64,000 nucleotides of DNA, from assembly GCA_964436545.1 (NCBI GenBank), contig CAYTCJ010000006.1, forward strand, positions 4,729 through 68,728, read 5' to 3'. The notes beneath the pieces were generated by a model that was not told where the DNA came from, ran no database searches, and saw only the letters and a list, made by a program, of their open reading frames with translations. Each line of letters begins with the position of its first letter. Within the stretch, counting starts at the first letter, position 1. This DNA comes from an uncultured Candidatus Saccharibacteria bacterium. Its GTDB lineage: Bacteria > Patescibacteriota > Doudnabacteria > UBA920. Position numbers and translations under genes: made by a program. This document shows positions 1 to 64,000 of this stretch, piece by piece.

Positions 1-240
1 CCCCCTCTTAATCTCCCCCATCAAGGGGGAGAAATAAAGCAGAGAAATTGATCTTCCCCATCAAGGGGGAGAAAACAAGCAAGAAAACCTTGCAATTTAT
101 CTCCCTCAGAGTGTATCTAATGTGCGGAAGGTTTAATTAGCTTATTCCCTCCTCTTTGTAGGGAGAGTTAGAGCTTGCCCCGTACTTGATACAGGGGGAG
201 GGGGATTTTGTAGTTTTCCTCCCATGGATATGGGGAGGAC
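1..240. repeat. cluster of short GC-rich hairpin repeats (TCCCCC-atcaa-GGGGGA type); near-identical 24-bp direct copies at 10-33 and 50-73; further hairpins ~217-239
   Basis: Inverted repeats of C-runs/G-runs read directly; GC-rich relative to AT-rich flanks; window edge may truncate. Confidence 0.6.
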
Positions 241-254
241 TAAGGAGGGGTTGA

Positions 255-581
255 CTATTTTAGATATCCCATTATTTTTAAAACTACACCCTCTCTATTT
301 TCTAACACTTCATTATTCCAAAACCTTAAAACTTTAAAACCTTGTTCTTCAAGCCATACATCCCTAACTTTATCATCCTCATTTTGATAATGCTGTCCGC
401 CGTCCAGTTCAATTATAAGCTTTTTTTCATAAGCTACAAAATCGACAATATAACTTCCTATTGGTTCCTGCCTTCGAAATTTATAACCTAAATTTTCCGC
501 CCGCAGTACATACCACAAATATTTTTCGGCATCTGTAAGATTATTTCTAAGCTTGCGTGATAAGATTGTTTTGTTATTCAT
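255..581 (-). CDS. DUF559 endonuclease-domain protein (Vsr-like fold)
   Basis: Motifs EKYLW..L....GYKFRRQ.PIG.YIVDF....KL.IELDGG.H.....D..R...L...G..VLRFWN.EV typical of DUF559. Confidence 0.8.
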   Translation of the reverse strand: MNNKTILSRKLRNNLTDAEKYLWYVLRAENLGYKFRRQEPIGSYIVDFVAYEKKLIIELDGGQHYQNEDDKVRDVWLEEQGFKVLRFWNNEVLENREGVVLKIMGYLK

Positions 582-586
582 TCTTA

Positions 587-618
587 CCCCTCCCTATCCC
601 TCCCCATAAAGGGGAGGG
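587..618. repeat. family-B GC hairpin element CCCTCCCTATCCCTCCCC-ataaa-GGGGAGGG (intergenic copy)
   Basis: Perfect 8-bp stem; same 33-bp motif recurs (rc) at 5838-5871 and 39834-39866. Confidence 0.7.
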
Positions 619-642
619 AACCAAGTAATAAAGATCTATTGA

Positions 643-1809
643 TTATTCAGACTTCACTTCTTCTTTTGCGACCTCCGATATTCCTTCTGACTGATCGGCT
701 GATTCGCTGATCGGCTGATTCGCTGATTCAATCTTCTCTCCATTAATATCTATTTTCCAGCCGGTAAGCCGAGCAGCGAGGCGGACATTTTGCCCCGCTT
801 TACCAATGGCTAAAGACAACTGATCTTCCATCACGCCCACTTTCGCTTCTTTGGTTTCTTCGTTTAATTGCACGTTTAAAATTTTTGCCGGAGACAAACT
901 ATTGGCAATAAATTTTACCGCATCGTCGCTATATTCAATAATATCAATTTTTTCCCCGCCCAATTCCGCCATAACCGTTTGCACGCGACTCCCTTTTTGC
1001 CCCACGCAAGCCCCAATGGGGTCTATGCCGTCTTGGTTGGCAATTACCGCAATCTTGCTTCGGCTACCGGCTTCCCGAGCAACAGATTTAATTTCCACAC
1101 TTCCGCTATAAATTTCCGGCACTTCAATTTCAAATAATTTTCGGACCATATCCGGATGGCAACGAGACAGAGTAATCTTTGGACCTTTTGCCGCCGGTTC
1201 CACATGCAAAATTAAAACTTTAAGTCTTTGTCCAATAGTATATCTTTCGCCTCGAATTTGTTCGGAAGGAAACAAAACTCCCACCGACTTACCCAAATCC
1301 ACCAGCACGGTATCGCCCTCAATTCTTTGAATAATGCCGTTTTGCAAAGTGCGTTCTTTGGCTTTAAAATCGGAAAATTGCATATTGCGTTCCGCTTCTC
1401 TTAATTTCTGAATAATTACTTGTTTAGCGGTTTGCGCGGCAATGCGACCAAAATTGGTGCCACTCTTGGGTGTAATGTCGGTTTTAATAACCTCGCCCAC
1501 TTTATAGCTTTTTTTAATTTTTCTGGCTTCTTCCAAAGCAATTTGCTTCTGCGGATCGAATACCACTTCTGCGTCCGGATTTTCCAAACTTGCTTGCACA
1601 AACTCATCACTTACCACTTCTTTGACATCAAAAACTTTAACCGATAAATTTTCCGGACTAAATTCTACCTGCACGTTTTGTTCTTTAGTGCCATAATCTT
1701 TTCTAAAGGCTGCGGCTAAAGAAATTTCTATCATACCTAAAATTTCGGCGCGGGAAATACCTTTTTCTTCTTCAATTTGTCTTAAGGCTTGTTCTAATTG
1801 ATCGTTCAT
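643..1809 (-). CDS. nusA: transcription termination/antitermination factor NusA
   Basis: N-terminal NusA domain, S1 and KH regions recognisable (e.g. QIALEEARKIK, GACVGQKGSRVQ); acidic C-tail with 16-bp tandem repeat at 695-730. Confidence 0.9.
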   Translation of the reverse strand: MNDQLEQALRQIEEEKGISRAEILGMIEISLAAAFRKDYGTKEQNVQVEFSPENLSVKVFDVKEVVSDEFVQASLENPDAEVVFDPQKQIALEEARKIKKSYKVGEVIKTDITPKSGTNFGRIAAQTAKQVIIQKLREAERNMQFSDFKAKERTLQNGIIQRIEGDTVLVDLGKSVGVLFPSEQIRGERYTIGQRLKVLILHVEPAAKGPKITLSRCHPDMVRKLFEIEVPEIYSGSVEIKSVAREAGSRSKIAVIANQDGIDPIGACVGQKGSRVQTVMAELGGEKIDIIEYSDDAVKFIANSLSPAKILNVQLNEETKEAKVGVMEDQLSLAIGKAGQNVRLAARLTGWKIDINGEKIESANQPISESADQSEGISEVAKEEVKSE

Positions 1810-1982
1810 AAGTTTAGTGATTAGTGCTTAGTAGTTAGTAAAATCTTATTTGTCGTATTAGATTTATTTGTCCTATCTGACCGATTGGTCTTATTATTTT
1901 TGTTTTCCCCTTTTCTCTCCCGCCTGCCATCGCCTACGGCTCAGGCCAATGGCGGGCAGGCTTTAATCCCATTCAACCTATT

Positions 1983-3056
1983 TTAATTAGTGAGTTTAAA
2001 TGTTGAGAGAATTTTTAAAACATCTCCAGAGTTATGTTCAGCGCCCCAAACTAAAACTGCAAAATAAACCCTATTATTATTGCCTGGAGCATAATAAATT
2101 TCAAATTGTCCGCCTGGGCCAGATAAAACTTTATTATAGTGGGTAAAATTTACAATTTTTTTACTTTCAATTTTTGTCTCCATCGCACCTTCCCAATTTA
2201 GCTGACCTTCAACAATACTCGCATTTAAATTCGTAATTTCTTTCTCATAAGTTACCGCAGTCAAGTTTCTTTTCTGAATCTGTATTTTAATACCTAACGG
2301 ATTACCTCGTTCATACTTGGCATCGTCAGCATTATAATTTACCAGATTATGTTCTCCCCAAACCCTAAAGTTTGTTGGGTATTTTATTTCATACCCATCC
2401 TTCATATTGGTATAAGTCTTCCAATTAGATGCTTCAGCTTGATCTGTAAATTTAAAAGTAGAAAGAATTTTGGGAATCTCAAAATTTATTTTACTTACAT
2501 CCTCAGGTAAAGCATTAAAATGAGTGTAAGTGCTGTAATAGTAAACCCTATCTTTATCTTCAGTAATTTTTCCATCAACTGTGCTGACATTACTTTTATC
2601 CTTATTTACCACCATAATGGAAAAGGGTGCCACGTACCCACAAACTTCATCGGTTACTTGCATAACACACTTAGTTTTATCAACCGTTGGCACCGCAAAC
2701 TGTAAAAACGTTGCCGAACCCACACCTTGACTGCCTTCAGAAGAAAAAACTTTATACCCTTTCCACGCATCGGTTAAAGTCAACTCAAAACCAAATTTCT
2801 CGTTTTGGTAAGTCTGCCAACTTTTAACAACATTCCGGTCACTCTCTTCTAAGCTTTCCGGTTTGGGTAATAATGGCTTGTTTTCTACCACCGGACTCAC
2901 CACCGGTTTGGCGGTTAATAAATACACAATTGCCACCAATAACATAACAATTACTCCCAAAAGGCTAATGATGATTGGTTTATTAATTGTAGCTTGGGCC
3001 TTAACTAAATTTTGCTCAACAGGATTTTGATTATCCATAAATTTTTTTAACTCCAA
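1983..3056 (-). CDS. hypothetical membrane-anchored secreted protein with internal domain duplication
   Basis: N-terminal TM helix; two homologous halves ending ILSTFKFT / ILSTFKLTN. Confidence 0.5.
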   Translation of the reverse strand: MELKKFMDNQNPVEQNLVKAQATINKPIIISLLGVIVMLLVAIVYLLTAKPVVSPVVENKPLLPKPESLEESDRNVVKSWQTYQNEKFGFELTLTDAWKGYKVFSSEGSQGVGSATFLQFAVPTVDKTKCVMQVTDEVCGYVAPFSIMVVNKDKSNVSTVDGKITEDKDRVYYYSTYTHFNALPEDVSKINFEIPKILSTFKFTDQAEASNWKTYTNMKDGYEIKYPTNFRVWGEHNLVNYNADDAKYERGNPLGIKIQIQKRNLTAVTYEKEITNLNASIVEGQLNWEGAMETKIESKKIVNFTHYNKVLSGPGGQFEIYYAPGNNNRVYFAVLVWGAEHNSGDVLKILSTFKLTN

Positions 3057-3202
3057 ATCTATCTAATCTTTCCAAATTTTTCCCTTCGGATTATTCGGAT
3101 ATAATTTTTCGGATTAGGATCGGTTAATTTAATAAAAAAGATGAGCACGCGCTCATCATTATACTCTTCAATCATCTGTGCTGTCTGTATAACCCTTCAA
3201 AC

Positions 3203-3703
3203 TCAATTCCAGTCCTCTACCACACTTGAGTAAATTTTAACAGATTCAAGAATCTTGTCAACCCCGTTAGAGGCAGGTTGCCCTAGAGCAACCGTAGACA
3301 TGCCAGAGACATGTCGGCCTCTAACGGGGTCAATACCCCTCATAATTACTACGCACACATCTATTTGAGGATTAAGCTCTTTATATTGCTGATTTTGGAT
3401 TAAAAATATTTTAACCGCTTTGAGTATTTTTCTTTGCTTATAAATATCTACGGCATCTAAAGCGTTGCCAAAAAAACCTTTTTCTTCCGCTCTTGTTTTT
3501 ACCTCAACAAATATTATCTTGTTTCCCTGCGTTGCAATAAAATCTATTTCACCTAACCGTTTACCTTTCTTATTATACTCGTTCTGTGCAATAATTTTAT
3601 ATCCTAATTTTTTATATTCTGCCTGAGCCAACTCTTCACCCAGTTGTCCTAAAGTTTTAGGCTTAGCTATGCCCTGAGGAGACTTTTTAAACCAATTTAA
3701 CAT
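3203..3703 (-). CDS. YraN family (UPF0102) endonuclease carrying an in-frame 77-bp palindromic insertion
   Basis: GEIDFIA..G..IIFVEVKTR motif; about 25 extra residues DPVRGRHVSGMSTVALGQPASNGVD encoded by the palindromic element. Confidence 0.75.
   Translation of the reverse strand: MLNWFKKSPQGIAKPKTLGQLGEELAQAEYKKLGYKIIAQNEYNKKGKRLGEIDFIATQGNKIIFVEVKTRAEEKGFFGNALDAVDIYKQRKILKAVKIFLIQNQQYKELNPQIDVCVVIMRGIDPVRGRHVSGMSTVALGQPASNGVDKILESVKIYSSVVEDWN
3257..3333. repeat. family-A palindromic element (GTCAACCCCGTTAGAGG...CCTCTAACGGGGTCAA), in-frame inside yraN-like gene
   Basis: 17-bp terminal inverted repeats plus internal GACATG..CATGTC hairpin; second copy at 10194-10271. Confidence 0.8.
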
Positions 3704-3712
3704 AAGAACAGC

Positions 3713-3790
3713 GTTTAGGCTTTAGCGTTTAGTAAGTAGCCAAAACTGTATAATATTCCGGCTAAACGCTACTTACTACTTACTAAATGC
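3713..3790. repeat. intergenic imperfect inverted repeat built from TAGTAAGTAG / CTACTTACTA and GCGTTTAG / CTAAACGC blocks
   Basis: Read directly; related GTAAGT/ACTTAC low-complexity blocks recur in other intergenic spacers. Confidence 0.5.
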
Positions 3791-4194
3791 TATTTTGGTA
3801 AGTACTTTATTTTTACCTGCTCTTTTTCCCACTGAAGTTTGTCTGTTTGGTAAGTTTTTATTCCTCTAAAAATTAAGGCCCCTAACCAAACTAAAAATAT
3901 TAAGAGTAATAAAATTGCCAAAAAATGCGAACCAAAAAATCTTACTAGCTGTACTCGCGCGCCATACCACACAATTTGCGCTAAACCTAAAAACAAAAAT
4001 GGACCAAACAACTTACCCCGCAATTTGGCATCAATGGGGCTTAGAGCAAATTTTTGGGCTAACTTTAAAATGCCGGCAATAATTAAAGCCACCAAACCTA
4101 AAAATAAAAATAATTTATCTATAGGCTCCACTTGAACTCGGTTAATTTGAAACAAAAATTGTGAAGTAAAAATTGTTTTTAACATAGTTTTCAA
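3790..4194 (-). CDS. hypothetical integral membrane protein (4 predicted TM helices)
   Basis: Hydrophobic segments in translation; no recognisable family. Confidence 0.4.
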   Translation of the reverse strand: MKTMLKTIFTSQFLFQINRVQVEPIDKLFLFLGLVALIIAGILKLAQKFALSPIDAKLRGKLFGPFLFLGLAQIVWYGARVQLVRFFGSHFLAILLLLIFLVWLGALIFRGIKTYQTDKLQWEKEQVKIKYLPK

Positions 4195-4299
4195 CTATAC
4201 AAATTAGTCAAATCAACAAATGTTTACAAATAAATTAAACAAAAACATTTGGTATCCGTAAGTATTTGTAAATTTGTTTTCATTCGCGGATTTGAAAAA

Positions 4300-4833
4300 T
4301 TATTTTAAAAATAACACAGCGTAATGATACCCATCGGCTTCTAAATCTTTCCCTTTTCTAAAGCCTGCTTTCATTAATACCATTTCCGCCATAGTTTGGT
4401 CAAGTCGGTTTTGCATAGGCGGACCAATGGGAGAAAGTTCCTTTTTCCATTCAATTACCACAATTTTCCCCCCGGTTTTAAGGATTCTATACGCATTCTT
4501 TAACAACATTTCTCTGCCTTGGCCAATTTCGTGCATAATATTACTTAACACCACCATATTAACGCTATCGGCTTCTATATCTAAAAGCGGTTTGGCTAAA
4601 TCCGCTCTTACCACTTTAATGTTTCTGTAACCATATTGGTTAGCAATAGAAATGGTGGCAGCGAGTTTACTCTCTTGCACATCTACAGCAATTACCGCAC
4701 CTTCCGGACCGGCTAATTGAGCCGAAGGCAAAACATAAAAGCCATTACCACAGCCGAGGTCAGCCACCACTTCCCCGCGCATGAGTCCGGTTTGGGCAAT
4801 GATTGAAGATGGGTTAATAAATTTTGTTAACAT
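4300..4833 (-). CDS. class I SAM-dependent methyltransferase
   Basis: Motif I VADLGCGNGFY and downstream methyltransferase fold motifs. Confidence 0.75.
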   Translation of the reverse strand: MLTKFINPSSIIAQTGLMRGEVVADLGCGNGFYVLPSAQLAGPEGAVIAVDVQESKLAATISIANQYGYRNIKVVRADLAKPLLDIEADSVNMVVLSNIMHEIGQGREMLLKNAYRILKTGGKIVVIEWKKELSPIGPPMQNRLDQTMAEMVLMKAGFRKGKDLEADGYHYAVLFLK

Positions 4834-4906
4834 TTTGATTTTATCTAAGTCTTATGAGCTCTATCCGACTTATTAGTCTTCAATTTAATTTGAACATATT
4901 GTGAAA

Positions 4907-5197
4907 TTATGTTTCTATATCTTCCTGAGCAGAAACTGCCATGTCAACAGCTAAACTTTCTAATCTACCATACTCGGACATAAGAGCTTGTTGTCTTTCT
5001 TCGAGACTGGCTTTAATAGATTTTCTTTTATATTCAGCTTCAGTTAAATCCTTAAAACTTGGCGCTACGCTCTGTCCAGAAAAAGCTAATTCACTTGCCA
5101 TCCTGGATTCACTAAACCGGCTAGCCAAAGGCATTGTGGAAATTTCGCCAATCAACTCACTAATTTTTTGAATAGCTTCCTGCAGAGGCCTTCCCAC
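4907..5197 (-). CDS. hypothetical small protein (GTG start); possibly 5'-truncated by a frameshift at a T9/A9 homopolymer 5215-5223
   Basis: ORF track; upstream ATG at 5288 in the -1 frame terminates within the homopolymer region. Confidence 0.35.
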   Translation of the reverse strand: MGRPLQEAIQKISELIGEISTMPLASRFSESRMASELAFSGQSVAPSFKDLTEAEYKRKSIKASLEERQQALMSEYGRLESLAVDMAVSAQEDIET

Positions 5198-5308
5198 AGG
5201 TCCTTCTTCAAATCTTTTTTTTTGCTTCTATAACATAAGGAGGTTCAATTTCCCTTACTCCTACTCCTATTTCTATTTTTGGAGTCATGTGATTTTTTAT
5301 TAATCAAA

Positions 5309-6199
5309 CTAATTTATTTCTTGATACAGTTTTTGTATAGCAATAGCCTTGCTGTCATTTCCAATTTCCACTAGCACCCCATTAATACCCATAGCCCCAG
5401 TCTCTTCCAGTTCATTCACAAATTTGGCATTAGGATCTAAAAATTTTACTAAAGCGTTTTCAAATTTTACACCCAAAGCGCTGTCCCGACTGCCAGTCAT
5501 GCCCACATCACTAACATAAGCAGTGCCGTTCTTCATTATATGCGCATCGGCAGTAGCCACATGCGTATGCGTCCCTACCACCACCGACACTCTACCATCT
5601 ACATAAAAACCCAGAGTCTTTTTTTCACTGGTAGCTTCGGCGTGGAAATCTATAAATATTATATCACCTTTTTGCGCTTCGTTCTTAAGTAACTTATCCA
5701 CTTCCCAAAACGGATTACCCAGCTTCCCATCAAAAAACTTTTCACAAAATACCTGCCCGTGAAGGTTAATAACTAGGAATTGTTGATTTTTCATCCTCCC
5801 CTCGCCCTGCTCATCAAGGAAGGGGGAAGATTTTTTTCCCTCCCCTTGGTGGGGAGGGATAGGGAGGGGGGTCAAATTTTTACTAAACCTATAGTACCCA
5901 AACCCGGGAAAACTACCTTCCAAATTAGCCGGACGAATCAGTTTTGGGTATTGTTCAAAACTGACTTTGGCTAATTCCGCTTTATCGAAAATATGATTGC
6001 CGGAAGTAAAACAATCTACTCCTAAGCTGTCAATTTCCGCTAAGGTGGAAGGCGTAACCCCTTTCCCGTGCGCAAGATTTTCTACGTTGATAATGGTGAC
6101 GTCTGGCTGATATTTTTCTTTCCACATAGGCAAAACCTGGGCGAGAATGTTTCGTCCAGGTTTACCCACCACATCACCGATGAATAAGATTTTTGCCAT
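5309..6199 (-). CDS. TIGR00282/YmdB-like metallophosphoesterase with in-frame GC-hairpin insertion
   Basis: MAKILFIGDVVG...GNH...THTHV motifs; extra segment PLPIPPHQGEGKKSSPFLDEQGEG encoded by 5795-5871. Confidence 0.8.
   Translation of the reverse strand: MAKILFIGDVVGKPGRNILAQVLPMWKEKYQPDVTIINVENLAHGKGVTPSTLAEIDSLGVDCFTSGNHIFDKAELAKVSFEQYPKLIRPANLEGSFPGFGYYRFSKNLTPLPIPPHQGEGKKSSPFLDEQGEGRMKNQQFLVINLHGQVFCEKFFDGKLGNPFWEVDKLLKNEAQKGDIIFIDFHAEATSEKKTLGFYVDGRVSVVVGTHTHVATADAHIMKNGTAYVSDVGMTGSRDSALGVKFENALVKFLDPNAKFVNELEETGAMGINGVLVEIGNDSKAIAIQKLYQEIN
5795..5871. repeat. composite family-B GC hairpin element inside ymdB-like CDS (core CCCTCCCC-ttggt-GGGGAGGG at 5838-5858)
   Basis: rc of 5838-5871 is near-identical to intergenic element 587-618. 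Confidence 0.75.
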
Positions 6200-6236
6200 T
6201 TATATTCCACTAATTCACCAATAATTACGAATCACA

Positions 6237-6617
6237 CTAATTTACTACCCTTTTCGTTAATACACCTTTTTTTGAAAAAATTAACAATATTCCTAATTTT
6301 ACACTATTTGACTTCAGATACCCGTAAACCTGCCTAATGTGTTGCGGATATATTTCATTAGCCACCTTAAGCTCTACAACTATTTTTGCATCATCCTTTA
6401 CTAACAAAAAATCTAAATAATATCTACCAATGGATTTTCCTCCTACTTCTAAAGGAGTCAAAAGTTGCTCAGTAACTTTAAACCCCAAATCGACAAAAGC
6501 ATTCTTTAATCCACGATAGTAATATTTCTCCTGATATCCATAACCTAATTCATTAAAAACTTTTATGGCAGCACCTACTATCTCATAACTTTTTTCTTTA
6601 TAAATAAGCTCTGCCAT
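6237..6617 (-). CDS. GxxExxY protein (PD-(D/E)XK-like)
   Basis: YEIVGAAIKVFNELG ... ELKVANEI...Y signature. Confidence 0.75.
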   Translation of the reverse strand: MAELIYKEKSYEIVGAAIKVFNELGYGYQEKYYYRGLKNAFVDLGFKVTEQLLTPLEVGGKSIGRYYLDFLLVKDDAKIVVELKVANEIYPQHIRQVYGYLKSNSVKLGILLIFSKKGVLTKRVVN

Positions 6618-6661
6618 TTTTCGTGTTATTAGTGTTAATTCGTGAATTAGTGGATTATCAA

Positions 6662-8239
6662 TTACCTCGCATATTCTATTACTCTAGTTTCCCTAATCAC
6701 ATGCACTTTAATTTCCCCAGGGAATTTGAGTTCGTTCTGAATTTGATTGGCAATATCTCTAGCCATTTTTTGTGCACCAAAATCATCAACTCTTTCCGGA
6801 AACACAAACACACGAAGCTCTCGCCCGCCTTGAATGGCATAAGTTTTTTGCACACCTTCGTAACCGTTGGCAATATTTTCCAAGTCCGTAAGCCGTTTAA
6901 TATAGTTTTCCAAACTGTCTTTACGAGCCCCCGGACGACTTCCGGAAATATTATCGCACACGTCCACAATTACCGCTTCAATACTGGTAGCTCTCTGGGC
7001 CTTCCCCGATACATCGGTATCGTGGTGATGGCTGGCAATGGCCTCTTTGATTCTTTCGTCTAAACTGAATTTCTCCGCAATCTTCACGCCTAATTCCACA
7101 TGACTACCTTCCAAATCTTGGTCCAAAGCTTTGCCAATATCGTGAAGGAGCGCGCCTTGTTTAACAATATTTACATCCGCGCCTAATTCTTCGGCGAGCA
7201 ATGCGCCAATTTTGGCCATTTCCACACTGTGCCTTAAAATATTTTGCCCATAAGAGGTTCTAAACAACATCCTCCCCACCAAATGCACTAATTTTGGAGG
7301 GAAATTGGTAATACCCAATTCGTAAACGGCTTGTTCGCCGGCTTGTTTAATTTGCTCATTAATTTCCGCCTTGCTCTTCTCATAAGCCTCTTCTATTCTG
7401 GCCGGATGAATTCTGCCATCTACTAATAACTTTTCTAAAGTTAATTTGGCAATATGCCTTCTAATGGCATTAAAGCCCGAGAGCACCACGGTGTCCGGCG
7501 AATCATCTATTAAAATCTCCACGCCCATCATTTGTTCAAAAGCGCGAATATTTCTGCCTTCTTTACCAATAATTCTCCCTTTCATTTCTTCGCTGGGAAT
7601 TTGCACTACCGTGGTAGTAACTTCATTCGTCACTTCGCTCGATACTCTTTCCAAAGCTTGAGCGACTAAATCCCTCGCTTCTTTGTCTGCGGTTTCATAA
7701 GCTTCATTGAGTAATTTCTTTTGCAGATCCGCCATTTCCTCTCTCACCAATTTTTCCGCATTTTCCAAAAGTACTTTTTTGGCGTCTTCTCTGGAAAGTC
7801 CGGCAATTTTTTCCAAATTTTCCAACTGTTTTTGCTTGACCTGTTTGATTTCTTCTTGCAAAACTTTAATTTCTTCTTGCTTGTGTTCAATGTCTTGCTT
7901 GGCTTTGTCCAAATTTAAAGATTTGGTTTCCAAATCTTTTTCTTTTCTATCGACTCTTTCTTCAAACCTTACCATTTGCGCTCGAAAATCCATTTCTTGC
8001 TTTTTGGCACTCTCCACCATTTCCAAAGACTTGGCTTTGGCCTCTAACAGCATTTCTTTTTCTTTATTTTTTGCCTCATCTAAAATTCTTTCAGCCTTGG
8101 CTTCCGCGCTTCCAATTTTTTTGCCTGCCAAATGCTGACGAATGGCATAGCCTATCCCAATCCCTAACACAGTACCAACCACTAAATACATAAGCATTAA
8201 CATAAAAAATACCTTACATCGGCAATGTAAAGCTGGCAA
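6662..8239 (-). CDS. rny: ribonuclease Y (alternative start at 8203)
   Basis: N-terminal TM, long coiled coil, KH domain (GRIIGKEGRNIR), HD domain (LLHDIGK...HH). Confidence 0.9.
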   Translation of the reverse strand: MPALHCRCKVFFMLMLMYLVVGTVLGIGIGYAIRQHLAGKKIGSAEAKAERILDEAKNKEKEMLLEAKAKSLEMVESAKKQEMDFRAQMVRFEERVDRKEKDLETKSLNLDKAKQDIEHKQEEIKVLQEEIKQVKQKQLENLEKIAGLSREDAKKVLLENAEKLVREEMADLQKKLLNEAYETADKEARDLVAQALERVSSEVTNEVTTTVVQIPSEEMKGRIIGKEGRNIRAFEQMMGVEILIDDSPDTVVLSGFNAIRRHIAKLTLEKLLVDGRIHPARIEEAYEKSKAEINEQIKQAGEQAVYELGITNFPPKLVHLVGRMLFRTSYGQNILRHSVEMAKIGALLAEELGADVNIVKQGALLHDIGKALDQDLEGSHVELGVKIAEKFSLDERIKEAIASHHHDTDVSGKAQRATSIEAVIVDVCDNISGSRPGARKDSLENYIKRLTDLENIANGYEGVQKTYAIQGGRELRVFVFPERVDDFGAQKMARDIANQIQNELKFPGEIKVHVIRETRVIEYAR

Positions 8240-8478
8240 TACAAAATTTAACTGAGAACCTCAGTTTAAATAATCTTTTTGAGAACTGGCTCGATTCGGA
8301 AAAATAAAGTTTTCACGGAACTAATCAATAAAAGATAAATTTTGTCTGCTTAAGCCTACCATTGCGGAATTAATCAATAATTACTACTAAAAATAGTATA
8401 CCTAAATTTGTGATTTTCGTCAAACCGGATTATAATAAAAATACTTTGATTCTTTATTCTTAATCTTAAATCTAGCTT

Positions 8479-9063
8479 ATGAAACATATCCTTCCCAAGC
8501 TCAACTACGCTTACTCTGACTTAGAGCCATACATCGATGCCAAAACTATGGAACTGCACCACACCAAACACCACCAAACTTATGTAGATAAATTAAATAC
8601 TGTTTTGGAAAAATATCCGGAACTACAAGGCAAGCCGGTTGAAGAGCTTTTGATGAACATTACCGGTTTAGATGTCCAAGAAGCGGACAAAATCCAGATT
8701 ATAAACCATGGCGGAGGGCACCACAATCACACACTTTTTTGGCAATACTTAAACCCTCAAAATAAAAAAGACGATATGCTTGTGAAAGAAATATCATCTC
8801 TTTTTGGATCTATTGAAGATTTTAAAAAACAATTTTCAGATTCTGCTCTAAAAGTTTTCGGCTCAGGCTGGACTTGGCTGGTTCGAAATGGTTCAAATTC
8901 CAAACTTGAGATTAAAAATTTTCCTAACCAAGACTCGCCTTTGATGTCGGGTTTTCAACCGATACTTGGACTAGATGTTTGGGAACACGCCTATTATTTA
9001 AAATATCAAAACAAAAGAGCGGAATATATTGAAAACTGGTGGAAGGTAATTAAGGCGCTCTGA
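8479..9063 (+). CDS. sodA: Fe/Mn superoxide dismutase
   Basis: LPKLNYAYSDLEPYIDAKTMELHHTKHHQTYV, DVWEHAYY motifs. Confidence 0.9.
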   Translation: MKHILPKLNYAYSDLEPYIDAKTMELHHTKHHQTYVDKLNTVLEKYPELQGKPVEELLMNITGLDVQEADKIQIINHGGGHHNHTLFWQYLNPQNKKDDMLVKEISSLFGSIEDFKKQFSDSALKVFGSGWTWLVRNGSNSKLEIKNFPNQDSPLMSGFQPILGLDVWEHAYYLKYQNKRAEYIENWWKVIKAL

Positions 9064-9104
9064 TATCAATGAATGTTTTATAAGTAAAAAAACTATTTAC
9101 TCAA

Positions 9105-9368
9105 TTAGATGTTAGGATTTGTGTGATTACCTGCTGTATATAGCCATTCACCCATATCAACTGTGACGTTGCTTAGTACATCTTTTTTCATTAAATGCTT
9201 AGTTTTACCATTGACCCAAAACTGAAAATCTCTTCCACTAATGTTGTGGTTAATAACCACGCCAAACAGACATCGCCTAAGAGCTGTCATTACTGATTCT
9301 GGGACTGTTTCTATACCTATTTCCAGAGAAGCAGGTATTGACTTAAATTCATCCGGATTTCTGTTCAT
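9105..9368 (-). CDS. hypothetical small protein
   Basis: ORF only; no recognisable domain. Confidence 0.3.
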   Translation of the reverse strand: MNRNPDEFKSIPASLEIGIETVPESVMTALRRCLFGVVINHNISGRDFQFWVNGKTKHLMKKDVLSNVTVDMGEWLYTAGNHTNPNI

Positions 9369-9432
9369 AAATTTTTTAATATTTTTTTTAACATACCTAA
9401 TTCTTTAACGCTTGTCAAAAACCTCACAATAT

Positions 9433-9472
9433 AAAACACCCTACTTAGTGTAAGTTTAAGCAGGGTGTTTTT
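9433..9472 (-). terminator. rho-independent terminator hairpin downstream of rplS
   Basis: AAAACACCCT...AGGGTGTTTT 10-bp stem flanked by T/A runs. Confidence 0.6.
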
Positions 9473-9499
9473 ATATTATTGAAACTATTAATCGCTCTA

Positions 9500-9853
9500 C
9501 TATTTTTTCACTACTTTAGTTTTTCTGATTCTCGGATTATTATCTTTTCTTTCTCGGACGTAATACAACTTGGCCTTCCGGACATTGTCTGCCTTTACCA
9601 CTTCTAATTTAGAAATATTAGGTGAATGCAGAGGAAAAATTCTTTCCACCCCCACTCCATGCGAGATTTTTCGCACCATAAAACTGGCGTTGGCACCACT
9701 ACCCCCTTTACGGGCAATTACTAAACCTTCAAAAATTTGAGTTCTCTCTTTACCCCCTTCTTTAATGAGTTGGTGAATTTTTACAGTATTACCCACTCGA
9801 AAATCGGGTAAAGTTTTAAGCTGAGCAGTATCTAAATGTTTTATATAAGGCAT
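9500..9853 (-). CDS. rplS: 50S ribosomal protein L19
   Basis: Full-length similarity to bL19 ([23 protein letters not shown]). Confidence 0.95.
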
Positions 9854-9923
9854 TGGATTATGAAGTATGAATTAAGAAGCAAGAATTATGAATAAGCAAA
9901 ACTTAATTCATAACTCACCCACT

Positions 9924-10961
9924 TTATAATTGATTAACTATTTTAGAATTTAAAGTTATTAGCACCTGTCGTAAATCTTCCGGTACTTGGCTTTCCGCTT
10001 CTATCCATGTGCCATCGGGCAACTGCACTTCAATTTTTTTAGCGTGGAGGAATTGGCGGTCCAGCCCGACTAATTTGGACAATTTTCCGCCATATAACTC
10101 ATCGCCCATTAACGGATGGCCTACAGATGCCATATGTACACGAATTTGGTGCGTTCTACCTGTGTGCAATTTTACCATAAGCAGAGTGCAAGTGTCAACC
10201 CCGTTAGAAGTATGGCGCGTTAACGCGCCAGCAGTCCCGACTCGACAGGACTGACTTCTAACGGGGTCAACCACCTCCAAATATTCCAAAACCTGATATT
10301 CGGTTAACGCTTCCTTGGGTTCCAAAATATTTTTAGTATCCTGCTTTCTAAAATCGGTTTGGCTCTTACCCAAGGGCTTGTCTATAAATCCATGCTGTTT
10401 TTCCACCTTACCTTTTACTAAAGCCAAATATTCTTTTTTAATTTTTCTCTCCGCAAAAGCATTTTTTAAAAACTCATACATAGCCTGCGAAGTAGCCACT
10501 AAAATTACCCCACTGGTGTCTTTGTCCAAACGGTGCACAATACCCGGCCTATGTTCTTCTCCAACCAAATGGATATTTTGAAATTGATAGAGCAACGCAC
10601 TCGCCAAAGTCTCGCCTTTAAACCCCGCCCCCGGGTGCACCACTAATCCGGGTGGTTTATCTATAATTAATAAATTATGATTATGGTATAAAACCTTAAG
10701 TGGAGTATTGGTTGGCTTAATGGCCGAAGATTGCTTAGAATGTTCAGACGCCTGATACTCAATGACATCTCCCAACCGCACCACATGCTTAGATTCCCAG
10801 ACCGGCTTACCGTTCACCATAACCAAACCAGCTTCAATTTCGCGTTGAATTTGTGACCGGCTCAGATTTTTGATGCTTTCCACCAAATATTTATCCAACC
10901 GAATTTTAAATTGTTCAACTGTAAATTTGTGGCTCATATTATCAACATACCACCCGAACAC
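9924..10961 (-). CDS. rluD: RluA-family 23S rRNA pseudouridine synthase (RluD-like, N-terminal S4 domain) with in-frame 78-bp palindromic insertion
   Basis: S4 domain, HRLDKDTSGVILVA and TGRTHQIRVH motifs; extra VDPVRSQSCRVGTAGALTRHTSNGVDT segment encoded by 10194-10271. Confidence 0.85.
   Translation of the reverse strand: MFGWYVDNMSHKFTVEQFKIRLDKYLVESIKNLSRSQIQREIEAGLVMVNGKPVWESKHVVRLGDVIEYQASEHSKQSSAIKPTNTPLKVLYHNHNLLIIDKPPGLVVHPGAGFKGETLASALLYQFQNIHLVGEEHRPGIVHRLDKDTSGVILVATSQAMYEFLKNAFAERKIKKEYLALVKGKVEKQHGFIDKPLGKSQTDFRKQDTKNILEPKEALTEYQVLEYLEVVDPVRSQSCRVGTAGALTRHTSNGVDTCTLLMVKLHTGRTHQIRVHMASVGHPLMGDELYGGKLSKLVGLDRQFLHAKKIEVQLPDGTWIEAESQVPEDLRQVLITLNSKIVNQL
10194..10271. repeat. family-A palindromic element (GTCAACCCCGTTAGAAG...CTTCTAACGGGGTCAAC) with internal perfect palindrome GGCGCGTTAACGCGCC, in-frame inside rluD-like gene
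   Basis: Terminal 17-bp inverted repeats are the same as in 3257-3333; both copies translate to DPVR...SNGVD. Confidence 0.85.
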
Positions 10962-11007
10962 TTTAATAAGCTAAATTATCCGTTAATAGAATGCTGTTAT
11001 GATAAAT

Positions 11008-11769
11008 TTAAAAATTATTTTTTATTAAATCCGGACGTCTTTTTGCCGTTCGCTTTACCGATTCTGCCTTTCGCCAAGCTTCAATGTTTTTGTGATGCCC
11101 GGTAAGCAAAACCTTTGGTACCGGTAAAATTTTATAATTTTTAATTTTTAATTTTTTCTCTGATCCTGCCTTGCCAACAGGCACTGTCCACTTCTCTGGC
11201 TTGGTATACTGTGGGTATTCTAATCCGCCGTCAGAAAAAGATTCCTTAACCGCTGACTCATCTTTTCCTAAAATTCCTTTACGAAGTCTCATGACCGCTT
11301 CGCTAATGACCAAAGCCGGCAATTCTCCCCCCATGAGCACATAATCACCAATACTGATTTCTTCATCCACAAATTTTCTAATTCTTTCATCGAACCCCTC
11401 ATACCGGCCACAAACCAAAACTAACTCATCATATTTTGCCAGTCTGTGAGCATCTTTTTGATGAAACTTTTTCCCTTGCGGAGTTAATAAAATAATTCTT
11501 TGTTTCTTTCTGTTTACTGACTGCTGTTTACTGACTGCTGATGTAACTGCTTTCAAAAGGACATCGGCCCTCAGCACCATTCCCACCCCGCCACCATAGG
11601 GCCTGCCATCTACTGTGCCTCTGGTATCCAAACCGAATTTTCTTAAATTAATCGCTTGGACGCCTAACAGCTTCAGTTGGATAGCTCGGCGCACAATGCC
11701 AAAATTTTCCACAAAATCTTCTACAAACTTGGGAAATAAGGTGATTATTTTTATAGAAAGTTTTTTCAT
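11008..11769 (-). CDS. trmD: tRNA (guanine37-N1)-methyltransferase TrmD
   Basis: SPOUT/TrmD motifs (GRYEG.DER, GGELPA); contains an exact 14-bp tandem duplication at 11514-11541. Confidence 0.9.
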   Translation of the reverse strand: MKKLSIKIITLFPKFVEDFVENFGIVRRAIQLKLLGVQAINLRKFGLDTRGTVDGRPYGGGVGMVLRADVLLKAVTSAVSKQQSVNRKKQRIILLTPQGKKFHQKDAHRLAKYDELVLVCGRYEGFDERIRKFVDEEISIGDYVLMGGELPALVISEAVMRLRKGILGKDESAVKESFSDGGLEYPQYTKPEKWTVPVGKAGSEKKLKIKNYKILPVPKVLLTGHHKNIEAWRKAESVKRTAKRRPDLIKNNF

Positions 11770-11770
11770 A

Positions 11771-11860
11771 AAAATTTTCTACTAAATACTAAAATCACGA
11801 AAATACGAAACAAGACAGATCTCAAATTTAGTAATTTAGCACTTTTCGTATTTAGTAGAG
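11771..11860. repeat. intergenic inverted repeat CTACTAAATAC...GTATTTAGTAG plus CGAAAATACGAAA/TTTCGTATTT
   Basis: Read directly in the trmD upstream spacer. Confidence 0.45.
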
Positions 11861-11975
11861 ACATTAGTATTCTAACAAAATAACCTCACTCTTCGCATAT
11901 TTAACGAATAAATGAGGTTATCTTTTGTAAATCTGTATTTATATCCGCGTAATAATCTGCGTGCAGATCCGCGTT

Positions 11976-12416
11976 CTAAAGCTTAAAGTCATCAATCGCA
12001 TCGGTGCTGGAAGTGGCAGGAGCCGAAGAATGACCCATACCGCCCATATACCCACCGGTTCTCGGGGCATATTCTCTTCTAGGACCGCGATGAGAACCTT
12101 CCGGTTCATAGATTTTTAAATTGACTCTGGCTTTGTGTTTAGCACCAACTACTCGCAAAAGAGTTCTTATAGATTTAGCAGTTTGACCGCTTCGACCAAT
12201 CACTTGGCCCATATCTTGAGGATTCAAATGCAAAGTAATGAGTACACCCATTTCGTCAACTGTTCTTTCGGTTTTTACATCATCAGGATGATCAACCAAA
12301 GCTTTGACGACAAATTCCACAAATTGCTGATCTTGTTCCATATATTCTAATATTTCTGATAGCTGATTTTCACTTCGACCTTTTGACCGACCTCTGTCTA
12401 ATTTTATAGAGGTCAT
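11976..12416 (-). CDS. KH-domain RNA-binding protein (KhpA/YlqC-like, extended C-terminus)
   Basis: VIGRSGQTAKSIRTLL KH motif; conserved position between rpsP and trmD. Confidence 0.75.
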   Translation of the reverse strand: MTSIKLDRGRSKGRSENQLSEILEYMEQDQQFVEFVVKALVDHPDDVKTERTVDEMGVLITLHLNPQDMGQVIGRSGQTAKSIRTLLRVVGAKHKARVNLKIYEPEGSHRGPRREYAPRTGGYMGGMGHSSAPATSSTDAIDDFKL

Positions 12417-12497
12417 CCCCGAAGCTTTAGCAAAGGGGGAGTATGAGATAGTGCTATCTTTACGTAATTATAACTTATTAATGTCCAATGTCAATTA

Positions 12498-12851
12498 TTA
12501 TTCGGCTTTTGGTGCTTCGGCTGGAGTTTCCGCTGGAGCTACGGCCTCGGTTTTAGCTTCAACTTTTTCTGCTTCCACAGGTTTTTTGGGTGTATTAAAC
12601 GCTTTCACTTTCTTCGCATCCAACAAACCTTTACTCACCAACAAATTATGAACTGTGGGGCTCATTTCCACTCTTTGCGAAATCCAATACTTAATTCTTT
12701 CTTCCACGGCTTTAAAAGTTTTTTTACGTGGGCTGTAAGCACCCAGCACTTCTAAATGCTTTTTTTTCACAGGCGCTTCTTTTTCGGCTAACACAATTTT
12801 AAAATCCGCCTGATTCTTTTTCCCGGCTCTTTGTAATCTTATTGTTAACAT
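12498..12851 (-). CDS. rpsP: 30S ribosomal protein S16 with Ala/Glu/Lys-rich C-terminal tail
   Basis: MLTIRLQRAGKKNQADFKIV... bS16 N-terminus. Confidence 0.9.
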   Translation of the reverse strand: MLTIRLQRAGKKNQADFKIVLAEKEAPVKKKHLEVLGAYSPRKKTFKAVEERIKYWISQRVEMSPTVHNLLVSKGLLDAKKVKAFNTPKKPVEAEKVEAKTEAVAPAETPAEAPKAE

Positions 12852-13122
12852 GAAATATGTATTCTAATATACAAATGCATCCGAAGCTACAGATGTCTAC
12901 AGATAAAAGATATCTGCGGTACTCGGTAAACTCTTTGCATTAATATATCTGGATAAGTTAATTTATCTTTTTTTGAGCGTGCAAATATTTTACCAGAATT
13001 TAATCTTTCCGTCAACGGCTCTTTTATCCCATTAGACCTAACAGAAATCTATGCTTTTTTTAAAAATCCTTAATTAGGGAACCATAGATACTCATAAAAA
13101 TTAATCCTTTTCATAATTCATA

Positions 13123-15738
13123 CTACTTGGCAAATTGTTTAGCCTGTTCCAATTTAACAGATAATAACTTACTGACTCCGTCATCGCCCATGGTTACTCC
13201 ATACAAAATATTGGCATGCGCCATGGTTTCTCGGTTGTGGGTAATGGTGACAAATTGGGTAGAATGCGACAAAGAAGACAAAATTTGGGCAAACCGAATA
13301 GTATTTGCATCATCCAAAGCGGCATCCACTTCGTCCAATACCACAAAAGGTGAAGGAAAACACGTTAACAGACTGCAGAGCAAAGCAATTGACGTTAAAG
13401 ATCTTTCCCCCCCGGAAAGCGCTTGAATGTTGGCTAATTTTTTACCCGGTGGCGTAGCCTTAATATCCACCCCAATAATTTTATGCGACGACTGCTCATA
13501 CTTTTTTACCATTTTTTCTTCCGGCCTGAGTTCGCCGGAAATTTCCCCTTCACCTTCGGTTATTTCCTGTGGCTCAAGATCTGTTTTATCGTCGGACTTT
13601 TGCAAACTCAAATAAGCTCTTCCGCCATTAAATAAGATTCTAAAGTAGTGTTCAAATTTTTCATTAATTTTGTCAAAGGCTTGGCTGAATTTTACTTTAA
13701 TTTGTCCGTCCAATTCGTCTAAAATATTTCTTAAATCTTGGGCGCTCTTTTTTAAATCTTCCACTTGCTCACCTAAAGCGGTGTATCTGGTTTCGGTCTC
13801 TTGATATTCTTTTAACGTCAAATCATCCATCCCGCCAATGGTATCCAATTGTTGTTTTAATCTTAAAATTTTGGCTTCCAAATCCTGAGTGGCGGAAGCT
13901 ACCGGTTTTTCTAACAATAAAGCATAAAGGGCTTCTCCTAATATCCCCACCACTTCTTGCTTTAAAACTTCGGCTTGAGTATCAAGTTTGGCTTTTTCAA
14001 TTTGCAAATTGGCAATTTTATCTTTGAGCTTAGAAACTTCCTCTTGAGCGCGTCTTAAGTGGCTCTCTAATTCGTGCAAATGTTTTTGTTTGGCTTCTTG
14101 CTCTGCGCTTTGTGTCTTATACACAGATTCCAACTTGGCAATTTCTTGACTTAAAGCTTCCACTTCTTGGTTGATTTTCTCTTCGTCCACAATTAACCCT
14201 TGAACAAACTCATCAAAACTCCCACTGGCCGTCTTCTTTAACTCTAAATCCAATTGTAATTGCTCTTGATGTAATTTTTGTTTCTCCTTTTCCAAAAATT
14301 CCAAAGTAATTTTATGTTTAGAGGCCGATAATTCTAAATTTTGAATTTTGGCGGTAAGCGTTTCTTTGTCTTTTAAGACTTGTTTTAATTCCGCCTGTAA
14401 GTGCCCGGCTGTGTGAGGATCATGAAAAGCCTTGCCGACAAAATTTTTAAAATTACCAAACCTGCCTCGGAAATGTTCAATAGCCGACCTAACCTCTTCC
14501 CAAGGTTTGCCCGAAGCTATCTTGCCATAAAAATCATTTACCGAATTTTCTAACAAATTCAATTCTCGGTTAAAACCTTCCCAGTCTACGGTATTGGGAT
14601 TCTGTAATAATTCATAGAGTTTATTCAACTGTTGGTTAAACTGGTCCAACACGCCAAGCGCTTGCTGTAAATCTTGCGATTCCGCTTGTTGTTCGCCAAT
14701 AACCGAAGCGATTTTTTTATTTACTTCCTCAAGTTTAATTTTCAGTTGATGCGCCTCCAATTGTAAAGTTTGGGCATCTACCAACCCAGTTTGCTTCTGA
14801 CTCTGCATTTTCCCCCGAATTAAACTTAAATCCTCCAATAACCGATTCTTTTTACTTTGGAAAACATTCAGTTCGCTTTGTAAAGTTTTAAACTGTGAAA
14901 AAATTCCACTCTTGTTTAATTCTTCTGTTTCCGCTTGTGCCTCTAAAACCTTCACCGCTTTAACTTGAGTTTCTTTGGTTACTTCCAATTCCGCAATCTC
15001 TCCGGCCAATTTGTCTATCCCTTGTTTTAAGTGCCACAACGTTTTACCAAAATATTCTTGTTGATAAATTTTTAATTCTTGCTCAAGCACCGCGCGTTCT
15101 TCCAACTTTTTGGCTTGTCTTCTTAAAGACCGAAGCCGAGGGGCGATTTCGGCAATTAAGTCTTCGGCCCGCATTAAATTTTGTGCGGTTTGCTCTAAAC
15201 GCCTTAAAGTTTTATCTCTCCGAATATAATAAGTTTTGACTCCACTGGCTTCGTCTAATAAATTTTTTACCTCACTCGGGCCCGCTAAAATCATTTGGTC
15301 AATGGTGCCTTGGCCAATTACCGTATAACGCGAAGTGCCAATATTGCTTTTTAACACCAAATCAATAATATCCAATAACCTTACGCTGGCCCCGTTAAGT
15401 AAGTACTCGCTATTCCCTGTCCGGTCCACCCGTCTGCCAATCGCCACTTCCGCCACATCTAAAGGAATTCGTTTATCGGTGTTATCAAATGTCGCCACCA
15501 CTTCACAAAACCCGAGTTTGGATTTTTTCTCACTCCCGGCAAAAATTACATCATCGGCTTTCTTTCCCCGAATCATTTTGGCAGACTGCTCCCCGAGCAC
15601 CCACCTTAAACTATCCGCCACATTACTTTTGCCACTCCCGTTAGGTCCTACAACGGCAATCATTCCTTGCGAAAACTCCATTACGGTTCGATTGGCAAAA
15701 GATTTAAAGCCTTGAATTTCTAAACGTTTTAAAAACAT
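13123..15738 (-). CDS. smc: chromosome segregation protein SMC (short, 871 aa)
   Basis: Walker A GPNGSGKSN, long coiled coils, signature LSGGE, Walker B VLDEVDAALD. Confidence 0.85.
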   Translation of the reverse strand: MFLKRLEIQGFKSFANRTVMEFSQGMIAVVGPNGSGKSNVADSLRWVLGEQSAKMIRGKKADDVIFAGSEKKSKLGFCEVVATFDNTDKRIPLDVAEVAIGRRVDRTGNSEYLLNGASVRLLDIIDLVLKSNIGTSRYTVIGQGTIDQMILAGPSEVKNLLDEASGVKTYYIRRDKTLRRLEQTAQNLMRAEDLIAEIAPRLRSLRRQAKKLEERAVLEQELKIYQQEYFGKTLWHLKQGIDKLAGEIAELEVTKETQVKAVKVLEAQAETEELNKSGIFSQFKTLQSELNVFQSKKNRLLEDLSLIRGKMQSQKQTGLVDAQTLQLEAHQLKIKLEEVNKKIASVIGEQQAESQDLQQALGVLDQFNQQLNKLYELLQNPNTVDWEGFNRELNLLENSVNDFYGKIASGKPWEEVRSAIEHFRGRFGNFKNFVGKAFHDPHTAGHLQAELKQVLKDKETLTAKIQNLELSASKHKITLEFLEKEKQKLHQEQLQLDLELKKTASGSFDEFVQGLIVDEEKINQEVEALSQEIAKLESVYKTQSAEQEAKQKHLHELESHLRRAQEEVSKLKDKIANLQIEKAKLDTQAEVLKQEVVGILGEALYALLLEKPVASATQDLEAKILRLKQQLDTIGGMDDLTLKEYQETETRYTALGEQVEDLKKSAQDLRNILDELDGQIKVKFSQAFDKINEKFEHYFRILFNGGRAYLSLQKSDDKTDLEPQEITEGEGEISGELRPEEKMVKKYEQSSHKIIGVDIKATPPGKKLANIQALSGGERSLTSIALLCSLLTCFPSPFVVLDEVDAALDDANTIRFAQILSSLSHSTQFVTITHNRETMAHANILYGVTMGDDGVSKLLSVKLEQAKQFAK

Positions 15739-15816
15739 AAATATTTAAACCTCTAAATTCTAAACCTTTAAAAACTAAACCAAAAAAAATCAAACCCGAA
15801 TAGTTTTAAGCAAAAA

Positions 15817-16185
15817 CTACTTACACTTTTGAATAATCGCTCCAAAAATTTTCATTAACTGCTCTGATTCCTGAATTAAACTTTGTTGTTCACTAATCTG
15901 TTTTTCAAGTGGTTGAGTTAAAATTAACCAATATCTACTTTCTTTTGTTTCTTTTTTGGAAATCTTAACTCTCATTATAAAATCTTTTTTACTTAATCCT
16001 TCATTTGCTTCTATATAATTTGCACCCACTGACCCAGATGACCTAACCAACTGTTTCCCATTTTCAAGATTACACAAATCTCTAGGTAATAATCTAACAT
16101 AATTTTGGCACCGATGAGCAAAACTTAAACACCTATTTTCTAATTCAAAAAATGGTTTTATATTTAATTTTGGTGTTTGTGTCAT
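15817..16185 (-). CDS. four-helix-bundle protein (23S rRNA intervening-sequence protein family, TIGR02436-like)
   Basis: SSGSVGANYIEA motif. Confidence 0.7.
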   Translation of the reverse strand: MTQTPKLNIKPFFELENRCLSFAHRCQNYVRLLPRDLCNLENGKQLVRSSGSVGANYIEANEGLSKKDFIMRVKISKKETKESRYWLILTQPLEKQISEQQSLIQESEQLMKIFGAIIQKCK

Positions 16186-16225
16186 TTATATTTTTTGATT
16201 TGTTTAGTAGTTTAGTCTTTAGAGT

Positions 16226-16918
16226 TTAGATATTAAGCTTCGTGAGTGCATCTTCCGCAGCGGAAATTTCCGCCTCTTGTTTTGAAGGCCCACTACCCCG
16301 CCCAACTTCCGTATTGCCCACAAACGCGGCTAACACAAAAGTTTTATTATGGTCCGGACCGGTTTCACTAATTACCCCATAATGGGGAGTAATTCCGCTT
16401 TTTTCTTGCACTAATTCTTGCAAACGGGATTTCGGGTCCATATATTTTCCATCTTCAATAATATTATCCAATTCCACTAAAATTTCTCTGGCAATAAAAT
16501 TAGTGCAGGTTTGATATCCGCTATCCAAATACATTGCCCCAATTACCGCTTCAATGCAATTGGCTAAAATTACTTGTCTCGCACGGCCCACATCTTTGGC
16601 TTCACCTCTGGACATTTGTAAAAATTTTTCAAACCCCAAACGACTGGCAATTAAAGACAACATTTTATAGTTTACCAAAGCACTTCTAAAATTGGTCAGC
16701 TCGCCTTCGGGGTGACTGTAATTTTTATACAAATACTCGGTGGCACACAATTCCAAAACCGCATCCCCTAAAAATTCCAGTCGCTCATTATGAGGCAAAT
16801 GAAAACTTCGGTTCTCGTTCAAATAAGACCGATGAGTAAACGCGGAAATAAAAAAGTCCAAGTTATTGATTTTAGTTTGAAGAATGGTTTCTAATTCTTC
16901 TTTATTGATTTTAGGCAC
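16226..16918 (-). CDS. rnc: ribonuclease III
   Basis: ERLEFLGDAVLEL RNase III signature plus C-terminal dsRBD. Confidence 0.9.
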   Translation of the reverse strand: MPKINKEELETILQTKINNLDFFISAFTHRSYLNENRSFHLPHNERLEFLGDAVLELCATEYLYKNYSHPEGELTNFRSALVNYKMLSLIASRLGFEKFLQMSRGEAKDVGRARQVILANCIEAVIGAMYLDSGYQTCTNFIAREILVELDNIIEDGKYMDPKSRLQELVQEKSGITPHYGVISETGPDHNKTFVLAAFVGNTEVGRGSGPSKQEAEISAAEDALTKLNI

Positions 16919-17075
16919 GGATTAGAGTTAGGAATATAGAATTATGAGTTATGAGTATTTGTTCTACTTTGCCAAGGCTTCGTAGGACATTTCTTCGCTC
17001 TATAAATTTAAGCCTCAAATGTCTGTAAGAATAAGATTTATTTGATGCTTGCACTTCGTAGCTTCCGCGAAGAAG

Positions 17076-17150
17076 TGGTGGGCAGTGAAGGGATTGAACC
17101 TTCGACCCTCTCTACGTCAAAGAGATGCTCTACCACTGAGCTAACTGCCC
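17076..17150 (-). tRNA. tRNA-Val (anticodon GAC)
   Basis: Manual cloverleaf: acceptor GGGCAGT, D arm GCTCAGTGGTAGAGC, anticodon loop TTGACGT, T arm GAAGGTTCAATCCCTTC, encoded CCA. Confidence 0.8.
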
Positions 17151-17279
17151 AATATTGCAATCTTATATTTTATAATCCATTCAACCAATGGTGCGGGCCA
17201 AACTAAGCTACGTTCCCTCTAACTTCGTCAAAACTTCTTAGGATAAGAGGAGACTATAAACATAATAGTTATCTTCTTG

Positions 17280-17316
17280 TCCTCCGTAGCCTTGACGGAG
17301 GAGGAAGCTAACTGCC
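17280..17316. other. hairpin TCCTCCGTAGCCTTGACGGAGGA followed by a 12-nt duplicate (AGCTAACTGCCC) of the tRNA-Val 5' end
   Basis: Exact 12-mer also at 17139-17150 inside tRNA-Val. Confidence 0.4.
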
Positions 17317-17404
17317 CTTAGGTATTTTAAAAAACAAAGAAATTGCCTTCTGATTGTATCAAAAATCGCGATTCTCTTCAAACCGCGATTTTTGCTCCTG
17401 TAAT

Positions 17405-19273
17405 TTATACCCCTTTCGGGTCACCAAACAAAATATGTTGTTGTAATTTTTCTTGGGGAATAATGTCTTTCACGAGCTCATGAAACTCTTCTTGTTCTAT
17501 AGTTTCTTTATCGATTAACTGCTGGGCGATTTTATTTAAATAATCTCGATATTTGGTTAAAATCTCCGTGGCTCGGTTAAAGCCTTCTGTCATAATCCGA
17601 TTAATTTCCGAATCGATCTTTCGGGCGATTTCCTCACTATAGTTTCTTTGTTCGTGCAAATCTTTACCTAAAAATACCATTTCTTGGTTATTACCTAAAG
17701 CCACCGGTCCCAATTCTTCGCTCATGCCATAAGCCATAATTAATTTTCTTGCCATACCGGTAGCCACTTTTAAATCATTACTGGCGCCGGTGGTGAGTTC
17801 GTTAAAAACCAATTTCTCCGCTGCATAACCACCCATTAAAGCTGCGATTTCATCCAAAAAACTGGATCGGGTATGCAAATGTTTATCTTCAAACGGCAAT
17901 TTCATAGTATAGCCCGCAGCTCTCCCTCGGGAAATTATCGACACTTTATGGACCGGATCGGAAAAAGCCAGCGCGCTACCCACTAAAGCATGCCCGCCTT
18001 CATGGAAAGCGGTAACTTCCTTTTCTTTCGGTGATAAAATATGACTCTTTCTTTCCGGTCCCAGCATCACTTTTTCCACGGCTTCCTTTAAATTTAGTTG
18101 GCTAATTTCTTTTTTATCTGCCCGAGCGGCTAAAATGGCCGCCTCATTCAAGATATTGGCTAAATCGGCGCCGGAAAAACCAGGCGTTCGCTCGGCGATT
18201 TTGCGCAAATTGGCATCTGTGGCCAAAGGTTTATTTTTGGCGTGAATTTGTAAAATCGCCTCTCTGTCCTTAATGTCCGGCAAATCCAAAACCACTTGTC
18301 TATCAAACCTACCCGGTCTAAGTAAAGCCGGATCTAACACATCGGGCCGGTTGGTGGCAGCCATCACAATCACATTGGTATCGTTCTCAAATCCATCCAT
18401 CTCCACTAAAATTTGGTTTAAGGTTTGTTCTCTTTCGTCATGCCCACCGCCTAAACCCGCCCCTCTTTGTCTGCCCACAGCGTCAATTTCATCTACAAAT
18501 ACAATGCAAGGCGCATTCTTTTTAGCTTTTTTAAATAAATCTCTCACTCTCGCAGCTCCCACCCCCACAAACATTTCTACAAATTCACTGCCGGAAATAT
18601 GAAAGAAGGGCACATTTGCCTCACCGGCTACGGCTCTCGCCAACAAAGTTTTACCCACGCCCGGACTACCCAACAACAACACGCCTTTGGGAATTTTAGC
18701 TCCCAGAGCTAAAAATTTTTGTGGGAATCTTAAAAAATCCACGACTTCTTTTAATTCTTCCTTAGCTTCCTTTACTCCGGCCACTTCGGAAAATTTTACT
18801 TTTATTTTATTCTCCTCGGTTAACCGAGCGCTAGATTGGCCAAAAGTTAACGCTCGATTATTGGCACCTTGCACGTTGCGCATTAAAAAATAAATAAATA
18901 AAGAAATTAATACAAAGGGCACTAAAAACGGCACAATGGAATCTAAAAATACCGCCCAACCGCTTTTATTAACATACCCGATTTGCAAATTTTTTAACTT
19001 TTCCGGTTCTACTCCGGTATTTTTAAAAAAATCCGTAATTTCCGTATATTTGCCCAAAATACTTACATACTTCACTTCCGTGTCTTTAATTTTTGCAGTG
19101 ACTTGGCTTTCACTTACTTCCACATACTCCACTTTACCTTGGTTAATTAGCTGACTTATTTCCGACATCTTCACATTTTTCACTTCATTTTTAGGCGAAA
19201 AAGCCTCAAACACAAAGGAGAGCAATAAAAATGCCAATAAAATATACAATAAATTTTTTATAATTTTACTCAT
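17405..19273 (-). CDS. ftsH: ATP-dependent zinc metalloprotease FtsH
   Basis: TM-periplasmic-TM N-term, AAA+ Walker A GPPGTGKT, SRH, HEGGHA zinc motif. Confidence 0.95.
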
Positions 19274-19439
19274 ACTTTAAATAAATTATGTGTCTGATGA
19301 TTATATAAAACTTCTTGTTTTTAATCAATAGCAATTAAACTGAGTTGTAAGTAGTAAGTGAGTAAGTTGTAAGTTTAAAAAATACCCTTGTCTGTTCTCC
19401 AACTTCAAGTAAAAAACAATCTTATACTTCAACTCCCAA

Positions 19440-19526
19440 TGGTGCCGGAGAGAGGATTTGAACCTCCAAGGGATTGCTCCCACTAGCTCCTAAGGCTAGC
19501 GCGTATGCCAATTCCGCCACTCCGGC
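19440..19526 (-). tRNA. tRNA-Leu (anticodon TAG), long variable arm
   Basis: Manual cloverleaf: anticodon loop CTTAGGA, variable arm TGGGAGCAATCCCTTG, T arm GAGGTTCAAATCCTC, encoded CCA. Confidence 0.8.
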
Positions 19527-19578
19527 AAGAAGCCTCCCTAATCTTACAGACTTTTAGGAGTTTTATCAATCTGAATAA

Positions 19579-19617
19579 CAAAGATGATCTTCGTAAGAAG
19601 AACGAAGATCATCTTTG
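19579..19617. terminator. perfect 16-bp-stem hairpin (bidirectional terminator) between tRNA-Leu and the pilin array
   Basis: CAAAGATGATCTTCGT-loop-ACGAAGATCATCTTTG with flanking A/T runs. Confidence 0.7.
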
Positions 19618-19640
19618 TTTCAAAAATATATAAGCAATGT

Positions 19641-20243
19641 TTACCCCAAAGGTCCGGTGGAACTTAACGTGTTGGTTACTATAGTTATTATTGTCATGGA
19701 CAGTAAAACAATTACTATGCCAATGACTGCATTAATTAAGGTTTGTTTGCCTTTCTCGCTTTGCTCTTCATTGCCTCCGGCAGTGATGTATTGGTAACCA
19801 CCTAAAATTAGAAATACCGTAGCAATCACCCCGGCTAAAGTTAACAGCCACTTAAGGACAATGGCAATTACTTCAAAAATAGACCCGGCGCCTCTTAAAC
19901 TTCCCTCTTTGGCTTCAGCTTCAGGAGCCGGCACGCACAAACCATTTATGTAGCAAAATTTAGGAGCCGGACAAAATTCATCTCCGGGCTTATCGCATTT
20001 ACTCTGATTACTTCCGGAATTAGAGCTTTCACCTCTACCACTGGCGCTATTAACCGAAGGGGCTGGGGGGTTTGGATCTTTTTTACACAAACTAGTTTCA
20101 GGATCACAAACTAACCCAGTATCACACTGATTAGAGGCATTTGTTATACAAGTACCACCTTCACTTATAGCTAAAACAGTTTTGACAGAAACAGAACAAA
20201 TAATCGTTATGAACAATATAAAAATAATAACTCTTTTGTACAT
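19641..20243 (-). CDS. secreted pilin-like protein 1: signal peptide, Cys-rich (about 10 Cys) ectodomain, conserved C-terminal VirB2/TrbC-like two-helix pilin module
   Basis: C-terminal LILGGYQYITAGGNEEQSEKGKQTLINAVIGIVIVLL shared with the next five genes. Confidence 0.7.
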   Translation of the reverse strand: MYKRVIIFILFITIICSVSVKTVLAISEGGTCITNASNQCDTGLVCDPETSLCKKDPNPPAPSVNSASGRGESSNSGSNQSKCDKPGDEFCPAPKFCYINGLCVPAPEAEAKEGSLRGAGSIFEVIAIVLKWLLTLAGVIATVFLILGGYQYITAGGNEEQSEKGKQTLINAVIGIVIVLLSMTIITIVTNTLSSTGPLG

Positions 20244-20246
20244 AAA

Positions 20247-20654
20247 TTAAAACCCAAAAGTACTTCCACTACCGGAAACGGTGTTTACCACGACATTAAT
20301 AATTACATAAGACATAATAATAACTACCACTCCAATTACCGCGTTAATTAAGGTAGTTTTACCTTTCTCGCTTTGTTCTTCGTTACCCGCCGCGGTGATG
20401 TATTGGTAACCGCCTAAAATTACAAAAAATACTGCCAAAGCTCCGGCAATAAACAAGAGTAAACTAATTACCCTGTAAATTAAACCGCTGGGGCCGGTTA
20501 AAGTTTGGGCTCCGCTTAAACCTCCCACCGGAAATAACAACCTAATGCTATTTAACCCTCGGTTAACATCCCCTTGTGCTAAAGCCAAAAAAGGAAAGCC
20601 GGTTAATAACCCCAGTATGGATAACTTAAGGAAAAAAAATATTTTTTTTAGCAT
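20247..20654 (-). CDS. secreted pilin-like protein 2 (short ectodomain)
   Basis: Signal peptide plus VILGGYQYITAAGNEEQSEKGKTTLINAVIGVVVIIMS module, near-identical to gene 1 module. Confidence 0.7.
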   Translation of the reverse strand: MLKKIFFFLKLSILGLLTGFPFLALAQGDVNRGLNSIRLLFPVGGLSGAQTLTGPSGLIYRVISLLLFIAGALAVFFVILGGYQYITAAGNEEQSEKGKTTLINAVIGVVVIIMSYVIINVVVNTVSGSGSTFGF

Positions 20655-20741
20655 TGTTTTATTTTAAATAAAATATTCAAACCTCAATAGAAAATTTTGA
20701 CTTCAAAAAATTAAAAATTATATAATTTTAAATTTTCTATT

Positions 20742-20770
20742 AAGGTTTGACCCCCAAAAAATAGTGGGGG
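20742..20770. repeat. GC hairpin TGACCCCC-aaaaaatagt-GGGGGTCA immediately downstream of pilin gene 3
   Basis: 8-bp perfect stem; same C-run/G-run class as family B. Confidence 0.55.
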
Positions 20771-20779
20771 TCAAAAATA

Positions 20780-21193
20780 TTACGGACCGGCACCAGTACC
20801 GGCGCTAGAAACGAAATTGGAAACCACATTGACAATTACGTAAGATAAAATAATTATCACAATACCAATTAACGCGTTGACGGCTGTGCCTTTGCCTTTT
20901 TCCGCTGCTTCTTCGTTACCGGCAGAAGTAATGTATTGGAACCCGCCAATAATTAAGAACAAAACCGCTACGGCAAAAGCTATGCCCAATAGCCAATTAA
21001 TTACTGTTCTAATTAAAGAATTCACATTAGTTCCGGCGTTACAGTTAAGACCACTGGAAGGATCGCATTGTAGTCCTCGGTTTAACTGAGCGTCAGCCAC
21101 TAACAACGGAGCAAATAGTAGCAAACTTACCAAAGCGATTTGCGCTACGGATAACCAATTAATCTTTTTTAATGTTTGTATCACTTGTGTCAC
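20780..21193 (-). CDS. secreted pilin-like protein 3
   Basis: Signal peptide, CDPSSGLNCNAG, then LIIGGFQYITSAGNEEAAEKGKGTAVNALIGIVIIILSY module. Confidence 0.7.
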   Translation of the reverse strand: MTQVIQTLKKINWLSVAQIALVSLLLFAPLLVADAQLNRGLQCDPSSGLNCNAGTNVNSLIRTVINWLLGIAFAVAVLFLIIGGFQYITSAGNEEAAEKGKGTAVNALIGIVIIILSYVIVNVVSNFVSSAGTGAGP

Positions 21194-21267
21194 CCCCTCT
21201 CTTATGCCCTCTTATGTCCTTCTCTTCCCTTTCTCTTCCATTAAGAGTTAGGAAAGAGGGGGTAAGA
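21192..21267. repeat. inverted repeat ACCCCCTCTCTT...AAGAGGGGGT flanking a CT-rich spacer between pilin genes 3 and 4
   Basis: Read directly; family-B-like. Confidence 0.5.
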
Positions 21268-21439
21268 AGACCAAAGAGTTTAATTTTAACTATTATACTA
21301 TATTTTTACTTTTTATGGAAATTAACTATGTTATACCATTCTCGCCTGCCTACGGTAGACAGGCGGAAGCGGAAATCCAGAACTAATCAGACATTCTTTC
21401 TTAAGAAACAGATGTTAATAGTGTATTTATTCTTTCTGT

Positions 21440-21988
21440 TTATCTCGGTGTTGACCTATTTTCCAAAGGAGGATTATTTACTGGTTCTGATTCTCCACCC
21501 TCACTCGGATTACTAGGGGCCTGCTTTGGAGTAGCCTGACCTTGATTAGGTTTACTCTTCCCAATACTCAAGGTATTGGCCACAATCCTTACCATTGCTC
21601 CGGCCAAAATAATTACTGCCAAACCTAACACCGCATTAACTAAAATCTTTTTGGCTTGTTCACTGGCCTCTTCTTGCCCGGCGGAAGTGACATATTTAAA
21701 TCCACCATAAGTAATGGTAATTAATGCCACGCTACCGGCCAAAGCCAAAAGTGCATTAATAATCCACAGTCCAATTTGTTGAACACTGCAAAACCTAGGC
21801 AAATCTTCCACAGCATTAATGGTGCCTTTTTCAGTTTTAATAGTAAACCATTTATAAAACTTATCGCACCGGCTTTCTTGTATGGTGGTTAAGCCTTCTT
21901 TTGGCTGAGCCAAAACCGGTTTAACCAAAAAGCCAAAAATTATAACTAAACTAAATAATCCAATCTTTAAAAAAAACTGTTTAGACAT
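21440..21988 (-). CDS. secreted pilin-like protein 4 with Pro-rich disordered C-terminal tail
   Basis: Signal peptide; TYGGFKYVTSAGQEEASEQAKKILVNAVLGLAVIILAG module; tail ...TPKQAPSNPSEGGESEPVNNPP. Confidence 0.65.
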   Translation of the reverse strand: MSKQFFLKIGLFSLVIIFGFLVKPVLAQPKEGLTTIQESRCDKFYKWFTIKTEKGTINAVEDLPRFCSVQQIGLWIINALLALAGSVALITITYGGFKYVTSAGQEEASEQAKKILVNAVLGLAVIILAGAMVRIVANTLSIGKSKPNQGQATPKQAPSNPSEGGESEPVNNPPLENRSTPR

Positions 21989-23357
21989 GTTTATTGGGTT
22001 TAATAATATTTATTGCTTCAGGCTCAGGGATATTTGCCCCTAACAAATTTTGCACAATCGCAATTATACTAAAAGATAGCAAAGCCACCACCACACCCAA
22101 AACTGCCCAAGTAATGGTTTTTTTGGCTGCGGTAATGGCTTCCTCGTTTCCATTGGCAATGACCATTTTAAATCCGCCAATCATGACAAACACCACACCC
22201 CATAGCCCTACTACAGCCAAAAACCCCTTCGCAATACCTAAAAGCGTACCGGTTAAACTATCTGAAGGCAAAGGGTTAAATAAAGTTTCTTTTAAACTGG
22301 TATCTACTGTGCCAGCTCCCGCACCGGAATTACCCGCCCCTGTATTTGCACCCACATTACCCCCAGCCCCTGCACCGGTTCCTGTGCTACCCCCACCGCC
22401 TGACTTCAACCCCTCTATATTTACTTTAGCATTTCCTTCCGCATATTTAACGGTTATATTATTTTTATTTAAGACCACAACTTTTACATCATTGAGCCCA
22501 TTTTTAAAATAACCATTTTCTTCCACATTAATTTTTTGAATTTGTCTGTAAGCTAATTCAGCTTTTGTTTTTTCCATCGAACCAACTTCTCTGCTACCCA
22601 CATAAGTCTTAACTAATAAATTTGGGGATAAATTATTCGTATTTTCTAATTTTATACCAACTTCTACAATACTCAAATTTATATTTGAAGCTGTTTCAGC
22701 AGATACATCACCACGAGATCCAGTTGGATTTAAATTATTTAAATAGGCTGGCGGATAATAAGTAGAAGCATTGAAATCAATTTTTACATTCGTTACTCCT
22801 GATAAAATAGTGGGCCCTGATGTACCTGAAATATTAATATTTTCTGTTGCTGAAACTGTTAAAATATTACTTGAAACAATCCGCCCAGCCAAGGCATTGG
22901 TTCCCACAACCTTCACAAATACTGGAAATTGGTTTGAGTTCTCCAAATCACCAAAAATAAAATTACTTAAATTAAACTGAAAATTATCACTCGCCAATTC
23001 TTCACTGCGTGCTCCAGAAGAAGTAAATCTTGCAAAATTGTTAAATTCTCCATTTAGTCTTTTTTCTCCAGTCCCTGGGGTATTTACCATCCCGTATTGG
23101 CTTGGGGTGGCAACATTTTTTACTTTTACAAAATATTGTAAATAAACACCTTCTTTACATTCTGTTCCACTTCTACTAACTTGTGTAAATAATGAAATTG
23201 AGTCTGTGCTTGTAATATTTTTAGGTTGTGCTTGAAATCTTACTATATAATTACAAGACGCCTGTGCCACATTCAAAAACCCAAGTCCCACATACGAACT
23301 GAGTATAAACACCAAACAAACTATGGAAAAATATTTTTTCATAAACTTATAAGTCAC
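21981..23357 (-). CDS. secreted pilin-like protein 5 (458 aa): large beta-rich N-terminal domain, Gly-rich linker, C-terminal pilin module
   Basis: Signal peptide; GGGGSTGTGAGAGGNVGANTGAGNSGAGAG linker; MIGGFKMVIANGNEEAITAAKKTITWAVLGVVVALLSF module; overlaps neighbours by 8 and 11 bp. Confidence 0.65.
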   Translation of the reverse strand: MTYKFMKKYFSIVCLVFILSSYVGLGFLNVAQASCNYIVRFQAQPKNITSTDSISLFTQVSRSGTECKEGVYLQYFVKVKNVATPSQYGMVNTPGTGEKRLNGEFNNFARFTSSGARSEELASDNFQFNLSNFIFGDLENSNQFPVFVKVVGTNALAGRIVSSNILTVSATENINISGTSGPTILSGVTNVKIDFNASTYYPPAYLNNLNPTGSRGDVSAETASNINLSIVEVGIKLENTNNLSPNLLVKTYVGSREVGSMEKTKAELAYRQIQKINVEENGYFKNGLNDVKVVVLNKNNITVKYAEGNAKVNIEGLKSGGGGSTGTGAGAGGNVGANTGAGNSGAGAGTVDTSLKETLFNPLPSDSLTGTLLGIAKGFLAVVGLWGVVFVMIGGFKMVIANGNEEAITAAKKTITWAVLGVVVALLSFSIIAIVQNLLGANIPEPEAINIIKPNKHV

Positions 23358-23832
23358 ACTTAGCGTGGTCTTTCGGATTGGAATGAATAATTAAATAATT
23401 TAACGGGTCGGTTAAATCTAACTTGCACTCTACTTCTTTACCATTTTCCAATTTTATTTTCTTGCCGGCTCCCCCGAGTAAAATATAATTGACTGCGGTA
23501 TTTACAAACATATAAGCAAATAAGACCATTACAAACCCCACGACTGCCTGACTAATTTGCTTTTTGTAATTAGTAATTTTTTCTTCATTTCCCATAGTTA
23601 CCACTAACCAAAAGCCAGCTCCAATAATTACGTATACCGCATAAATCCCTGCTAGTCCTATAAGTGTATTGGTAACTCTGGCCACCATCACAAAAATATC
23701 TTTTAACGTGCAGGCACTTTGCCCACTACCCCCGCAAGGCACCAACCCGCCTTTGGCTTGAGCCAAAACCAAATCCGGAAAAACCAAAAAGATTCCTATC
23801 ACCAAACTGAAAATTAAAATTTTTTGTTTCAT
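23347..23832 (-). CDS. secreted pilin-like protein 6 with Cys-containing C-terminal extension
   Basis: Signal peptide; IIGAGFWLVVTMGNEEKITNYKKQISQAVVGFVMVLFAY module. Confidence 0.65.
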   Translation of the reverse strand: MKQKILIFSLVIGIFLVFPDLVLAQAKGGLVPCGGSGQSACTLKDIFVMVARVTNTLIGLAGIYAVYVIIGAGFWLVVTMGNEEKITNYKKQISQAVVGFVMVLFAYMFVNTAVNYILLGGAGKKIKLENGKEVECKLDLTDPLNYLIIHSNPKDHAKCDL

Positions 23833-23922
23833 CTATATATTATTGCTAAATAATTATAGCATTTTTTCCCAACTTTAACACCTACTCCGCAATTTACCTG
23901 CCTTTTTAAAAAAATTACCGCC

Positions 23923-25221
23923 CTACTCTCTTACTAAAGTATTAATTTGCGCCTCAGCTTCATAAACCGCTTCGGTAAAATCTTTGCCTTTCAAATTTAC
24001 ATTGTCCAGCATATTCCCTACGATATTGTCATACTTAGCTTGCTCGGGGCGTTTAAAACTTCTGGCGGTTAAATTGGCTGTGGCAAAAACTCCCAAATCC
24101 ACATCTTGGGCTTGCAGTTCCACCAAATCTTTACGAGCAGATGGCACTTTATGGTTAGCGTAATATTTTTCCAAAGCATCTTTACTGGAAATAAACTTTA
24201 AAAAATCCCAAGCCGCCACTTTATTTTTACTCTGAATAGACACACCCTCTGCCCAATAATTGGCAAAATTGACGCTCGGCTCGTTTAAGTTAAATTGCGG
24301 GACAAAAGTCACATCAAATCTTAAATTGGGTGCTTTTTGCCTAAGGGTATCGGCTAAATAACTATATCCAAACACATACGCACTGCGACCATTTACAAAC
24401 GCATCTATGGAATAATCACTCCTGGCATTCCAAGTATAATTCTGACTTTTAGGATCGGCAAAAGAGCTGTAAAAATCCAAAGCCTCCACAGCCGGTTCTA
24501 AATTTTTATTATCTTTTTGAATATTTTGACCTAATTGCGCAAACCCCTCCTCATTACTCCCAATATTTTTAAAGCCTAATTGGAGCATAAATAAATAGTA
24601 AATATCCACGGCACGGTTAACATTCTTGGCTAACCCCAAAGCCACACCGCTATTCTGAAAATAACCTCGGCTATCTTGCTTGGTTAAAATTCTGGTGTGC
24701 TCAGCCAATTCCTGCCAACTTCTCGCCGGTACGGCAATCCCCGCACTGCCCAATAAATCTTTATTATAATAGAGAGCCAAAGAATCTACAGACAAGGGCA
24801 CGGCATACAGTTTATTTTTATTTACTAAATCTTCTTTGACTACCTCTACAAAATTATCATTAATATATTTCAGATTAATAACTTTTTCCGAAGCCGGTTC
24901 TAATTTGTCTATATACTTAGGCAACCACGTATTGTGAATGGAAAAAATATCCGGCCCCTTCCCCGAAGCTAAAGCGTTTAACAAATCGGTTTCGTAATTT
25001 TCTATATTCTTTTTTACGTAATTAATTTGCGCTCCGGGATGTTTGGCTATATACGCATCAATTAACGGCCTTATATTTTCGCTGTCTTCAAAAGTTTTCC
25101 AAATGGTTAAAGTCACCGGACCGGTGGGTCCGGCCGGATTACCATTCCCCCCACAACCCGCGGACACCAATACCAAGAGCCCGACTACCAACCATGTTTT
25201 GATTTTGCTTTTTATTTTCAT
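23923..25221 (-). CDS. extracellular solute-binding lipoprotein (ABC transporter family-1 SBP, sugar-type), orphan (no permease nearby)
   Basis: Lipobox LVSAGC; SBP_bac_1-like fold motifs. Confidence 0.75.
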   Translation of the reverse strand: MKIKSKIKTWLVVGLLVLVSAGCGGNGNPAGPTGPVTLTIWKTFEDSENIRPLIDAYIAKHPGAQINYVKKNIENYETDLLNALASGKGPDIFSIHNTWLPKYIDKLEPASEKVINLKYINDNFVEVVKEDLVNKNKLYAVPLSVDSLALYYNKDLLGSAGIAVPARSWQELAEHTRILTKQDSRGYFQNSGVALGLAKNVNRAVDIYYLFMLQLGFKNIGSNEEGFAQLGQNIQKDNKNLEPAVEALDFYSSFADPKSQNYTWNARSDYSIDAFVNGRSAYVFGYSYLADTLRQKAPNLRFDVTFVPQFNLNEPSVNFANYWAEGVSIQSKNKVAAWDFLKFISSKDALEKYYANHKVPSARKDLVELQAQDVDLGVFATANLTARSFKRPEQAKYDNIVGNMLDNVNLKGKDFTEAVYEAEAQINTLVRE

Positions 25222-25326
25222 AAGTTTAAACTTAGTTTAAACACGGCTATTTTTTTCTTGCTAAAAATTGATTGTAAAAAAATTTGTTTAAATTATTTGG
25301 AAATTTAAGTTCGGTTTACCCCTTTA

Positions 25327-26199
25327 CTATAACTGGATATTTTTTAAATATTCCCCAAAGTCCTTTTTGAGCTCCTCGTGCATTAAGCCAAACTCCACAA
25401 CTGCTTTTAAATATTCCAGTTTATTGCCGGTATCGTAATATTTTCCTTTTTGAATTTCCACGGCATAGACATCTTGCTCTTTGGCTAATTGAGAAATTGC
25501 CTCCGGAAGCCAAATTTCCCCGCCTTTGCCCGGCTTAGCCTCGGCTAAAATGTCAAAAATTCGGGGGGTTAATATATATGCTCCATGGGTGGCTAAATCC
25601 GAGGGCGCCTCGTTTAACTGGGGTTTTTCTACAATCTGGTTAATTTTATAAATGCCCGTTTCCACATTTGTCACTTCCGCAATGCCGTATTTAGACACCT
25701 CGGTTTTGGGCACTCTTACAGCCGAAACATTTGGCACGCCATACTTTTCCCATACCTGAATCATTTGTTTTAATCTGGGCGGGTTAGAATAAATAAATTC
25801 ATCTCCCCACAAAACCGCAAACGGTTCATCGCCAATTACTCGCCGGGCATTTAATACCGGCGTACCGTTGCCATAAGTACCTTTTTGACGAACGTAAATA
25901 AAATTGGCCATATCTGCAATCTTCCTTACTGCTTCGGCCTGTTCTTCTTTCCCGGCTTCCAAGAGTCGCTTTTCCAATTCAAACGGATAATCAAAATGGT
26001 CTTCAATCGTGCGTTTATGCCAACCGGTCACAATAATAATATCTTCAATCCCCGAAGCCACTGCTTCTTCCACCACATACTGAATAATGGGTTTATCCAC
26101 TATGGGGAGCATTTCTTTGGGCATGGCTTTGGTCGCAGGTAAAAACCTGGTTCCAAACCCGGCTGCGGGAATAATGGCTTTTCTAATTTTTTGGCTCAT
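25327..26199 (-). CDS. galU: UTP--glucose-1-phosphate uridylyltransferase
   Basis: KAIIPAAGFGTRFLPATKAMPKEMLPIVDKP N-terminus. Confidence 0.9.
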   Translation of the reverse strand: MSQKIRKAIIPAAGFGTRFLPATKAMPKEMLPIVDKPIIQYVVEEAVASGIEDIIIVTGWHKRTIEDHFDYPFELEKRLLEAGKEEQAEAVRKIADMANFIYVRQKGTYGNGTPVLNARRVIGDEPFAVLWGDEFIYSNPPRLKQMIQVWEKYGVPNVSAVRVPKTEVSKYGIAEVTNVETGIYKINQIVEKPQLNEAPSDLATHGAYILTPRIFDILAEAKPGKGGEIWLPEAISQLAKEQDVYAVEIQKGKYYDTGNKLEYLKAVVEFGLMHEELKKDFGEYLKNIQL

Positions 26200-26326
26200 A
26201 AAAATATTATAACAGAATTTTAAACTTTCTTAAATTGGTTAACTGTGATTTGGATATAGCTTATTTTCTCTTTCCCTGTTCTCTTAATCTCTATTGCACT
26301 AATTCTCTATTTCCCCGACTCTCTAT

Positions 26327-27832
26327 TTATTCTGCCTTAGGCCTATACTGAATGGCTTCGCTTAAATGCCTGGCGGTAATTTGCTCTACCCCGGCTAAAT
26401 CGGCAATGGTTTTCGCCACTTTTAAAATACGGTGCAAAGACCGTCCGGAAAAATTATAAATTTTAGAAGCTTGCTTAAGCATAGCCTCGCCTTCCGCATC
26501 TAATTTGCAAAAGACTTTTAATTCCAATAAATTCATTTCGCTGTTGGTTTTTGGGTTCCCAAATCTGACTTGTTGAATTTGTCTGGCGGTTTCCACTCGG
26601 TGCTTAATGTCCGCGGAAGTCTCCGCTCCGGTTTCGGAGGCGATTTTTTCATAAGGGAGCCGGGGCACTTCCACGTGTAAATCAATTCTATCCAACAAAG
26701 GTCCGGAAATTTTCTTTTGATATTTAAAAATTTGTCCGGGTAAGCATTGGCACTTCTTGCTCGCATCGCCATAATACCCACACGGACAAGGATTTTGAGC
26801 GGCCACTAAAGTAAATTTGGCGGGGAACGTCCAGCTACCACTGGCCCGCGCCACCGTGACTATGCCATCTTCCAAGGGTTGCCTTAAGGCTTCCAGCACA
26901 TTTCTGGGGAACTCGGGAAACTCATCTAAAAATAAAATCCCTCTGTGCGATAAAGTAATTTCTCCGGGTCTGGGGTTTGCACCCCCACCTACCAAAGCCA
27001 CATTGGAAGTCGTATGATGTGGACTTCTTACCGGCCGACTGGAAATAAAACTTTCTTTTAATTTTCCCGCAATGCTATAAATTTTGGTTAATTCTAAAAC
27101 TTCTTCCAGTTTTAAATCGGGCAGAATGCCGGCCATTGCTCTGGCTAATAAAGTTTTCCCGCTTCCCGGCGGACCGGATAATAACACATTGTGGCCACCG
27201 GCTGCTGCAATTTCCAAAGCCCGTTTCGCCAATTCTTGCCCGGCCACATCTTTCATGTCCAATATGCTCTGCGGATTTTTAAATAACTGGTCTTGGGACT
27301 GGGGCTTAAGCGGGGAAATCGGGTTTAGCATTAACAAATGCTCGACTAACTGTTTTAAATTTTTTACCGGAAAAATTTTTACTCCGGCCACCAACCCCGC
27401 TTCTTGCGCATTAGCTTCGGGAATGAATAATTCTGCAATCCCTTGCTTTTGGGCTTTAATTGCTACCGCCAAGACCCCCGGCACAGCTCTTAGTTGACCA
27501 TCTAAAGACAACTCCCCCAAAAATAATTTAGCTTGAGTGTCAAAACTTACTTGCTCATAAGCCAAGAGAATTGCCAAGGCAATAGGCAAATCAAAATGCG
27601 TGCCCAATTTAGGCAAATCTGCCGGTGCCAAATTTACCGAGACCCGAGTTACCGGATATTCAGCCCCGGAATTTTTTATGGCATTTTTCACTCTCTCCTT
27701 ACTTTCCTGAACTGCGGTGTCGGGCAAGCCGACAATAATCGTATTGGTTAAACCATTACTCACCCCGGCTTCCACTTCTATTATTTCCGCATCCAAACCC
27801 ACAATTGTCGCAGAGAAAATTTTTGCAATCAC
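26327..27832 (-). CDS. YifB/ComM family Mg-chelatase-like AAA+ ATPase
   Basis: Lon-protease-like N domain, Walker A GPPGSGKT, C-terminal Mg-chelatase domain. Confidence 0.9.
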   Translation of the reverse strand: MIAKIFSATIVGLDAEIIEVEAGVSNGLTNTIIVGLPDTAVQESKERVKNAIKNSGAEYPVTRVSVNLAPADLPKLGTHFDLPIALAILLAYEQVSFDTQAKLFLGELSLDGQLRAVPGVLAVAIKAQKQGIAELFIPEANAQEAGLVAGVKIFPVKNLKQLVEHLLMLNPISPLKPQSQDQLFKNPQSILDMKDVAGQELAKRALEIAAAGGHNVLLSGPPGSGKTLLARAMAGILPDLKLEEVLELTKIYSIAGKLKESFISSRPVRSPHHTTSNVALVGGGANPRPGEITLSHRGILFLDEFPEFPRNVLEALRQPLEDGIVTVARASGSWTFPAKFTLVAAQNPCPCGYYGDASKKCQCLPGQIFKYQKKISGPLLDRIDLHVEVPRLPYEKIASETGAETSADIKHRVETARQIQQVRFGNPKTNSEMNLLELKVFCKLDAEGEAMLKQASKIYNFSGRSLHRILKVAKTIADLAGVEQITARHLSEAIQYRPKAE

Positions 27833-27884
27833 AAAATTAATTTACAAAAATGACAGAATTTAATAAATAACAAAAATAAAATAT

Positions 27885-28319
27885 TTATGTCGATTTTGTC
27901 ATTTCCGTCGTTTTTGTCATTAATGAATAAACTAACAAAATTAAAATTCCTAAAATAATGTATCCATCGGCTAAATTAAAAACCCCATTAAAAAGATAAA
28001 TCCAATCTCTAACATAACCCAAAAATAATCTTTCCCCTACGTTAGACAGTCCGCCGGCCAAAATCAAACCCCATGCAATTGTTTCGCCAATGCGAAACTT
28101 AAAATAATTTTGCAAGATATAAACCGTCATAACACTCATTACCAAAAAATAAATTACATACATTAAACTTGTCGGCACCGGCAAACTAAAAGCAAACTGA
28201 TAATTTTTAAACTGATCGGGTGTCCAATGTTTGGTAATTTGATCCAATAAAATTAAACTAAAAAAAACACCCAACCCAGTTAAAAAAACTTTGGGTTTAG
28301 GTATTTGATTATTTCTCAT
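27885..28319 (-). CDS. lspA: lipoprotein signal peptidase II
   Basis: 4 TM helices; VRDWIYLFNG..FNLAD signature. Confidence 0.8.
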   Translation of the reverse strand: MRNNQIPKPKVFLTGLGVFFSLILLDQITKHWTPDQFKNYQFAFSLPVPTSLMYVIYFLVMSVMTVYILQNYFKFRIGETIAWGLILAGGLSNVGERLFLGYVRDWIYLFNGVFNLADGYIILGILILLVYSLMTKTTEMTKST

Positions 28320-28320
28320 T

Positions 28321-28378
28321 AGAAATTAGAAATTACTTGTCCCCCAAAGCCTTGGCGAAGGGGGAGAAATTAGAAATT
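28321..28378. repeat. GC hairpin TCCCCC-aaagccttggcgaa-GGGGGA (28340-28366) flanked by 14-bp direct repeats AGAAATTAGAAATT
   Basis: Direct repeats at 28321-28334 and 28365-28378 read directly; looks like a target-site duplication around a small inserted hairpin. Confidence 0.55.
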
Positions 28379-28391
28379 CATTTAGCCTTGG

Positions 28392-28709
28392 CTAAATGCT
28401 CCTATCTGCCCAAGGTAAAACTTCCAGTCTCTCTTTGGCAATTGGCTGTCCATCATCATCTGTGCCATAAGTTCCTTGCTCCATCTTTCGCAGTGCTTTA
28501 GCGATTTTTTCCAAATCTTGAGACACTTTGCTTTTTATGCTCAAATGTAATTCATCTTCTTCGGCTTCTTTGGCATTGTCATCATCCCGACTCCCCAGTT
28601 CGGTGTGTTCCGGTAACAACTCCAATTCCTGCGTTAATCGAGCTTGTTCACTTAACAAGTGAACTTTCATTTTTTCTAAAAATGTTTTGTCTAAATGTGT
28701 ATTTGTCAT
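28392..28709 (-). CDS. DksA/TraR-family protein lacking the C4 zinc-finger cysteines
   Basis: C-terminal region matches the DksA family pattern but has Asp in place of the zinc-finger Cys (GTYGTDDDGQPIAKERLEVLPWADRS). Confidence 0.5.
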   Translation of the reverse strand: MTNTHLDKTFLEKMKVHLLSEQARLTQELELLPEHTELGSRDDDNAKEAEEDELHLSIKSKVSQDLEKIAKALRKMEQGTYGTDDDGQPIAKERLEVLPWADRSI

Positions 28710-28740
28710 AAAAATATTATATGCTTTTCTCTTATAAAAT

Positions 28741-28990
28741 GCAAAAGCGCCCGGGTCACGGGCGTTCCAATAAAAAAATTATATGAACGGTGACACAGGG
28801 CGCTAAACCCGAAACCTCGGATCTTTCACCGCTCTACATTTTAAAGCTTAACTTTTAAGCGCTAAAACGTAGAGCAGTAAACGACACTTCACAGATTTCA
28901 GGCCTTCTCGATATAACATCGAGAGAAGCGTCTGAAGTCCAATCTGGTTTTCAAACAACACTCTAGGCTTTCCTTAAGGTCTTTCGACCA
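28741..28990 (-). ncRNA. candidate structured leader RNA or small RNA ending in an intrinsic terminator (28745-28765) about 35 nt upstream of the dksA-like start
   Basis: 250-nt non-coding stretch with several internal hairpins; terminator GCGCCCGTGACCCGGGCGC+TTTTGC on minus strand; identity not established. Confidence 0.25.
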
Positions 28991-29139
28991 TAAACATTAG
29001 TATTTTATTGTTTTGCTCCATAAATACTCAAAATGGAATTGATTTTTGTTTTTGTTTTTTCATACAGCTTTGGATTGGGCAAAGCTTTGACGGAAAGTCT
29101 AAAGGAAAAAATGGCTCAAACAAAGGCTTTTAAGCGAAA

Positions 29140-29420
29140 TTTTCCCAAGGTGTGGATAACTATGAATTTTTAAGGTGCTTACTTCTTTAACTTGTATATT
29201 TATTATATTAGGTATTTTTATTCTTGTCAACTCTATTCCATAATTTAGGCTAAATATGCTTTATTTATGCGGTTTACCTCTGCTTGAATCTACAAAAACC
29301 TGTTTTTAAGTAATAATAATAAACTGTGGATAAGTCAACTATATTTTATTTAAACCCCTTATACTGCTTGCCCCGTAGCCTGCCAATTTATTGGCTGTGC
29401 TACTGGGGTGGATAAGTCAG
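29140..29420. promoter_or_regulatory. cluster of DnaA-box-like 9-mers (TGTGGATAA x2 perfect, GTGGATAAG x1) in AT-rich non-coding DNA
   Basis: Perfect matches to the TTATCCACA consensus (rc) at 29148-29156 and 29326-29334; near match at 29409-29417. Confidence 0.35.
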
Positions 29421-31783
29421 GGATTTTGAACTATTTTCTCCAAATACCTAAGAAAAGGTTGCGCATAAGCTTTATTGAGCTTTTCTTCAAATACAATGAT
29501 GTGTTTTAGATTATCTGTCATAAACAGGCTTAAAATCTTATGTAAATTAAATAAAGCCTTCGGTACACTATATTGCTCAAAGGAATTACTAAAGCTTTTT
29601 GATACTGCCTCTAAATAGGGGTGAGTAAACTGCTCAAAGGGCAAATGGCCAATTATTAAAGTTTTAACCGCCAGTTTACCAATCACGCTGGGCGCATTGG
29701 GCATTGCGGTAGCCTTTAACACAAATTTATCTGATGCTAACAATAAACTATGCTGATGAATGGAAAAATTTCTTAAAATCTTATTACCGGAACTGCCTAA
29801 TTGCGGATGCAAAAAAGCAAAAGTTTGGAGATTGGAAAAATTATTGAAATAAAAATTTTTCACTTCCAAAGCATTCCCAAACAACACCGCTCCCGGCAAG
29901 GCTTTGGCGGAAATTAATGTCAAAATTTTACTTTCAGTTAGCGCTTGCGGATTGATTTCAACCTTAAACTTGGCTTTAGGTTTAAGAAAACTAAATAAGT
30001 CCTTCTGATTGGGAGTAAAGTTTTCTTGGTAACCATAGCCGGCCAAGCCTAACCGAGTTTGGTATAAATCCCAAACTGATTTGGCCGGTATGCTATCTAC
30101 CAAACTAACCGATTTAAAAACGTTAAAAATTTCCGCGGTCAATTGACTAATTTCAATTGGGCTTTTAATAAACACGCAAGCGGTGGCGGACATTTCCAAC
30201 CACTTGACCATATTCTCTTCGGGCAAAAAATAAGTGAGTAATTCCTCGGCTAAAGTGGCTAACTCCGAATGCTTAACTACTTCAGCTAAGTGTTTTAGTT
30301 TTTCGCTATAATTTTTGGCAGCCAAATGTATCTTGTCCCATTTCTCGGTTTCAATGTCGGAAATTTTTAAAGACAAAAAACCCGGCGGATTACTTTGCAA
30401 TAGCGCGTTAGTTAAACCAAAAAACAAATCGGCATCCGACAAACCGGCAATTACGACTTCCTTAAACTGAGCTTCTCCCACTGCGGTCTCGGGATTATAT
30501 ATATTTTTTAACAAGTAATTAATTTTACCCCAACTGATCTTCCGCCCAATACGAGCGGAAATGGCTTGCTCTAACTCATTTAAACCGCAAAAAATCACAT
30601 GAAATTTATGTTTCTCCGGATCTTTACTTAAGCTGGTAAAAGTCTCGTAGTCGCAAACATATTTGTGGTTGGCTGTTAAGCCGGTTAATTTTGCCCCGTT
30701 AATCAGATGTTTGTATTGCCCGCCAAAAAAAGACAAATTTAAATCTGCCAAAGTCGCAGTTTGCCAATTCGTTGCTTGCCAAACTAAAATTTTTAATATA
30801 AATTTTACTTCTTCTTTGCTTAATTCGGACTTCTGTTTTAAAGCTGTAAAGTTTTCTTGATTAAAACTATTTTCCTCCAAATAGCGTAAAGACAAGTTAG
30901 TGGTTTGGCTAATTTCCAAAGCGTGTAAATTGCCCGGCACCACTAAAATATAAGGCGGGTTTTGTTTGGACACGCTTTGGGCAACCCCCTGTATATACTG
31001 GGAAGATAACGGATAATTATTAAAAGTGTTGCGTTGGGGCAAATTTACTGTTCCAAAAGAAGTGGCTGGCTGTTTTTTGCTCTTAAGTTTACCTGCACCT
31101 CTCCCTGCAAAATTTTTTAAACTTTCTGTCCAAAAAAAATTTTGCTTTTCCGACCACTTAATAATTTCCTGCTTTAAACCTGCCGGAAAACTGGCAAACC
31201 TGTCCAGTAACCCCGCCAAAACTTTAACCGTGGCTTTGGCATCTGCCAAAGCTCGGTGAGCTTCGGTATGAGGCACACCAAAATAGTGCATTAAATTTTC
31301 CAAATTGTATGACTGGTGAGTGGGTAAAATAAATTGAGCTAAATCCAAAGTATCAATTTCGCCCGGCTCAAATTGCAGTCCTAAACTTTTTAAAAATCCT
31401 AAATCAAAATTAATGTTATGCCCAACGATTATGGCATTTTTAAGTAAGGCCTGAATTTCGGGTAAACACTCTTGGAGGTTGGCTCCGGTATCCAATTCGG
31501 TTTGCGTAATGCCTGTTAATCCTAAAATAATTTGTGTAACCGCTTGTTGGGGTTTAAACAACCAAGTGTATTCTTTGCCTAACTTAATTTTATTTTTTTC
31601 CAAAGTAAAAAACACAAAACCGATTTCTAAAATTTCGTCTTTTTGCGGATCAAACCCCGTCGTCTCAATATCTAAACTGCAATAAACCCGCCCAGCCTTA
31701 CCCAATGACAATTTGGGGTCTTTTAAAACCGATTGTGGGTTAGATGGCAACGCGGAAGCGGAAATTTTTTCTTTTTTAGGCAT
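29417..31783 (-). CDS. DnaQ-like DEDDh 3'-5' exonuclease domain fused to a ~580-aa uncharacterized C-terminal region
   Basis: Exo I DIETTG, Exo II HNINFDLGFL, Exo III HRALADA; C-terminal region without recognisable helicase Walker motifs. Confidence 0.7.
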   Translation of the reverse strand: MPKKEKISASALPSNPQSVLKDPKLSLGKAGRVYCSLDIETTGFDPQKDEILEIGFVFFTLEKNKIKLGKEYTWLFKPQQAVTQIILGLTGITQTELDTGANLQECLPEIQALLKNAIIVGHNINFDLGFLKSLGLQFEPGEIDTLDLAQFILPTHQSYNLENLMHYFGVPHTEAHRALADAKATVKVLAGLLDRFASFPAGLKQEIIKWSEKQNFFWTESLKNFAGRGAGKLKSKKQPATSFGTVNLPQRNTFNNYPLSSQYIQGVAQSVSKQNPPYILVVPGNLHALEISQTTNLSLRYLEENSFNQENFTALKQKSELSKEEVKFILKILVWQATNWQTATLADLNLSFFGGQYKHLINGAKLTGLTANHKYVCDYETFTSLSKDPEKHKFHVIFCGLNELEQAISARIGRKISWGKINYLLKNIYNPETAVGEAQFKEVVIAGLSDADLFFGLTNALLQSNPPGFLSLKISDIETEKWDKIHLAAKNYSEKLKHLAEVVKHSELATLAEELLTYFLPEENMVKWLEMSATACVFIKSPIEISQLTAEIFNVFKSVSLVDSIPAKSVWDLYQTRLGLAGYGYQENFTPNQKDLFSFLKPKAKFKVEINPQALTESKILTLISAKALPGAVLFGNALEVKNFYFNNFSNLQTFAFLHPQLGSSGNKILRNFSIHQHSLLLASDKFVLKATAMPNAPSVIGKLAVKTLIIGHLPFEQFTHPYLEAVSKSFSNSFEQYSVPKALFNLHKILSLFMTDNLKHIIVFEEKLNKAYAQPFLRYLEKIVQNP

Positions 31784-31855
31784 ACACCCATATTACACTA
31801 AAATTTACAAAATAAAAACGCCCTCATAATGAGGACGTTTTTATTTTGTAAAAAA

Positions 31856-32929
31856 CTATTCAGTTTTCTCTTCGCTTTCCGTAATACTTACCGGCACTGT
31901 ATCGCCGGCTTTGACTTTGGCCCTTACTGCTACATCTATCTCCTTAAATACCTCTCCGTTATCTTTTAAAAAGGCCTTGGCATTTTCTCTACCCACCCCC
32001 AATTTTACTTGTCCAAACATATGCGTATTACCCGATTTTTCTATAACTCCGAGCAGTAAACCCGTATCTAACAAATCCCCCACCGCCGAAATACCTTCGT
32101 TATACATAATATCAAACTCTGTGGTTCGAAACGGAGGCGCGACTTTATTTTTAACCACTTTAATTTTTACCCGATTGCCAACAATTTTTTCTCCATTTTT
32201 GATTTGAGCCGTTCGCCTCACTTCAATTCTTACGCTGGCATAAAACTTTAAAGCATTACCTCCGGTAGTCGTTTCGGGGTTGCCAAACATTACCCCAATC
32301 TTCATTCTAATCTGGTTAATAAAGATTACTGTGGTTTGGCTCTTGGAAATAATCCCGGTGAGTTTTCTTAAAGCCTGAGACATTAACCGAGCCTGCAGTC
32401 CCATATGACTATCACCCATTTCCCCTTCAATTTCATTTCTCGGAGTCAAGGCTGCCACAGAATCAATCACAATTAAATCTAACGCATTACTTCTTACCAA
32501 AGTCTCACAAATATCTAACGCCTGTTCTCCGTTATCGGGTTGAGAAATTAATAAATCTTCCAACTTAACCCCGATTTTTTTTGCATACTCAGGGTCCAAA
32601 GCGTGCTCGGCATCTATAAAGGCCGCAAGTCCGCCCTTTTTCTGAGCTTCCGCAATCATATGCAAAGTTAAAGTGGTTTTACCCGAACTTTCCGGACCAT
32701 AAATTTCAATAATTCTACCTTTAGGAATCCCTCCCACACCTAAAGCCAAATCTAAACTAATGCTCCCCGTGGGAATCGCCTCAATATTTAAAGCTTTGGA
32801 ATCAGACAACTTCATAATACTGCCATCACCAAACTTGTCTTTAATTTGGTCCAAAGCCGACTCCACAGCTTTCCACCTGCCCGGATTAACCTTGTCAGTG
32901 CCGGTAATTTTTAAATTGGTTTTTGCCAT
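31856..32929 (-). CDS. recA: recombinase RecA (start at MAKTNLKI; C-terminal extension)
   Basis: Walker [10 protein letters not shown], full-length RecA similarity. Confidence 0.95.
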
Positions 32930-33057
32930 ATTTTTATAGTTACAGAACTTACACACTGAGCCGATATATAGGTTGGGCTGGGCTCAACCTAACAGGGACG
33001 GTATGAAAATTCCGATTTAATATTCAACCCAAATTCTAAAGTCATCATAACACATTT

Positions 33058-33996
33058 TCACTGTTTGCTAAAAATTAAATTTTCAATTTTTTCGCCTTCT
33101 CTACCTAAAATCCCCAAATTTTTGCCATTAAAACTAGCCTTCACCATTCCGGCGTTACTCACCGACAAGGTCAGCTGATTAAACTGTTCAAACATAGCCG
33201 TTTGTCCCGCTGAGTAAACTTTCTTTACTTGAGCTTGACCCTCTAAGCTATAACCCAACTCCACATTGCCTAAAAATTCCAAATCCAATACGGTGCGATT
33301 AGTCTCCGCTCCCGATTCGCTATGCTTGCCTTGACCAATTACTGTAAGCTGTTTGGTCAAACTTCGCCTAAACCGATTGGTGGCCACAATCACCAATTCT
33401 TTGGGCCCGGCCGATAACCCCACATTGGTAAAAAATTTACCTTCGCTGTTTACAAACACCGGTTCATTATTTACCGTGACAGTCGCGCTCGGATCGGTTC
33501 GGCCTTCCACGGCAATAAAAGTTTTATCGGTGGCGGTAAGATTTTGTGGAGAGATAATTTCCAATAAAGGGGTTTGGGCGATCGCAAAAACTTGCCAAAT
33601 AATATAGATTAAAGTAAACGCAATAAACAACACGCTTACCCCAAGGGTAATAACTTTCGGCGTTAAAGTGAAATTTTCCCAAAATAAAAAACGTTTTTGA
33701 GCATGTTTATTTTTTGCTTGAATTATTTGCTGGCTAACGGTTTGTTCCAATTCATACTGATCAATTAACACTTGACTGTCTAACCCATAGACTTTGGCTA
33801 ATTTTTGCAAAAATCCTTTTACATAAACTTTGGCCGGCAAATGACCGTAATCGCCCTTTTCCAATAACATCAATGCCTTGGCCGGAATTCCGGTTTGTTT
33901 TACCAAATCCGAAATAGACAATTTAAAACTTTGCCGAACATTACATAAATATTCAGATAAAGTTTCTACTTTAATTTTTTGTTGTAGAAAAGCCAC
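33058..33996 (-). CDS. RodZ-like cytoskeleton protein (N-terminal HTH, single TM, C-terminal domain)
   Basis: HTH near the N-terminus, TM helix ~110-135. Confidence 0.6.
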   Translation of the reverse strand: MAFLQQKIKVETLSEYLCNVRQSFKLSISDLVKQTGIPAKALMLLEKGDYGHLPAKVYVKGFLQKLAKVYGLDSQVLIDQYELEQTVSQQIIQAKNKHAQKRFLFWENFTLTPKVITLGVSVLFIAFTLIYIIWQVFAIAQTPLLEIISPQNLTATDKTFIAVEGRTDPSATVTVNNEPVFVNSEGKFFTNVGLSAGPKELVIVATNRFRRSLTKQLTVIGQGKHSESGAETNRTVLDLEFLGNVELGYSLEGQAQVKKVYSAGQTAMFEQFNQLTLSVSNAGMVKASFNGKNLGILGREGEKIENLIFSKQ

Positions 33997-34060
33997 GTTA
34001 CAAATTCCTCATAGCTCGTAAACTCTAAAAAAAACCCTTGCCTAAAAATTGTTAAAATTA

Positions 34061-36298
34061 TTAAACCGTTTCCTGAGAATTTTCTGCAGTGTCGTCTGTA
34101 CTTTCGGCGCCATACTCCTCTCTCTCTTCATTCGATACCCCAAAAACTTCTCTGGGTTTGGCACCTTCTCCCGGACCAATAATCCCTTTGGCTTCCAAAA
34201 TGTCCAACAGCCTTGCAGCCCGAGCATAACCGACTCTTAAACGTCTTTGTAATAAACTGGCGGAAGCCTTGCCCGCCCGCCTCACTTCTTCTGTAGCTTC
34301 TAATAACAAAGGGTCATCCTCGCCTTCATCTTCAAAACCCGGCACTCCTAGAGCCCTTTTTGGTTTTTCGATAATAGTGTCATCGTAAATTGGCGAACCG
34401 GCTTGTTGCTTAAAGAAGTCCACAACTTTTTTAACTTCTTTTTCATTTATATAGGCGCCTTGAACGCGTTTGGGTTTATTAAATTCCGCGGAAGTATATA
34501 GCATATCGCCATTACCTAAAAGCTTTTCCGCTCCCGAGGAATCTAAAATGGTTCGGCTATCTACCTGACTGGCAACCGCAAAAGCAATGCGGGAAGTAAT
34601 ATTCGCTTTAATTAAACCGGTAATAATATCCACGCTCGGTCTTTGCGTCGCGACTACCAAGTGAATCCCTACGGCCCTAGCCATTTGCGCTAACCTGACA
34701 ATAGCGGCTTCTACATCGGCCTGAGCCACTGCCATTAAATCCGCAAGCTCATCAACCAAAATGACAATGTAAGGCATTGAGAGTTCTGTGGACTCGTTAT
34801 ATTCCAAAAGATTTCTCTTCCCCACTTCAGCCAATAACTTATATCGTCTATCCATTTCCGCCACCGCCCACTTTAAAGAATTCACAGCCTTTTCGTGGTC
34901 AGTAATGACCGGCGTCAATAAATGCGGAATACCATTATATAAATTTAGCTCCACTCTTTTCGGATCAATCACAATAAATTTTACATCTTGAGGCGTATTT
35001 CTATATAACAAAGAAATAAACAAACTATTAATTGCCACGCTTTTTCCGGTTCCGGTGGCTCCGGCAATTAATAAGTGGGGCATTTTTGCCAAATCCGCCA
35101 CCATGGGCAGACCAGCCACATCTCGGCCAATCGATAAAGCCAACTTAGATTTATGATCCACAAACTGAGTGGTCTGCATAACATCTCTAATTCGCACAAT
35201 GGCCGTAGATTTATTCGGCACCTCAATACCAACCAAAGCTTTCCCCGGAATCGGCAATTCCATACGTAACGAATGCGCCGATAACGCTAAAGCCAAGTTG
35301 TCTTGTAAAGCGGCAATCTGCGAAAGTCGTATGCCGGCAGCGGGCCTTAAAGTATATTGGGTAACCGTCGGGCCCACGTTCACTTCTCCCATATCCACTT
35401 CTAAACCAAAATCAGCCAAAGTTTTTTTAATAATCGCCACATTGGCTTCTATATTGCCACTATCCACGCTAGCCTCAGCACTGTCTAATAAATCAAAGGG
35501 AGGCAATTTCCAATCTTTTCTATCTTTAATGGTAATGGCTTCCAATTGAATTTGAGCGGTTTTACCCAAACTGTTAACCGCGATAGTGGTTTTGGTGTTT
35601 GGGGTATTTGGGGTATCGGTTTCATCATCTTCGTCCGAAGTTTTCAGTTTAACATTACTACTCGGCACCTTATCTTTACTAAACCCCAAACTTCCCAAAC
35701 TGTTAATTTTTAATTTCTCCTTATCGGCTTTGGGGGTTTCCACTTCTTTGGCAGTACTCGGCCACAATAAATGTAGCGCAATATCAAAAGCCACTAAAAT
35801 GCCAATTACACATAAAGCCACGAGCACAATCTCACTCGCAATAAAACCCAAAAACCGAAAAGCCAAACCGCCAAAAATTGCCCCCAAAAAACCGCCGGCT
35901 TGGCCGGCTTTGGCTAAAGCAAAAGCATTATAACCATTATTCAAATAAAACGCGTGAATAATTCCGGCCAAAGCTCCGACAAACAATAAAGCGCCAAAAT
36001 AAATTCTAAAATAAAAAGTGGTTTCTTTATTTTCCGGCATTTGTTGCTTATTCAGCAAGACTGCCACCACTAAAAAAAATAGAGGTACGGCATAAGCCAA
36101 CACGCCACTAATCCAAGACAGCCCTTGCATAAAACCCCGGCCAAAACTTCCGGCCAAGTTAAATACCGCCAAACAGGCAATTAATGCCATCACACCAAAA
36201 ATTACTACGGCGACTCCTCGTTTGGTATCGGCTGACAAGTTTAATTTAGGAGTTTCAAATTTTATTTCTTCTTTATCGATTTTTTTTCTTCTCCCCAT
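34061..36298 (-). CDS. ftsK: DNA translocase FtsK/SpoIIIE
   Basis: 4-5 N-terminal TM helices, linker, motor domain Walker A GATGTGKS, C-terminal winged-helix gamma domain. Confidence 0.9.
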   Translation of the reverse strand: MGRRKKIDKEEIKFETPKLNLSADTKRGVAVVIFGVMALIACLAVFNLAGSFGRGFMQGLSWISGVLAYAVPLFFLVVAVLLNKQQMPENKETTFYFRIYFGALLFVGALAGIIHAFYLNNGYNAFALAKAGQAGGFLGAIFGGLAFRFLGFIASEIVLVALCVIGILVAFDIALHLLWPSTAKEVETPKADKEKLKINSLGSLGFSKDKVPSSNVKLKTSDEDDETDTPNTPNTKTTIAVNSLGKTAQIQLEAITIKDRKDWKLPPFDLLDSAEASVDSGNIEANVAIIKKTLADFGLEVDMGEVNVGPTVTQYTLRPAAGIRLSQIAALQDNLALALSAHSLRMELPIPGKALVGIEVPNKSTAIVRIRDVMQTTQFVDHKSKLALSIGRDVAGLPMVADLAKMPHLLIAGATGTGKSVAINSLFISLLYRNTPQDVKFIVIDPKRVELNLYNGIPHLLTPVITDHEKAVNSLKWAVAEMDRRYKLLAEVGKRNLLEYNESTELSMPYIVILVDELADLMAVAQADVEAAIVRLAQMARAVGIHLVVATQRPSVDIITGLIKANITSRIAFAVASQVDSRTILDSSGAEKLLGNGDMLYTSAEFNKPKRVQGAYINEKEVKKVVDFFKQQAGSPIYDDTIIEKPKRALGVPGFEDEGEDDPLLLEATEEVRRAGKASASLLQRRLRVGYARAARLLDILEAKGIIGPGEGAKPREVFGVSNEEREEYGAESTDDTAENSQETV

Positions 36299-36456
36299 AC
36301 AATTTTATATTGCTTTCGCTATTTACTACTTACTCAACGCTACTTACTAATATTATTCTACCATTTTTCAACCAAATTTAAAACCCCTCCAATCACGATT
36401 GGAGGGGTTTTGGATCAGCGTTATATCAGCGTATCCATCAGCGACGATCGGCTTTG

Positions 36457-37032
36457 CTACAAACCTTTAACCTTAACTTTTTTGGTTTTGGCTTTGGCCG
36501 CCTTGGGAATAATTACGGTTAAAATTCCATCTTTCAAATCCGCTTCAATTTCTTCGCTATCAATATCCACGGGAATTATGACACTTCTGGAAAAGTTTCC
36601 CCAATAACATTCCTGATAAAAATAATCGTCCTGGCTTATATTATCTTCTTTCTTTCTGGCTCCTTTAATAGTCAGCATGTCATTAGCCACCGTAATATCT
36701 ATATCTTCCGGTCTTACTCCCGCAATGGTGGATTTAATAATTACATTATCCTTAGTCTGAAACATGTCTATGTTTAACTGACCTTCGTAATCATTGAGCC
36801 AATCCTCGCCTTCTTTGGCTTTAGTAGGAGTTGCTACTTTGGCACTGGCCACAGCCACTTCTACCTCCGGTTCTTCCCCCCCCTCTTCGGTTTCTTCCAC
36901 TTCTTCCACAATTAACTCCTCAACTTCTTCCATATCTTCTACGGGTTGCTGTGAAACTGCCACCGGACTGGCGGATTCTTCGGTTACATTACCTCCCATG
37001 ATTTTTCCAAAAAATGAACTTTTTTTTGCCAT
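36457..37032 (-). CDS. Hsp20/alpha-crystallin family small heat-shock protein with acidic Glu/Val-rich N-terminal segment
   Basis: ACD motifs (IDMFQTKD, GILTVIIPKA). Confidence 0.8.
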   Translation of the reverse strand: MAKKSSFFGKIMGGNVTEESASPVAVSQQPVEDMEEVEELIVEEVEETEEGGEEPEVEVAVASAKVATPTKAKEGEDWLNDYEGQLNIDMFQTKDNVIIKSTIAGVRPEDIDITVANDMLTIKGARKKEDNISQDDYFYQECYWGNFSRSVIIPVDIDSEEIEADLKDGILTVIIPKAAKAKTKKVKVKGL

Positions 37033-37128
37033 ATATGTTATATCTTTTCACCCTCTAAATAATTGTCTAAAATCATCATAAACCATAAACTTAGACTCGT
37101 CAATTCCGTGAAGCACTTAAGTTGGCAG

Positions 37129-37833
37129 TCAAATTTTACCCGCTAAAAGCATTTTAAAATAACTCACTACATACTTATAGACAGTCTGAAACATGCCATA
37201 CTGCTGATATCGTCTCCCGCTGGTATAAACCCAAAGTTTGGGTGAAACAATTATTTTACCCCAAGCATACAATTTTTTTACCACACTGATTTCATCGCCA
37301 TAAAATTGTGTCTCGTTTCCAAAACCCCCAATGCGATTTAAAGCCGAATGTTTTATCGCCATCATCCCTCCCACCATATGAGAAGTTTTTTTAAAAACTT
37401 TATCCGCAAAAAATATCCACGGATAAATACAGAAATAAGTCCCAAAAGTCTGAATAACTTTAACGAGAAAACTCATTTCGTAATATTTGTAATGAGTGGA
37501 TACTGCCACCACTTGATGTGGCTGAATTATGCCTAATAGATTTTTCAGCCAAAACCGATGCGGTAAACGCACGTCAGCATCTAAAAAAATCAATAGCTCA
37601 CCTTGGGCATTTTTAAACCCGGCTTGTCTGGCACTTACCACCCCGGGCTCGGTTTCCACAATAATTTTGGCTTGGGGACACTGTGCTTTTGCCTTTAGCA
37701 CGGTTTTGTCTGTAGACTGATTATCTACCACTAAAATTTCTATAGGCTCTTCGGTTACCTGTGAAGCCACGGAAGCCAAACACTCCGCAATATACTCCGC
37801 TTCATTTTTGGCTGAAATAATAAAAGATATCAT
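37129..37833 (-). CDS. family-2 glycosyltransferase
   Basis: ISFIISAKNEAEYI...VVDNQSTD...DAD motifs. Confidence 0.75.
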   Translation of the reverse strand: MISFIISAKNEAEYIAECLASVASQVTEEPIEILVVDNQSTDKTVLKAKAQCPQAKIIVETEPGVVSARQAGFKNAQGELLIFLDADVRLPHRFWLKNLLGIIQPHQVVAVSTHYKYYEMSFLVKVIQTFGTYFCIYPWIFFADKVFKKTSHMVGGMMAIKHSALNRIGGFGNETQFYGDEISVVKKLYAWGKIIVSPKLWVYTSGRRYQQYGMFQTVYKYVVSYFKMLLAGKI

Positions 37834-38447
37834 AAAATTTTAGCCACCACTCGGCACAGACCGGCCTCTGCTTCCAGCTTAGCGGGTAAGGCAACAATTT
37901 CCCAATTTGGATAGGCGAATAGTGTTTCTAAATTGGTTAAATTTTCAATAATTAAAATATCTTGTTTCAATAAAATTTTATGCACGCCATAAGGTGCTTT
38001 GTCCGGACTGGGAGTATCCATACCCACCATAGCAACACCCAATTCCACTAACTTTTTGGCAAACCCTTCACTGATTACCGGATAATTTAAATAATACTCA
38101 TCGTTATGAAATACCTCAGACCAGCCAAAACAAATTAGCACAACATCTCCCGACTTAATATCCATACCGGATAATAATTCTGCCCCCACCGATGTTTTGC
38201 CCCGCGCGTCTATAACCACCCCTCGTCCAAAAAATTTTTCTACCGGATATTCGTTTAATAACTTGCCACCCATAAGCATATGACTGGGCGCGTCCATATG
38301 CGTGCCCACATGCAAACTGGTGTTTAAATGAAAATGACTAAAACCGTCTTTTTCTACAAAAGTCGTTTGTTTAAGCTCAGAGGCCGGATCCCCGGGGAAC
38401 ACCGGCATTTGTCCATTAAAAGTGTGAGTTAAATCTATATATCTCAT
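37830..38447 (-). CDS. cyclase-family protein (kynurenine formamidase-like)
   Basis: HVGTHMDAPSH metal-binding motif. Confidence 0.75.
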   Translation of the reverse strand: MRYIDLTHTFNGQMPVFPGDPASELKQTTFVEKDGFSHFHLNTSLHVGTHMDAPSHMLMGGKLLNEYPVEKFFGRGVVIDARGKTSVGAELLSGMDIKSGDVVLICFGWSEVFHNDEYYLNYPVISEGFAKKLVELGVAMVGMDTPSPDKAPYGVHKILLKQDILIIENLTNLETLFAYPNWEIVALPAKLEAEAGLCRVVAKIL

Positions 38448-39526
38448 TTGATTGCGATCCCAACTGCTTCCTTAATATTTTTAAACCCATCACGCGCTAA
38501 AAGCTTTACCAAACCCTGATTAATTTTTTTTACCACAGAGGGTCCTTCGTAAACCAGCCCGGTATAAATTTGCACTAAACTGGCTCCGGCCTGAATTTTT
38601 TCATAAGCACTTTCCGCGCTATCTACTCCACCCAGTCCAATTAGGCAAGGTCGCTTGAGTAATTTATAGGCATGACTAATCAGATCATTTGATTGGCTAT
38701 AAATTGGCTTACCCGAGAGCCCCCCTTTGCCAATCCGGTCTAATTCCTCTTGAGGAGTTTTAAGTCCTGCTCGATGTTTAGAGGTATTGGTTAACACATA
38801 CCCATTAACTTTATGAGCTTCGCATACTTCTAAAATTTTTTCCAGTTCCGCGAAACTTACATCGGGTGAAATTTTTACCAAAATGGGTTTATGTTCATGA
38901 AACTGAGCTTGCACTTTATTTATTTCTCCCAATAGCGTATTTAAGGCTACCGGATCTTCAAAAGTTTTACCTTCTAGGGTATTGGGACAACTGACATTTA
39001 TGGTAATGTATTGTCCAAACGGATACATTTTTTTAAAAGTATATAAAAAATCAGCTACTGCCTTGTCGCCTAAAATCTGCGGATCGTGGGTTTTGGCAAT
39101 ATTTATACCAAACGGCAAAGACGAAATAAAGTTTTGGAGTTTTTTTTCCATTGCATCGGCGCCAATATTTGCTAACCCCACTCGATTGATTACAGCTCTG
39201 TCTTTAGGCAGTCTAAAAATTCTCGGCTTAGGGTTGCCTGTGCTAAATTTGGCGGTAATGTTTCCACATTCCATAAAGCCAAACCCTAAAGCCTGCCAAA
39301 AACTTAATGCCTGAGCGCTTTTATCAAACCCGGCAGCCAGACCAATGGGGTTTAATAAATCCATACCTAAAAAGTTGGTGCGCAGAGCCTGGTGTTCAAA
39401 ATGAAAAAAAGTTTTAACTAAAAAAGACAGCCGGGCTTGGCTTAACCCAGTGGCCAACTGGAGGGTGGTCTCATGAACTTTTTCCGAATCAAATTGAAAT
39501 AAAACTGGCCGAATTAATTTATACAT
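38444..39526 (-). CDS. pyrD: dihydroorotate dehydrogenase (class 2-like)
   Basis: GLAAGFDK, GF.EVGT-like and FMN-binding motifs. Confidence 0.85.
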   Translation of the reverse strand: MYKLIRPVLFQFDSEKVHETTLQLATGLSQARLSFLVKTFFHFEHQALRTNFLGMDLLNPIGLAAGFDKSAQALSFWQALGFGFMECGNITAKFSTGNPKPRIFRLPKDRAVINRVGLANIGADAMEKKLQNFISSLPFGINIAKTHDPQILGDKAVADFLYTFKKMYPFGQYITINVSCPNTLEGKTFEDPVALNTLLGEINKVQAQFHEHKPILVKISPDVSFAELEKILEVCEAHKVNGYVLTNTSKHRAGLKTPQEELDRIGKGGLSGKPIYSQSNDLISHAYKLLKRPCLIGLGGVDSAESAYEKIQAGASLVQIYTGLVYEGPSVVKKINQGLVKLLARDGFKNIKEAVGIAIK

Positions 39527-40360
39527 TTATCGATATTGATTAATTTCATCTCGGAGTTTTTTTGCTTCTTCTTGAGGGTTATTTGCAAAAATTATCCCGC
39601 GGGAGGAGTTAATAATCATGCCTAATTTTTGTGAATTGATGCCCGCTTTAACCACCGCTTCTACATCTCCACCTTGGGCGCCCACTCCCGGCACTAACAA
39701 AGTCATATCACCCACTATTGCCCGAACCACCTTCATTTCCTCAGGGTAAGTGGCGCCCACCACCAGCATACAATTGTGGTTATAATTCCAGTCTTGGGAT
39801 ACTTTTTCTGCCACCATTTGCCAAATGGATTTCACCCCTCCCTTACCCTCCCCATCTAGGGGAGGGAACGGCACACAAAGATCTTGCAATTCTCCGGCTC
39901 CGGGATTAGAAGTCCGACAGAGAATAATCGATGCTTTATCTGCCCTGTCTAAAAATGGTTTTAAGGCTTCTTTGCCTAAGTACGGATGTAAAGTAATCGC
40001 ATCAAAACCCATTTCATCAAATACCGCTTTCACATAACCTAAATTAGTATTGCCAATATCCGCCCGTTTGGCATCACATATGGTTAAAACATCCGGATAT
40101 TTATTCTGCAAATAATTTATGGTCATTTTTAACTCTTTTAAACCCTGTTCACCTCTGGCTTCATAAAATGCCATGTTGGGCTTAAAGGCAGAAACAAATT
40201 CTACAGTCTCATCTATTATCCATTTATTAAACTCAAACTGAGGAAACTCTTTGGCTTTAAAATCGGCAGGAATTTTTTCAAACTCACTATCTAAACCCAC
40301 ACACACTAAAGAATTAACTTTTTTGGCTCTTAAATTATATTTTTCAATATTTTGATGCAT
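39527..40360 (-). CDS. pyrF: orotidine 5'-phosphate decarboxylase (long type) with in-frame GC-hairpin insertion
   Basis: LVCVGLDSE, MAFYEA motifs; inserted PFPPLDGEGKGG encoded by 39834-39866. Confidence 0.85.
   Translation of the reverse strand: MHQNIEKYNLRAKKVNSLVCVGLDSEFEKIPADFKAKEFPQFEFNKWIIDETVEFVSAFKPNMAFYEARGEQGLKELKMTINYLQNKYPDVLTICDAKRADIGNTNLGYVKAVFDEMGFDAITLHPYLGKEALKPFLDRADKASIILCRTSNPGAGELQDLCVPFPPLDGEGKGGVKSIWQMVAEKVSQDWNYNHNCMLVVGATYPEEMKVVRAIVGDMTLLVPGVGAQGGDVEAVVKAGINSQKLGMIINSSRGIIFANNPQEEAKKLRDEINQYR
39834..39866. repeat. family-B element CCCCTCCCTTACCCTCCCC-atcta-GGGGAGGG, 33 bp, in-frame in pyrF
   Basis: Near-identical to 587-618; length divisible by 3. Confidence 0.8.
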
Positions 40361-40365
40361 AAAAA

Positions 40366-40995
40366 TTATTTTAATCCTTTTGCTTCCAAATATTTTTTCC
40401 CATGGCCGACTTGAGTGTTAATGGGCACCCCGGCCTCACACAAGGGGCATTCGCCATCTTTAAAAGTGGGTACCTCAAACTCATCTAAAGGTAAAAATTT
40501 TGTCCCGAAGAATTCCGCATTCACAATTTTCGGACTGCGGTTAACCATCACCGACACCGCCACCACTTCCCCGCCGACTACCTTAACCGCTTCCACCACT
40601 TTTTTGGCTGACTCGCCGGTAGTAGTTAAATCTTCTACCACATAAACTTTCTTACCGGTGATGAATTTATCGTACCCTCTGGTAAAAGCCATACCCCCTT
40701 CTGCGGTTTTTTCCGTATACACTCCGAAAACTTCTCGATTGGTTAAAAGAGTTAAGTGATGCGCGGTCCAAGTAGAAAGAATAATTCCTCCCAAAGCTGG
40801 ACCCACAACAACTTCCACCCCTAAATCCTTGACCTTTTCTGCAAATAATTTACACACTTCTGAGGTGTCCTCAGTATGCGGGTAAAGCGCATCTTTATTT
40901 ATGTAAGTGGCAAAATGCGCGCCACTGGTGCCCACAAAATGACTGTCCGTTATCACTGCCCCACTTTTTTTTAACAAATCTAAGACTTTACTCAT
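40366..40995 (-). CDS. pyrE: orotate phosphoribosyltransferase-like PRTase
   Basis: PRPP-binding motif KVYVVEDLTTTGES; operon context pyrD-pyrF-pyrE. Confidence 0.75.
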   Translation of the reverse strand: MSKVLDLLKKSGAVITDSHFVGTSGAHFATYINKDALYPHTEDTSEVCKLFAEKVKDLGVEVVVGPALGGIILSTWTAHHLTLLTNREVFGVYTEKTAEGGMAFTRGYDKFITGKKVYVVEDLTTTGESAKKVVEAVKVVGGEVVAVSVMVNRSPKIVNAEFFGTKFLPLDEFEVPTFKDGECPLCEAGVPINTQVGHGKKYLEAKGLK

Positions 40996-41042
40996 AAATT
41001 TTTTATATTTAGGACTTACTGGTGCGTAAGTCCTAGTATTAA

Positions 41043-41438
41043 TTACTTTGCATTTTTATCATCTTGAATCATCCCAAAAATATTCCCCTCTATATCTTTA
41101 TAGTACCCGAGCCACGCCATGCCGGGAATGGGCATAATGGGCAGAGCTTCGCTCCCACCTAAACTTTTTACTTTTTCCGCCATAGCTTTAATGTCCGCCA
41201 CCGTGATAGTGCATACATAAGCATTCACGGCTTGACCCTCAGTTGGTTTCGCCCCCATCCTTTTTACCATCCCCCCGTTTATCCCCCCAGCTTCAGTTTG
41301 CGGTCCGGTCATTATTACCCAATAATCCATTTTATCACTTTCCCACTTTTTTATTTCCCAACCAAAAACTTCCCTATAAAACCCAGCTAACTTTTCTATA
41401 TCTTCGGCATGGATTTCGAAATGTGCAACTCTATTCAT
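41043..41438 (-). CDS. VOC (glyoxalase/bleomycin-resistance) family protein
   Basis: HFEIHAED...GG paired beta-alpha-beta-beta-beta pattern. Confidence 0.65.
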   Translation of the reverse strand: MNRVAHFEIHAEDIEKLAGFYREVFGWEIKKWESDKMDYWVIMTGPQTEAGGINGGMVKRMGAKPTEGQAVNAYVCTITVADIKAMAEKVKSLGGSEALPIMPIPGMAWLGYYKDIEGNIFGMIQDDKNAK

Positions 41439-41467
41439 AAATTAGTTAATCTTAATGATAAAAAACT

Positions 41468-42418
41468 TTATTTTAATTTCCAACTGTGCGATTTATAAAA
41501 AATAAAAATAATGGCGACCGCATAAATTAACAAATCTTCCACTTCCCACACTCCCGATTGAATCGCCATAGTGGTAACTGAGGTGGCAAAGAAACCGGCC
41601 ATCACCACTGTGTTAATTCTAATTATAAAACCCAAAACATACAACAGACCAAATATGGTTTCCATAAAACCGGCACTCAGCACAAAAAGCTGATTAGAAA
41701 AATTAAACCCCAACATTTTTACAAAATTCCAATTATGTTCGTTTAAAAACTGCAAAGCCAATTCCGGGTGTAACAATTTTTCGGTAAAGGCTAAAACCAC
41801 TAAAGACACCCCGGCGCCCGTGCGTAATATGGGCACTGCCCAAGCTTGGTAAACGAATAATTTATGAGTTTCGGACAACTCACTTAAATATATAAACAGG
41901 GCAATGGCTAAAAGCAATAAATTTTCCAAATAAAATTCTATACCTCCCAACCCACCGGCCACTAAATACAAACCACCTAGAGCCAGACCTGCCCATTTTG
42001 GGTAAACATTAACAATTAACATTACCCCAATTATGCCTTGTGCAACTTGCAAAACTTGTTGCCATAAACCACTCACGGGAATTTGTGGCACTAAAATAAT
42101 TTGCCAAAACCCACTGATTACCACTAAAAATATTCCCACTAAAATTTTAAAAATTCTATAAATGGCCTTTTGGTTTTTCTCCCCAAACTCTAAAATTTTT
42201 TTCGGTTCCTTTAACTTATGGTTCAAAACTTTCGCTAAGCCAATCAGCAATAACGTTACCACCACCCAAACTCCCACGGGCTTAGACCACCAACTAAAAA
42301 ACTCTATGGTCTGATTGGAGGCTTTGACTGCCTCTACATCCACAAACCATTTAATGTGTGCCAAAGCCACTTGCGGTAAACTGAAGGCGAGAACTAAACC
42401 TAAAAAAAACTTTTTCAT
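41468..42418 (-). CDS. hypothetical integral membrane protein (signal peptide plus about 7 TM)
   Basis: Hydrophobicity pattern only. Confidence 0.45.
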   Translation of the reverse strand: MKKFFLGLVLAFSLPQVALAHIKWFVDVEAVKASNQTIEFFSWWSKPVGVWVVVTLLLIGLAKVLNHKLKEPKKILEFGEKNQKAIYRIFKILVGIFLVVISGFWQIILVPQIPVSGLWQQVLQVAQGIIGVMLIVNVYPKWAGLALGGLYLVAGGLGGIEFYLENLLLLAIALFIYLSELSETHKLFVYQAWAVPILRTGAGVSLVVLAFTEKLLHPELALQFLNEHNWNFVKMLGFNFSNQLFVLSAGFMETIFGLLYVLGFIIRINTVVMAGFFATSVTTMAIQSGVWEVEDLLIYAVAIIFIFYKSHSWKLK

Positions 42419-42436
42419 ATTTTTATTTTAAAAAAT

Positions 42437-42482
<46 letters not shown>

Positions 42483-42523
42483 TACTGGTTTTTTCAACCC
42501 CGCACCAAAATCATATTATTAGA

Positions 42524-42616
42524 TGGCGGAAGGGGTGGGATTTGAACCCACGGTCCCGATAATCTCGGGACAGCGCGTTTCGAGTGCGCCGCACTAGACC
42601 ACTATGCGACCCTTCC
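42524..42616 (-). tRNA. tRNA-Ser (anticodon CGA), long variable arm
   Basis: Anticodon loop CTCGAAA; variable arm TGTCCCGAGATTATCGGGAC; T arm CGTGGGTTCAAATCCCACC; encoded CCA; one A-C mismatch in anticodon stem. Confidence 0.75.
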
Positions 42617-42770
42617 TATTTTACTAACATATAACTAACTTACTGTCAGCTGATTACTTATTATAGTATAAACAAAAACCCAAAGCTTGTCAGCTTTGGG
42701 GTGTTTAATAAAAAACACTCGCCCGCATTACTGTGTTTCACCTACAGAGTTATTAAAAATTAATGAAACA

Positions 42771-43961
42771 CTATAATTTATTAGATTTAAACTTAGATCC
42801 ATTTAAATTACTCAAAACGCTAGATTCAAAATACCGATTAGCTTGTCTGGTTTGTTGATGTTTTTCCTGAGCCAACTTAATTAAGCTATTCAACAATTCC
42901 GGTAAATCCACTCCGCTAGCTTGCCATAAATGATGATAAAGCGTACCGGGCAAAGGATTCACTTCGTTAGCAAAAAATTCTTGAGTTTGTCGGTTAATTA
43001 AAAAATCCACTCTGGCAATCCCGCTACACTCTAATAATTTATAAACCGCAATGGCTGTCTGTTTAATTTTTTCCGTCATTGCCTCACTTACCCTTGCAGG
43101 GATAACCACGCTCCTTTGGCTTTTGCCGGTTTGCGCCCCGCCATCGGTTAAATATTTATCTTCAAAGCTAAACAAATCCATACTATATAAAGACTCCTGA
43201 AGCTCCGAGGGTTTAACCTCCCTATTACCCATTAAACAACAAGTAACATCCATTAAATTTTCCACCACCTCCTCTACGACCACTTTTTCATCGTAATAAA
43301 AAGCTACTTCTAATTTTTGAACCAATTGCTGTTCGTCTTTCGCCTTACCAATCCCAATAGACGAACCCAAATGCGCCGGCTTCACCATAAGTGGAAACTT
43401 TAATGATTGGCTGATTTTCTGATGCACTGCTTGCTGATGTGTTTGCCAGTCATGTTTATTAAAATACACAAATTTAGTCGTGGGAATTCCGGCATCTCGC
43501 ATTAAAATTTTGGTCAAAGCTTTATCCATAGCAATGGCCGAGGCTGGCACCCCACAACCTACATACGGCACCCCTAACATTTCCAACATGCCTTGTATGG
43601 TGCCATCTTCCCCGTATGTTCCATGAAACGCCGGAAACGCCAAATCAATGGTAATGGTTTTTCCCAAGATGCCTTTTTTCTTAAACACCAACTTACCCAG
43701 AGACTCTTGCATATCCAAATAATATTCCGCGTATTGAGAATTTTCTTCAACTTTATTATTCGGATCCGCAAACATTTTTAAATTTCCCAATTCCTCCCCG
43801 AGCATCCATTTTCCGGCTTTGGAAATATACACCGGAACTACCGAATAGTTTAACCCCTTAAGGCCACCAATAATTAACTGGGCGGTAATTATGGAAATAT
43901 CATGTTCCACACTTCCGGAGCCAAAAAACACACCAATATTTTTGAATGAATTATGAGTCAT
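42771..43961 (-). CDS. ddl: D-alanine--D-alanine ligase
   Basis: ATP-grasp motifs; N-terminal GVFFGSGSVEHDISI... Confidence 0.85.
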   Translation of the reverse strand: MTHNSFKNIGVFFGSGSVEHDISIITAQLIIGGLKGLNYSVVPVYISKAGKWMLGEELGNLKMFADPNNKVEENSQYAEYYLDMQESLGKLVFKKKGILGKTITIDLAFPAFHGTYGEDGTIQGMLEMLGVPYVGCGVPASAIAMDKALTKILMRDAGIPTTKFVYFNKHDWQTHQQAVHQKISQSLKFPLMVKPAHLGSSIGIGKAKDEQQLVQKLEVAFYYDEKVVVEEVVENLMDVTCCLMGNREVKPSELQESLYSMDLFSFEDKYLTDGGAQTGKSQRSVVIPARVSEAMTEKIKQTAIAVYKLLECSGIARVDFLINRQTQEFFANEVNPLPGTLYHHLWQASGVDLPELLNSLIKLAQEKHQQTRQANRYFESSVLSNLNGSKFKSNKL

Positions 43962-44020
43962 AAATTTTGAATTTGGCTTTAAAAATTTTTGTCATTTTTA
44001 TTATTTTAAACTTTTGTCAT

Positions 44021-45835
44021 TTATATATACTGGTCGCCCCAATCGTTTTGAAACAAAATAACATCATTCGGCTGTAAAAGATTTTTTAATTCCGCATGAG
44101 CTTGTTCTGCACTATTAAACCATATAATAATTGGTAAGTTGTAAGTTGTAAGTTGTAAGTTCTCTCTCTTGCTTAATTCATAATTCTTAATTCCTAATTC
44201 TATGTATCCAGTTACGCTATTCCTAATAAGTATAACCACATCTGCCACCTTTGCCAACTGCTTGCCAATCTCTAAATGGACTGTTTTTACTTCACTCCCT
44301 GTTTCCACCAACCCCGGAGTAATATAAATTTTTCTTCGGTTAGGAAACTGAGCCAAAGTTTTTATGGCTTCTTTGACCCCAACTGAATTCCCATTATACG
44401 CATCATCAATCACCAAAATATTTCCCGGTCTTAAAATAGGTTCTAAACGATGCTTCACAGGTTGAATTTTTTCTATACCTTGTTTGATTGCTTCGTTACT
44501 CATACCCAACTCTCTCGCTATGCTTATAGCGCAGTCCACATCTCCAAGTGCATACTCTCCAAGTAATTTTACAAAAATTTTCACTCCCTTTCCTTCTTCT
44601 CCTGAATTAAAGTTTCCTCTTTCTCCTTCTTCTCCTGAATTAAAGTCTCCTCTTTCTCCTTCCCGCCGTGAATTAGAGCTTTCTCTTTCTCCTTCTTTTT
44701 CTGAATTAAAGTTTCCTCTTTCTCTTTCTTCTCCTGAATTAGAGCTTTCTCTTTCTCCTTCCCCTCCTATATTAGTGTTGCCCCTCGCTTCTTCCCCCCC
44801 TATATTAGGGGGGGTTAGGGGGGGTATTTCCAATTCCCAACCTAATCTCACTGCATCAAACTTTGCATGTTTGATATTTGATATTTGATATTTGATATTT
44901 TTTTGCTTGGGTAAAATATAATTTTGATAATTCTCCACAACATTTTCATCGTCCCCATTTAATAAACAGAGTGCATCCGCTTTGGCATTTTGCACAATTT
45001 CAAAAATGGTTTGCGTAACTGCTTTTATACTGCCCATTCTTTCCAAATGCGCTTCGCTAATCCCTGTCACTACCGCCATATCCGGTTTCACCAAACTGCA
45101 AATGGCTTTTATGTCGCCTTTGTAGTGCTCCCCCATTTCGATAATAGCAATTTCAATATTTTCTTCTCCCTTTAGGGGAGAAGGTGCCTGCGGGGCAGAT
45201 GAGGGGTTGGGGGCATTAAAATTTTTCAACACCCACCTCGCTATCCCGACCGGCGTATTCACACTCTCCGGTGTGGCAAACACCTGAAACCTCAAACCCA
45301 AAACCGCTTTCAAAACTTCCTTCATAGTCGTCTTACCATAACTTCCGGCAATCCCAATAATCGACAGCTCTTTACGGGCTGTCGCCCCGGGCGAGTGCAT
45401 CCGAGACCCGAGATCCGGTGCCACAGTCAAACTTTGAATTTTTGATTTAGCCTTATAAATAATTACCTGTTTTAATAACCAATCCACTGGCCATAAAATT
45501 ACTATCCCGATTAAATAAAAAATAAAAAATAAAAAATAAAAAATTAACAAATAAACAAACCCTAAAAACCATAATTCATAATTCTTAATTCCTAATTCTG
45601 GCAAGCGGTCTAAAAACTTCCAGAAAATTAACCATGGCAGAGTTAGATAAAGCCCGATTGCCAATAACAAAATTAGGGTCGCTTTTCCTGTCCAGACTAA
45701 ACTCTTTCTCATGGGCGCCTTGGGTGGAAAATACCCTTTTTGCCGGAGTAACTTTAAATACCGTCCCAGCTCGTAATTTTCCAGCTGTAAAAGATAAAGT
45801 TGATATTTAATGATTTTTATAAGATTTACTAACAT
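44021..45835 (-). CDS. Mur ligase family protein (MurF-like by ddl adjacency) with atypical N-terminal TM extension, internal 13-aa tandem repeats and GC-hairpin insertions
   Basis: GIAGSYGKTTMKE P-loop, Mur ligase middle and C domains; N-terminal 150 aa hydrophobic; true start uncertain. Confidence 0.65.
   Translation of the reverse strand: MLVNLIKIIKYQLYLLQLENYELGRYLKLLRQKGYFPPKAPMRKSLVWTGKATLILLLAIGLYLTLPWLIFWKFLDRLPELGIKNYELWFLGFVYLLIFYFLFFIFYLIGIVILWPVDWLLKQVIIYKAKSKIQSLTVAPDLGSRMHSPGATARKELSIIGIAGSYGKTTMKEVLKAVLGLRFQVFATPESVNTPVGIARWVLKNFNAPNPSSAPQAPSPLKGEENIEIAIIEMGEHYKGDIKAICSLVKPDMAVVTGISEAHLERMGSIKAVTQTIFEIVQNAKADALCLLNGDDENVVENYQNYILPKQKNIKYQISNIKHAKFDAVRLGWELEIPPLTPPNIGGEEARGNTNIGGEGERESSNSGEERERGNFNSEKEGERESSNSRREGERGDFNSGEEGERGNFNSGEEGKGVKIFVKLLGEYALGDVDCAISIARELGMSNEAIKQGIEKIQPVKHRLEPILRPGNILVIDDAYNGNSVGVKEAIKTLAQFPNRRKIYITPGLVETGSEVKTVHLEIGKQLAKVADVVILIRNSVTGYIELGIKNYELSKRENLQLTTYNLPIIIWFNSAEQAHAELKNLLQPNDVILFQNDWGDQYI
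44105..44132. repeat. GTAAGTT x4 tandem heptamer inside the Mur ligase 3' region
   Basis: Read directly. Confidence 0.7.
44172..44203. repeat. 28-bp direct repeat TAATTCATAATTCTTAATTCCTAATTCT, copy 1 (copy 2 at 45568-45598); both inside the Mur ligase ORF, both encode LGIKNYEL
   Basis: Exact 28-mer identity read directly. Confidence 0.85.
44581..44830. repeat. about five tandem ~39-bp repeats encoding 13-aa GE(E/R)G.R..(N/S)(F/S)NS units, followed by C7/G7 hairpin CCCCCCCTATATTAGGGGGGG
   Basis: Read directly; in-frame in Mur ligase. Confidence 0.8.
45163..45183. repeat. family-B-like hairpin CTTCTCCC-ttta-GGGGAGAAG in-frame in Mur ligase (encodes SPLKGEE)
   Basis: 8-bp stem. Confidence 0.6.
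45568..45598. repeat. 28-bp direct repeat copy 2 (see 44172-44203)
   Basis: Exact identity. Confidence 0.85.
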
Positions 45836-45871
45836 ATCTTTTTCGAGTGGACAATTCGCGCGAATTGTCCA

Positions 45872-46801
45872 CTAAATAAATTTAGCTAAAATTTTTACAA
45901 ACTCCTCAGGCTGATCCAAAAAACTATAATGTCCGGCATTCTTTAAAATTAGCAATTGGGAATTGGGAATTAAAAAATTCATTCGCTTCCCAAAAGCAAT
46001 TGGCGTATCCTTGTCGTCCTCGCCGGTAATTATCAAAGTTGGGATTGTAATATCCTTCATATCCTTACTTAAATCTTCGTTCACCACTTTTAAAAAAGTT
46101 TCCTTTAACGCGGGTAGAGCTAAATAATCTTCTGCCCCCAGGCTATGATAAATTTTTTTTCTCAAACCTTGCATGAATCCCGGTTTAAAAATCGGTTTAA
46201 TAATTTTAGCCACAACGCCCATTAAATTTTTTTTCCAGGCTGATGTAACAAACCCAGCGCTATCAACTAAAACCAATTTTAATATCACCCCCTGTCCCCC
46301 TCTTATTTTAAGAGGGGGGAACGGATTCGGGAGATTTGACATAGCGCACAGCTTAATTCCTACCCGCCCACCAAAACTGTGCCCCACTATAATGACATTT
46401 TTTAATGCCAACTTTTCTATAAACGCTTTGACAATTTCCGCGTAATCCCCCACACTCATTCCGTATTTTATTTCCTCTCCCTTGTGGGGAGGGTTAGAGC
46501 CTGCCCTGAGCGATAGCCGAATGGGGAGGGGGGAATCTCCAAACCCCGGCAAATCCAAAGCATAAATTGTGTACTGCTGATTTACTGACTGGCTAATTAA
46601 CTTACTAACTTCCCCCCACACTTCCTTACTACTCCCCCAACCATGCAAAAACAACAAACACTTATCGCCTGTCGATTGTGTGCCTACATAACTAATTAAT
46701 TGGTTATTGATAATTATTTGATTTTTTTCCATAAACATATAATACATTGCCCAATAGCTATTTACAATATATAATATCCAAGTAAAAATGGAATGTAGCA
46801 T
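45872..46801 (-). CDS. alpha/beta-hydrolase-fold protein with two in-frame GC-hairpin insertions
   Basis: HGWGSS, GHSFGG nucleophile elbow, C-terminal GHYSF; insertions at 46287-46324 and 46474-46540. Confidence 0.75.
   Translation of the reverse strand: MLHSIFTWILYIVNSYWAMYYMFMEKNQIIINNQLISYVGTQSTGDKCLLFLHGWGSSKEVWGEVSKLISQSVNQQYTIYALDLPGFGDSPLPIRLSLRAGSNPPHKGEEIKYGMSVGDYAEIVKAFIEKLALKNVIIVGHSFGGRVGIKLCAMSNLPNPFPPLKIRGGQGVILKLVLVDSAGFVTSAWKKNLMGVVAKIIKPIFKPGFMQGLRKKIYHSLGAEDYLALPALKETFLKVVNEDLSKDMKDITIPTLIITGEDDKDTPIAFGKRMNFLIPNSQLLILKNAGHYSFLDQPEEFVKILAKFI
46287..46324. repeat. GC hairpin CCCCCTCTT-atttt-AAGAGGGGGG in-frame in hydrolase (encodes NPFPPLKIRGGQG)
   Basis: 9-bp stem. Confidence 0.7.
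46474..46540. repeat. composite GC hairpins CCTCTCCC-ttgt-GGGGAGGG ... GGGGAGGGGGG in-frame in hydrolase (encodes ...NPPHKGEEI...)
   Basis: Read directly. Confidence 0.65.
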
Positions 46802-46824
46802 ACTGGGGGGTACACACGCCCTGT

Positions 46825-46970
46825 CCCATTAAATATTTTTCATTATTCATGATATTCTGCTGGTGCACTACGGGATGTAGTATACCGGTAGTACGCGCGC
46901 TTCGGGTGCGCGAAGACAGGGTTCAATTCCCTGCATCCCGACCAGCAGAATATAATGAATATTTAATGGG
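46825..46970. repeat. long imperfect inverted repeat (CCCATTAAATATT...ATTCTGCTGGT / ACCAGCAGAAT...AATATTTAATGGG) enclosing tRNA-Pro
   Basis: Outer 13-bp and inner 11-bp arms perfectly complementary. Confidence 0.7.
46871..46944 (+). tRNA. tRNA-Pro (anticodon CGG)
   Basis: Acceptor CGGGATG/CATCCCG, anticodon stem-loop CGCGC-TTCGGGT-GCGCG, T arm CAGGGTTCAATTCCCTG, encoded CCA. Confidence 0.8.
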
Positions 46971-47027
46971 ATATAGATGCGTGAAAACTTAGGGGTTTCC
47001 GCCAAAAGTGGATCCCGCTTTGCAGGA

Positions 47028-47048
47028 CAATTCCCTGCATCCCGACCA
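47028..47048 (+). other. 21-nt exact duplicate of the tRNA-Pro 3' end (T loop to CCA)
   Basis: Identical to 46924-46944. Confidence 0.8.
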
Positions 47049-47086
47049 AAGAAAAAGACCTTAAATTATTTAAGGTCTTTTTCTTT
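47048..47086. terminator. perfect 16-bp-stem hairpin AAAGAAAAAGACCTTA-loop-TAAGGTCTTTTTCTTT (bidirectional terminator)
   Basis: Read directly. Confidence 0.7.
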
Positions 47087-47112
47087 GCAATACTCAGTAT
47101 TGAATACATATG

Positions 47113-47186
47113 TGGTGGACCTGGGGGGAATCGAACCCCCGACTAATCCATGCCATGGATCCGTATTACCATTATACTACAGGCCC
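47113..47186 (-). tRNA. tRNA-Ala (anticodon GGC) with G3:U70
   Basis: Anticodon loop ATGGCAT, T arm GGGGGTTCGATTCCCCC, acceptor GGGCCTG/CAGGTCC, encoded CCA. Confidence 0.85.
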
Positions 47187-47241
47187 TTAATTAACTGGTA
47201 GCTACTTACAACTCACTAATCCCTAAATGCTATCCCCTATT

Positions 47242-47502
47242 TTACCTTACTTTTCTTACCTGTTCAAGTGTCTCTTGCCACATAGTTTGAAATTGCACAG
47301 CTTGTTTTTTAAAACCCGGAATCACTCCCATAGTGTTTAATAGCCACCCCACTAAGGCCACGGCAATTACCACTCCCAAAATACTGCCAATCCCATGGAG
47401 CACTCCCCTAACAAAAGCGCGCCACAAGCTTTCGGTTTTATGGAAAATGCCCACTAAACTGCGGTTAATTTTTTCTAATTCGGTTTTTAATTCAGGGTCC
47501 AT
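47242..47502 (-). CDS. hypothetical small protein with C-terminal TM helix
   Basis: ORF plus hydrophobic segment. Confidence 0.4.
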   Translation of the reverse strand: MDPELKTELEKINRSLVGIFHKTESLWRAFVRGVLHGIGSILGVVIAVALVGWLLNTMGVIPGFKKQAVQFQTMWQETLEQVRKVR

Positions 47503-47515
47503 TTTATTTTCTTTA

Positions 47516-47929
47516 TTAATTTTGTCTTTCTAAAATTTGTGAATATTTTGTTTTATGTTTCCACAATAAATACAAATTAATTAGCCAAAATACATTTCCC
47601 AACAAGGCACCAGAAGTAAAGGCTCCACCATCAATCACCCAATGAAACGCTACAATATTTACAGTAATTGGTAAAACTAAAATGGCAGACAAGGCTTCTC
47701 TACGAGTCCAAAGCGCCCACAACGCTAAAGCGTTTACTACTGCCATTATAACATTAATATATTGAATTTCAGCTAAAATCTTAATAAACTCAAACGCCTT
47801 TGGGGTGTTATACATATCCGGCGCAGGTGCTGGGACAAAGCCTAAATGACTACCCACAATCCCAACCAATGACATAAGTAAAATGAGACTAAAAACTATT
47901 TTTAAAGCCACGTATATTTTTTGATTCAT
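47516..47929 (-). CDS. hypothetical integral membrane protein (4 TM)
   Basis: Hydrophobicity. Confidence 0.45.
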   Translation of the reverse strand: MNQKIYVALKIVFSLILLMSLVGIVGSHLGFVPAPAPDMYNTPKAFEFIKILAEIQYINVIMAVVNALALWALWTRREALSAILVLPITVNIVAFHWVIDGGAFTSGALLGNVFWLINLYLLWKHKTKYSQILERQN

Positions 47930-47993
47930 AATATTACTACTATATTAGTTATTAATTCTGGTGCCCTCGGAGGGAATTTCACCTCGACACTTA

Positions 47994-48068
47994 TGGTATC
48001 CTCACCAGGAGTCGAACCTGGATCTAAACGTTAGGAGTGTTTTGTTCTATCCGTTGAACTATGAGGAC
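47994..48068 (-). tRNA. tRNA-Arg (anticodon CCT)
   Basis: D arm GTTCAACGGATAGAAC, anticodon loop CTCCTAA, T arm CAGGTTCGACTCCTG, encoded CCA. Confidence 0.8.
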
Positions 48069-48690
48069 AAATAATACTAGCAACTTGTTTATTTATAGCA
48101 AAGATAGTCTTTAATATCAAACCACTTTTTTTTACTCTAACTCTACACATACCATATTTTAACTTTCCTATTTTTTTGCCTTTTAAAATATTAATACTTA
48201 CCCTCTCTTTTAAATTTAATCCGGTAACTAATGACCAGAAATTTATGCAATTGTCTTGATTCAAATCCTCATAAACCCTAATTGATACTTTAAAATCACT
48301 GTTAGACACATTAAAATCTTTACGCAAAATTTGCATAAAAGTCTCAACCATCACCGGGTCTGTGTTAGTAAAACTTAAATCTTTCTTGTTGCCTTCCGCC
48401 CAATACAGCGCACAAGCGACCAAGATCCTATCTTTAGCATCTAGAGTGGAAATCAAACGCTTAGCCTTTTCATGTGCGATAACCCAAGCCTTTTCTGATA
48501 TAATCCTACTAGGTTTCCTTCGTTCCAGCCAACGATTTAAAAATTCAGGCAATATCTCAACCATTCTTGAATATCTTAATGCTGTTGATTTTGATATCCC
48601 TAAAATACGACTAATCTCCGGAATACTATGACCGGTCTTCCTTAATTCAAAAATTTTATCTTTTGTTTCTATCTTTAGTAGTCTTGGCAT
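48031..48690 (-). CDS. HTH-domain protein abutting tRNA-Arg, possibly a LAGLIDADG-like endonuclease fold
   Basis: N-terminal HTH GHSIPEISRILGISKSTALRY; weak LAGLIDADG-like ALYWAEGNK; last ~12 codons overlap the tRNA so the true stop is uncertain. Confidence 0.4.
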   Translation of the reverse strand: MPRLLKIETKDKIFELRKTGHSIPEISRILGISKSTALRYSRMVEILPEFLNRWLERRKPSRIISEKAWVIAHEKAKRLISTLDAKDRILVACALYWAEGNKKDLSFTNTDPVMVETFMQILRKDFNVSNSDFKVSIRVYEDLNQDNCINFWSLVTGLNLKERVSINILKGKKIGKLKYGMCRVRVKKSGLILKTIFAINKQVASIICPHSSTDRTKHS

Positions 48691-48732
48691 AAGTCAATCT
48701 TAACAAATAATTTAAAATCGTTCCGGTATTAT

Positions 48733-50214
48733 ATGATTATATCTAAAAGAATTAATCTAATTAATCTCTGCCGAATATTTTTTTTATTATTTCTATTCTC
48801 AATCTTTTTTCCTATTCGTTATGTCTTCCCTACCTCGGAAAGCTATATTACTGGGCTTTATTCAGACTTTACTACTTTTTCCTTATATTTAAGCGATATA
48901 TTCTTATTTATTGCTTTTTTCTTTATTTTGTGGTATAATTATAAATATTTTATTGAATTCATTGTTAATTGTAAATTGCTAGTTGCTTTATGGATTTGGC
49001 TTATATTAGCCATTTTTATTTTTAATCCGCATATCTCAGGTTTAAATTTTTGGTCATTTTTTAAGTTTTTTGAACTCATTGTTGTTGCATATGGAACAAT
49101 TAAGGCAATTTTCAATTATCAATTTTCAATTTCGAAATCTTGGTTTTTAGGCATGTTCATATTATTAGGCACGGTTCAATCAATAATTGGGCTAATGCAA
49201 TTTCTTAAACAAGCGCCAATTGGCCTAAGTAAATTAGGAGAGCAACAAATTTACCCTTATTTAAGCGGAGTAGCCAAAATAGTTTCAGGTGGAACAATCT
49301 ATATTCGTGCCTATGGCACCTTTCCTCATCCTAATATTTTGAGTGTTTTTTTGTTAGTTGCAATATTTTTGCTTATTCATCTTTCGTTAAATCAGCAAAA
49401 ACCTAATTTAACAAGCAACTTATTCTCTAAGCACTACTCTCTCATCACTAAAATTATCCTTAATTTAGCGCTTTTTATAAATATCCTTGGTTTGACTGTC
49501 ACTTTTTCACGTGGAGCATTCTTAGCTTTAGGGTTAGGATTATTGGTATTTTTTGGACTACTGGCTTATTGGCTCAAAAAGCCTGTCATTCTGAACTCGT
49601 TTCAGAACCTAGATTCCAGATCGGTCCGCCCACTGGCAGACAGCATGACAAAAAACCTAAAAGTAGTTGCCATTAATATACTTTTAGCTTTAGCTGTGGC
49701 ATTTTTAATTTTCAAACCTTTTCTCCTTTCACGTGCCACAATTTCCGATCAAGCTACAATAGAAAGAAAAATTTACAACCAAACAGCCAGAAACATGATT
49801 AAAGCTAATCCGGTTATTGGCAAGGGAGCAGGGGAGAGTCTGCTTCATATGGAACAATATAGCCCAGTTAAACTAAAACCGTGGCAAATTCAGCCGATTC
49901 ATAACTATTTTTTGCTATCTGCCTCAGAGATTGGAATATTTGGGTCTCTAATTTTAATTTTGGTATTTCTCTCTCATCTGTTTGGAATTTGGAATTTAAA
50001 AATTTGGGATTTATTTAAAAATTGGAAATTAGAAATTAGAAATTTAAAAACCAGCTTTTACCGCCTAACTCTTTTTACCATCTTAATATGTTTTATAATA
50101 TTAATGCTCTTTGACCATTACTTTTATACCATTCAATCTACCCAAATGCTCTTATGGATGACTTTGGGAATAATTGCATCCACAAAAGAAAATGAAATTA
50201 ATCAAAATCCTTGA
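48733..50214 (+). CDS. O-antigen ligase/polymerase-like (Wzy_C) polytopic membrane protein
   Basis: About 12 TM helices, periplasmic loop with SRGAF.ALGLG motif. Confidence 0.6.
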   Translation: MIISKRINLINLCRIFFLLFLFSIFFPIRYVFPTSESYITGLYSDFTTFSLYLSDIFLFIAFFFILWYNYKYFIEFIVNCKLLVALWIWLILAIFIFNPHISGLNFWSFFKFFELIVVAYGTIKAIFNYQFSISKSWFLGMFILLGTVQSIIGLMQFLKQAPIGLSKLGEQQIYPYLSGVAKIVSGGTIYIRAYGTFPHPNILSVFLLVAIFLLIHLSLNQQKPNLTSNLFSKHYSLITKIILNLALFINILGLTVTFSRGAFLALGLGLLVFFGLLAYWLKKPVILNSFQNLDSRSVRPLADSMTKNLKVVAINILLALAVAFLIFKPFLLSRATISDQATIERKIYNQTARNMIKANPVIGKGAGESLLHMEQYSPVKLKPWQIQPIHNYFLLSASEIGIFGSLILILVFLSHLFGIWNLKIWDLFKNWKLEIRNLKTSFYRLTLFTILICFIILMLFDHYFYTIQSTQMLLWMTLGIIASTKENEINQNP

Positions 50215-50617
50215 GGGCACACGAACAGACGCCCTCATAATAGCAATTTTAATATTTTATGGATTTTATTCGCATCCACATTTTAATTTGTGGACAATCT
50301 TAAGTATTTTTTGTTTTACCACAGGTGCTGGACTAGGTTTAATGGCTCGGCATCAATTAGGTAAAGCATTTTCCGTTAAACCAAAAGCCACCATATTGGT
50401 AAAACATGGGGTCTACGCCAAAATTAAGCATCCAATATATTTGGCCGGAATGATCATTAACTTGGGCTTTTGTTTTCTTTATCAACACTGGATTATTTAT
50501 ATAATTTCATTTTTCTTTTTAATTTTACAAATCTTTAGAGCAACGAAGGAAGAAAAAATCTTAACCAATACCTTTGGACAAGAGTATATAACTTACAAAA
50601 AATCAACTTGGTTTTAA
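50174..50617 (+). CDS. isoprenylcysteine carboxyl methyltransferase (ICMT)/PEMT-family membrane methyltransferase
   Basis: LVKHGVYAKIKHPIYLAG motif. Confidence 0.7.
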   Translation: MHPQKKMKLIKILEGTRTDALIIAILIFYGFYSHPHFNLWTILSIFCFTTGAGLGLMARHQLGKAFSVKPKATILVKHGVYAKIKHPIYLAGMIINLGFCFLYQHWIIYIISFFFLILQIFRATKEEKILTNTFGQEYITYKKSTWF

Positions 50618-50702
50618 AAATCCCCATCCGCCAACTGGCGGAAGGGGATTGAATTTTATAAAACATCCGTGTTATCTGTGATTGTCTGTGTATCTGTGAT
50701 AT

Positions 50703-51170
50703 TTACTTATGATACTGCTTCCCAGCTAAAATTGCACAAGCTCTATATATCTGTTCTTCCAATACTACTCTTGCCAAATTATGAGGAAAAGTAAGCGGGG
50801 AGAGAGAAACCGAATAATTACTGTATTGCTTTAAAGATTCGTGAAGTCCTACACCACTGCCAATTACAAACACCAGTTCTTTACCCAAACCTCCGGTGCG
50901 TTGTAAAAATTCCGCAAAAACCGAACTATCTCTTAAAGTGCCTTTTTCTTCCAAAAGAATTACCAGCGCATCGGCCGGTAAATTTTTTATAATACTTTCC
51001 GCTTCCTTTTCTTTTACTCTCTCAATGGAATCATTTTTCCGATACGGTTCTTCGGGCAATTCCACTATTTTAACCTTGGCAAAAGGGGAGAGACGTTTTA
51101 AAAATTCTTTTTCCAATTCCAAATACGCATTTTCTTTAAACTTCCCTAAACAAATAATTCTTATCTTGAG
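50703..51170 (-). CDS. rlmH: 23S rRNA (pseudouridine1915-N3)-methyltransferase RlmH
   Basis: SPOUT RlmH full-length similarity starting MLKIRIICLGK. Confidence 0.85.
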   Translation of the reverse strand, partial: LKIRIICLGKFKENAYLELEKEFLKRLSPFAKVKIVELPEEPYRKNDSIERVKEKEAESIIKNLPADALVILLEEKGTLRDSSVFAEFLQRTGGLGKELVFVIGSGVGLHESLKQYSNYSVSLSPLTFPHNLARVVLEEQIYRACAILAGKQYHK

Positions 51171-51180
51171 CATAAACCAA

Positions 51181-51229
51181 TTATACAAAAAATAAGGGGG
51201 TCGTCGCAAGCTATCTTGCAACGACCCCG
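51181..51229 (-). terminator. strong rho-independent terminator (GC stem plus T-run) for the 64-aa high-GC ORF
   Basis: Minus strand GGGTCGTTGCAAGATAGCTTGCGACGACCCCC followed by TTATTTTTTG. Confidence 0.75.
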
Positions 51230-51248
51230 ACGAATCCTCACCAGTTTA

Positions 51249-51443
51249 TCATCGCCTAAGATCAGATTTGAACAAAACTTCTTCATTCATGTCGTCGCCG
51301 ACATGAATGCTTTTTACGACACGCGCAGAGCGCGCATCTACGAGCTCCTTTGCACGTTTAGCATTTTCTGCCACGACGATGGCAGTACCGTGTGTGGTAA
51401 CCCACATGGCACCGCCCGTAATTTCCATAACAAACAGTTTCAT
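51249..51443 (-). CDS. small (64 aa) protein encoded with conspicuously high-GC codon usage; function unknown
   Basis: Local GC far above the window background; own terminator; AT-rich promoter region upstream. Confidence 0.5.
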   Translation of the reverse strand: MKLFVMEITGGAMWVTTHGTAIVVAENAKRAKELVDARSARVVKSIHVGDDMNEEVLFKSDLRR

Positions 51444-51581
51444 AAAACCTCCTTACTTTTAAAATTTACTTGTTTACCAAAATATGGTAAACTTATTTTG
51501 AATAATTATTTAATATATATTATTTTTCTTTTATTTAAGCCCAAATTTATGAAATTTTTCGTCAAAAATAATTGACAATTT

Positions 51582-52331
51582 ATGAAAAATAACATTTTAT
51601 CGTGGTTGAAATCTTCGGGACTGGACGAACAAAGGGCAAGTATTTTTTTAGCTCTTTTGAGTTTAGGAGAATCTACTGCCAAACAGATTTCTGAAAAAGT
51701 TAAGCTGGGTAGAACAGCGGTTTACGACAATTTAAGAATTTTAGAAGAAAAAGGTTATGTAAAATCTATAAGGCTTGGTAAAAGGCAAAAATTTGTTCCC
51801 ACACACCCCAACGAACTTTACAAACAATACGAAAGCAAAAAACAACAGTTAAAAGAACTGCTTCCGGATTTTTTGGCATTATACGCAGAAAAAAATTCTA
51901 AACCTTTTGCGCAATTATTTGAGGGCCCATACGCAGCAAGAGAAATTTACGAAGATATATTAAGAGTTGAAGAGAAAGAATATGTTTACTTTTCACCATC
52001 TGAATTAACTCTACAAGTGGTCAATCGTAAATTTATAGAAGACTGGATAAAACGTAGGGTAGCAACAGGCATACGCTCTCGTTCTTTACGAGTAAAATCT
52101 AAAACAGTGCCCAATGCCCCGATTTTTAACGAAGAAACTACATATCTTAGACAAATTCGATATTTAAACGGCTTTGTGGATTTAAAAGCAGCTATTTATA
52201 TTTACGGAAATAATATTGGGGTAATTTCCACCATAAGAGAAAACAGTGCGTTTATTATACACTCGCATGACTTAGCATTTAGTCTAAAACAAATTTTTGA
52301 ATTTATGTGGCAATTATCTTTAAAATCATAG
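51582..52331 (+). CDS. TrmB-family transcriptional regulator
   Basis: N-terminal TrmB HTH (ASIFLALLSLGESTAKQISEKVKLGRTAVYDNLRILEEKGYV). Confidence 0.75.
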   Translation: MKNNILSWLKSSGLDEQRASIFLALLSLGESTAKQISEKVKLGRTAVYDNLRILEEKGYVKSIRLGKRQKFVPTHPNELYKQYESKKQQLKELLPDFLALYAEKNSKPFAQLFEGPYAAREIYEDILRVEEKEYVYFSPSELTLQVVNRKFIEDWIKRRVATGIRSRSLRVKSKTVPNAPIFNEETTYLRQIRYLNGFVDLKAAIYIYGNNIGVISTIRENSAFIIHSHDLAFSLKQIFEFMWQLSLKS

Positions 52332-52382
52332 AGACTTTACACATAAAACTTATTTATATAAAATTATTCAGTGTAAACCTTT

Positions 52383-52433
52383 GGGCCTGTAGTAAAGTGG
52401 TCCACCAAAGGCGGATAAATATTACACGGCATT
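52383..52433 (+). pseudogene. scrambled tRNA-Ala remnants: internally deleted Ala(GGC) minihelix GGGCCTGTAGTAAAGTGGTCCACCA plus a 14-nt exact piece of Ala(CGC)
   Basis: Manual comparison with intact tRNAs at 47113-47186 and 52521-52594. Confidence 0.6.
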
Positions 52434-52520
52434 TTCACCCCGTTACTCAAAATTCAACTAGGGCTCATGGTCCAGTGGTAAGAAGTGGCATTTTTATCTC
52501 GTATTAAATTTTAATTTTCT

Positions 52521-52594
52521 GGGGGTATAGTAAAGTGGTATTACACGGCATTCGCATTGCCGGGGCTCGGGTTCGATTCCCGATACCTCCACCA
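52521..52594 (+). tRNA. tRNA-Ala (anticodon CGC) with G3:U70
   Basis: Anticodon stem-loop CGGCA-TTCGCAT-TGCCG, T arm TCGGGTTCGATTCCCGA, encoded CCA. Confidence 0.8.
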
Positions 52595-52691
52595 TAAAAA
52601 TTTTAATACTGGAATGCATTGCCGACTTGTCCGACGAAGCTTTAGCGAAGTCAGAGGCGGGGGTTCGACTGCAGTCCTCCGTAGCTTTCTT

Positions 52692-52773
52692 GTCCACCAT
52701 AGCTTTCTCGTCCGATGAAGTCACTTAGGTGACGAAGTTGGAAGCGAAGGATGGATTCCCCCCAGGTCCACCA
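52692..52773 (+). other. additional tRNA-Ala(GGC) 3'-end fragments (GTCCACCA at 52692-52699; GATTCCCCCCAGGTCCACCA at 52754-52773)
   Basis: GTCCACCA occurs three times within 400 bp; last copy matches 20 nt of the Ala(GGC) 3' end. Confidence 0.6.
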
Positions 52774-52783
52774 AATTTACTTA

Positions 52784-53494
52784 ATGAAAAATATTACTCA
52801 CCAAAAACAAAAAAAACTTTGGAACCTAGAACACCAAAAGCCTTTTATGCTTTTACCTATGGACTCACAGACACCCTCAAAAGGTGTCGTTTTTTTTTAT
52901 AACTGGTTAAAGAAAAACTATAAACAGAAAAGCCTCAAAGGCTTAGAAATGGGCTCGGGTAAAGGTAGGAACTCTATTTGGCTAACTCAGCAAGGGGTTA
53001 ATATGACTGGATTTGATTTTTCCAAAATTGCAATTAATCACGCAAAAAATAGAATGAAAACTTTAAACTTAAAACACCATATAAAATTTTTGGTTGGGGA
53101 TGCGACTAAAACTTGGCCGTTCAAAAATAATCAATTTGACTTTGGAATTGACTGCTTTGCTTCAACTGACATAGAAACATCTAAAGGCAGAGATTTTGCC
53201 AACAAAGAGTTTTGGCGGGTATTAAAACCACAGGGCGTATTATTTCTGTATTTACTTTCTACTGAAGACCAGTTTCATCGGCAAATGATCCAAACATCAC
53301 CCGCTAACGAACCCAATGCTTTTTTGCATCCCAAGACCGGTAAATATGAAAAGGTGTTTAACCAAAATGAAATAAAAAAACTCTATAAAGACTGGAAATT
53401 TATTCAAATCAAACGGATTACCAAAACCGCCACCTTTTTTGGCAAAAAGTATAACTGTAAACATTTTTGGATAATTCTTGAAAAAACAAAATAA
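52784..53494 (+). CDS. class I SAM-dependent methyltransferase (ORF-track start 52751 lies inside a tRNA fragment, so the 52784 ATG is preferred)
   Basis: Motif I LEMGSGKGRNSIWL, motif post-I GFDFS. Confidence 0.7.
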   Translation: MKNITHQKQKKLWNLEHQKPFMLLPMDSQTPSKGVVFFYNWLKKNYKQKSLKGLEMGSGKGRNSIWLTQQGVNMTGFDFSKIAINHAKNRMKTLNLKHHIKFLVGDATKTWPFKNNQFDFGIDCFASTDIETSKGRDFANKEFWRVLKPQGVLFLYLLSTEDQFHRQMIQTSPANEPNAFLHPKTGKYEKVFNQNEIKKLYKDWKFIQIKRITKTATFFGKKYNCKHFWIILEKTK

Positions 53495-53530
53495 AATAAC
53501 TTTTAAAGCCCTGTAACATTTCAGGGCTTT

Positions 53531-54082
53531 TTGCATTATACTTATGCTAGCAATAATTCATATATGAAAACCGACGAAAAATTACTTGTAAAACAAGCGC
53601 AAAGCGGGGACAGGGAAGCCTTAGGAAAACTTTGGGATCTTATTACCCCAAAACTTTTTGGCTACCTTATAAACACTCTGCGCAATAAACAATTAGCCGA
53701 AGATATTTTACAAACCACTTGGCTAAAAGCCATAAAAGCACTGCACACTTTTCAAAACAGGGAAGCGGGAATTAGTCCGTGGCTGTTTGCCATTGCCAAA
53801 AACGAATGCAAACAACATTGGCGAAAAAAAACTCCCAATACTGAACTTAACGATGAAACTATTAGCATAAATTCATCCAATATAGAAATAAATAAAAATA
53901 ACTTATTAGTTGAACAAATCTTAAATAAGTTAGAGGAAACAGACCGCGAACTTATCCGCCTTCGCTACATTGCCGATCTCTCACCCAACGACATTGCCAA
54001 AATTTTAAATATTAATTTTGTAGCTGTGCGCGTGAGGCTCCACCGAGCCATTAAACGCGCACAAATCATTGCCAATCAATAA
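53531..54082 (+). CDS. ECF-type sigma-70 family RNA polymerase sigma factor
   Basis: Region 2 and region 4 motifs (LSPNDIAKILNINFVAVRVRLHRA). Confidence 0.85.
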   Translation: MHYTYASNNSYMKTDEKLLVKQAQSGDREALGKLWDLITPKLFGYLINTLRNKQLAEDILQTTWLKAIKALHTFQNREAGISPWLFAIAKNECKQHWRKKTPNTELNDETISINSSNIEINKNNLLVEQILNKLEETDRELIRLRYIADLSPNDIAKILNINFVAVRVRLHRAIKRAQIIANQ

Positions 54083-55313
54083 CTTTATGAAAAATATTAA
54101 TACCTTGTTAACCACTTGGGGTAAAAGCCAAGAGCAAACACCACCTAATAATTTGGCTTTAAAAAACCAACTCTTAGCACACTGGGACACGCTACCCAAA
54201 CCGTATAACCAAAAAACTTTTACTTTCCCTTGGCTGTCTATGGCTTTTGCCAGTTTAGCCATTATTCTGGTTATTGCCCAAGCTTCTCCCATTAACCAGA
54301 CATCTAATTTTACTCAATCTGATAATCAATTTGGAAAGAGTCCAATGCCGAATGAGTTGATGCAAGAAGAAATAAAAACCAAAGCCATAAATGAACAAGA
54401 CAGTAGTCTTTCCAATTCCGCTCCAGCTCTTAACAATAATTTTGCTAAAGAAAAATTGGATACTTCAGAAACACTTGCAAGAAGATCCCATTCCACTTTT
54501 GCCCCAGATTTTTATTTACCAAATCCAGCCTCACCGCCAATTACCGATAACCGCCAATTCTTAAGAACCGCTTATAGCGCACTGGTAAAAACCAGACACA
54601 CCTCTAAACTTACCACGCAAATTCAAATGACCATAAAAGGCTTAGATGGCCGAGTAGATACGATTAATAACTTACCCACCAGCGGGTATATAAGCTTTGT
54701 CATTCCCAGCAGTCGGTTAGAAAATTTTAAACAAGCATTAATTAATTTGGTAGACAAAAAATTTGTTCTTGAAACTATTACAGCAGAAAATCTGCTTCCC
54801 GAAAAACAAAGTATAGAAAAACAACAAACCCAAACCAGTAATGCCATTAACTCGCTTAATTTAGATAGGGAAAATTTAACTAAAGCACACAACCAGAAAA
54901 CTGCCAACTTACAAGCTCAAATTAATAATCTTACCCAAGAGCTTAAAGCTTTAGACAGTCAATACCCTGCGTGGTCAGCAGAGTATCAGGAGCAACAAAA
55001 AACCTTGCTCAAGGCTCGCGCTTCACTTCAACAACAACTGAATGCGGAAAATTTTAATTATCAAAATAGTTTAAATAATTTAAACGAGCAAATAAAATAT
55101 AACGAAAACCAATTAACCAACTTAAGCGAACAAGACCAAACTTTACTAGACACCGTAGCTACCGTAAGAGGGGAGATTGCCATTCAAAGCATAAACTGGC
55201 TTCAAGCTCTACACACCTATTTTTCAGTTTATTGGCTAGCTTTGATCTTGCTTTGTCTTGCCGGACTTACTTTCTTCTTCCGCCAAAACAAAACCAATAT
55301 GGTTTTACCGTAA
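54069..55313 (+). CDS. putative anti-sigma factor: cytoplasmic N-term, single TM, large Q/N-rich coiled-coil extracytoplasmic domain, C-terminal TM
   Basis: Overlaps sigma gene by 14 bp; TM at ~60-80; heptad-like Q/N/L-rich region. Confidence 0.5.
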   Translation: MPINNFMKNINTLLTTWGKSQEQTPPNNLALKNQLLAHWDTLPKPYNQKTFTFPWLSMAFASLAIILVIAQASPINQTSNFTQSDNQFGKSPMPNELMQEEIKTKAINEQDSSLSNSAPALNNNFAKEKLDTSETLARRSHSTFAPDFYLPNPASPPITDNRQFLRTAYSALVKTRHTSKLTTQIQMTIKGLDGRVDTINNLPTSGYISFVIPSSRLENFKQALINLVDKKFVLETITAENLLPEKQSIEKQQTQTSNAINSLNLDRENLTKAHNQKTANLQAQINNLTQELKALDSQYPAWSAEYQEQQKTLLKARASLQQQLNAENFNYQNSLNNLNEQIKYNENQLTNLSEQDQTLLDTVATVRGEIAIQSINWLQALHTYFSVYWLALILLCLAGLTFFFRQNKTNMVLP

Positions 55314-55558
55314 TTTAAATCTTGCTGTTAAATCATTCTCATATTCTCAAGAATATGAGAATGATTTATTTTATTAAAACCAACCCAAACTCTCTATGGT
55401 CTTATTCGCGCGAATAATACCATAGAGGCTTCAACAATAATTTTTTACAACCCCGTCCTTTACTAAAGGCAGGATTATTTTTTTATTTGACTAAAAACAT
55501 AAAGGCTGGTAAGTTAGCAAAAGTCGGTAAATTTCAAAACGAAAAGGAGGCCAAAAAA

Positions 55559-56671
55559 ATGGCCATGAAAATTGACGGTTTGGAAATCGAATACACAAAT
55601 CACCGCATGGTTACCCCTTTACAAATCGGCGACAAGCCCCCGATGAAAGACATCACCCGTCTGGTGGTTAACGCCACCGTGGACGGAGTGCGAGGAGTCG
55701 GAGAAGCCACTCTTGCCGATGTCTGGGCAGGGGCAGACTTGGAGGAGATGAAGGCTTACGCCTCAGCTCTGCAAGCCCGAATGCGAGGAATGGATACGGA
55801 AAACCCCCTTGAATTATATAAGAAAATGGTGCCGACCATGCTAGCTGACTCGGACATCAACAAAGTTGCACAATTGATCGTCTGGGCGGGGTTCTACAAC
55901 GCACTGTGGGATGCGTACGGCAAAATGCACGAGAAGCATCCCTGCCTCATGCTGGGCGAAGTTGATAAGAGATACGCTGGCATTTTTCTCCCTATGCCTC
56001 GCAAGAAGGTGTACTTGGAGTACACCTATGGGGGCGCAAGCAAATTACTTGGTGAGAGGGGACTGCTTGCGGCAAAGCACCAACGAGGCTACCGGGTAGT
56101 CAAAGTGAAGTGCGGAGGGGACCCCGAAGAGGACTTCAAGAAAATGATGGCGATCTACGCAGCCACCGGCTGCCAACTGTGGCCGGACTTCAACGGATCG
56201 GGAACACCTGAGGGAGTCAAACAACTCTGCAACGCCCTCAAGGCGTGCCTCCGTCAGGGAGAATTGCTCGCCGTGGAGCAACCCTTCTCGGTGGCGGAGA
56301 CCTTCAAAATCGACATCCACGGCATGGGCCACGTTCCCTTTTTCTTAGACGAGTCCGCGGTCATGCCTGAGGACATCCTTGCCGCCAAAGCGCTGGGCTA
56401 CCTGGGAATAGTGGTGAAGGCAGACAAGGGCGGTCTGTCCCACGTGGCAGAGATGGTGCGGGTTGCCAAAGAGCACAGAATGTTGGTGTCGGTCCAGGAC
56501 CTGACCAGTGACCCCTGGCCGTCGCTCGGAATCGCCGCCTACCTCCGCGATCTCCACGGACACATAGCCGAGATGAACCAAATCGAGCTTCTGGTGACCC
56601 CGAAGCCCGTCGTTATCCAGAACGGGTGCGTTGACACAAGCCAGCTGACAGGTCCAGGGTTCTACCCGTAG
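55559..56671 (+). CDS. enolase-superfamily (MR/MLE-like) enzyme encoded with foreign high-GC codon usage; start at the ATG 8 nt after AAGGAGG
   Basis: KVKCG (KxK), metal ligands D..E(QP)..D(ES), capping domain; GC clearly above window background. Confidence 0.7.
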   Translation: MAMKIDGLEIEYTNHRMVTPLQIGDKPPMKDITRLVVNATVDGVRGVGEATLADVWAGADLEEMKAYASALQARMRGMDTENPLELYKKMVPTMLADSDINKVAQLIVWAGFYNALWDAYGKMHEKHPCLMLGEVDKRYAGIFLPMPRKKVYLEYTYGGASKLLGERGLLAAKHQRGYRVVKVKCGGDPEEDFKKMMAIYAATGCQLWPDFNGSGTPEGVKQLCNALKACLRQGELLAVEQPFSVAETFKIDIHGMGHVPFFLDESAVMPEDILAAKALGYLGIVVKADKGGLSHVAEMVRVAKEHRMLVSVQDLTSDPWPSLGIAAYLRDLHGHIAEMNQIELLVTPKPVVIQNGCVDTSQLTGPGFYP

Positions 56672-56774
56672 AATAGAAAACACCTTTGCCCTAAAATAAA
56701 AAAACAACAATCAAGGGGCAGGGTGTAAAATGGCCAGTGGCGGGCTGAAAGGAGGCAGTTTGCCACACAAACAA

Positions 56775-56817
56775 AACGGCGCTTGGAGTGCGAACTCTCG
56801 AGCGCCGTTATTTTTTT
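56775..56817 (+). terminator. rho-independent terminator closing the high-GC segment
   Basis: AACGGCGCT...AGCGCCGTT stem followed by T8. Confidence 0.7.
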
Positions 56818-56858
56818 AATCTCTTTCTCTATCTATCTCTTTCTCTAACTCTCTCCCC

Positions 56859-57428
56859 CTACAACCACCTCTGCAAATATTTACCCGCCACTCGCTCTAC
56901 GAGTAAAAAGAAAACTATCATAACAAAAGGCAAAACATCTACAAACCGAGAATAGTGCACAAATTTAAATAAATACTCACTAAACGAATAACTCAAAAGG
57001 CCAATAACGCTTAACCAAAACACGACGGAAATTATTGAGGCGCGAACAAATTTTTGCATAGGTAAATTTAACATTCCGGTGCGAATTAATATGGCTCTAT
57101 GCACGCCGTAGATAAATTTGGAAACTACAAAAATATGGGTAGTTTTATTTTGAATATGTGGGTCAAACCGACTGGCAATTTTATTTACCCAAGCATTAAT
57201 TTTGGGAAAGCGGGTCAAGCGCTTGCCCGTGTAATACAATAACCACTGTTCAAGCATGGCACCAAACAGCACGCAGAGCAGAGAGGGCACAGCCGGCACC
57301 GAACCCACGGAAATTAAAAAAATCACCGTTAAAGCAAACAACAAACCTTCCACTAACATTCCGAGCACAAAAAAAGTGTAAACTAAGACGTCTAAATTGT
57401 GAGCTAATAAATAATTAAAAATTTCCAT
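56859..57428 (-). CDS. DedA/VTT-family membrane protein
   Basis: TM pattern and conserved G..R motifs. Confidence 0.6.
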   Translation of the reverse strand: MEIFNYLLAHNLDVLVYTFFVLGMLVEGLLFALTVIFLISVGSVPAVPSLLCVLFGAMLEQWLLYYTGKRLTRFPKINAWVNKIASRFDPHIQNKTTHIFVVSKFIYGVHRAILIRTGMLNLPMQKFVRASIISVVFWLSVIGLLSYSFSEYLFKFVHYSRFVDVLPFVMIVFFLLVERVAGKYLQRWL

Positions 57429-57441
57429 TGATCAAAATAAT

Positions 57442-58965
57442 TTAATTAACATCTACCACTAATTCAATTTCCGCGCCTAACTGTTTTAACCGGCTGGCTA
57501 AATCTTCGTAACCTCGGTTAATGGAATAAACATTTCTTAAAATCGATTCACCCTGAGCCGAAAGCATACCAATGAGAATTATAGCCGCTGGCCTTAAAGC
57601 CGGAGGACACACCATATCTGCTCCTTTTAGTTCAGTTTTACCGTCTACATACACTCGGTGAGGATCGGCTAAAATAATTTTCGCTCTCAACTTATTTAAT
57701 TCCGTATAGTAGATAGCTCGGTTTTCATACACCCAATCGTGAATCAAAGTTTGGCCTTGGCTTTGCGTGGCTATGGGCACAAAAAATGGCAAGTTATCTA
57801 TATTAATACCCAAATTAGAGGGTAGAGGATGAAGTTTCTCTTCTAAAGCCACAAGCTTAGAGGGCAAAGTTTGTATATCCACTAAATTCATCCAACCATT
57901 GGTGGATTTATAGGTCTTTAACACTTTATATTTAAAGCCCATTTTTTCCAGTTTGAGTAATTCTAAACGTAAAAAATCTATGGGACATCCTTCTATAACC
58001 ATACCGGAATGAGTGGTAATGGCAATCGATAAAAACATCATGGCTTCAATGGGATCTTCGCCAATATTATATTCCACTCGCTTATTTATTTCCCTGACTC
58101 CTCTAATTTTTAGCGTTTGACTGCCCAATCCTTCTATTTTTACACCCAATTTTATTAAGAACTGGCATAAATCTTGGACCATATAATTAGCCGAGGCTAA
58201 TTGAATGGTAGTTTCGCCCACAATTTTGGAGGCCGTAATTAATGCGTTCTCCGTAACCGTATCGCCGGTTTCATAAAGCACTATGTCTGCAGGGTGTAAC
58301 TCCTTAGCCGTAATTTTATACTCATCATGAATGGTTTGAATCTTTACACCTAATTTTTCCAAAGCAAACATATGGGGCCTAACTGTTCTCGCTCCCAATT
58401 TACAACCACCGCTTAACGGCCAAGAAAAAGTTTTAAATAAATGCGCCAAAGGCCCAATCATCATTAAGGCAGCTCTGGTTTTAGTGACGGCTAATCGGTC
58501 AACTTTTTTTGGATCTAAAGTTTCGCATTTAATTTCCAAATCATTCGGCCCGAGCCAATTAACCTCTGCTCCCAAACTGGTTAACACCTCTATCATTCTA
58601 AACACTTCTTCAATTTTGGGCACACCCCGCAAAATGGTTTTGCCCGCATTTAACAAACTCGCGGACATAATGGCAATCGCGGAATTTTTTGAAGCATTGA
58701 CCTTAATATTACCGTGTAATTTTTTACCCCCCTGGATTTTAAAATTCAGTGCTTGCCCGCCTAAGGTGATGATTTCACGGTTTAAAACTTTACTCAGCTT
58801 TAACAGTAAGGCCGTAGAAAAATTTTGTTCGCCCTTTTCCATTCTAGCCACGGCCGATTGGCTGGTTTTTAGTCGTTTGGCAAATTCTTGTTGTGTCCAA
58901 GCCTTTTGTTCCCGCAAACTACTAATTAATTGGGCTAACTTCAAGTTTTTAGTCTTTATTTCCAT
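57442..58965 (-). CDS. murA: UDP-N-acetylglucosamine 1-carboxyvinyltransferase MurA with N-terminal XRE-type HTH domain fusion
   Basis: HTH LAQLISSLREQKAWTQQEFAKRLKTSQSAVARMEKGE; MurA body NIKVNASKNSAIAIMSASLL with active-site Cys in SGGCKLGARTV. Confidence 0.85.
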   Translation of the reverse strand: MEIKTKNLKLAQLISSLREQKAWTQQEFAKRLKTSQSAVARMEKGEQNFSTALLLKLSKVLNREIITLGGQALNFKIQGGKKLHGNIKVNASKNSAIAIMSASLLNAGKTILRGVPKIEEVFRMIEVLTSLGAEVNWLGPNDLEIKCETLDPKKVDRLAVTKTRAALMMIGPLAHLFKTFSWPLSGGCKLGARTVRPHMFALEKLGVKIQTIHDEYKITAKELHPADIVLYETGDTVTENALITASKIVGETTIQLASANYMVQDLCQFLIKLGVKIEGLGSQTLKIRGVREINKRVEYNIGEDPIEAMMFLSIAITTHSGMVIEGCPIDFLRLELLKLEKMGFKYKVLKTYKSTNGWMNLVDIQTLPSKLVALEEKLHPLPSNLGINIDNLPFFVPIATQSQGQTLIHDWVYENRAIYYTELNKLRAKIILADPHRVYVDGKTELKGADMVCPPALRPAAIILIGMLSAQGESILRNVYSINRGYEDLASRLKQLGAEIELVVDVN

Positions 58966-59269
58966 AAATTTATATCAAATATGATATAAAAAGTGTATCA
59001 TATTTGCTAAGGCAAGTCAAAACTTACTTAAAATATGGAAGTAAACCACTGTTCTAAAAACTGGGTTTGGCGATTATAAAAAAATAATCCGAGCAATAAA
59101 CCCAAAATTACCGTATTCACAAACAACAAGTGCCATAAGTCGCTTTTGGTATGTGTTTTGTTAGCTTCGTTGATTTCCATAATTCAAATTAGTGCTTAAT
59201 AATTTTGTTCAGTATACCATAATTTTTTGGTTTGTGCATAACCATAAACAGTGCTAAAATATTTCAGCT

Positions 59270-59758
59270 ATGCACACTTTTAACCTCACAACTTGGTTAA
59301 TTTTAACCGGTCTCATTAGCGGTTTATGCCTGCTGGGTTTAGGTTATATGTTTTGGAAATTTCAAAGCACCCAGAGAAAACTTAACTCCTTTTTACTGGG
59401 CAAAAGCGGAGCAGACTTAGAAAGTCTCATTCTGGCCATTCAAGAAAATCTCAAAAGTATTGAAGCCGAAAATCTTACCGCTTCCAATGAAATCAAAGAG
59501 CTCCAACAACTAAGCCGATTGGCAATTCAGAAAATCGGTCTGGTAAGATACAGTCCCTTTGCCGACGGGGGAGGCAACTATAGTTTTTCCTTAGCTTTGT
59601 TAAACCATACGCAATCGGGCATTCTAATTACCAACATGTATGGTCGGCAACAAAGTCGAGTCTATGTAAAAGAAATCTTGCAGGGCAAAAGCGATATCGT
59701 TTTAACCCAAGAAGAACAAACTGCCATTCATAACGCACAATATTATATCAATCATTAA
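59270..59758 (+). CDS. DUF4446-family membrane protein
   Basis: N-terminal TM; GLVRYSPFADGGGNYSFSLALLN motif typical of DUF4446. Confidence 0.65.
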   Translation: MHTFNLTTWLILTGLISGLCLLGLGYMFWKFQSTQRKLNSFLLGKSGADLESLILAIQENLKSIEAENLTASNEIKELQQLSRLAIQKIGLVRYSPFADGGGNYSFSLALLNHTQSGILITNMYGRQQSRVYVKEILQGKSDIVLTQEEQTAIHNAQYYINH

Positions 59759-59770
59759 GTATAAAAATTT

Positions 59771-60178
59771 ATGGAAAAAGATCTCTCCAACTTTGAAGGT
59801 CCGGCAGAAACCATTGTCGGACCCAGCGTAAAAATTCAAGGCGATTTAAACAGCGAAGGCAACATTAACATAGAAGGCCAAGTTGCCGGTAAAGTGGCCA
59901 CCAGCCAAAGCGTGTTTGTTAAAGCCGGAGCTAAAATTACCGCAGATATTTTGGCGGTTAATGCCATTATTGGGGGCGAAGTCTTGGGCAATATTAAAAT
60001 TTCCGGCCACTTAATTATGCAATCTTCCGCCAAAATTAACGGCGATATTTCTTGCAGTATTTTAAGAGTGGAAGATGGCGCCCAATTTACCGGCAAGTGC
60101 AATATGAAAGGCGCTACAAACGGCAATGGTAAAAAAACTTCTGCCCATAACGGCGTTGAACTGGAAACCGAAGAATAA
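59771..60178 (+). CDS. bactofilin (polymer-forming cytoskeletal protein)
   Basis: Beta-helical repeat pattern I.G.V.G.V...V......A.I.GEV.G.I. Confidence 0.8.
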   Translation: MEKDLSNFEGPAETIVGPSVKIQGDLNSEGNINIEGQVAGKVATSQSVFVKAGAKITADILAVNAIIGGEVLGNIKISGHLIMQSSAKINGDISCSILRVEDGAQFTGKCNMKGATNGNGKKTSAHNGVELETEE

Positions 60179-60280
60179 AATAATTGAGCAAAATTGACAT
60201 AAATGACAAAAGTGAACAAAAACTGATGCACTTAAATTTTTGGCATTTTTATTTATTTATTAATTTTTGTCATTACTATT

Positions 60281-61123
60281 GTGTATTATTATATTTTTGA
60301 CCAAGGGAATTTACCCGCAGACAAATACGAAGCTCTCCAAACCCAAACCACTGGTCTATTAGCTGAATTTAAAATTGCCGGCGAAACCGGTCGTGTCACG
60401 CCCTTAAGGTCCATAGCCGACCTAATTGACACTGCCAGCCAAAGAGGCGCCAAAACTTTAATCGCCTGTGGCTCCGACGACACTTTTAACCAAATGCTGG
60501 TGGCCTTAAAGGGTAGAGATTTTGTATTGGGTTTTATTCCGTTTGATCCGCAATCATTTTTAGCCAAAATTTTAGGCTTGGATTCCGTCTTTACCGGAGT
60601 AAAAACCATTGCCGGCCGAAGAATTGAAAAAATTGATTTGGCTAAAATCGCCGACAACTACTTTTTAAGTTTTTTAGAGTTTGGCGTCATGAGTAAAGAC
60701 ATTAAAACCGCGGGGTTTTTTTCCGGCTTAAAACTGCTTTCCGGAGAAGTTAAAAATATTCAAATTAAAATCGATAACGCCTATGTGCTCAAACTGGAAG
60801 CCTTGGGAGGTATGTTAATTAATGCTCGGGCCACCACCTCCAAGAACCGAGCAATTGCCAACCCCACAGACAGCCATTTAGATTTGCTGATTTTAGAAAA
60901 ACTTTCTAAAACTGAAATCCTCAGATATCGCAATCTCATTGCTCAGGGCTTTTTAGAACAAGTGCCCAAAACCACGGTTATTAAGTGTAGAAAAGTGGAA
61001 TTTTTAGAACCCCGAGGTATGAACTTAACCATCTTAGGCCGGATTGTAGCTAAATTACCCAGCACAGTAGAAATTATTCCCCAGCGCCTAAGACTTATTG
61101 TCGGAAAAAACCGAACCTTTTAA
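60281..61123 (+). CDS. diacylglycerol-kinase-catalytic-domain (YegS/DAGK_cat-like) lipid kinase homolog with degenerate GGDG motif (GSDD)
   Basis: LIACGSDDTFNQML. Confidence 0.55.
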   Translation: MYYYIFDQGNLPADKYEALQTQTTGLLAEFKIAGETGRVTPLRSIADLIDTASQRGAKTLIACGSDDTFNQMLVALKGRDFVLGFIPFDPQSFLAKILGLDSVFTGVKTIAGRRIEKIDLAKIADNYFLSFLEFGVMSKDIKTAGFFSGLKLLSGEVKNIQIKIDNAYVLKLEALGGMLINARATTSKNRAIANPTDSHLDLLILEKLSKTEILRYRNLIAQGFLEQVPKTTVIKCRKVEFLEPRGMNLTILGRIVAKLPSTVEIIPQRLRLIVGKNRTF

Positions 61124-61164
61124 GTTTAGTATAAAACTATTACTAATTATTAAAAATAAAATTT

Positions 61165-61377
61165 ATGTCAGAAAATCCATCGGGGTTAGATTCGACTACC
61201 GAAGAGTTAGACCCAATTACTAAACACAATGCTTACCTTGAGCTTTTAGAAAAACGACTTGAAGACGCCCAAGCTTTACCACCCACACCAACAAATCAAA
61301 AACTAATTGAAGATCTCAGAAAAAAAATTGCCGATGCAGAATACAACCGGCCAACACTGCCCCCCAGTAGCTGTTAA
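61165..61377 (+). CDS. hypothetical small protein
   Basis: ORF only. Confidence 0.3.
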   Translation: MSENPSGLDSTTEELDPITKHNAYLELLEKRLEDAQALPPTPTNQKLIEDLRKKIADAEYNRPTLPPSSC

Positions 61378-61607
61378 TTAAATTTACCCATAAAATTAAG
61401 GCGTAAATAACGCCACTGGTTTAAATCTTCTAACTTTACCCGGCTTTTAGGTTTGGTCTATAACCATAAACAATGAATTGATTTTTCTCTGCAAATCAAG
61501 TATAATCAATCAATCCCGTTAGAAGTTTATTCTAAAAAATTAGATACTACGGGGTAAATAAAAAAGGACGAGAATTTTAATAACATTGATAAATAACCTC
61601 TAACAGG

Positions 61608-63539
61608 ATGGATATTTCCAGCTTATCATCGCAATTAAATATTTCCACTCAAGATCTCCGCGCCAAAGCTAAAGAGAAGGGTTTTTTTATATCCCCGAGA
61701 GCCAATAAAATTGACAACCAGTTGGCTAAACAAATTTTAGAAGCTTTACAAACCGCGGTGGTAGCAAAAGTTCAAGCTCCGGCGGACACAGTGACCAAAA
61801 AACAAATTAAACTACCCGCTTATATTAAAGTTAGAGATTTTGCCACCTTAATTAATTTACCGGTTACGGACATCATCAAAAACTTAATCCATAACGGGAT
61901 TATGGCAACGCTTAACGAAGAGATTGATTTTGAAACGGCGTCCATCGTGGCATCGGATTTGGGTTTTGAAGCCGAAACTCAAGTGGATAACACCGAAGCG
62001 GAATTTGGGATGGCGTTTTTACAAAAAGTGATTACCAACGAAAAACCGGAAACTTTAAAAACCCGGCCTCCGATTGTCGCCATTATGGGACACGTGGACC
62101 ATGGCAAAACCACTTTGCTTGATACTCTCAGAAAAACCAAAATCGCCGAAGGCGAAAGCGGAGGCATTACTCAGCACATTGGCGCTTACCGAGTTAAACA
62201 TAACGGCAAATGGATTACTTTTTTAGATACTCCGGGTCATGAAGCCTTTAGCGAAATGCGCGCCAGAGGTGCTAACGTAACCGACATTATTGTTTTAGTC
62301 GTCTCGGCCGATGACGGCGTTAAACCTCAGACCTTGGAAGTAATTAACCGAGCTAAATTTACCGACACGCCTTTAATAGTGGCCATAAATAAAATCGATA
62401 AACCCGAAGCGAACATTTTGCGCGTTAAACAAGAATTGGCCAGCGCCAATGTCTTAACCGAAGAATGGGGCGGTAAAACCATTGCTTGCGAAATCAGCGC
62501 CAAACAAAATATTGGCTTAGATAATTTATTGGAAATGATTTTGCTCACTGCGGAATTAGAAACCTTTAAAGCCAACCCCGAAGGTCAAACCGTGGGCACT
62601 GTGATTGAATCTAAAGTTATGCAAGGTAAAGGCCCTACCGCGACTATTCTTATTCAGAACGGCACCCTTAAATTAGGCGATATTGTTTCAGCCGGACCGG
62701 CGTTTGGCCGAATTCGTTCCTTGGAAGACGAACATGGTAAAAAATTAAAAGAAGTTTTACCCAGTATGCCGGCACAAGTTTCCGGCCTCTCCGAACTTCC
62801 GCATGCCGGAGACGTCATTCAGGTTTTTACTGACTTAGACAAAGCCAAACAAGTCGCCATTATTACTCAAAAGAAATTAAAAACTCATAAACTCTCGGCG
62901 CGCAAACTCAGTGGCGATTTAACCAGCAAAACTTTAAACCTGATTATTAAAGCCGATGTGGCCGGCTCACTGGAAGCCATTAAACAATCGATTGCCAAAT
63001 TAAAAAACGACGAGGTAAAAATTAACATTTTATCGGAAGGCATTGGCGAGGTGAACGAGTCCGATTGTTTGCTGGCCTCCAGCAGTAAAGCTACTGTGAT
63101 AGCTTTTCGAACCAAAGTAAACCCCAAAGCCGTTAGTCTGGCTAAACTCAAACAAGTTACCATAGATTCCTACGATGTCATCTACGAATTAATTGAAGCG
63201 GTAACCAAAGCAGTAATTGAAATGTTTACTCCGGAAACGGAAAAATTTATTTTAGGCAAAGCCAAAGTTTTAGCGGTCTTTATGACCGAAAAAAACCATA
63301 TGATTGTCGGAGGCCGAGTGGAAGAAGGGGAGCTAAAAAAAATCAGTCATATTAATATCATCCGAGAAGATAAAGAATTGGGTCGGGGGGATATCATGGA
63401 ATTACAACAAAATAAAGTTGCCAGCAAGGGCGTACTGGCTGGCAGTGAATTTGGCATTAAACTTAAAACTCCGGTGAAAATTAAAGTGGGCGATGTGCTG
63501 GAAAGTTTTGAAGAAAAAATTAAAACCAAAACCTTATAA
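61608..63539 (+). CDS. infB: translation initiation factor IF-2
   Basis: G domain GHVDHGKTTLLD, DTPGHEAF, NKID; C-terminal IF2 domains. Confidence 0.95.
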   Translation: MDISSLSSQLNISTQDLRAKAKEKGFFISPRANKIDNQLAKQILEALQTAVVAKVQAPADTVTKKQIKLPAYIKVRDFATLINLPVTDIIKNLIHNGIMATLNEEIDFETASIVASDLGFEAETQVDNTEAEFGMAFLQKVITNEKPETLKTRPPIVAIMGHVDHGKTTLLDTLRKTKIAEGESGGITQHIGAYRVKHNGKWITFLDTPGHEAFSEMRARGANVTDIIVLVVSADDGVKPQTLEVINRAKFTDTPLIVAINKIDKPEANILRVKQELASANVLTEEWGGKTIACEISAKQNIGLDNLLEMILLTAELETFKANPEGQTVGTVIESKVMQGKGPTATILIQNGTLKLGDIVSAGPAFGRIRSLEDEHGKKLKEVLPSMPAQVSGLSELPHAGDVIQVFTDLDKAKQVAIITQKKLKTHKLSARKLSGDLTSKTLNLIIKADVAGSLEAIKQSIAKLKNDEVKINILSEGIGEVNESDCLLASSSKATVIAFRTKVNPKAVSLAKLKQVTIDSYDVIYELIEAVTKAVIEMFTPETEKFILGKAKVLAVFMTEKNHMIVGGRVEEGELKKISHINIIREDKELGRGDIMELQQNKVASKGVLAGSEFGIKLKTPVKIKVGDVLESFEEKIKTKTL

Positions 63540-63560
63540 CGGAAATTTCTCCTTACGCGT

Positions 63561-63590
63561 AAAACCCTGTAAATCCTTACAGGGTTTTAC
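63561..63590 (+). terminator. rho-independent terminator after infB
   Basis: AAAACCCTGTAA-atcc-TTACAGGGTTTT. Confidence 0.7.
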
Positions 63591-63688
63591 TATTGCTTAA
63601 AACTCACAATCTCAGTATAATGTTTAGCTGGTATAATCATATCAGAGCTTCCGCACGGCGTAGCTCCTTGACTATTAAATCGATATTT

Positions 63689-64000
63689 ATGAAAACCATA
63701 AAAAAAGCTACCAATCGAATCGCTAAAGTTAATTCACTCATTCAAACAGAGCTAGGCCCAATTTTGCATAATTTTTTAGATTGGCAAACCGGTTTGGTAA
63801 CCATTACTAAAGTGGAAACCAGCAAAGATATGAAGTGGGCCAAAGTGTGGTTATCGATTTTTAATGGTGATGATGATAAAATTTTAAATTTTCTCAACAA
63901 ACACATTTACCAAATTCAAGGGGAATTAAACGAGCACTTTGCTACCAAAATTATTCCACGCATCAGTTTTCACTTGGACACGAGTCCGCGGTATGTGGAA
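63689..64000 (+). CDS. rbfA: ribosome-binding factor A (3'-partial at window edge)
   Basis: MKTIKKATNRIAKVNSLIQTELGPIL... KH-like RbfA N-terminus; no stop before window end. Confidence 0.8.
   Translation, partial: MKTIKKATNRIAKVNSLIQTELGPILHNFLDWQTGLVTITKVETSKDMKWAKVWLSIFNGDDDKILNFLNKHIYQIQGELNEHFATKIIPRISFHLDTSPRYVE

Follow-up and report, generated by a model that had tools for sequence, protein, structure and literature searches.

An old, probably foreign enolase-superfamily gene module with divergent alleles in an AT-rich Patescibacteria (CPR) genome

A lineage-specific segment of 5.6 kb lies between rlmH and a VTT/DedA gene in the window (the whole 64,000-nt stretch of DNA that was analysed). 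Its contents, assigned partly by Pfam, are a gene for a 64-aa protein, a TrmB-family regulator, tRNA-Ala(CGC) with tRNA debris, a SAM methyltransferase, an ECF sigma factor, a putative anti-sigma factor and an enolase-superfamily gene with its own expression signals, referred to here as the enolase module (Table 1). In the relatives L013, L019 and L022 (~62-66% MurA identity), the run MurA-VTT-tRNA-Ala-rlmH-Wzy fits within ~0.6-2 kb and holds none of the segment's genes. The tRNA fragments match the tRNA-Ala found at the same locus in relatives, which points to rearrangement or integration at this tRNA in the past. Neither an integrase nor any other mobility gene was detected within the segment. 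A first-pass annotation had placed both the 64-aa and the enolase gene in a tRNA-fragment region together with the ECF sigma/anti-sigma pair, and this shared setting around tRNA-Ala is borne out.

Table 1. Features of the segment around tRNA-Ala (positions in the window)
Feature	Position	Strand	Details
Lineage-specific segment, rlmH to VTT/DedA gene	51174..56858		5.6 kb; content assignments partly Pfam
Intrinsic terminator of 64-aa gene	51187..51228	-	14-bp stem (51228-51197), 9 G-C pairs, then T-run
64-aa protein gene	51249..51443	-	GC 0.477
Shine-Dalgarno AAGGAGG of 64-aa gene	51448..51454	-	4 nt 5' of ATG; kept in L008-L011
tRNA-Ala(CGC) region	52383..52776	+	gene 52521-52594; 5' fragment 52383-52401; 3' fragment 52749-52776
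Sigma-70-like promoter (predicted from sequence)	55487..55515	+	TTGACT (55487-55492), 17 nt, TAAGTT (55510-55515)
Shine-Dalgarno and hairpin	55544..55564	+	AAGGAGG (55544-55550), then small GGCC-loop-GGCC hairpin ending at start codon
Enolase-superfamily gene	55565..56671	+	368 aa; alternative ATG 55559 gives 370 aa
Interval with two recombination breakpoints	56351..56650		~56,350-56,375 (window vs L007); ~56,640-56,650 (window vs L006, L006 vs L007)
Structured 3' UTR	56672..56820	+	hairpin 1 (56680-56726), hairpin 2 (56737-56766), terminator (56775-56809) and U-run

Among ~1,100 ORFs from its own and related Patescibacteria loci, the enolase gene is the top compositional outlier. In 1-kb bins, GC content reaches 0.527 at 56001-57000, with all other bins of the window at or below 0.44, and GC stays at 0.49-0.60 across 200-nt windows from 55600-55799 to 56500-56699. 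The coding sequence reaches a GC of 0.561, a GC1 of 0.612 and a GC3 of 0.691, compared with 0.386 ± 0.036 for GC (max 0.450) and 0.357 ± 0.052 for GC3 (max 0.436) in 59 native ORFs (z = 4.9 and 6.4, respectively). Amino-acid make-up and first-position GC are shifted as well, and 0.84 of the two-fold NNY codons end in C, versus 0.22 (max 0.45) in native genes. In 75 related Patescibacteria loci, only 9 of 1041 ORFs have a GC3 at least 0.20 above the locus median, and the largest excess belongs to an enolase orthologue (0.75 vs 0.34). The most C-biased native genes (SodA, DUF4446, T4SS pilin, ECF sigma, bactofilin, methyltransferase, IF-2 and the putative anti-sigma) reach NNC values of 0.33-0.45, but NNG values of just 0.09-0.26. 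Since NNG is high in the enolase alleles (0.54-0.68, with NNC at 0.76-0.84) and their four-fold sites are G-rich, the codon bias is not an exaggerated form of the native one. By the published Muto-Osawa regressions, GC3 is not below the value predicted from GC1. The antisense ORFs that had been ascribed to the high GC are present and are not conserved between alleles.

The module carries its own expression signals. The hexamers and spacing of the putative promoter, which would drive the module, and most of the 5' UTR are kept in L001 and L096 despite different neighbouring genes. In the same relatives the stem of the GGCC hairpin is retained, with a variable loop. The enzyme had initially been described as a 370-aa protein behind an AAGGAGG motif; the motif stands, and ATG 55565 is the more likely start, because it is the only ATG conserved in orthologues and gives the 368 aa of the public gene call. 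It lies 14-15 nt from the Shine-Dalgarno (SD) motif, a spacing that the hairpin would effectively shorten. The claim of a canonical SD among native genes mostly without one turned out to be too cautious: AAGGAGG precedes both genes, even a 5-nt SD core is missing from the starts of all 59 native ORFs, and the two modules account for three of the window's six AAGGAGG sites. Terminators had been proposed for both genes and are found at both, that of the enolase gene as the last of three hairpins in a 3' UTR with a minimum free energy of -59.1 kcal/mol (z = -6.3). The loop of hairpin 2, AAAGGAGG, is invariant. Mean column identity is 89% in five aligned UTRs, and the UTR can be aligned to that of L096 despite saturated synonymous sites in the adjacent genes; among 38 pairs, eight one-sided changes are still wobble-compatible and one is compensatory, with two broken cells. 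No Rfam family matched this UTR, and no second copy was found in 1.3 Mb of related DNA.

The 368-aa protein matches Pfam MR_MLE_C with 45.7 bits (cutoff 29.4). Its AF2 model (pLDDT 88) superimposes on most of the 50 MR/MLE structures listed by Foldseek with TM 0.73-0.80. It shares the capping domain and (beta/alpha)7beta barrel of the MLE subgroup, which comprises L-Ala-D/L-Glu and other dipeptide epimerases, o-succinylbenzoate synthase/N-succinylamino-acid racemase and muconate cycloisomerase. As in that subgroup, strand 2 is followed by KxK and strand 6 by K-x-x-K-G-G, which supplies a second lysine, and the metal ligands are D/E/D. Six family members share K182-x-K184, D210, E240, D264 and K287 without exception; judged by these motifs, the catalytic residues of the subgroup are all retained and the predicted active site is intact. 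The best curated family match is L-Ala-D/L-Glu epimerase, but identity to the solved members is just 16-20% throughout, no subfamily is preferred, and all NCBIfam equivalog scores are far under the cutoff (e.g. 36.8 vs 500). Its own family is very small, with four relatives reaching E <= 1e-30 in a search of 1.84 billion cluster representatives, and has specific motifs, namely G-x-G-x-x-T-L-A-N-V-W at the N-terminus, SVQDLT, and GPGF-Y-P at the C-terminus. Beyond the family, the nearest proteins are P0077 and P0078, with 23-26% identity and the motifs SVQDLT, NVW and GIAA in common with it; P0077 is encoded on a contig with 55% GC and adjoins microcompartment genes. Most likely, the enzyme uses K184 and K287 to remove the proton alpha to a carboxylate in a Mg2+-dependent step; a substrate resembling an amino acid, a dipeptide or an acyl-amino acid would thereby be racemised, epimerised or cycloisomerised. 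The neighbours are convergently transcribed and therefore provide no operon evidence for the substrate.

The first-pass annotation had described two conspicuously GC-rich genes, which holds for the enolase gene, whereas the 64-aa gene is a weak outlier only. Its GC (z = 2.5) and GC3 (0.462, z = 2.0) are matched by 6.3% and 11.5% of native 65-codon windows, respectively. The orthologue P0006 (83% identical, found at the corresponding site of four independent contigs) is more extreme, with a GC of 0.526 and a GC3 of 0.625 between AT-rich flanks. With a dN/dS of 0.10, the ORF is a genuine conserved gene under purifying selection; the protein has no match among Pfam, NCBIfam, PHROG and PADLOC families, and its AF2 model is unreliable (pLDDT 65). 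The terminator (folding z = -4.5) lies immediately upstream of rlmH and is kept in L008-L011. The gene's signals are styled like those of the enolase module, with a weaker compositional anomaly.

Both genes occur at the same sites and with the same GC excess in all relatives sampled across those sites (L001-L011, L096), the enolase orthologues having a GC3 of 0.69-0.75 between AT-rich flanks. L096 belongs to a species whose flanking genes have reached synonymous saturation relative to the window (pS 0.59-0.72; 0.586 for VTT and 0.719 for MurA, with 0.683 for the enolase gene). The enolase gene was already at its site in the common ancestor of a clade that is now at saturated synonymous divergence. 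A phylogenetic placement apart from the neighbouring genes, as expected for a newcomer, was essentially not seen, as the close homologues are all syntenic in the same clade.

Comparison of close strains revealed a different history for the enolase gene than for its flanks. The flanks are ~90-94% identical at the DNA level and the flanking proteins 93-99%, whereas the enolase alleles are just 62-77% identical in protein and ~65% in DNA. Between the window and L007, 149 of 465 positions differ 5' of 56,350, compared with 20 of 321 further 3' within the gene (Fisher p = 5e-20); between the window and L006, the counts are 345/984 in the enolase gene and 56/570 in the adjoining VTT gene (p = 1e-30). 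The dS values for L006 vs L007 are 0.18 (VTT) and 1.78 (enolase), and for the window vs L006 0.37 (VTT), 0.30 (MurA) and 2.0 (enolase), where values above ~1 are saturated and semi-quantitative only. Allele similarity does not track the relatedness of the flanks (72% protein identity for L006-L096, 62% for window-L006). The mapped breakpoints are the downstream ones; the contigs of L006 and L007 begin inside the enolase gene. Mosaic divergence is also found elsewhere in the genome (4-39% per 150 nt vs L012). Because the flanks are similar, the alleles divergent, the breakpoints sharp and dN/dS is ~0.15 (0.14-0.24 overall, 0.08-0.25 per domain), these data point to recombination that exchanges alleles while purifying selection acts on the gene. 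Between alleles, the synonymous sites are in effect random, yet every allele has kept its high GC3. This would not be expected from a single old acquisition followed by neutral drift (host GC3 0.36), and the lasting excess would need selection, biased conversion or an unsampled GC-rich reservoir besides.

Relatives' contigs often break in or near the gene (that of L012 ends at MurA), as would be expected of an assembly or binning chimera with a GC-rich fragment joined into an AT-rich contig. Such a join is ruled out by the replicated junctions: the downstream one recurs in at least seven independent ENA, NCBI and JGI contigs, the upstream one too in five, and the AT-rich UTRs grade into the GC-rich gene. 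A recent horizontal acquisition from a GC-rich host or partner organism, as originally proposed, would fit the alien codon usage, first-position GC and SD, the location in a tRNA-associated lineage-specific segment and the lack of any sign of amelioration, GC3 not lagging behind GC1. We nevertheless consider it very improbable, since relatives carry both genes at the same sites, including L096 with its saturated flanks, and the non-coding flanks of the module are kept across lineages. Neither did a donor emerge: an exhaustive HMMER search of the 1.84 billion cluster representatives (15 billion proteins) returned only the four relatives at or below the 1e-30 threshold, all on contigs with AT-rich flanks, and neither a pattern scan over GTDB genomes nor the phage, plasmid and IMG/VR collections yielded a candidate.

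Alternatively, the gene may be a long-resident one whose GC-rich codons, strong SD, near-consensus promoter and 3' hairpins with a stabilising effect owe their persistence to selection for expression that is very high or of a special kind, or to GC-biased gene conversion at a recombination hot spot, so that its composition would be uninformative on origin. The GC3 of ~0.7 at randomised synonymous sites, the high NNC, the conserved SD, promoter and UTR and the demonstrated recombination at the locus agree with this. It is unlikely in view of the NNG values, the shifted first-position GC and amino-acid make-up, and the missing correlation between local GC and divergence in native DNA (Spearman -0.10, p = 0.35); the known bacterial effects of such conversion are far below +0.33 in GC3. 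Repeated overwriting of the resident copy from an unsampled GC-rich reservoir (plasmid, phage, sister lineage or host) would account jointly for saturated allele divergence, uniformly high GC3 and breakpoints in or at the edge of the gene, and the distant homologues P0008 and P0009 lie between AT-rich flanks at a GC3 of only 0.42-0.46, as if ameliorated. We regard this as doubtful to a similar degree, because the collections searched, including metagenomes from the same samples, contained no such sequence, the gene moves together with its AT-rich promoter and 5' UTR, and a reservoir would be needed for two separate genes.

Lawrence and Ochman reportedly modelled compositionally atypical genes in tRNA-linked islands and their amelioration after transfer. 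The enolase module resembles these in its deviating GC and codon usage, in having expression signals of its own and in its place on the margin of a lineage-specific segment by a tRNA gene and tRNA fragments, but differs in the lack of a mobility gene, its age in the clade and the absence of amelioration at saturated divergence. In capsule, O-antigen and surface-antigen loci, deeply divergent alleles are exchanged by homologous recombination between conserved flanks. The identity contrast, the sharp breakpoints and the disagreement between allele tree and flanks are alike here, and a similar pattern is seen in the neighbouring Wzy-like gene (63.5% aa identity, dS 0.94); in contrast, the enolase gene product is a cytoplasmic-type enzyme under purifying selection and not an obvious surface determinant, and other parts of this genome often show patchy divergence too. 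Rare SD-led genes are known from mostly non-SD lineages, e.g. rpsU in Bacteroidia. The perfect AAGGAGG kept on two genes is comparable, but there is no evidence for autoregulation, and the window is without an rRNA gene from which the 16S anti-SD could be read.

The reading we favour, with a probability of roughly 55%, is that of an old enolase module of foreign origin whose alleles are shuffled by recombination, with the enzyme under purifying selection, in the genome of an ultra-small bacterium of the Patescibacteria (CPR). The region 55.49-56.82 kb would form a self-contained functional expression module of promoter, SD, enzyme, three-hairpin 3' UTR and terminator, with the composition and translation signals of a ~55-60% GC, SD-using genome. 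These signals and the position at the edge of the tRNA-Ala segment make an ultimately foreign origin most likely; as no donor emerged from the searches and each of the six known family members is flanked by AT-rich DNA, this is an argument from composition and signals. The module would have been at its site before the clade split, and divergent alleles would since move between related lineages by homologous recombination, with breakpoints that fall within the gene or at the 3' end of it. The enzyme is kept working by purifying selection, and a role for it in murein-peptide salvage would be plausible.

Comparison with related contigs suggests that the enolase module is old, restricted to one clade and functional, that its composition and translation signals are alien to the surrounding genome, and that relatives exchange it through recombination. 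The window as a whole has a GC content of 38.7 %; the highest of its 1-kb bins, 56001-57000, is at 0.527 and all others are at or below 0.44. The 200-nt windows from 55600-55799 to 56500-56699 lie at 0.49-0.60, and the one at 51200-51399, where a gene for 64 amino acids is located, at 0.495. Relative to 59 native ORFs of the window (GC 0.386 ± 0.036; GC3 0.357 ± 0.052, maximum 0.436), the enolase-superfamily gene is an outlier in GC (0.561, z = 4.9), GC1 (0.612, z = 2.8) and GC3 (0.691, z = 6.4), with C closing 0.84 of its two-fold NNY codons (native 0.22, maximum 0.45) and G closing 0.54 of its NNR codons (native 0.27, maximum 0.42). Among 1041 ORFs in 75 related Patescibacteria loci, nine exceed the GC3 median of their locus by at least 0.20, the most extreme being an orthologue of the enolase gene. 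The first-pass annotation had ascribed high GC and alien codon usage to both genes, which holds for the enolase gene and is only marginal for the 64-aa gene (GC 0.477, GC3 0.462, z = 2.0-2.5), a far weaker outlier that 6.3 % of native 65-codon windows match for GC and 11.5 % for GC3. The 64-aa orthologue elsewhere has a GC of 0.526 and a GC3 of 0.625.

The antisense ORFs attributed to the high GC do exist, yet they are not conserved between alleles, and the boundaries of the open stretches vary from allele to allele. The stretches represent the codon-aligned frame that GC-rich genes typically show, and the idea that an overlapping antisense gene drives the high GC was rejected. In another Patescibacteria locus (L068, 16593-19043), two adjacent ORFs with GC3 of 0.56-0.62 versus a locus median of 0.30 are possibly another GC-rich islet.

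Both genes had been taken for recent acquisitions, and the relatives do not support this: the two genes occupy the same sites in every relative that covers them (contigs L001-L011 and L096), and the absence of both is confined to relatives with ~62-66 % MurA identity. Three family members (P0002, P0003 and P0004) are 62-77 % identical to the window enolase protein and two others (P0008 and P0009) 34-38 %. The 62-77 % group sits at the identical site, between an anti-sigma-like gene (TrmB-like in L096) and the VTT-MurA genes, and its genes have a GC3 of 0.69-0.75 with AT-rich flanks in every case. L096 represents a clearly different species (MurA 75 % identical to the window at the amino acid level), and its pS to the window is 0.586 for VTT and 0.719 for MurA, both saturated, and 0.683 for the enolase gene. 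Since it lies at the same site and is as diverged as the saturated flanks, the enolase gene predates the split between the window lineage and L096. A chimeric assembly, against which a coverage-type check had been advised, is excluded because independent assemblies show the same arrangement at the same site, with recurring junctions. In the closest GTDB relative found (L012), the contig ends beside the enolase gene.

With the neighbouring HTH-MurA gene as query, every relative retrieved was a MAG of the Patescibacteria (Doudnabacteria, Parcubacteria and records carrying the label "Saccharibacteria"). MurA is fused here to an N-terminal Xre-type HTH_3 domain, and of the 80 Patescibacteria loci retrieved many conserve the fusion at full length (query residues 1-10 to ~503). 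At ~62-66 % MurA identity the gene order is MurA-VTT/DedA-(0.6-2 kb)-tRNA-Ala-rlmH-Wzy, and none of the window genes of 51.2-56.8 kb is found between VTT and rlmH in these relatives. In the window, tRNA-Ala(CGC) is flanked by two tRNA-Ala fragments, which match the ancestral tRNA-Ala at the same locus in relatives and also tRNA-Ala(GGC). The 5.6-kb lineage-specific segment around the intact tRNA has the two GC-rich genes at its opposite outer edges: the 64-aa gene shares one side with a TrmB-family regulator, and the enolase module shares the other with a methyltransferase, an ECF sigma factor and a putative anti-sigma gene that has no Pfam domain. The far (enolase) end of the segment yielded no repeat, and no integrase, recombinase or other mobility gene is among its genes, for which Pfam returned TrmB, methyltransferase and sigma-70 regions. 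No defence-system context emerged from PADLOC, whose matches were a generic methyltransferase hit and noise from coiled coils.

Coordinates of the features discussed (window positions)
Feature	Position	Strand	Remark
tRNA-Ala(GGC)	47113-47186		
Wzy_C/O-antigen-ligase-like gene	48733-50214		
64-aa gene	51249-51443	-	
5' tRNA-Ala fragment	52383-52401		flanks tRNA-Ala(CGC)
tRNA-Ala(CGC)	52521-52594		intact, retained
3' tRNA-Ala fragment	52749-52776		flanks tRNA-Ala(CGC)
Palindrome with TATTCGCGCGAATAA core	55392-55427		AT-rich, intergenic
Enolase gene	55565-56671	+	probable start ATG 55565 (368 aa); alternative ATG 55559
Enolase 3' UTR	56672-56820		150 nt
Patch inside VTT/DedA gene	57091-57270		
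HTH_3-MurA gene	57442-58965		

Three further observations concern this segment. Together, the 5' and 3' tRNA-Ala fragments would make an acceptor stem with a G3:U70 pair. From the intact tRNA to the 3' fragment there are 150 nt, which have a GC of 0.47 and give a weak permuted-tmRNA match (E = 0.005, below gathering). The palindrome with the TATTCGCGCGAATAA core, which may be an operator or terminator, also occurs between genes in L096 (~650-690) and in the more distant locus L013 (~12505-12530).

The alleles of the enolase gene are mosaic. Between the window and L006, dS is 0.37 for VTT and 0.30 for MurA, as opposed to 2.0 for the enolase gene; between L006 and L007 it is 0.18 for VTT (99 % amino acid identity) and 1.78 for the enolase gene (70 %), values above ~1 being saturated. 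Sliding windows and site counts show that divergence between the window and L006 drops from 35 % over the enolase gene to ~10 % within ~30 nt of the stop codon (345/984 versus 56/570 differences, p = 1e-30). Relative to L007 it falls from 32 % to 6 % at ~56,350, inside the gene (149/465 versus 20/321, p = 5e-20). The contigs of the relatives are short, and L006 and L007 begin inside the enolase gene, which places any upstream breakpoints outside them. Likeness of alleles is decoupled from kinship of the flanks (protein identity 72 % for L006-L096, 62 % for window-L006), and the other copies of P0002-type alleles are identical. Overall dN/dS is 0.14-0.24, and even the capping domain, the most diverged part (46-61 % amino acid identity), is under purifying selection. 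Native DNA compared with L012 (window 57409-63999) also diverges patchily, by 4-39 % per 150 nt, so exchange with divergent lineages by recombination is pervasive in this population, and no divergent patch is more extreme or longer than the enolase gene.

Two other stretches stand out at this locus. The patch inside the VTT/DedA gene is 64-82 % identical to L006 and L007, which are 96-99 % identical to each other there. GC rises locally to 0.45 at this patch, which resembles a second, small import by recombination. The Wzy_C/O-antigen-ligase-like gene differs strongly between close strains (63.5 % amino acid identity, dS 0.94, dN/dS 0.24; neighbours 90-94 %), and despite this divergence its composition is ordinarily AT-rich.

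The search for a donor covered 5.8 billion proteins with a word-indexed method and, by exhaustive phmmer, 1.84 billion representatives of ~15 billion proteins. Neither these searches nor a GTDB pattern scan, IMG/VR or tblastn against plasmids and phages yielded a donor, the GTDB and metagenome scans being pattern-limited. Exhaustive HMMER recovered just four relatives at E ≤ 1e-30, all with AT-rich flanks, the next proteins being at most 26-29 % identical; across the 5.8-billion and 1.84-billion searches the family comprises only four or five proteins beyond the window. Plasmid matches were rejected as generic mandelate-racemase genes (29 % identity over 38 % of the protein). For the proposed uptake from a host or partner, exhaustive HMMER gave no donor clade and no nesting in a foreign clade. 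A foreign-style reading is reasonable, but a recent import from a host is unsupported. The nearest proteins outside the family, P0077 and P0078 (472-484 aa, 23-26 % identity), share its idiosyncratic motifs, and the contig of P0077 has 55 % GC, with microcompartment shell, aldehyde dehydrogenase and transglutaminase genes beside it. An ancient origin in some GC-richer bacterium would fit the P0077 context, which does not, however, identify a donor. P0008 and P0009 have AT-rich flanks and a GC3 of only 0.42-0.46. Downstream of the P0008 gene (L093, 1240-1600), translations read as a stretch of 30 codons similar to the alanyl-tRNA synthetase N-terminus, a stop codon and the start of a DUF3800-like ORF.

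The canonical Shine-Dalgarno sequence noted for the enolase gene was borne out and had even been understated. A 5-nt SD core is present in 0/59 native ORFs at the longest-ORF start and in 2/59 at any candidate start, and AAGGAGG occurs six times in the window versus 9.4 expected. Three of the six sites belong to the enolase and 64-aa modules, and the other three are on the strand opposite to the surrounding ORFs. Shine-Dalgarno sequences seem to be hardly used in this genome. Between the window and the L001/L096 lineage, the TTGACT-17-TAAGTT putative promoter, the 5' UTR and the AAGGAGG of the enolase gene are all conserved, as is a GGCC-loop-GGCC hairpin reaching the start codon, and these signals are retained even where the upstream neighbour gene differs. 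The distant homologues P0008 and P0009 carry GGAGG 5-7 nt ahead of the ATG.

The strong terminators described for both genes are likewise real. The enolase 3' UTR contains three hairpins (folding z = -6.3), and in five aligned 3' UTRs the mean column identity of 89 % exceeds that of the coding region. Substitutions in the stems preserve pairing with two exceptions, and the loop of hairpin 2 is the invariant AAAGGAGG. The 3' UTR could be a stabiliser or give rise to a small RNA. An embedded known RNA is unsupported, as Rfam (E ≤ 1) gave no match in either gene or the UTRs. In 1.3 Mb of related DNA, a covariance model of the 3' UTR matched this module only, and the idea of an element widespread in CPR was rejected.

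The one puzzling property of the enolase module is its non-ameliorating GC. Synonymous sites are effectively randomised between alleles (pS 0.59-0.70 in full-length comparisons), and GC3 is 0.69-0.75 in every allele, whereas adjacent native genes, equally randomised between species, are at ~0.36. Judged by this difference, the substitution process of the gene has a different stationary composition, unless the divergence accrued elsewhere. After a single old transfer, the Lawrence-Ochman amelioration model reportedly predicts neutral decay toward host composition with GC3 lagging GC1. We take the Muto-Osawa regressions to place a GC3 of 0.69 in a genome of ~60 % GC and a GC1 of 0.61 in one of ~56 %. 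Measured against these models, the enolase alleles show neither decay toward a GC3 of 0.36 nor a lag of GC3 behind GC1. We consider it possible, if rather unlikely (a probability of roughly 0.3), that the high GC3 of ~0.7, the perfect SD and the structured 3' UTR are a gene-specific stationary state and not the fading footprint of a transfer. A clade-restricted enzyme gene, perhaps together with the 64-aa gene, would then have held its signals through complete synonymous randomisation.

The unameliorated GC3 leaves three candidate explanations, which such a stationary state would likewise imply: strong selection on composition or expression, unusually strong GC-biased conversion, or continuous re-seeding by a hidden GC-rich partner. 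Selection keeping GC3 high has to contend with the G-ending codons, which native C-biased genes shun and in which the enolase alleles are enriched; this opposition led us to reject translational selection as the sole cause. If conversion at a recombination hot spot were responsible, its effect would have to be very large, and in native DNA local GC and divergence are uncorrelated. Repeated re-seeding of the gene from an unsampled GC-rich reservoir is the third candidate, and none of the collections searched contained anything of the kind.

The 64-aa ORF is, on comparative evidence, a real gene, because it is conserved (orthologue 83 % identical), has a dN/dS of 0.10 and retains its SD and terminator in relatives. 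In four contigs the orthologue has TrmB and rlmH as its neighbours on either side, and at the nucleotide level the gene diverges by 21 %, versus 10 % for rlmH and 2 % for TrmB, a milder mosaic than that of the enolase gene. The protein has no family in Pfam, NCBIfam, PHROGs or PADLOC, and the AF2 model is a single helix of low confidence, with no reliable fold. Profile matches in the PDB were discarded as merely the repeated strand motif of designed Pizza propellers.

For the enolase-superfamily protein, the start in the table agrees with the orthologues and the public gene call. The AF2 model (pLDDT 88.1, pTM 0.88) combines an N-terminal alpha+beta capping domain with a C-terminal (beta/alpha)7beta barrel, the architecture of the superfamily, and all 50 PDB matches listed by Foldseek are MR/MLE structures (TM mostly 0.73-0.80, lowest 0.67; best E 8e-20), at only 16-20 % identity and with no subfamily favoured. 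In the Pfam superfamily test (PF13378/PF02746), MR_MLE_C scored 45.7 bits (cutoff 29.4) and MR_MLE_N stayed below its cutoff (16.9 versus 22). The superfamily is recognised by three divalent-metal carboxylates ending barrel strands 3, 4 and 5; the protein has D210 (W-x-D-F-N-G), E240 (V-E-Q-P) and D264 (L-D-E-S), which align to the D-x-N-G, E-Q-P and D-E-S motifs of 2qde. The MLE subgroup adds K-x-K ending strand 2 and a catalytic Lys ending strand 6, for two-base 1,1-proton transfer. V-K182-V-K184-C and V-K287-A-D-K290-G-G align to F-V-K-L-K and I-K-T-Q-K-a-G-G of 2qde, and the model places them on strands 180-184 and 283-287, as expected. None of the six known family members departs from the catalytic set K182-x-K184, D210, E240, D264 and K287.

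Because this two-lysine, Mg-binding active site is intact, the protein is predicted to abstract the alpha-proton of a carboxylate substrate, which is racemase, epimerase or cycloisomerase chemistry. No curated NCBIfam equivalog came near its cutoff: L-Ala-D/L-Glu epimerase (NF041118) reached 36.8 of 500 bits, over residues 174-308 only, and o-succinylbenzoate synthase 21.0 of 130.55 (TIGR01927) and 19.8 of 200.65 (TIGR01928). The closest, weak family likeness is to dipeptide epimerases. In the L-Ala-D/L-Glu epimerase YkfB of B. subtilis, a D-x-D after strand 8 and a capping-domain Arg bind the dipeptide ammonium and the Glu side chain. A D-x-D is not obvious in the strand-8 region of our protein, which reads A-E338-M-N340-Q in sequence. 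The window encodes the peptidoglycan enzymes MurA and Ddl, with DedA/UptA-like and Wzy-like genes nearby. The weak dipeptide-epimerase likeness, a peptidoglycan-making organism and the envelope genes make a role in murein-peptide salvage a reasonable guess; the neighbours, however, are transcribed convergently. The protein is a new, very rare and uncharacterised branch of a known superfamily, in a familiar genomic setting and with its active site intact. We found no paper joining CPR and the enolase superfamily.

Taking composition outliers for recent HGT is routine, but this shortcut fails here because the outlier is old, syntenic and unameliorated. GC-deviant genes are probably under-counted in CPR MAGs, since such stretches fragment assemblies into short contigs that drop from bins, as the contig ends of L006, L007 and L012 illustrate. 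The enolase enzyme is found in a salvage-dependent organism, adjoining cell-envelope genes. If its high GC is actively maintained, the module would offer a compact natural test of what drives synonymous composition in streamlined, AT-biased genomes, separating selection, biased conversion and repeated import.

Follow-up and report, generated by a model that had tools for sequence, protein, structure and literature searches.

An XRE-type DNA-binding domain fused to MurA and a conserved palindrome at its promoter point to an autoregulatory cell-wall enzyme in Patescibacteria

Introduction

In Patescibacteria, the cell-wall enzyme MurA appears as part of a longer protein that begins with an XRE-type helix-turn-helix (HTH) domain, and the gene of this fusion protein, HTH-MurA, is preceded by a conserved palindrome that we predict to be the operator of that domain. 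Comparison of the proteins and their upstream regions makes it quite probable that HTH-MurA is bifunctional, an active enzyme and at the same time an autorepressor acting through the palindrome in its own promoter. MurA, on which fosfomycin acts, carries out the first committed step of peptidoglycan synthesis; in model bacteria, its control is known mainly as proteolysis and feedback inhibition. Patescibacteria are a very large radiation of mostly uncultured organisms with small genomes and few regulators, and to our knowledge almost no gene regulation has been worked out in them. Literature searches found no published description of an HTH-MurA fusion, in agreement with the first-pass annotation of this DNA, which was aware of no characterised example. 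The predicted palindromic operator of HTH-murA is also new here.

Results

One reading frame encodes an HTH domain and a complete MurA

In the window, by which we mean the whole 64-kb stretch of DNA analysed, HTH-MurA is encoded on the minus strand at 57442..58965 in a single frame without a stop codon (ORF list and translation, 507 aa). The features of the gene and its surroundings are as follows.

57442..58965, minus strand: HTH-MurA coding sequence, 507 aa plus stop (ORF call, domain searches, conserved fusion)
58762..58941, minus strand: XRE/Cro-C1 HTH domain, aa ~9-68 (Pfam HTH_3, AF2 helices, column conservation)
58834..58866, minus strand: putative recognition helix TSQSAVARMEK, aa 34-44 (near-invariance, operator co-variation, parallels in antitoxin-type HTHs)
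58738..58782, minus strand: flexible linker, ~12 aa (aa 62-76; conservation minimum, low pLDDT, start codon absent)
57457..58737, minus strand: MurA (UDP-GlcNAc 1-carboxyvinyltransferase) domain, aa 77-503 (profiles, PDB matches, Foldseek, catalytic residues)
58402..58404, minus strand: codon of catalytic Cys188, equivalent to E. coli Cys115 (PDB alignment, residue alignment)
58972..58987, no strand assigned: predicted palindromic operator ATATCATATTTGATAT in minus-strand reading, 6 nt upstream of the ATG, sole match in the window
58992..59020, minus strand: candidate sigma-70-like promoter TTGACT-17 nt-TACACT, with 4 nt between it and the palindrome (consensus scan only)
59010..58981, minus strand: alternative candidate promoter TTAGCA-18-TATCAT, with its -10 hexamer within the left arm of the palindrome
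56859..57428, minus strand: gene of a DedA/VTT-domain membrane protein, 13 nt past the end of murA

The first-pass annotation had described an N-terminal XRE-family HTH followed by a complete MurA with its catalytic Cys, and both assignments are borne out. The Pfam family HTH_3 (PF01381) matches aa 16-65 with an E value of 5.6e-12 and 45.9 bits against a cutoff of 23, and the AF2 model places a bundle of four helices at the N-terminus (residues 2-20, 25-32, 36-43 and 51-61); the peptide QQEFAKRLKTSQSAVARMEKGE corresponds to aa 25-46. Structure prediction of the full-length protein, which had been suggested as a check, returned this helical HTH and a MurA fold joined by a linker of low pLDDT (below 50 at residues 66-71), so the single-chain model is unreliable on how the two domains pack. 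Across the aligned family of 81 sequences, the length of the linker is kept while its mean column conservation is the lowest (0.49), compared with 0.73 in the HTH and 0.75 in the enzyme, and the recognition helix (aa 34-44) is nearly invariant. Between the window gene and that of locus L001, codon changes are 26 synonymous and 5 non-synonymous in the HTH, and 82 synonymous and 21 non-synonymous outside it. These comparisons indicate equal constraint on the HTH and the enzyme.

The frame had also been described as having neither an internal stop nor an internal start. The former is correct and the latter is not, as ATG codons occur at M42 and M100; yet a codon scan found no ATG, GTG or TTG from aa 56 to aa 99, which makes an HTH-less MurA by internal initiation at the domain border impossible, and the point holds in substance.

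The neighbours of HTH-murA in the window are the DedA/VTT gene, which is probably co-transcribed with it, a 50-aa membrane ORF and DUF4446. Among 80 related loci, DedA follows murA in only three others (L002, L008 and L011), a DUF4446-bactofilin-DAGK neighbourhood recurs in 7, and a divergent murB with the palindrome between murB and HTH-murA is present in 20/80; no synteny conserved throughout the family was found in these 80 loci.

The MurA domain retains its catalytic residues

EPSP_synthase (PF00275) covers aa 77-491 over nearly its full length (E 8e-45, profile positions 1-415 of 417). At NCBIfam, the MurA subfamily NF006873 clears its cutoff of 297 with 325.8 bits, and the strict equivalog TIGR01072, at 319.4 bits, stays under its cutoff of 392.7; on sequence grounds, the window MurA is assigned to a divergent lineage of Patescibacteria. 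In a PDB sequence search, all of the best matches were MurA proteins; their alignments begin at query aa ~70-77 and place the 'GGC' of the window protein at the catalytic Cys (6q03), and Foldseek comparison of the AF2 model with PDB MurA gave a target TM of about 0.9. Like canonical MurA from E. coli, Enterobacter cloacae and C. difficile (PDB 1uae, 6q03), to which identity is only about 28-29%, HTH-MurA has the two-domain EPSP-synthase fold, the Cys loop GGC.(L/I)G.R and the Lys/Arg/Asp set; unlike it, HTH-MurA has an extra N-terminal HTH extension of about 75 aa. A DNA-binding domain is absent from every solved MurA chain among the PDB sequence and Foldseek matches.

Equivalents of K22, N23, R91, C115, R120, D231, D305, R331, R371 and R397 are invariant in 81/81 aligned sequences. 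Numbering follows what we take to be the 419-aa E. coli MurA sequence, which aligns sensibly; the alignment of the Cys is visible separately against PDB 6q03. At the position of E. coli D369 the family has Pro (78/81) or Ser (3/81), and the SVG motif at 162-164 is replaced by GDT. Given the Pro at this position and the score under the TIGR01072 cutoff, normal MurA kinetics should not be assumed, but judging from its conserved residues the enzyme looks active.

The Pro and the low equivalog score would also fit a protein whose MurA-like domain is mainly a ligand-sensing and dimerisation module of a transcription factor, the real MurA being encoded elsewhere in the genome. Such an arrangement has a parallel in a related clade of fused proteins (P0130, P0271-P0275, P0129 and P0140) that have lost the Cys loop and the equivalents of R91, R371 and R397, show a changed pocket in which His and Trp have become conserved, and are placed head-to-head with a separate, Cys-containing murA-murB operon. 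The stand-alone MurA beside these dead regulators shares only 27-29% identity with the fused family, a distance similar to that of E. coli MurA; it therefore belongs to a different lineage, and its origin as a recent duplicate was rejected. For HTH-MurA itself we consider the loss of the enzyme role unlikely. Ten invariant catalytic and substrate-binding residues are unexpected for a pseudoenzyme and contrast sharply with the dead clade, NF006873 scores above its cutoff, and no second murA was found in the window, a check that covers only 64 kb of this genome, or adjoining HTH-murA in the 80 related loci.

A conserved palindrome lies at the HTH-murA promoter

Besides the copy in the window, a palindrome of 16-18 bp with the consensus TATATCA(T/C)AT(A/G)TGATATA and the half-sites ATATCA-N4-TGATAT precedes the start by 17-184 bp in 78/80 loci; one of the two remaining loci ends at a contig edge and the other has none. 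The 64-kb window contains exactly one copy, at 58972-58987, and with up to 2 mismatches allowed no further copies were found in the 80 related loci. The 16-bp core has an information content of 1.0-2 bits, and the flanks are mostly below 0.3, weak -35/-10 positions excepted. The half-site centres are 10 bp apart, which puts both on one face of the helix. As for the arms, the form ATATCA/TGATAT occurs 59 times, ATAGCA/TGCTAT 15 times and mixed forms only 5 times, so that in this alignment the arms change together and the left is conserved as strictly as the right.

The position of the palindrome relative to promoter hexamers varies, and these hexamers are candidates from a consensus scan whose match count in the region is not above shuffled controls. 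In the window, the palindrome separates the candidate -10 hexamer from the start codon. In most relatives, it takes up the -35/-10 spacer and extends into the -10; about half of the loci have a TTGCAA-like -35 just upstream of it and a -10 overlapping its right arm, and under this promoter model the palindrome would be untranscribed DNA. A reading as an RNA hairpin or terminator is unlikely, as the hairpin is weak (-3 to -5 kcal/mol), lacks a T-run and lies mostly in the -35/-10 spacer. In a Doudnabacteria-like clade (L002-L006, L026 and L027), the -35 box comes after the palindrome, and activation or looping with a second degenerate site could take place there.

The first-pass annotation had proposed that a DNA-binding domain on MurA might serve transcriptional autoregulation or nucleoid localisation, and that an upstream palindromic operator be looked for. 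The palindrome found in 78/80 loci and in the window, at or next to promoter-like hexamers, supports the former proposal. The latter is disfavoured: the window has a single site, and the related loci, scanned with up to 2 mismatches allowed, gave no further ones, a pattern that suggests a specific operator and not general DNA tethering.

The palindrome is further linked to the fused HTH by co-variation. The replacement S35T in the recognition helix accompanies the change of operator position T4 to G in 14/15 loci, against 0/59, and the pairing arises in three separate branches of an unbootstrapped NJ tree of the MurA domain; the exceptions are L056, which combines S35 with a G-type operator, and L043 and L052, which have hybrid operators. 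In addition, the presence and absence of the palindrome track the HTH. It was not found upstream of four HTH-less relatives, it is retained by both loci in which HTH and MurA are split, and three HTH-MurA-like genes that are catalytically dead also keep it, in the 30-70 bp separating them from the divergent, separate murA-murB operon.

These patterns also bear on whether the palindrome is bound by another factor, or is a lineage-specific promoter element, while the fused HTH acts on different DNA. In many loci an extended -10-like TGATATAAT falls on the right arm, so that part of the conservation could be promoter sequence, and small XRE proteins with the same helix occur in metagenomes, which makes action in trans possible in principle. 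Even so, we judge it improbable that the HTH and the palindrome are unrelated: the left arm is as strictly conserved as the right and the two change symmetrically, the site is gone where the HTH is absent and follows it into the dead clade, the 64-kb window holds no other HTH of the same subtype, and the operator changes along with S35T. That the palindrome is a promoter element in general use in these genomes was ruled out, since at up to 2 mismatches it occurs upstream of no gene other than HTH-murA in the 80 loci, and only once in the window.

The HTH and its palindrome are shared with HigA-type antitoxins

At NCBIfam, the HTH of the window protein comes closest to antitoxin families, with every score below cutoff. 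Metagenomes were scanned for the exact 18-mer palindrome, and 80 metagenome loci amounting to 502 kb were examined. An HTH of this subtype lies within 700 bp of the 18-mer in 30/80, and none was found farther than 700 bp from it in the 502 kb. These 30 HTHs comprise 18 HTH-MurA and 12 small stand-alone XRE proteins, several of which stand behind Gp49/HigB-like toxins. The other 50/80 loci have no recognisable HTH near the 18-mer and look like unrelated AT-rich occurrences, so the 18-mer by itself is not diagnostic. A wider regulon found no support in this metagenome scan, which gave HTH-MurA and toxin-antitoxin operons and no other recurrent gene family adjoining the site.

HigA-type XRE antitoxins (of Gp49/HigB-HigA-like type II systems) share with HTH-MurA the HTH subtype, recognition helices such as T[ST]QS[AN][VI]ARME.G.QN and an identical 18-bp palindrome directly upstream of their operons. 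They differ in being stand-alone proteins of about 75-130 aa, paired with a toxin and devoid of an enzyme domain, whereas HTH-MurA has no toxin neighbour; in the window, no Gp49/HigB- or RelE-like toxin gene adjoins it. From this resemblance, the HTH together with its operator was likely recruited from a HigA-type antitoxin.

Alternatively, the HTH might be a protein-protein module and not a DNA binder, one that neutralises a toxin as HigA does or tethers MurA to MreB like the HTH of RodZ. XRE-type HTHs are MreB-binding modules in RodZ, the nearest relatives of the HTH are antitoxins, and mreB lies divergently upstream of one HTH-less relative. We give such a role very little credence, as it leaves both the palindrome and its co-variation with the recognition helix unexplained, and no Gp49/HigB-like gene is adjacent. 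The RodZ-like version was rejected outright: the RodZ-type HTH_25 (PF13413) has no match in the window protein at E up to 0.1, and a distinct RodZ gene is present in the window at 33058-33996.

Genome comparisons indicate an old and widespread fusion

Both domains are found in one open frame and one BLAST alignment in 80/80 GTDB species representatives, taken as the best 80 of 364 matching stretches, and PF01381 occurs with PF00275 in 120/120 relatives among the database matches listed, drawn from assemblies of NCBI, JGI, ENA and Logan. Identity to the more distant fused relatives is as low as 32%. By these comparisons the fusion is real and old, common to hundreds of related species and conserved across Patescibacteria. 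The survey of MurA orthologs proposed at the outset thus recovered the same fusion in many genomes, and the earlier claim that it is not an annotation artefact can be upheld and extended, as it is not unique to one assembly. Split genes are rare; two were seen, both on metagenome contigs, with ORFs of 402 aa (P0367) and 381 aa (P0361). A homology search with the HTH only gave 18 short proteins, mostly on contigs below 1 kb, which are probably gene fragments, and the two that were followed up on longer contigs proved to be split HTH|MurA genes. Despite the split versions, an artefact of assembly, frameshift or gene calling that joined two adjacent genes is hardly conceivable, with a single frame in all 80 species representatives and 120 listed relatives from several projects and with linker length kept.

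Discussion

A model for autoregulation by HTH-MurA

In the model that we favour, in which HTH-MurA is both enzyme and autorepressor, the XRE-type HTH would bind TATATCA-N4-TGATATA in the murA promoter as a dimer. Because the palindrome overlaps or adjoins the promoter-like hexamers, the bound protein should block RNA polymerase. In this way the transcription of murA would depend on the level of MurA, as would that of the divergent murB in at least one clade, giving homeostatic control of the first committed step or steps of peptidoglycan precursor synthesis. We infer DNA binding, dimerisation, the sign of repression, catalysis and modulation by ligands (UDP-GlcNAc, PEP and UDP-MurNAc) from sequence. 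MurA is generally regarded as a monomer, which makes it less obvious how a dimer would form.

A more elaborate version is that of a metabolite-gated trigger enzyme, in which the ligand state of the MurA domain controls dimerisation or operator binding and peptidoglycan flux sets the transcription of murA and murB. The states involved might be open, closed by UDP-GlcNAc, or the 'dormant' tight complex with UDP-MurNAc and a PEP adduct. We put this forward tentatively, as less likely than not. The catalytically dead clade may represent the same switch after the enzyme role has passed to another MurA. If gating holds, much of Patescibacteria would possess a cell-wall feedback loop made of a single protein.

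Comparison with other enzymes that regulate transcription

The classical counterpart is BirA of E. coli, the biotin protein ligase and repressor of the bio operon, which binds as a dimer to a palindromic operator overlapping the promoter of its pathway. Its corepressor, biotinoyl-AMP, and its dimerisation mechanism are experimentally established, whereas HTH-MurA is known from sequence. Both proteins join an N-terminal HTH-type domain to a pathway enzyme and so combine enzyme and regulator in one polypeptide; they differ in the HTH, which is winged in BirA and of XRE/Cro-C1 type in HTH-MurA, in their enzyme folds, which are unrelated, and in that HTH-MurA has its own gene as the main predicted target. 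BirA, NadR and PutA have been named as trigger enzymes (PMC5397151). HTH-MurA resembles these at the sequence level, with a seemingly competent enzyme and a DNA-binding domain together and a predicted operator in its own or its pathway's promoter.

A closer analogy in terms of distribution is RbkR, an archaeal riboflavin kinase with an N-terminal wHTH for which comparative genomics predicted operators in front of pathway genes, whose catalytic residues are kept and whose DNA-binding domain was secondarily lost in some lineages (PMC5397151). DNA binding, kinase activity and the effectors CTP and FMN have been experimentally shown for RbkR (PMC5397151). Like HTH-MurA, it is an N-terminal fusion spread through whole phyla, and its domain loss mirrors the HTH-less MurA relatives. 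RbkR differs in being archaeal, with a MarR-type wHTH and a role in cofactor metabolism; HTH-MurA is bacterial, with an XRE domain and a cell-wall role, and known from sequence.

Across Patescibacteria, MurA thus seems to double as the transcription factor of its own gene, acting on a defined operator, and cell-wall synthesis would join biotin, NAD, proline and riboflavin among the pathways with enzyme-repressor fusions. Together, the probable antitoxin-type origin of the HTH and the dead clade would form a natural series, in which a toxin-antitoxin part combines with an enzyme, the product becomes a regulator, and catalysis is finally lost. The series also bears on annotation, as HTH-MurA proteins are at present labelled just MurA and members of the dead clade are probably mislabelled as enzymes.

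A DNA-binding domain fused to MurA

The gene at 57442-58965 of the window (minus strand) is a single open reading frame of 507 amino acids. The first-pass annotation had read it as a fusion of a helix-turn-helix (HTH) domain with the cell-wall enzyme MurA, and this is confirmed, both domains being matched by Pfam within one frame: an XRE/Cro-C1 HTH (HTH_3, residues 16-65, E 5.6e-12) and a full-length EPSP-synthase-fold domain (residues 77-491, E 8e-45). In NCBIfam, the second domain matches the MurA subfamily NF006873 (325.8 bits, cutoff 297) and does not reach the strict equivalog TIGR01072 (319, cutoff 392.7). Strong PDB sequence matches are MurA in every case, with alignments that start at query residue ~70-77 and place the GGC motif of HTH-MurA on the catalytic cysteine. 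In an AlphaFold2 model with 55 relatives as input (mean pLDDT 87, pTM 0.83), four N-terminal helices (2-20, 25-32, 36-43, 51-61) are followed by a low-confidence linker (residues 66-71, pLDDT <50) and a MurA fold with a target TM of ~0.9 on solved MurA structures; the extra HTH is absent from every solved chain among these matches. Residues 56-99 contain no ATG, GTG or TTG codon, and therefore MurA can be produced only as the HTH-bearing form.

Residues are numbered on a sequence taken as E. coli MurA, which was added to the alignment, has the correct length (419 aa) and aligns well enough to be sensible. On this numbering, the equivalents of K22, N23, R91, C115, R120, D231, D305, R331, R371 and R397 are invariant in 81/81 sequences, a proline occupies the D369 position in 78/81, and GDT stands in place of the SVG motif at 162-164. 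Judged by sequence, the enzyme domain looks active. Neither a second murA nor a murB was found within the 64-kb window.

Conservation of the fusion among relatives

Both Pfam domains are present in 120/120 of the best relatives listed from NCBI, JGI, ENA and Logan assemblies (63-76% identity, 502-535 aa), and the named ones are Patescibacteria (Doudna-, Lipton- and Parcubacteria). Labels such as "Saccharibacteria" or "Gammaproteobacteria" are unreliable as taxon names on many of the third-party (TPA) assemblies. When one genome from each GTDB species was scanned, 364 stretches proved to encode relatives, and the best 80 loci among them (L001-L080, 56-95% identity) all have both domains within a single open frame, as one segment aligned to the query; the survey of related genomes proposed in the first-pass annotation thus recovered the same fusion throughout. 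Among 1.8 billion cluster representatives, fused relatives reach down to 32% identity, and some relatives at 45-62% identity are HTH-less. One protein from this search (P0128, 529 aa) carries an N-terminal stretch of ~76 aa that resembles a decayed HTH (GLTLEEISIKVGITLEEQLGMEQ) no longer detected by Pfam, and may represent a step towards losing the DNA-binding domain.

The HTH is conserved equally with the enzyme domain: across 81 sequences aligned with MAFFT, the HTH has a mean top-residue frequency of 0.73, the enzyme 0.75 and the linker 0.49, and the predicted recognition helix with its following turn (TSQSAVARMEKGEQN) is almost invariant. When the window gene is compared with L001, its closest relative, the HTH shows 26 synonymous and 5 non-synonymous codon differences, and the remainder of the gene 82 and 21.

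A predicted operator upstream of the gene

Upstream of the window gene, the order is TTGACT-17 nt-TACACT, tttt, ATATCATATTTGATAT, aaattt and ATG, the 16-mer ATATCATATTTGATAT being an inverted repeat (ATATCA / TGATAT). This site is the sole match to ATATCA-N4-TGATAT in 64 kb at up to one mismatch; taken alone it is weak evidence, as 15/100 shuffles give at least one match. The comparison across loci makes the case for a predicted operator decisive. The same palindrome, with consensus TATATCA(T/C)AT(A/G)TGATATA, lies 17-184 bp upstream of the start in 78/80 loci, so that the search for a palindromic operator suggested beforehand succeeded both in the window and in its relatives. Of the other two loci, L059 is truncated where its contig ends, which leaves half a site, and in L072 no palindrome was found upstream of HTH-murA. 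The exact degenerate pattern matches 50 loci, once per locus and always directly before the gene, and no further match at up to two mismatches occurs across all 80 loci. In motif-anchored loci, the 16-bp core has an information content of 1.0-2.0 bits, against mostly <0.3 in the flanks, except at weak -35 and -10 positions; C5, A8, T9, G12, A15 and T16 are invariant. The arms vary jointly (positions 4/13: T/A 59, G/C 15, mixed 5), and half-site centres are separated by 10 bp, as would be expected of a dimeric Cro-like repressor.

A TTGCAA-like -35 directly precedes the palindrome in about half of the loci, with the -10 on or just past the right arm, these promoter calls being consensus matches whose number does not exceed shuffled controls. 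Under that promoter model, the palindrome would be untranscribed promoter DNA; as RNA, it gives a hairpin of only -3 to -5 kcal/mol. Because the window palindrome sits between the -10 and the ATG, its occupancy should hinder RNA polymerase. In a Doudnabacteria-like clade the palindrome is upstream of the -35 and a degenerate second site lies at the start codon, and regulation there may therefore have a different sign or mode. In ~35/79 loci (including L007, L012-L015, L017, L029, L030, L032, L037, L046 and L047), the start codon is 25-29 nt past the first palindrome base, only ~4-8 nt beyond the predicted -10 hexamer, which suggests that many HTH-murA mRNAs are leaderless.

The palindrome is absent upstream of three other cell-envelope genes in the window:

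33058-33996, minus strand, RodZ homologue with a Glucodextran_B-like middle domain
42771-43961, minus strand, D-Ala-D-Ala ligase
44021-45835, minus strand, unusually long (604 aa) Mur-ligase-family protein

Association of the palindrome with the fused HTH

The HTH of HTH-MurA is the sole one of its subtype in the window. Substitution S35T in the recognition helix occurs in 14/15 loci with an ATAGCA/TGCTAT operator versus 0/59 with ATATCA/TGATAT, and M42I shows a similar pattern. These counts are phylogenetically uncorrected: an unbootstrapped NJ tree built only from the MurA domain places the T35/G-type combination in one main clade and, separately, in L040 and L011, with L056, L043 and L052 as exceptions to the pairing. 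The co-variation is suggestive of binding by the fused HTH. The palindrome is absent throughout the loci of four HTH-less relatives (P0121, P0123, P0125 and P0127) and is kept in two rare loci where HTH and MurA are split. At the locus of P0121, the closest HTH-less relative (62% identity; L208), a divergent mreB lies upstream (3-248, minus strand), and the 46-bp intergenic region (249-294) retains only the half-site-like TGCTATACT.

Shared predicted operators and a catalytically dead clade

In 20/80 loci, all of one clade (a subset of L037-L080), murB is divergent from HTH-murA with the palindrome between both genes, the start codons being at most ~90 bp apart in 18/20; one operator would therefore be common to the first two committed steps. 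At L086, murB (1597-2439) is likewise divergent over a very short, palindrome-bearing intergenic region.

In eight HTH-MurA-like proteins (P0130, P0271-P0275, P0129 and P0140), the HTH persists (TSQSAVARIEKGEQNLT) but the Cys loop has been lost along with the equivalents of R91, R371 and R397, and positions 371 and 398 have acquired a conserved His and Trp. On each of three independent contigs, the gene and a separate murA, Cys-containing and HTH-less, are arranged head-to-head; murB comes next after that murA, and Mur ligase and Ddl genes lie downstream (mur/ddl cluster):

L081, 10001-11518, dead-clade gene (P0274)
L082, 10001-11536, dead-clade gene (P0271)
L084, 9975-11477, dead-clade gene (P0130)

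The 30-70 bp of intergenic DNA that separate murA-murB from the regulator-ligase genes hold the palindrome: L084 carries a perfect copy, closely preceded by TTGACA, L081 a copy with a single mismatch, and L082 a symmetric variant. The partner MurA shares only 27-29% identity with the fused family and therefore belongs to a different lineage rather than being a recent duplicate. The dead-clade proteins are probably pure regulators, and probably mislabelled as MurA in public databases.

A probable antitoxin origin of the HTH and operator

A metagenome scan with the exact 18-mer gave at least 120 matching stretches, of which 80 loci were examined. An HTH of the same subtype lies within 700 bp of the 18-mer in 30/80, and none lies farther away in their 502 kb. 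These 30 comprise 18 HTH-MurA and, with the same recognition helix, 12 small stand-alone XRE proteins (e.g. LKTSQSAVARMESGKQN in L130), several encoded as the second gene behind Gp49/HigB-like toxins. The 18-bp palindrome is directly upstream of toxin and XRE antitoxin operons or stand-alone XRE genes at:

L113, 5232-5610
L117, 3381-3791
L140, ~1500-2211
L143, L156 and L159
L130, ~5900-6167

These XRE proteins and HTH-MurA have almost identical recognition helices, and thus the same helix and palindrome occur as a pair in two gene contexts that are unrelated. Beside the 18-mer, no further gene family recurs among the metagenome loci examined. A HigA-type antitoxin was probably the source of both the HTH and its operator, in agreement with the NCBIfam HTH matches of the window protein, all of them sub-threshold, among which antitoxin families rank highest.

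A putative bifunctional enzyme and autorepressor

The best-supported reading of these sequence comparisons is that HTH-MurA acts both as enzyme and as autorepressor. As a dimer, it would bind the promoter palindrome and limit transcription of murA, and of murB where adjacent, giving homeostatic control over entry into peptidoglycan precursor synthesis. Canonical MurA undergoes a large ligand-induced closure, and the dead clade retains the whole MurA-like fold with a remodelled but conserved pocket; both hint that ligand state may modulate DNA binding. The autorepressor model resembles the logic of the trigger enzymes BirA, NadR, PutA and archaeal RbkR, and the principle of enzyme-repressor fusion is already known. 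RbkR, too, came to light through an enzyme-HTH fusion found across a phylum, with operators predicted and the DNA-binding domain secondarily lost in some lineages (PMC5397151). A full-text literature search found no description of an HTH-MurA fusion, and public annotations label these proteins simply MurA. The components, cell-wall pathway, taxon-wide distribution, defined predicted operator, probable antitoxin origin and pseudoenzyme offshoot appear to be new.

Neighbouring genes in the window

The following features flank HTH-murA:

56859-57428, minus strand, DedA/VTT membrane protein gene, beginning 13 nt past the murA stop
59028-59180, minus strand, ORF of 50 aa containing a hydrophobic segment, located between DUF4446 (divergent) and the murA promoter
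59270-61123, plus strand, DUF4446, bactofilin and DAGK/YegS-like kinase cluster, divergent and upstream of murA

The DedA/VTT gene is probably co-transcribed with HTH-murA, a pairing that recurs in only 3/80 related loci. DedA proteins are linked to undecaprenyl-phosphate recycling, which would add a second cell-wall connection to the locus. The 50-aa ORF has no Pfam match, is conserved in L001, L003, L008 and L011 (tblastn) and may be a real small membrane protein. The DUF4446-bactofilin-kinase cluster adjoins HTH-murA in seven related loci (L001, L003-L006, L008 and L011), placing a cytoskeletal gene beside a cell-wall gene.

An enolase-superfamily (MR_MLE_C) ORF at 55487-56671 (plus strand) falls within a segment of higher G+C (0.455 at 56001-58000 versus ~0.38 elsewhere), has many long overlapping alternative-frame ORFs and may have been horizontally acquired. 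Up to ~48 kb, nearly all genes are on the minus strand and GC skew is ~-0.2; from ~48.7 kb, most are on the plus strand and GC skew climbs towards 0, and the change at ~48000-53000 may mark a replication origin, terminus or strand-switch region.
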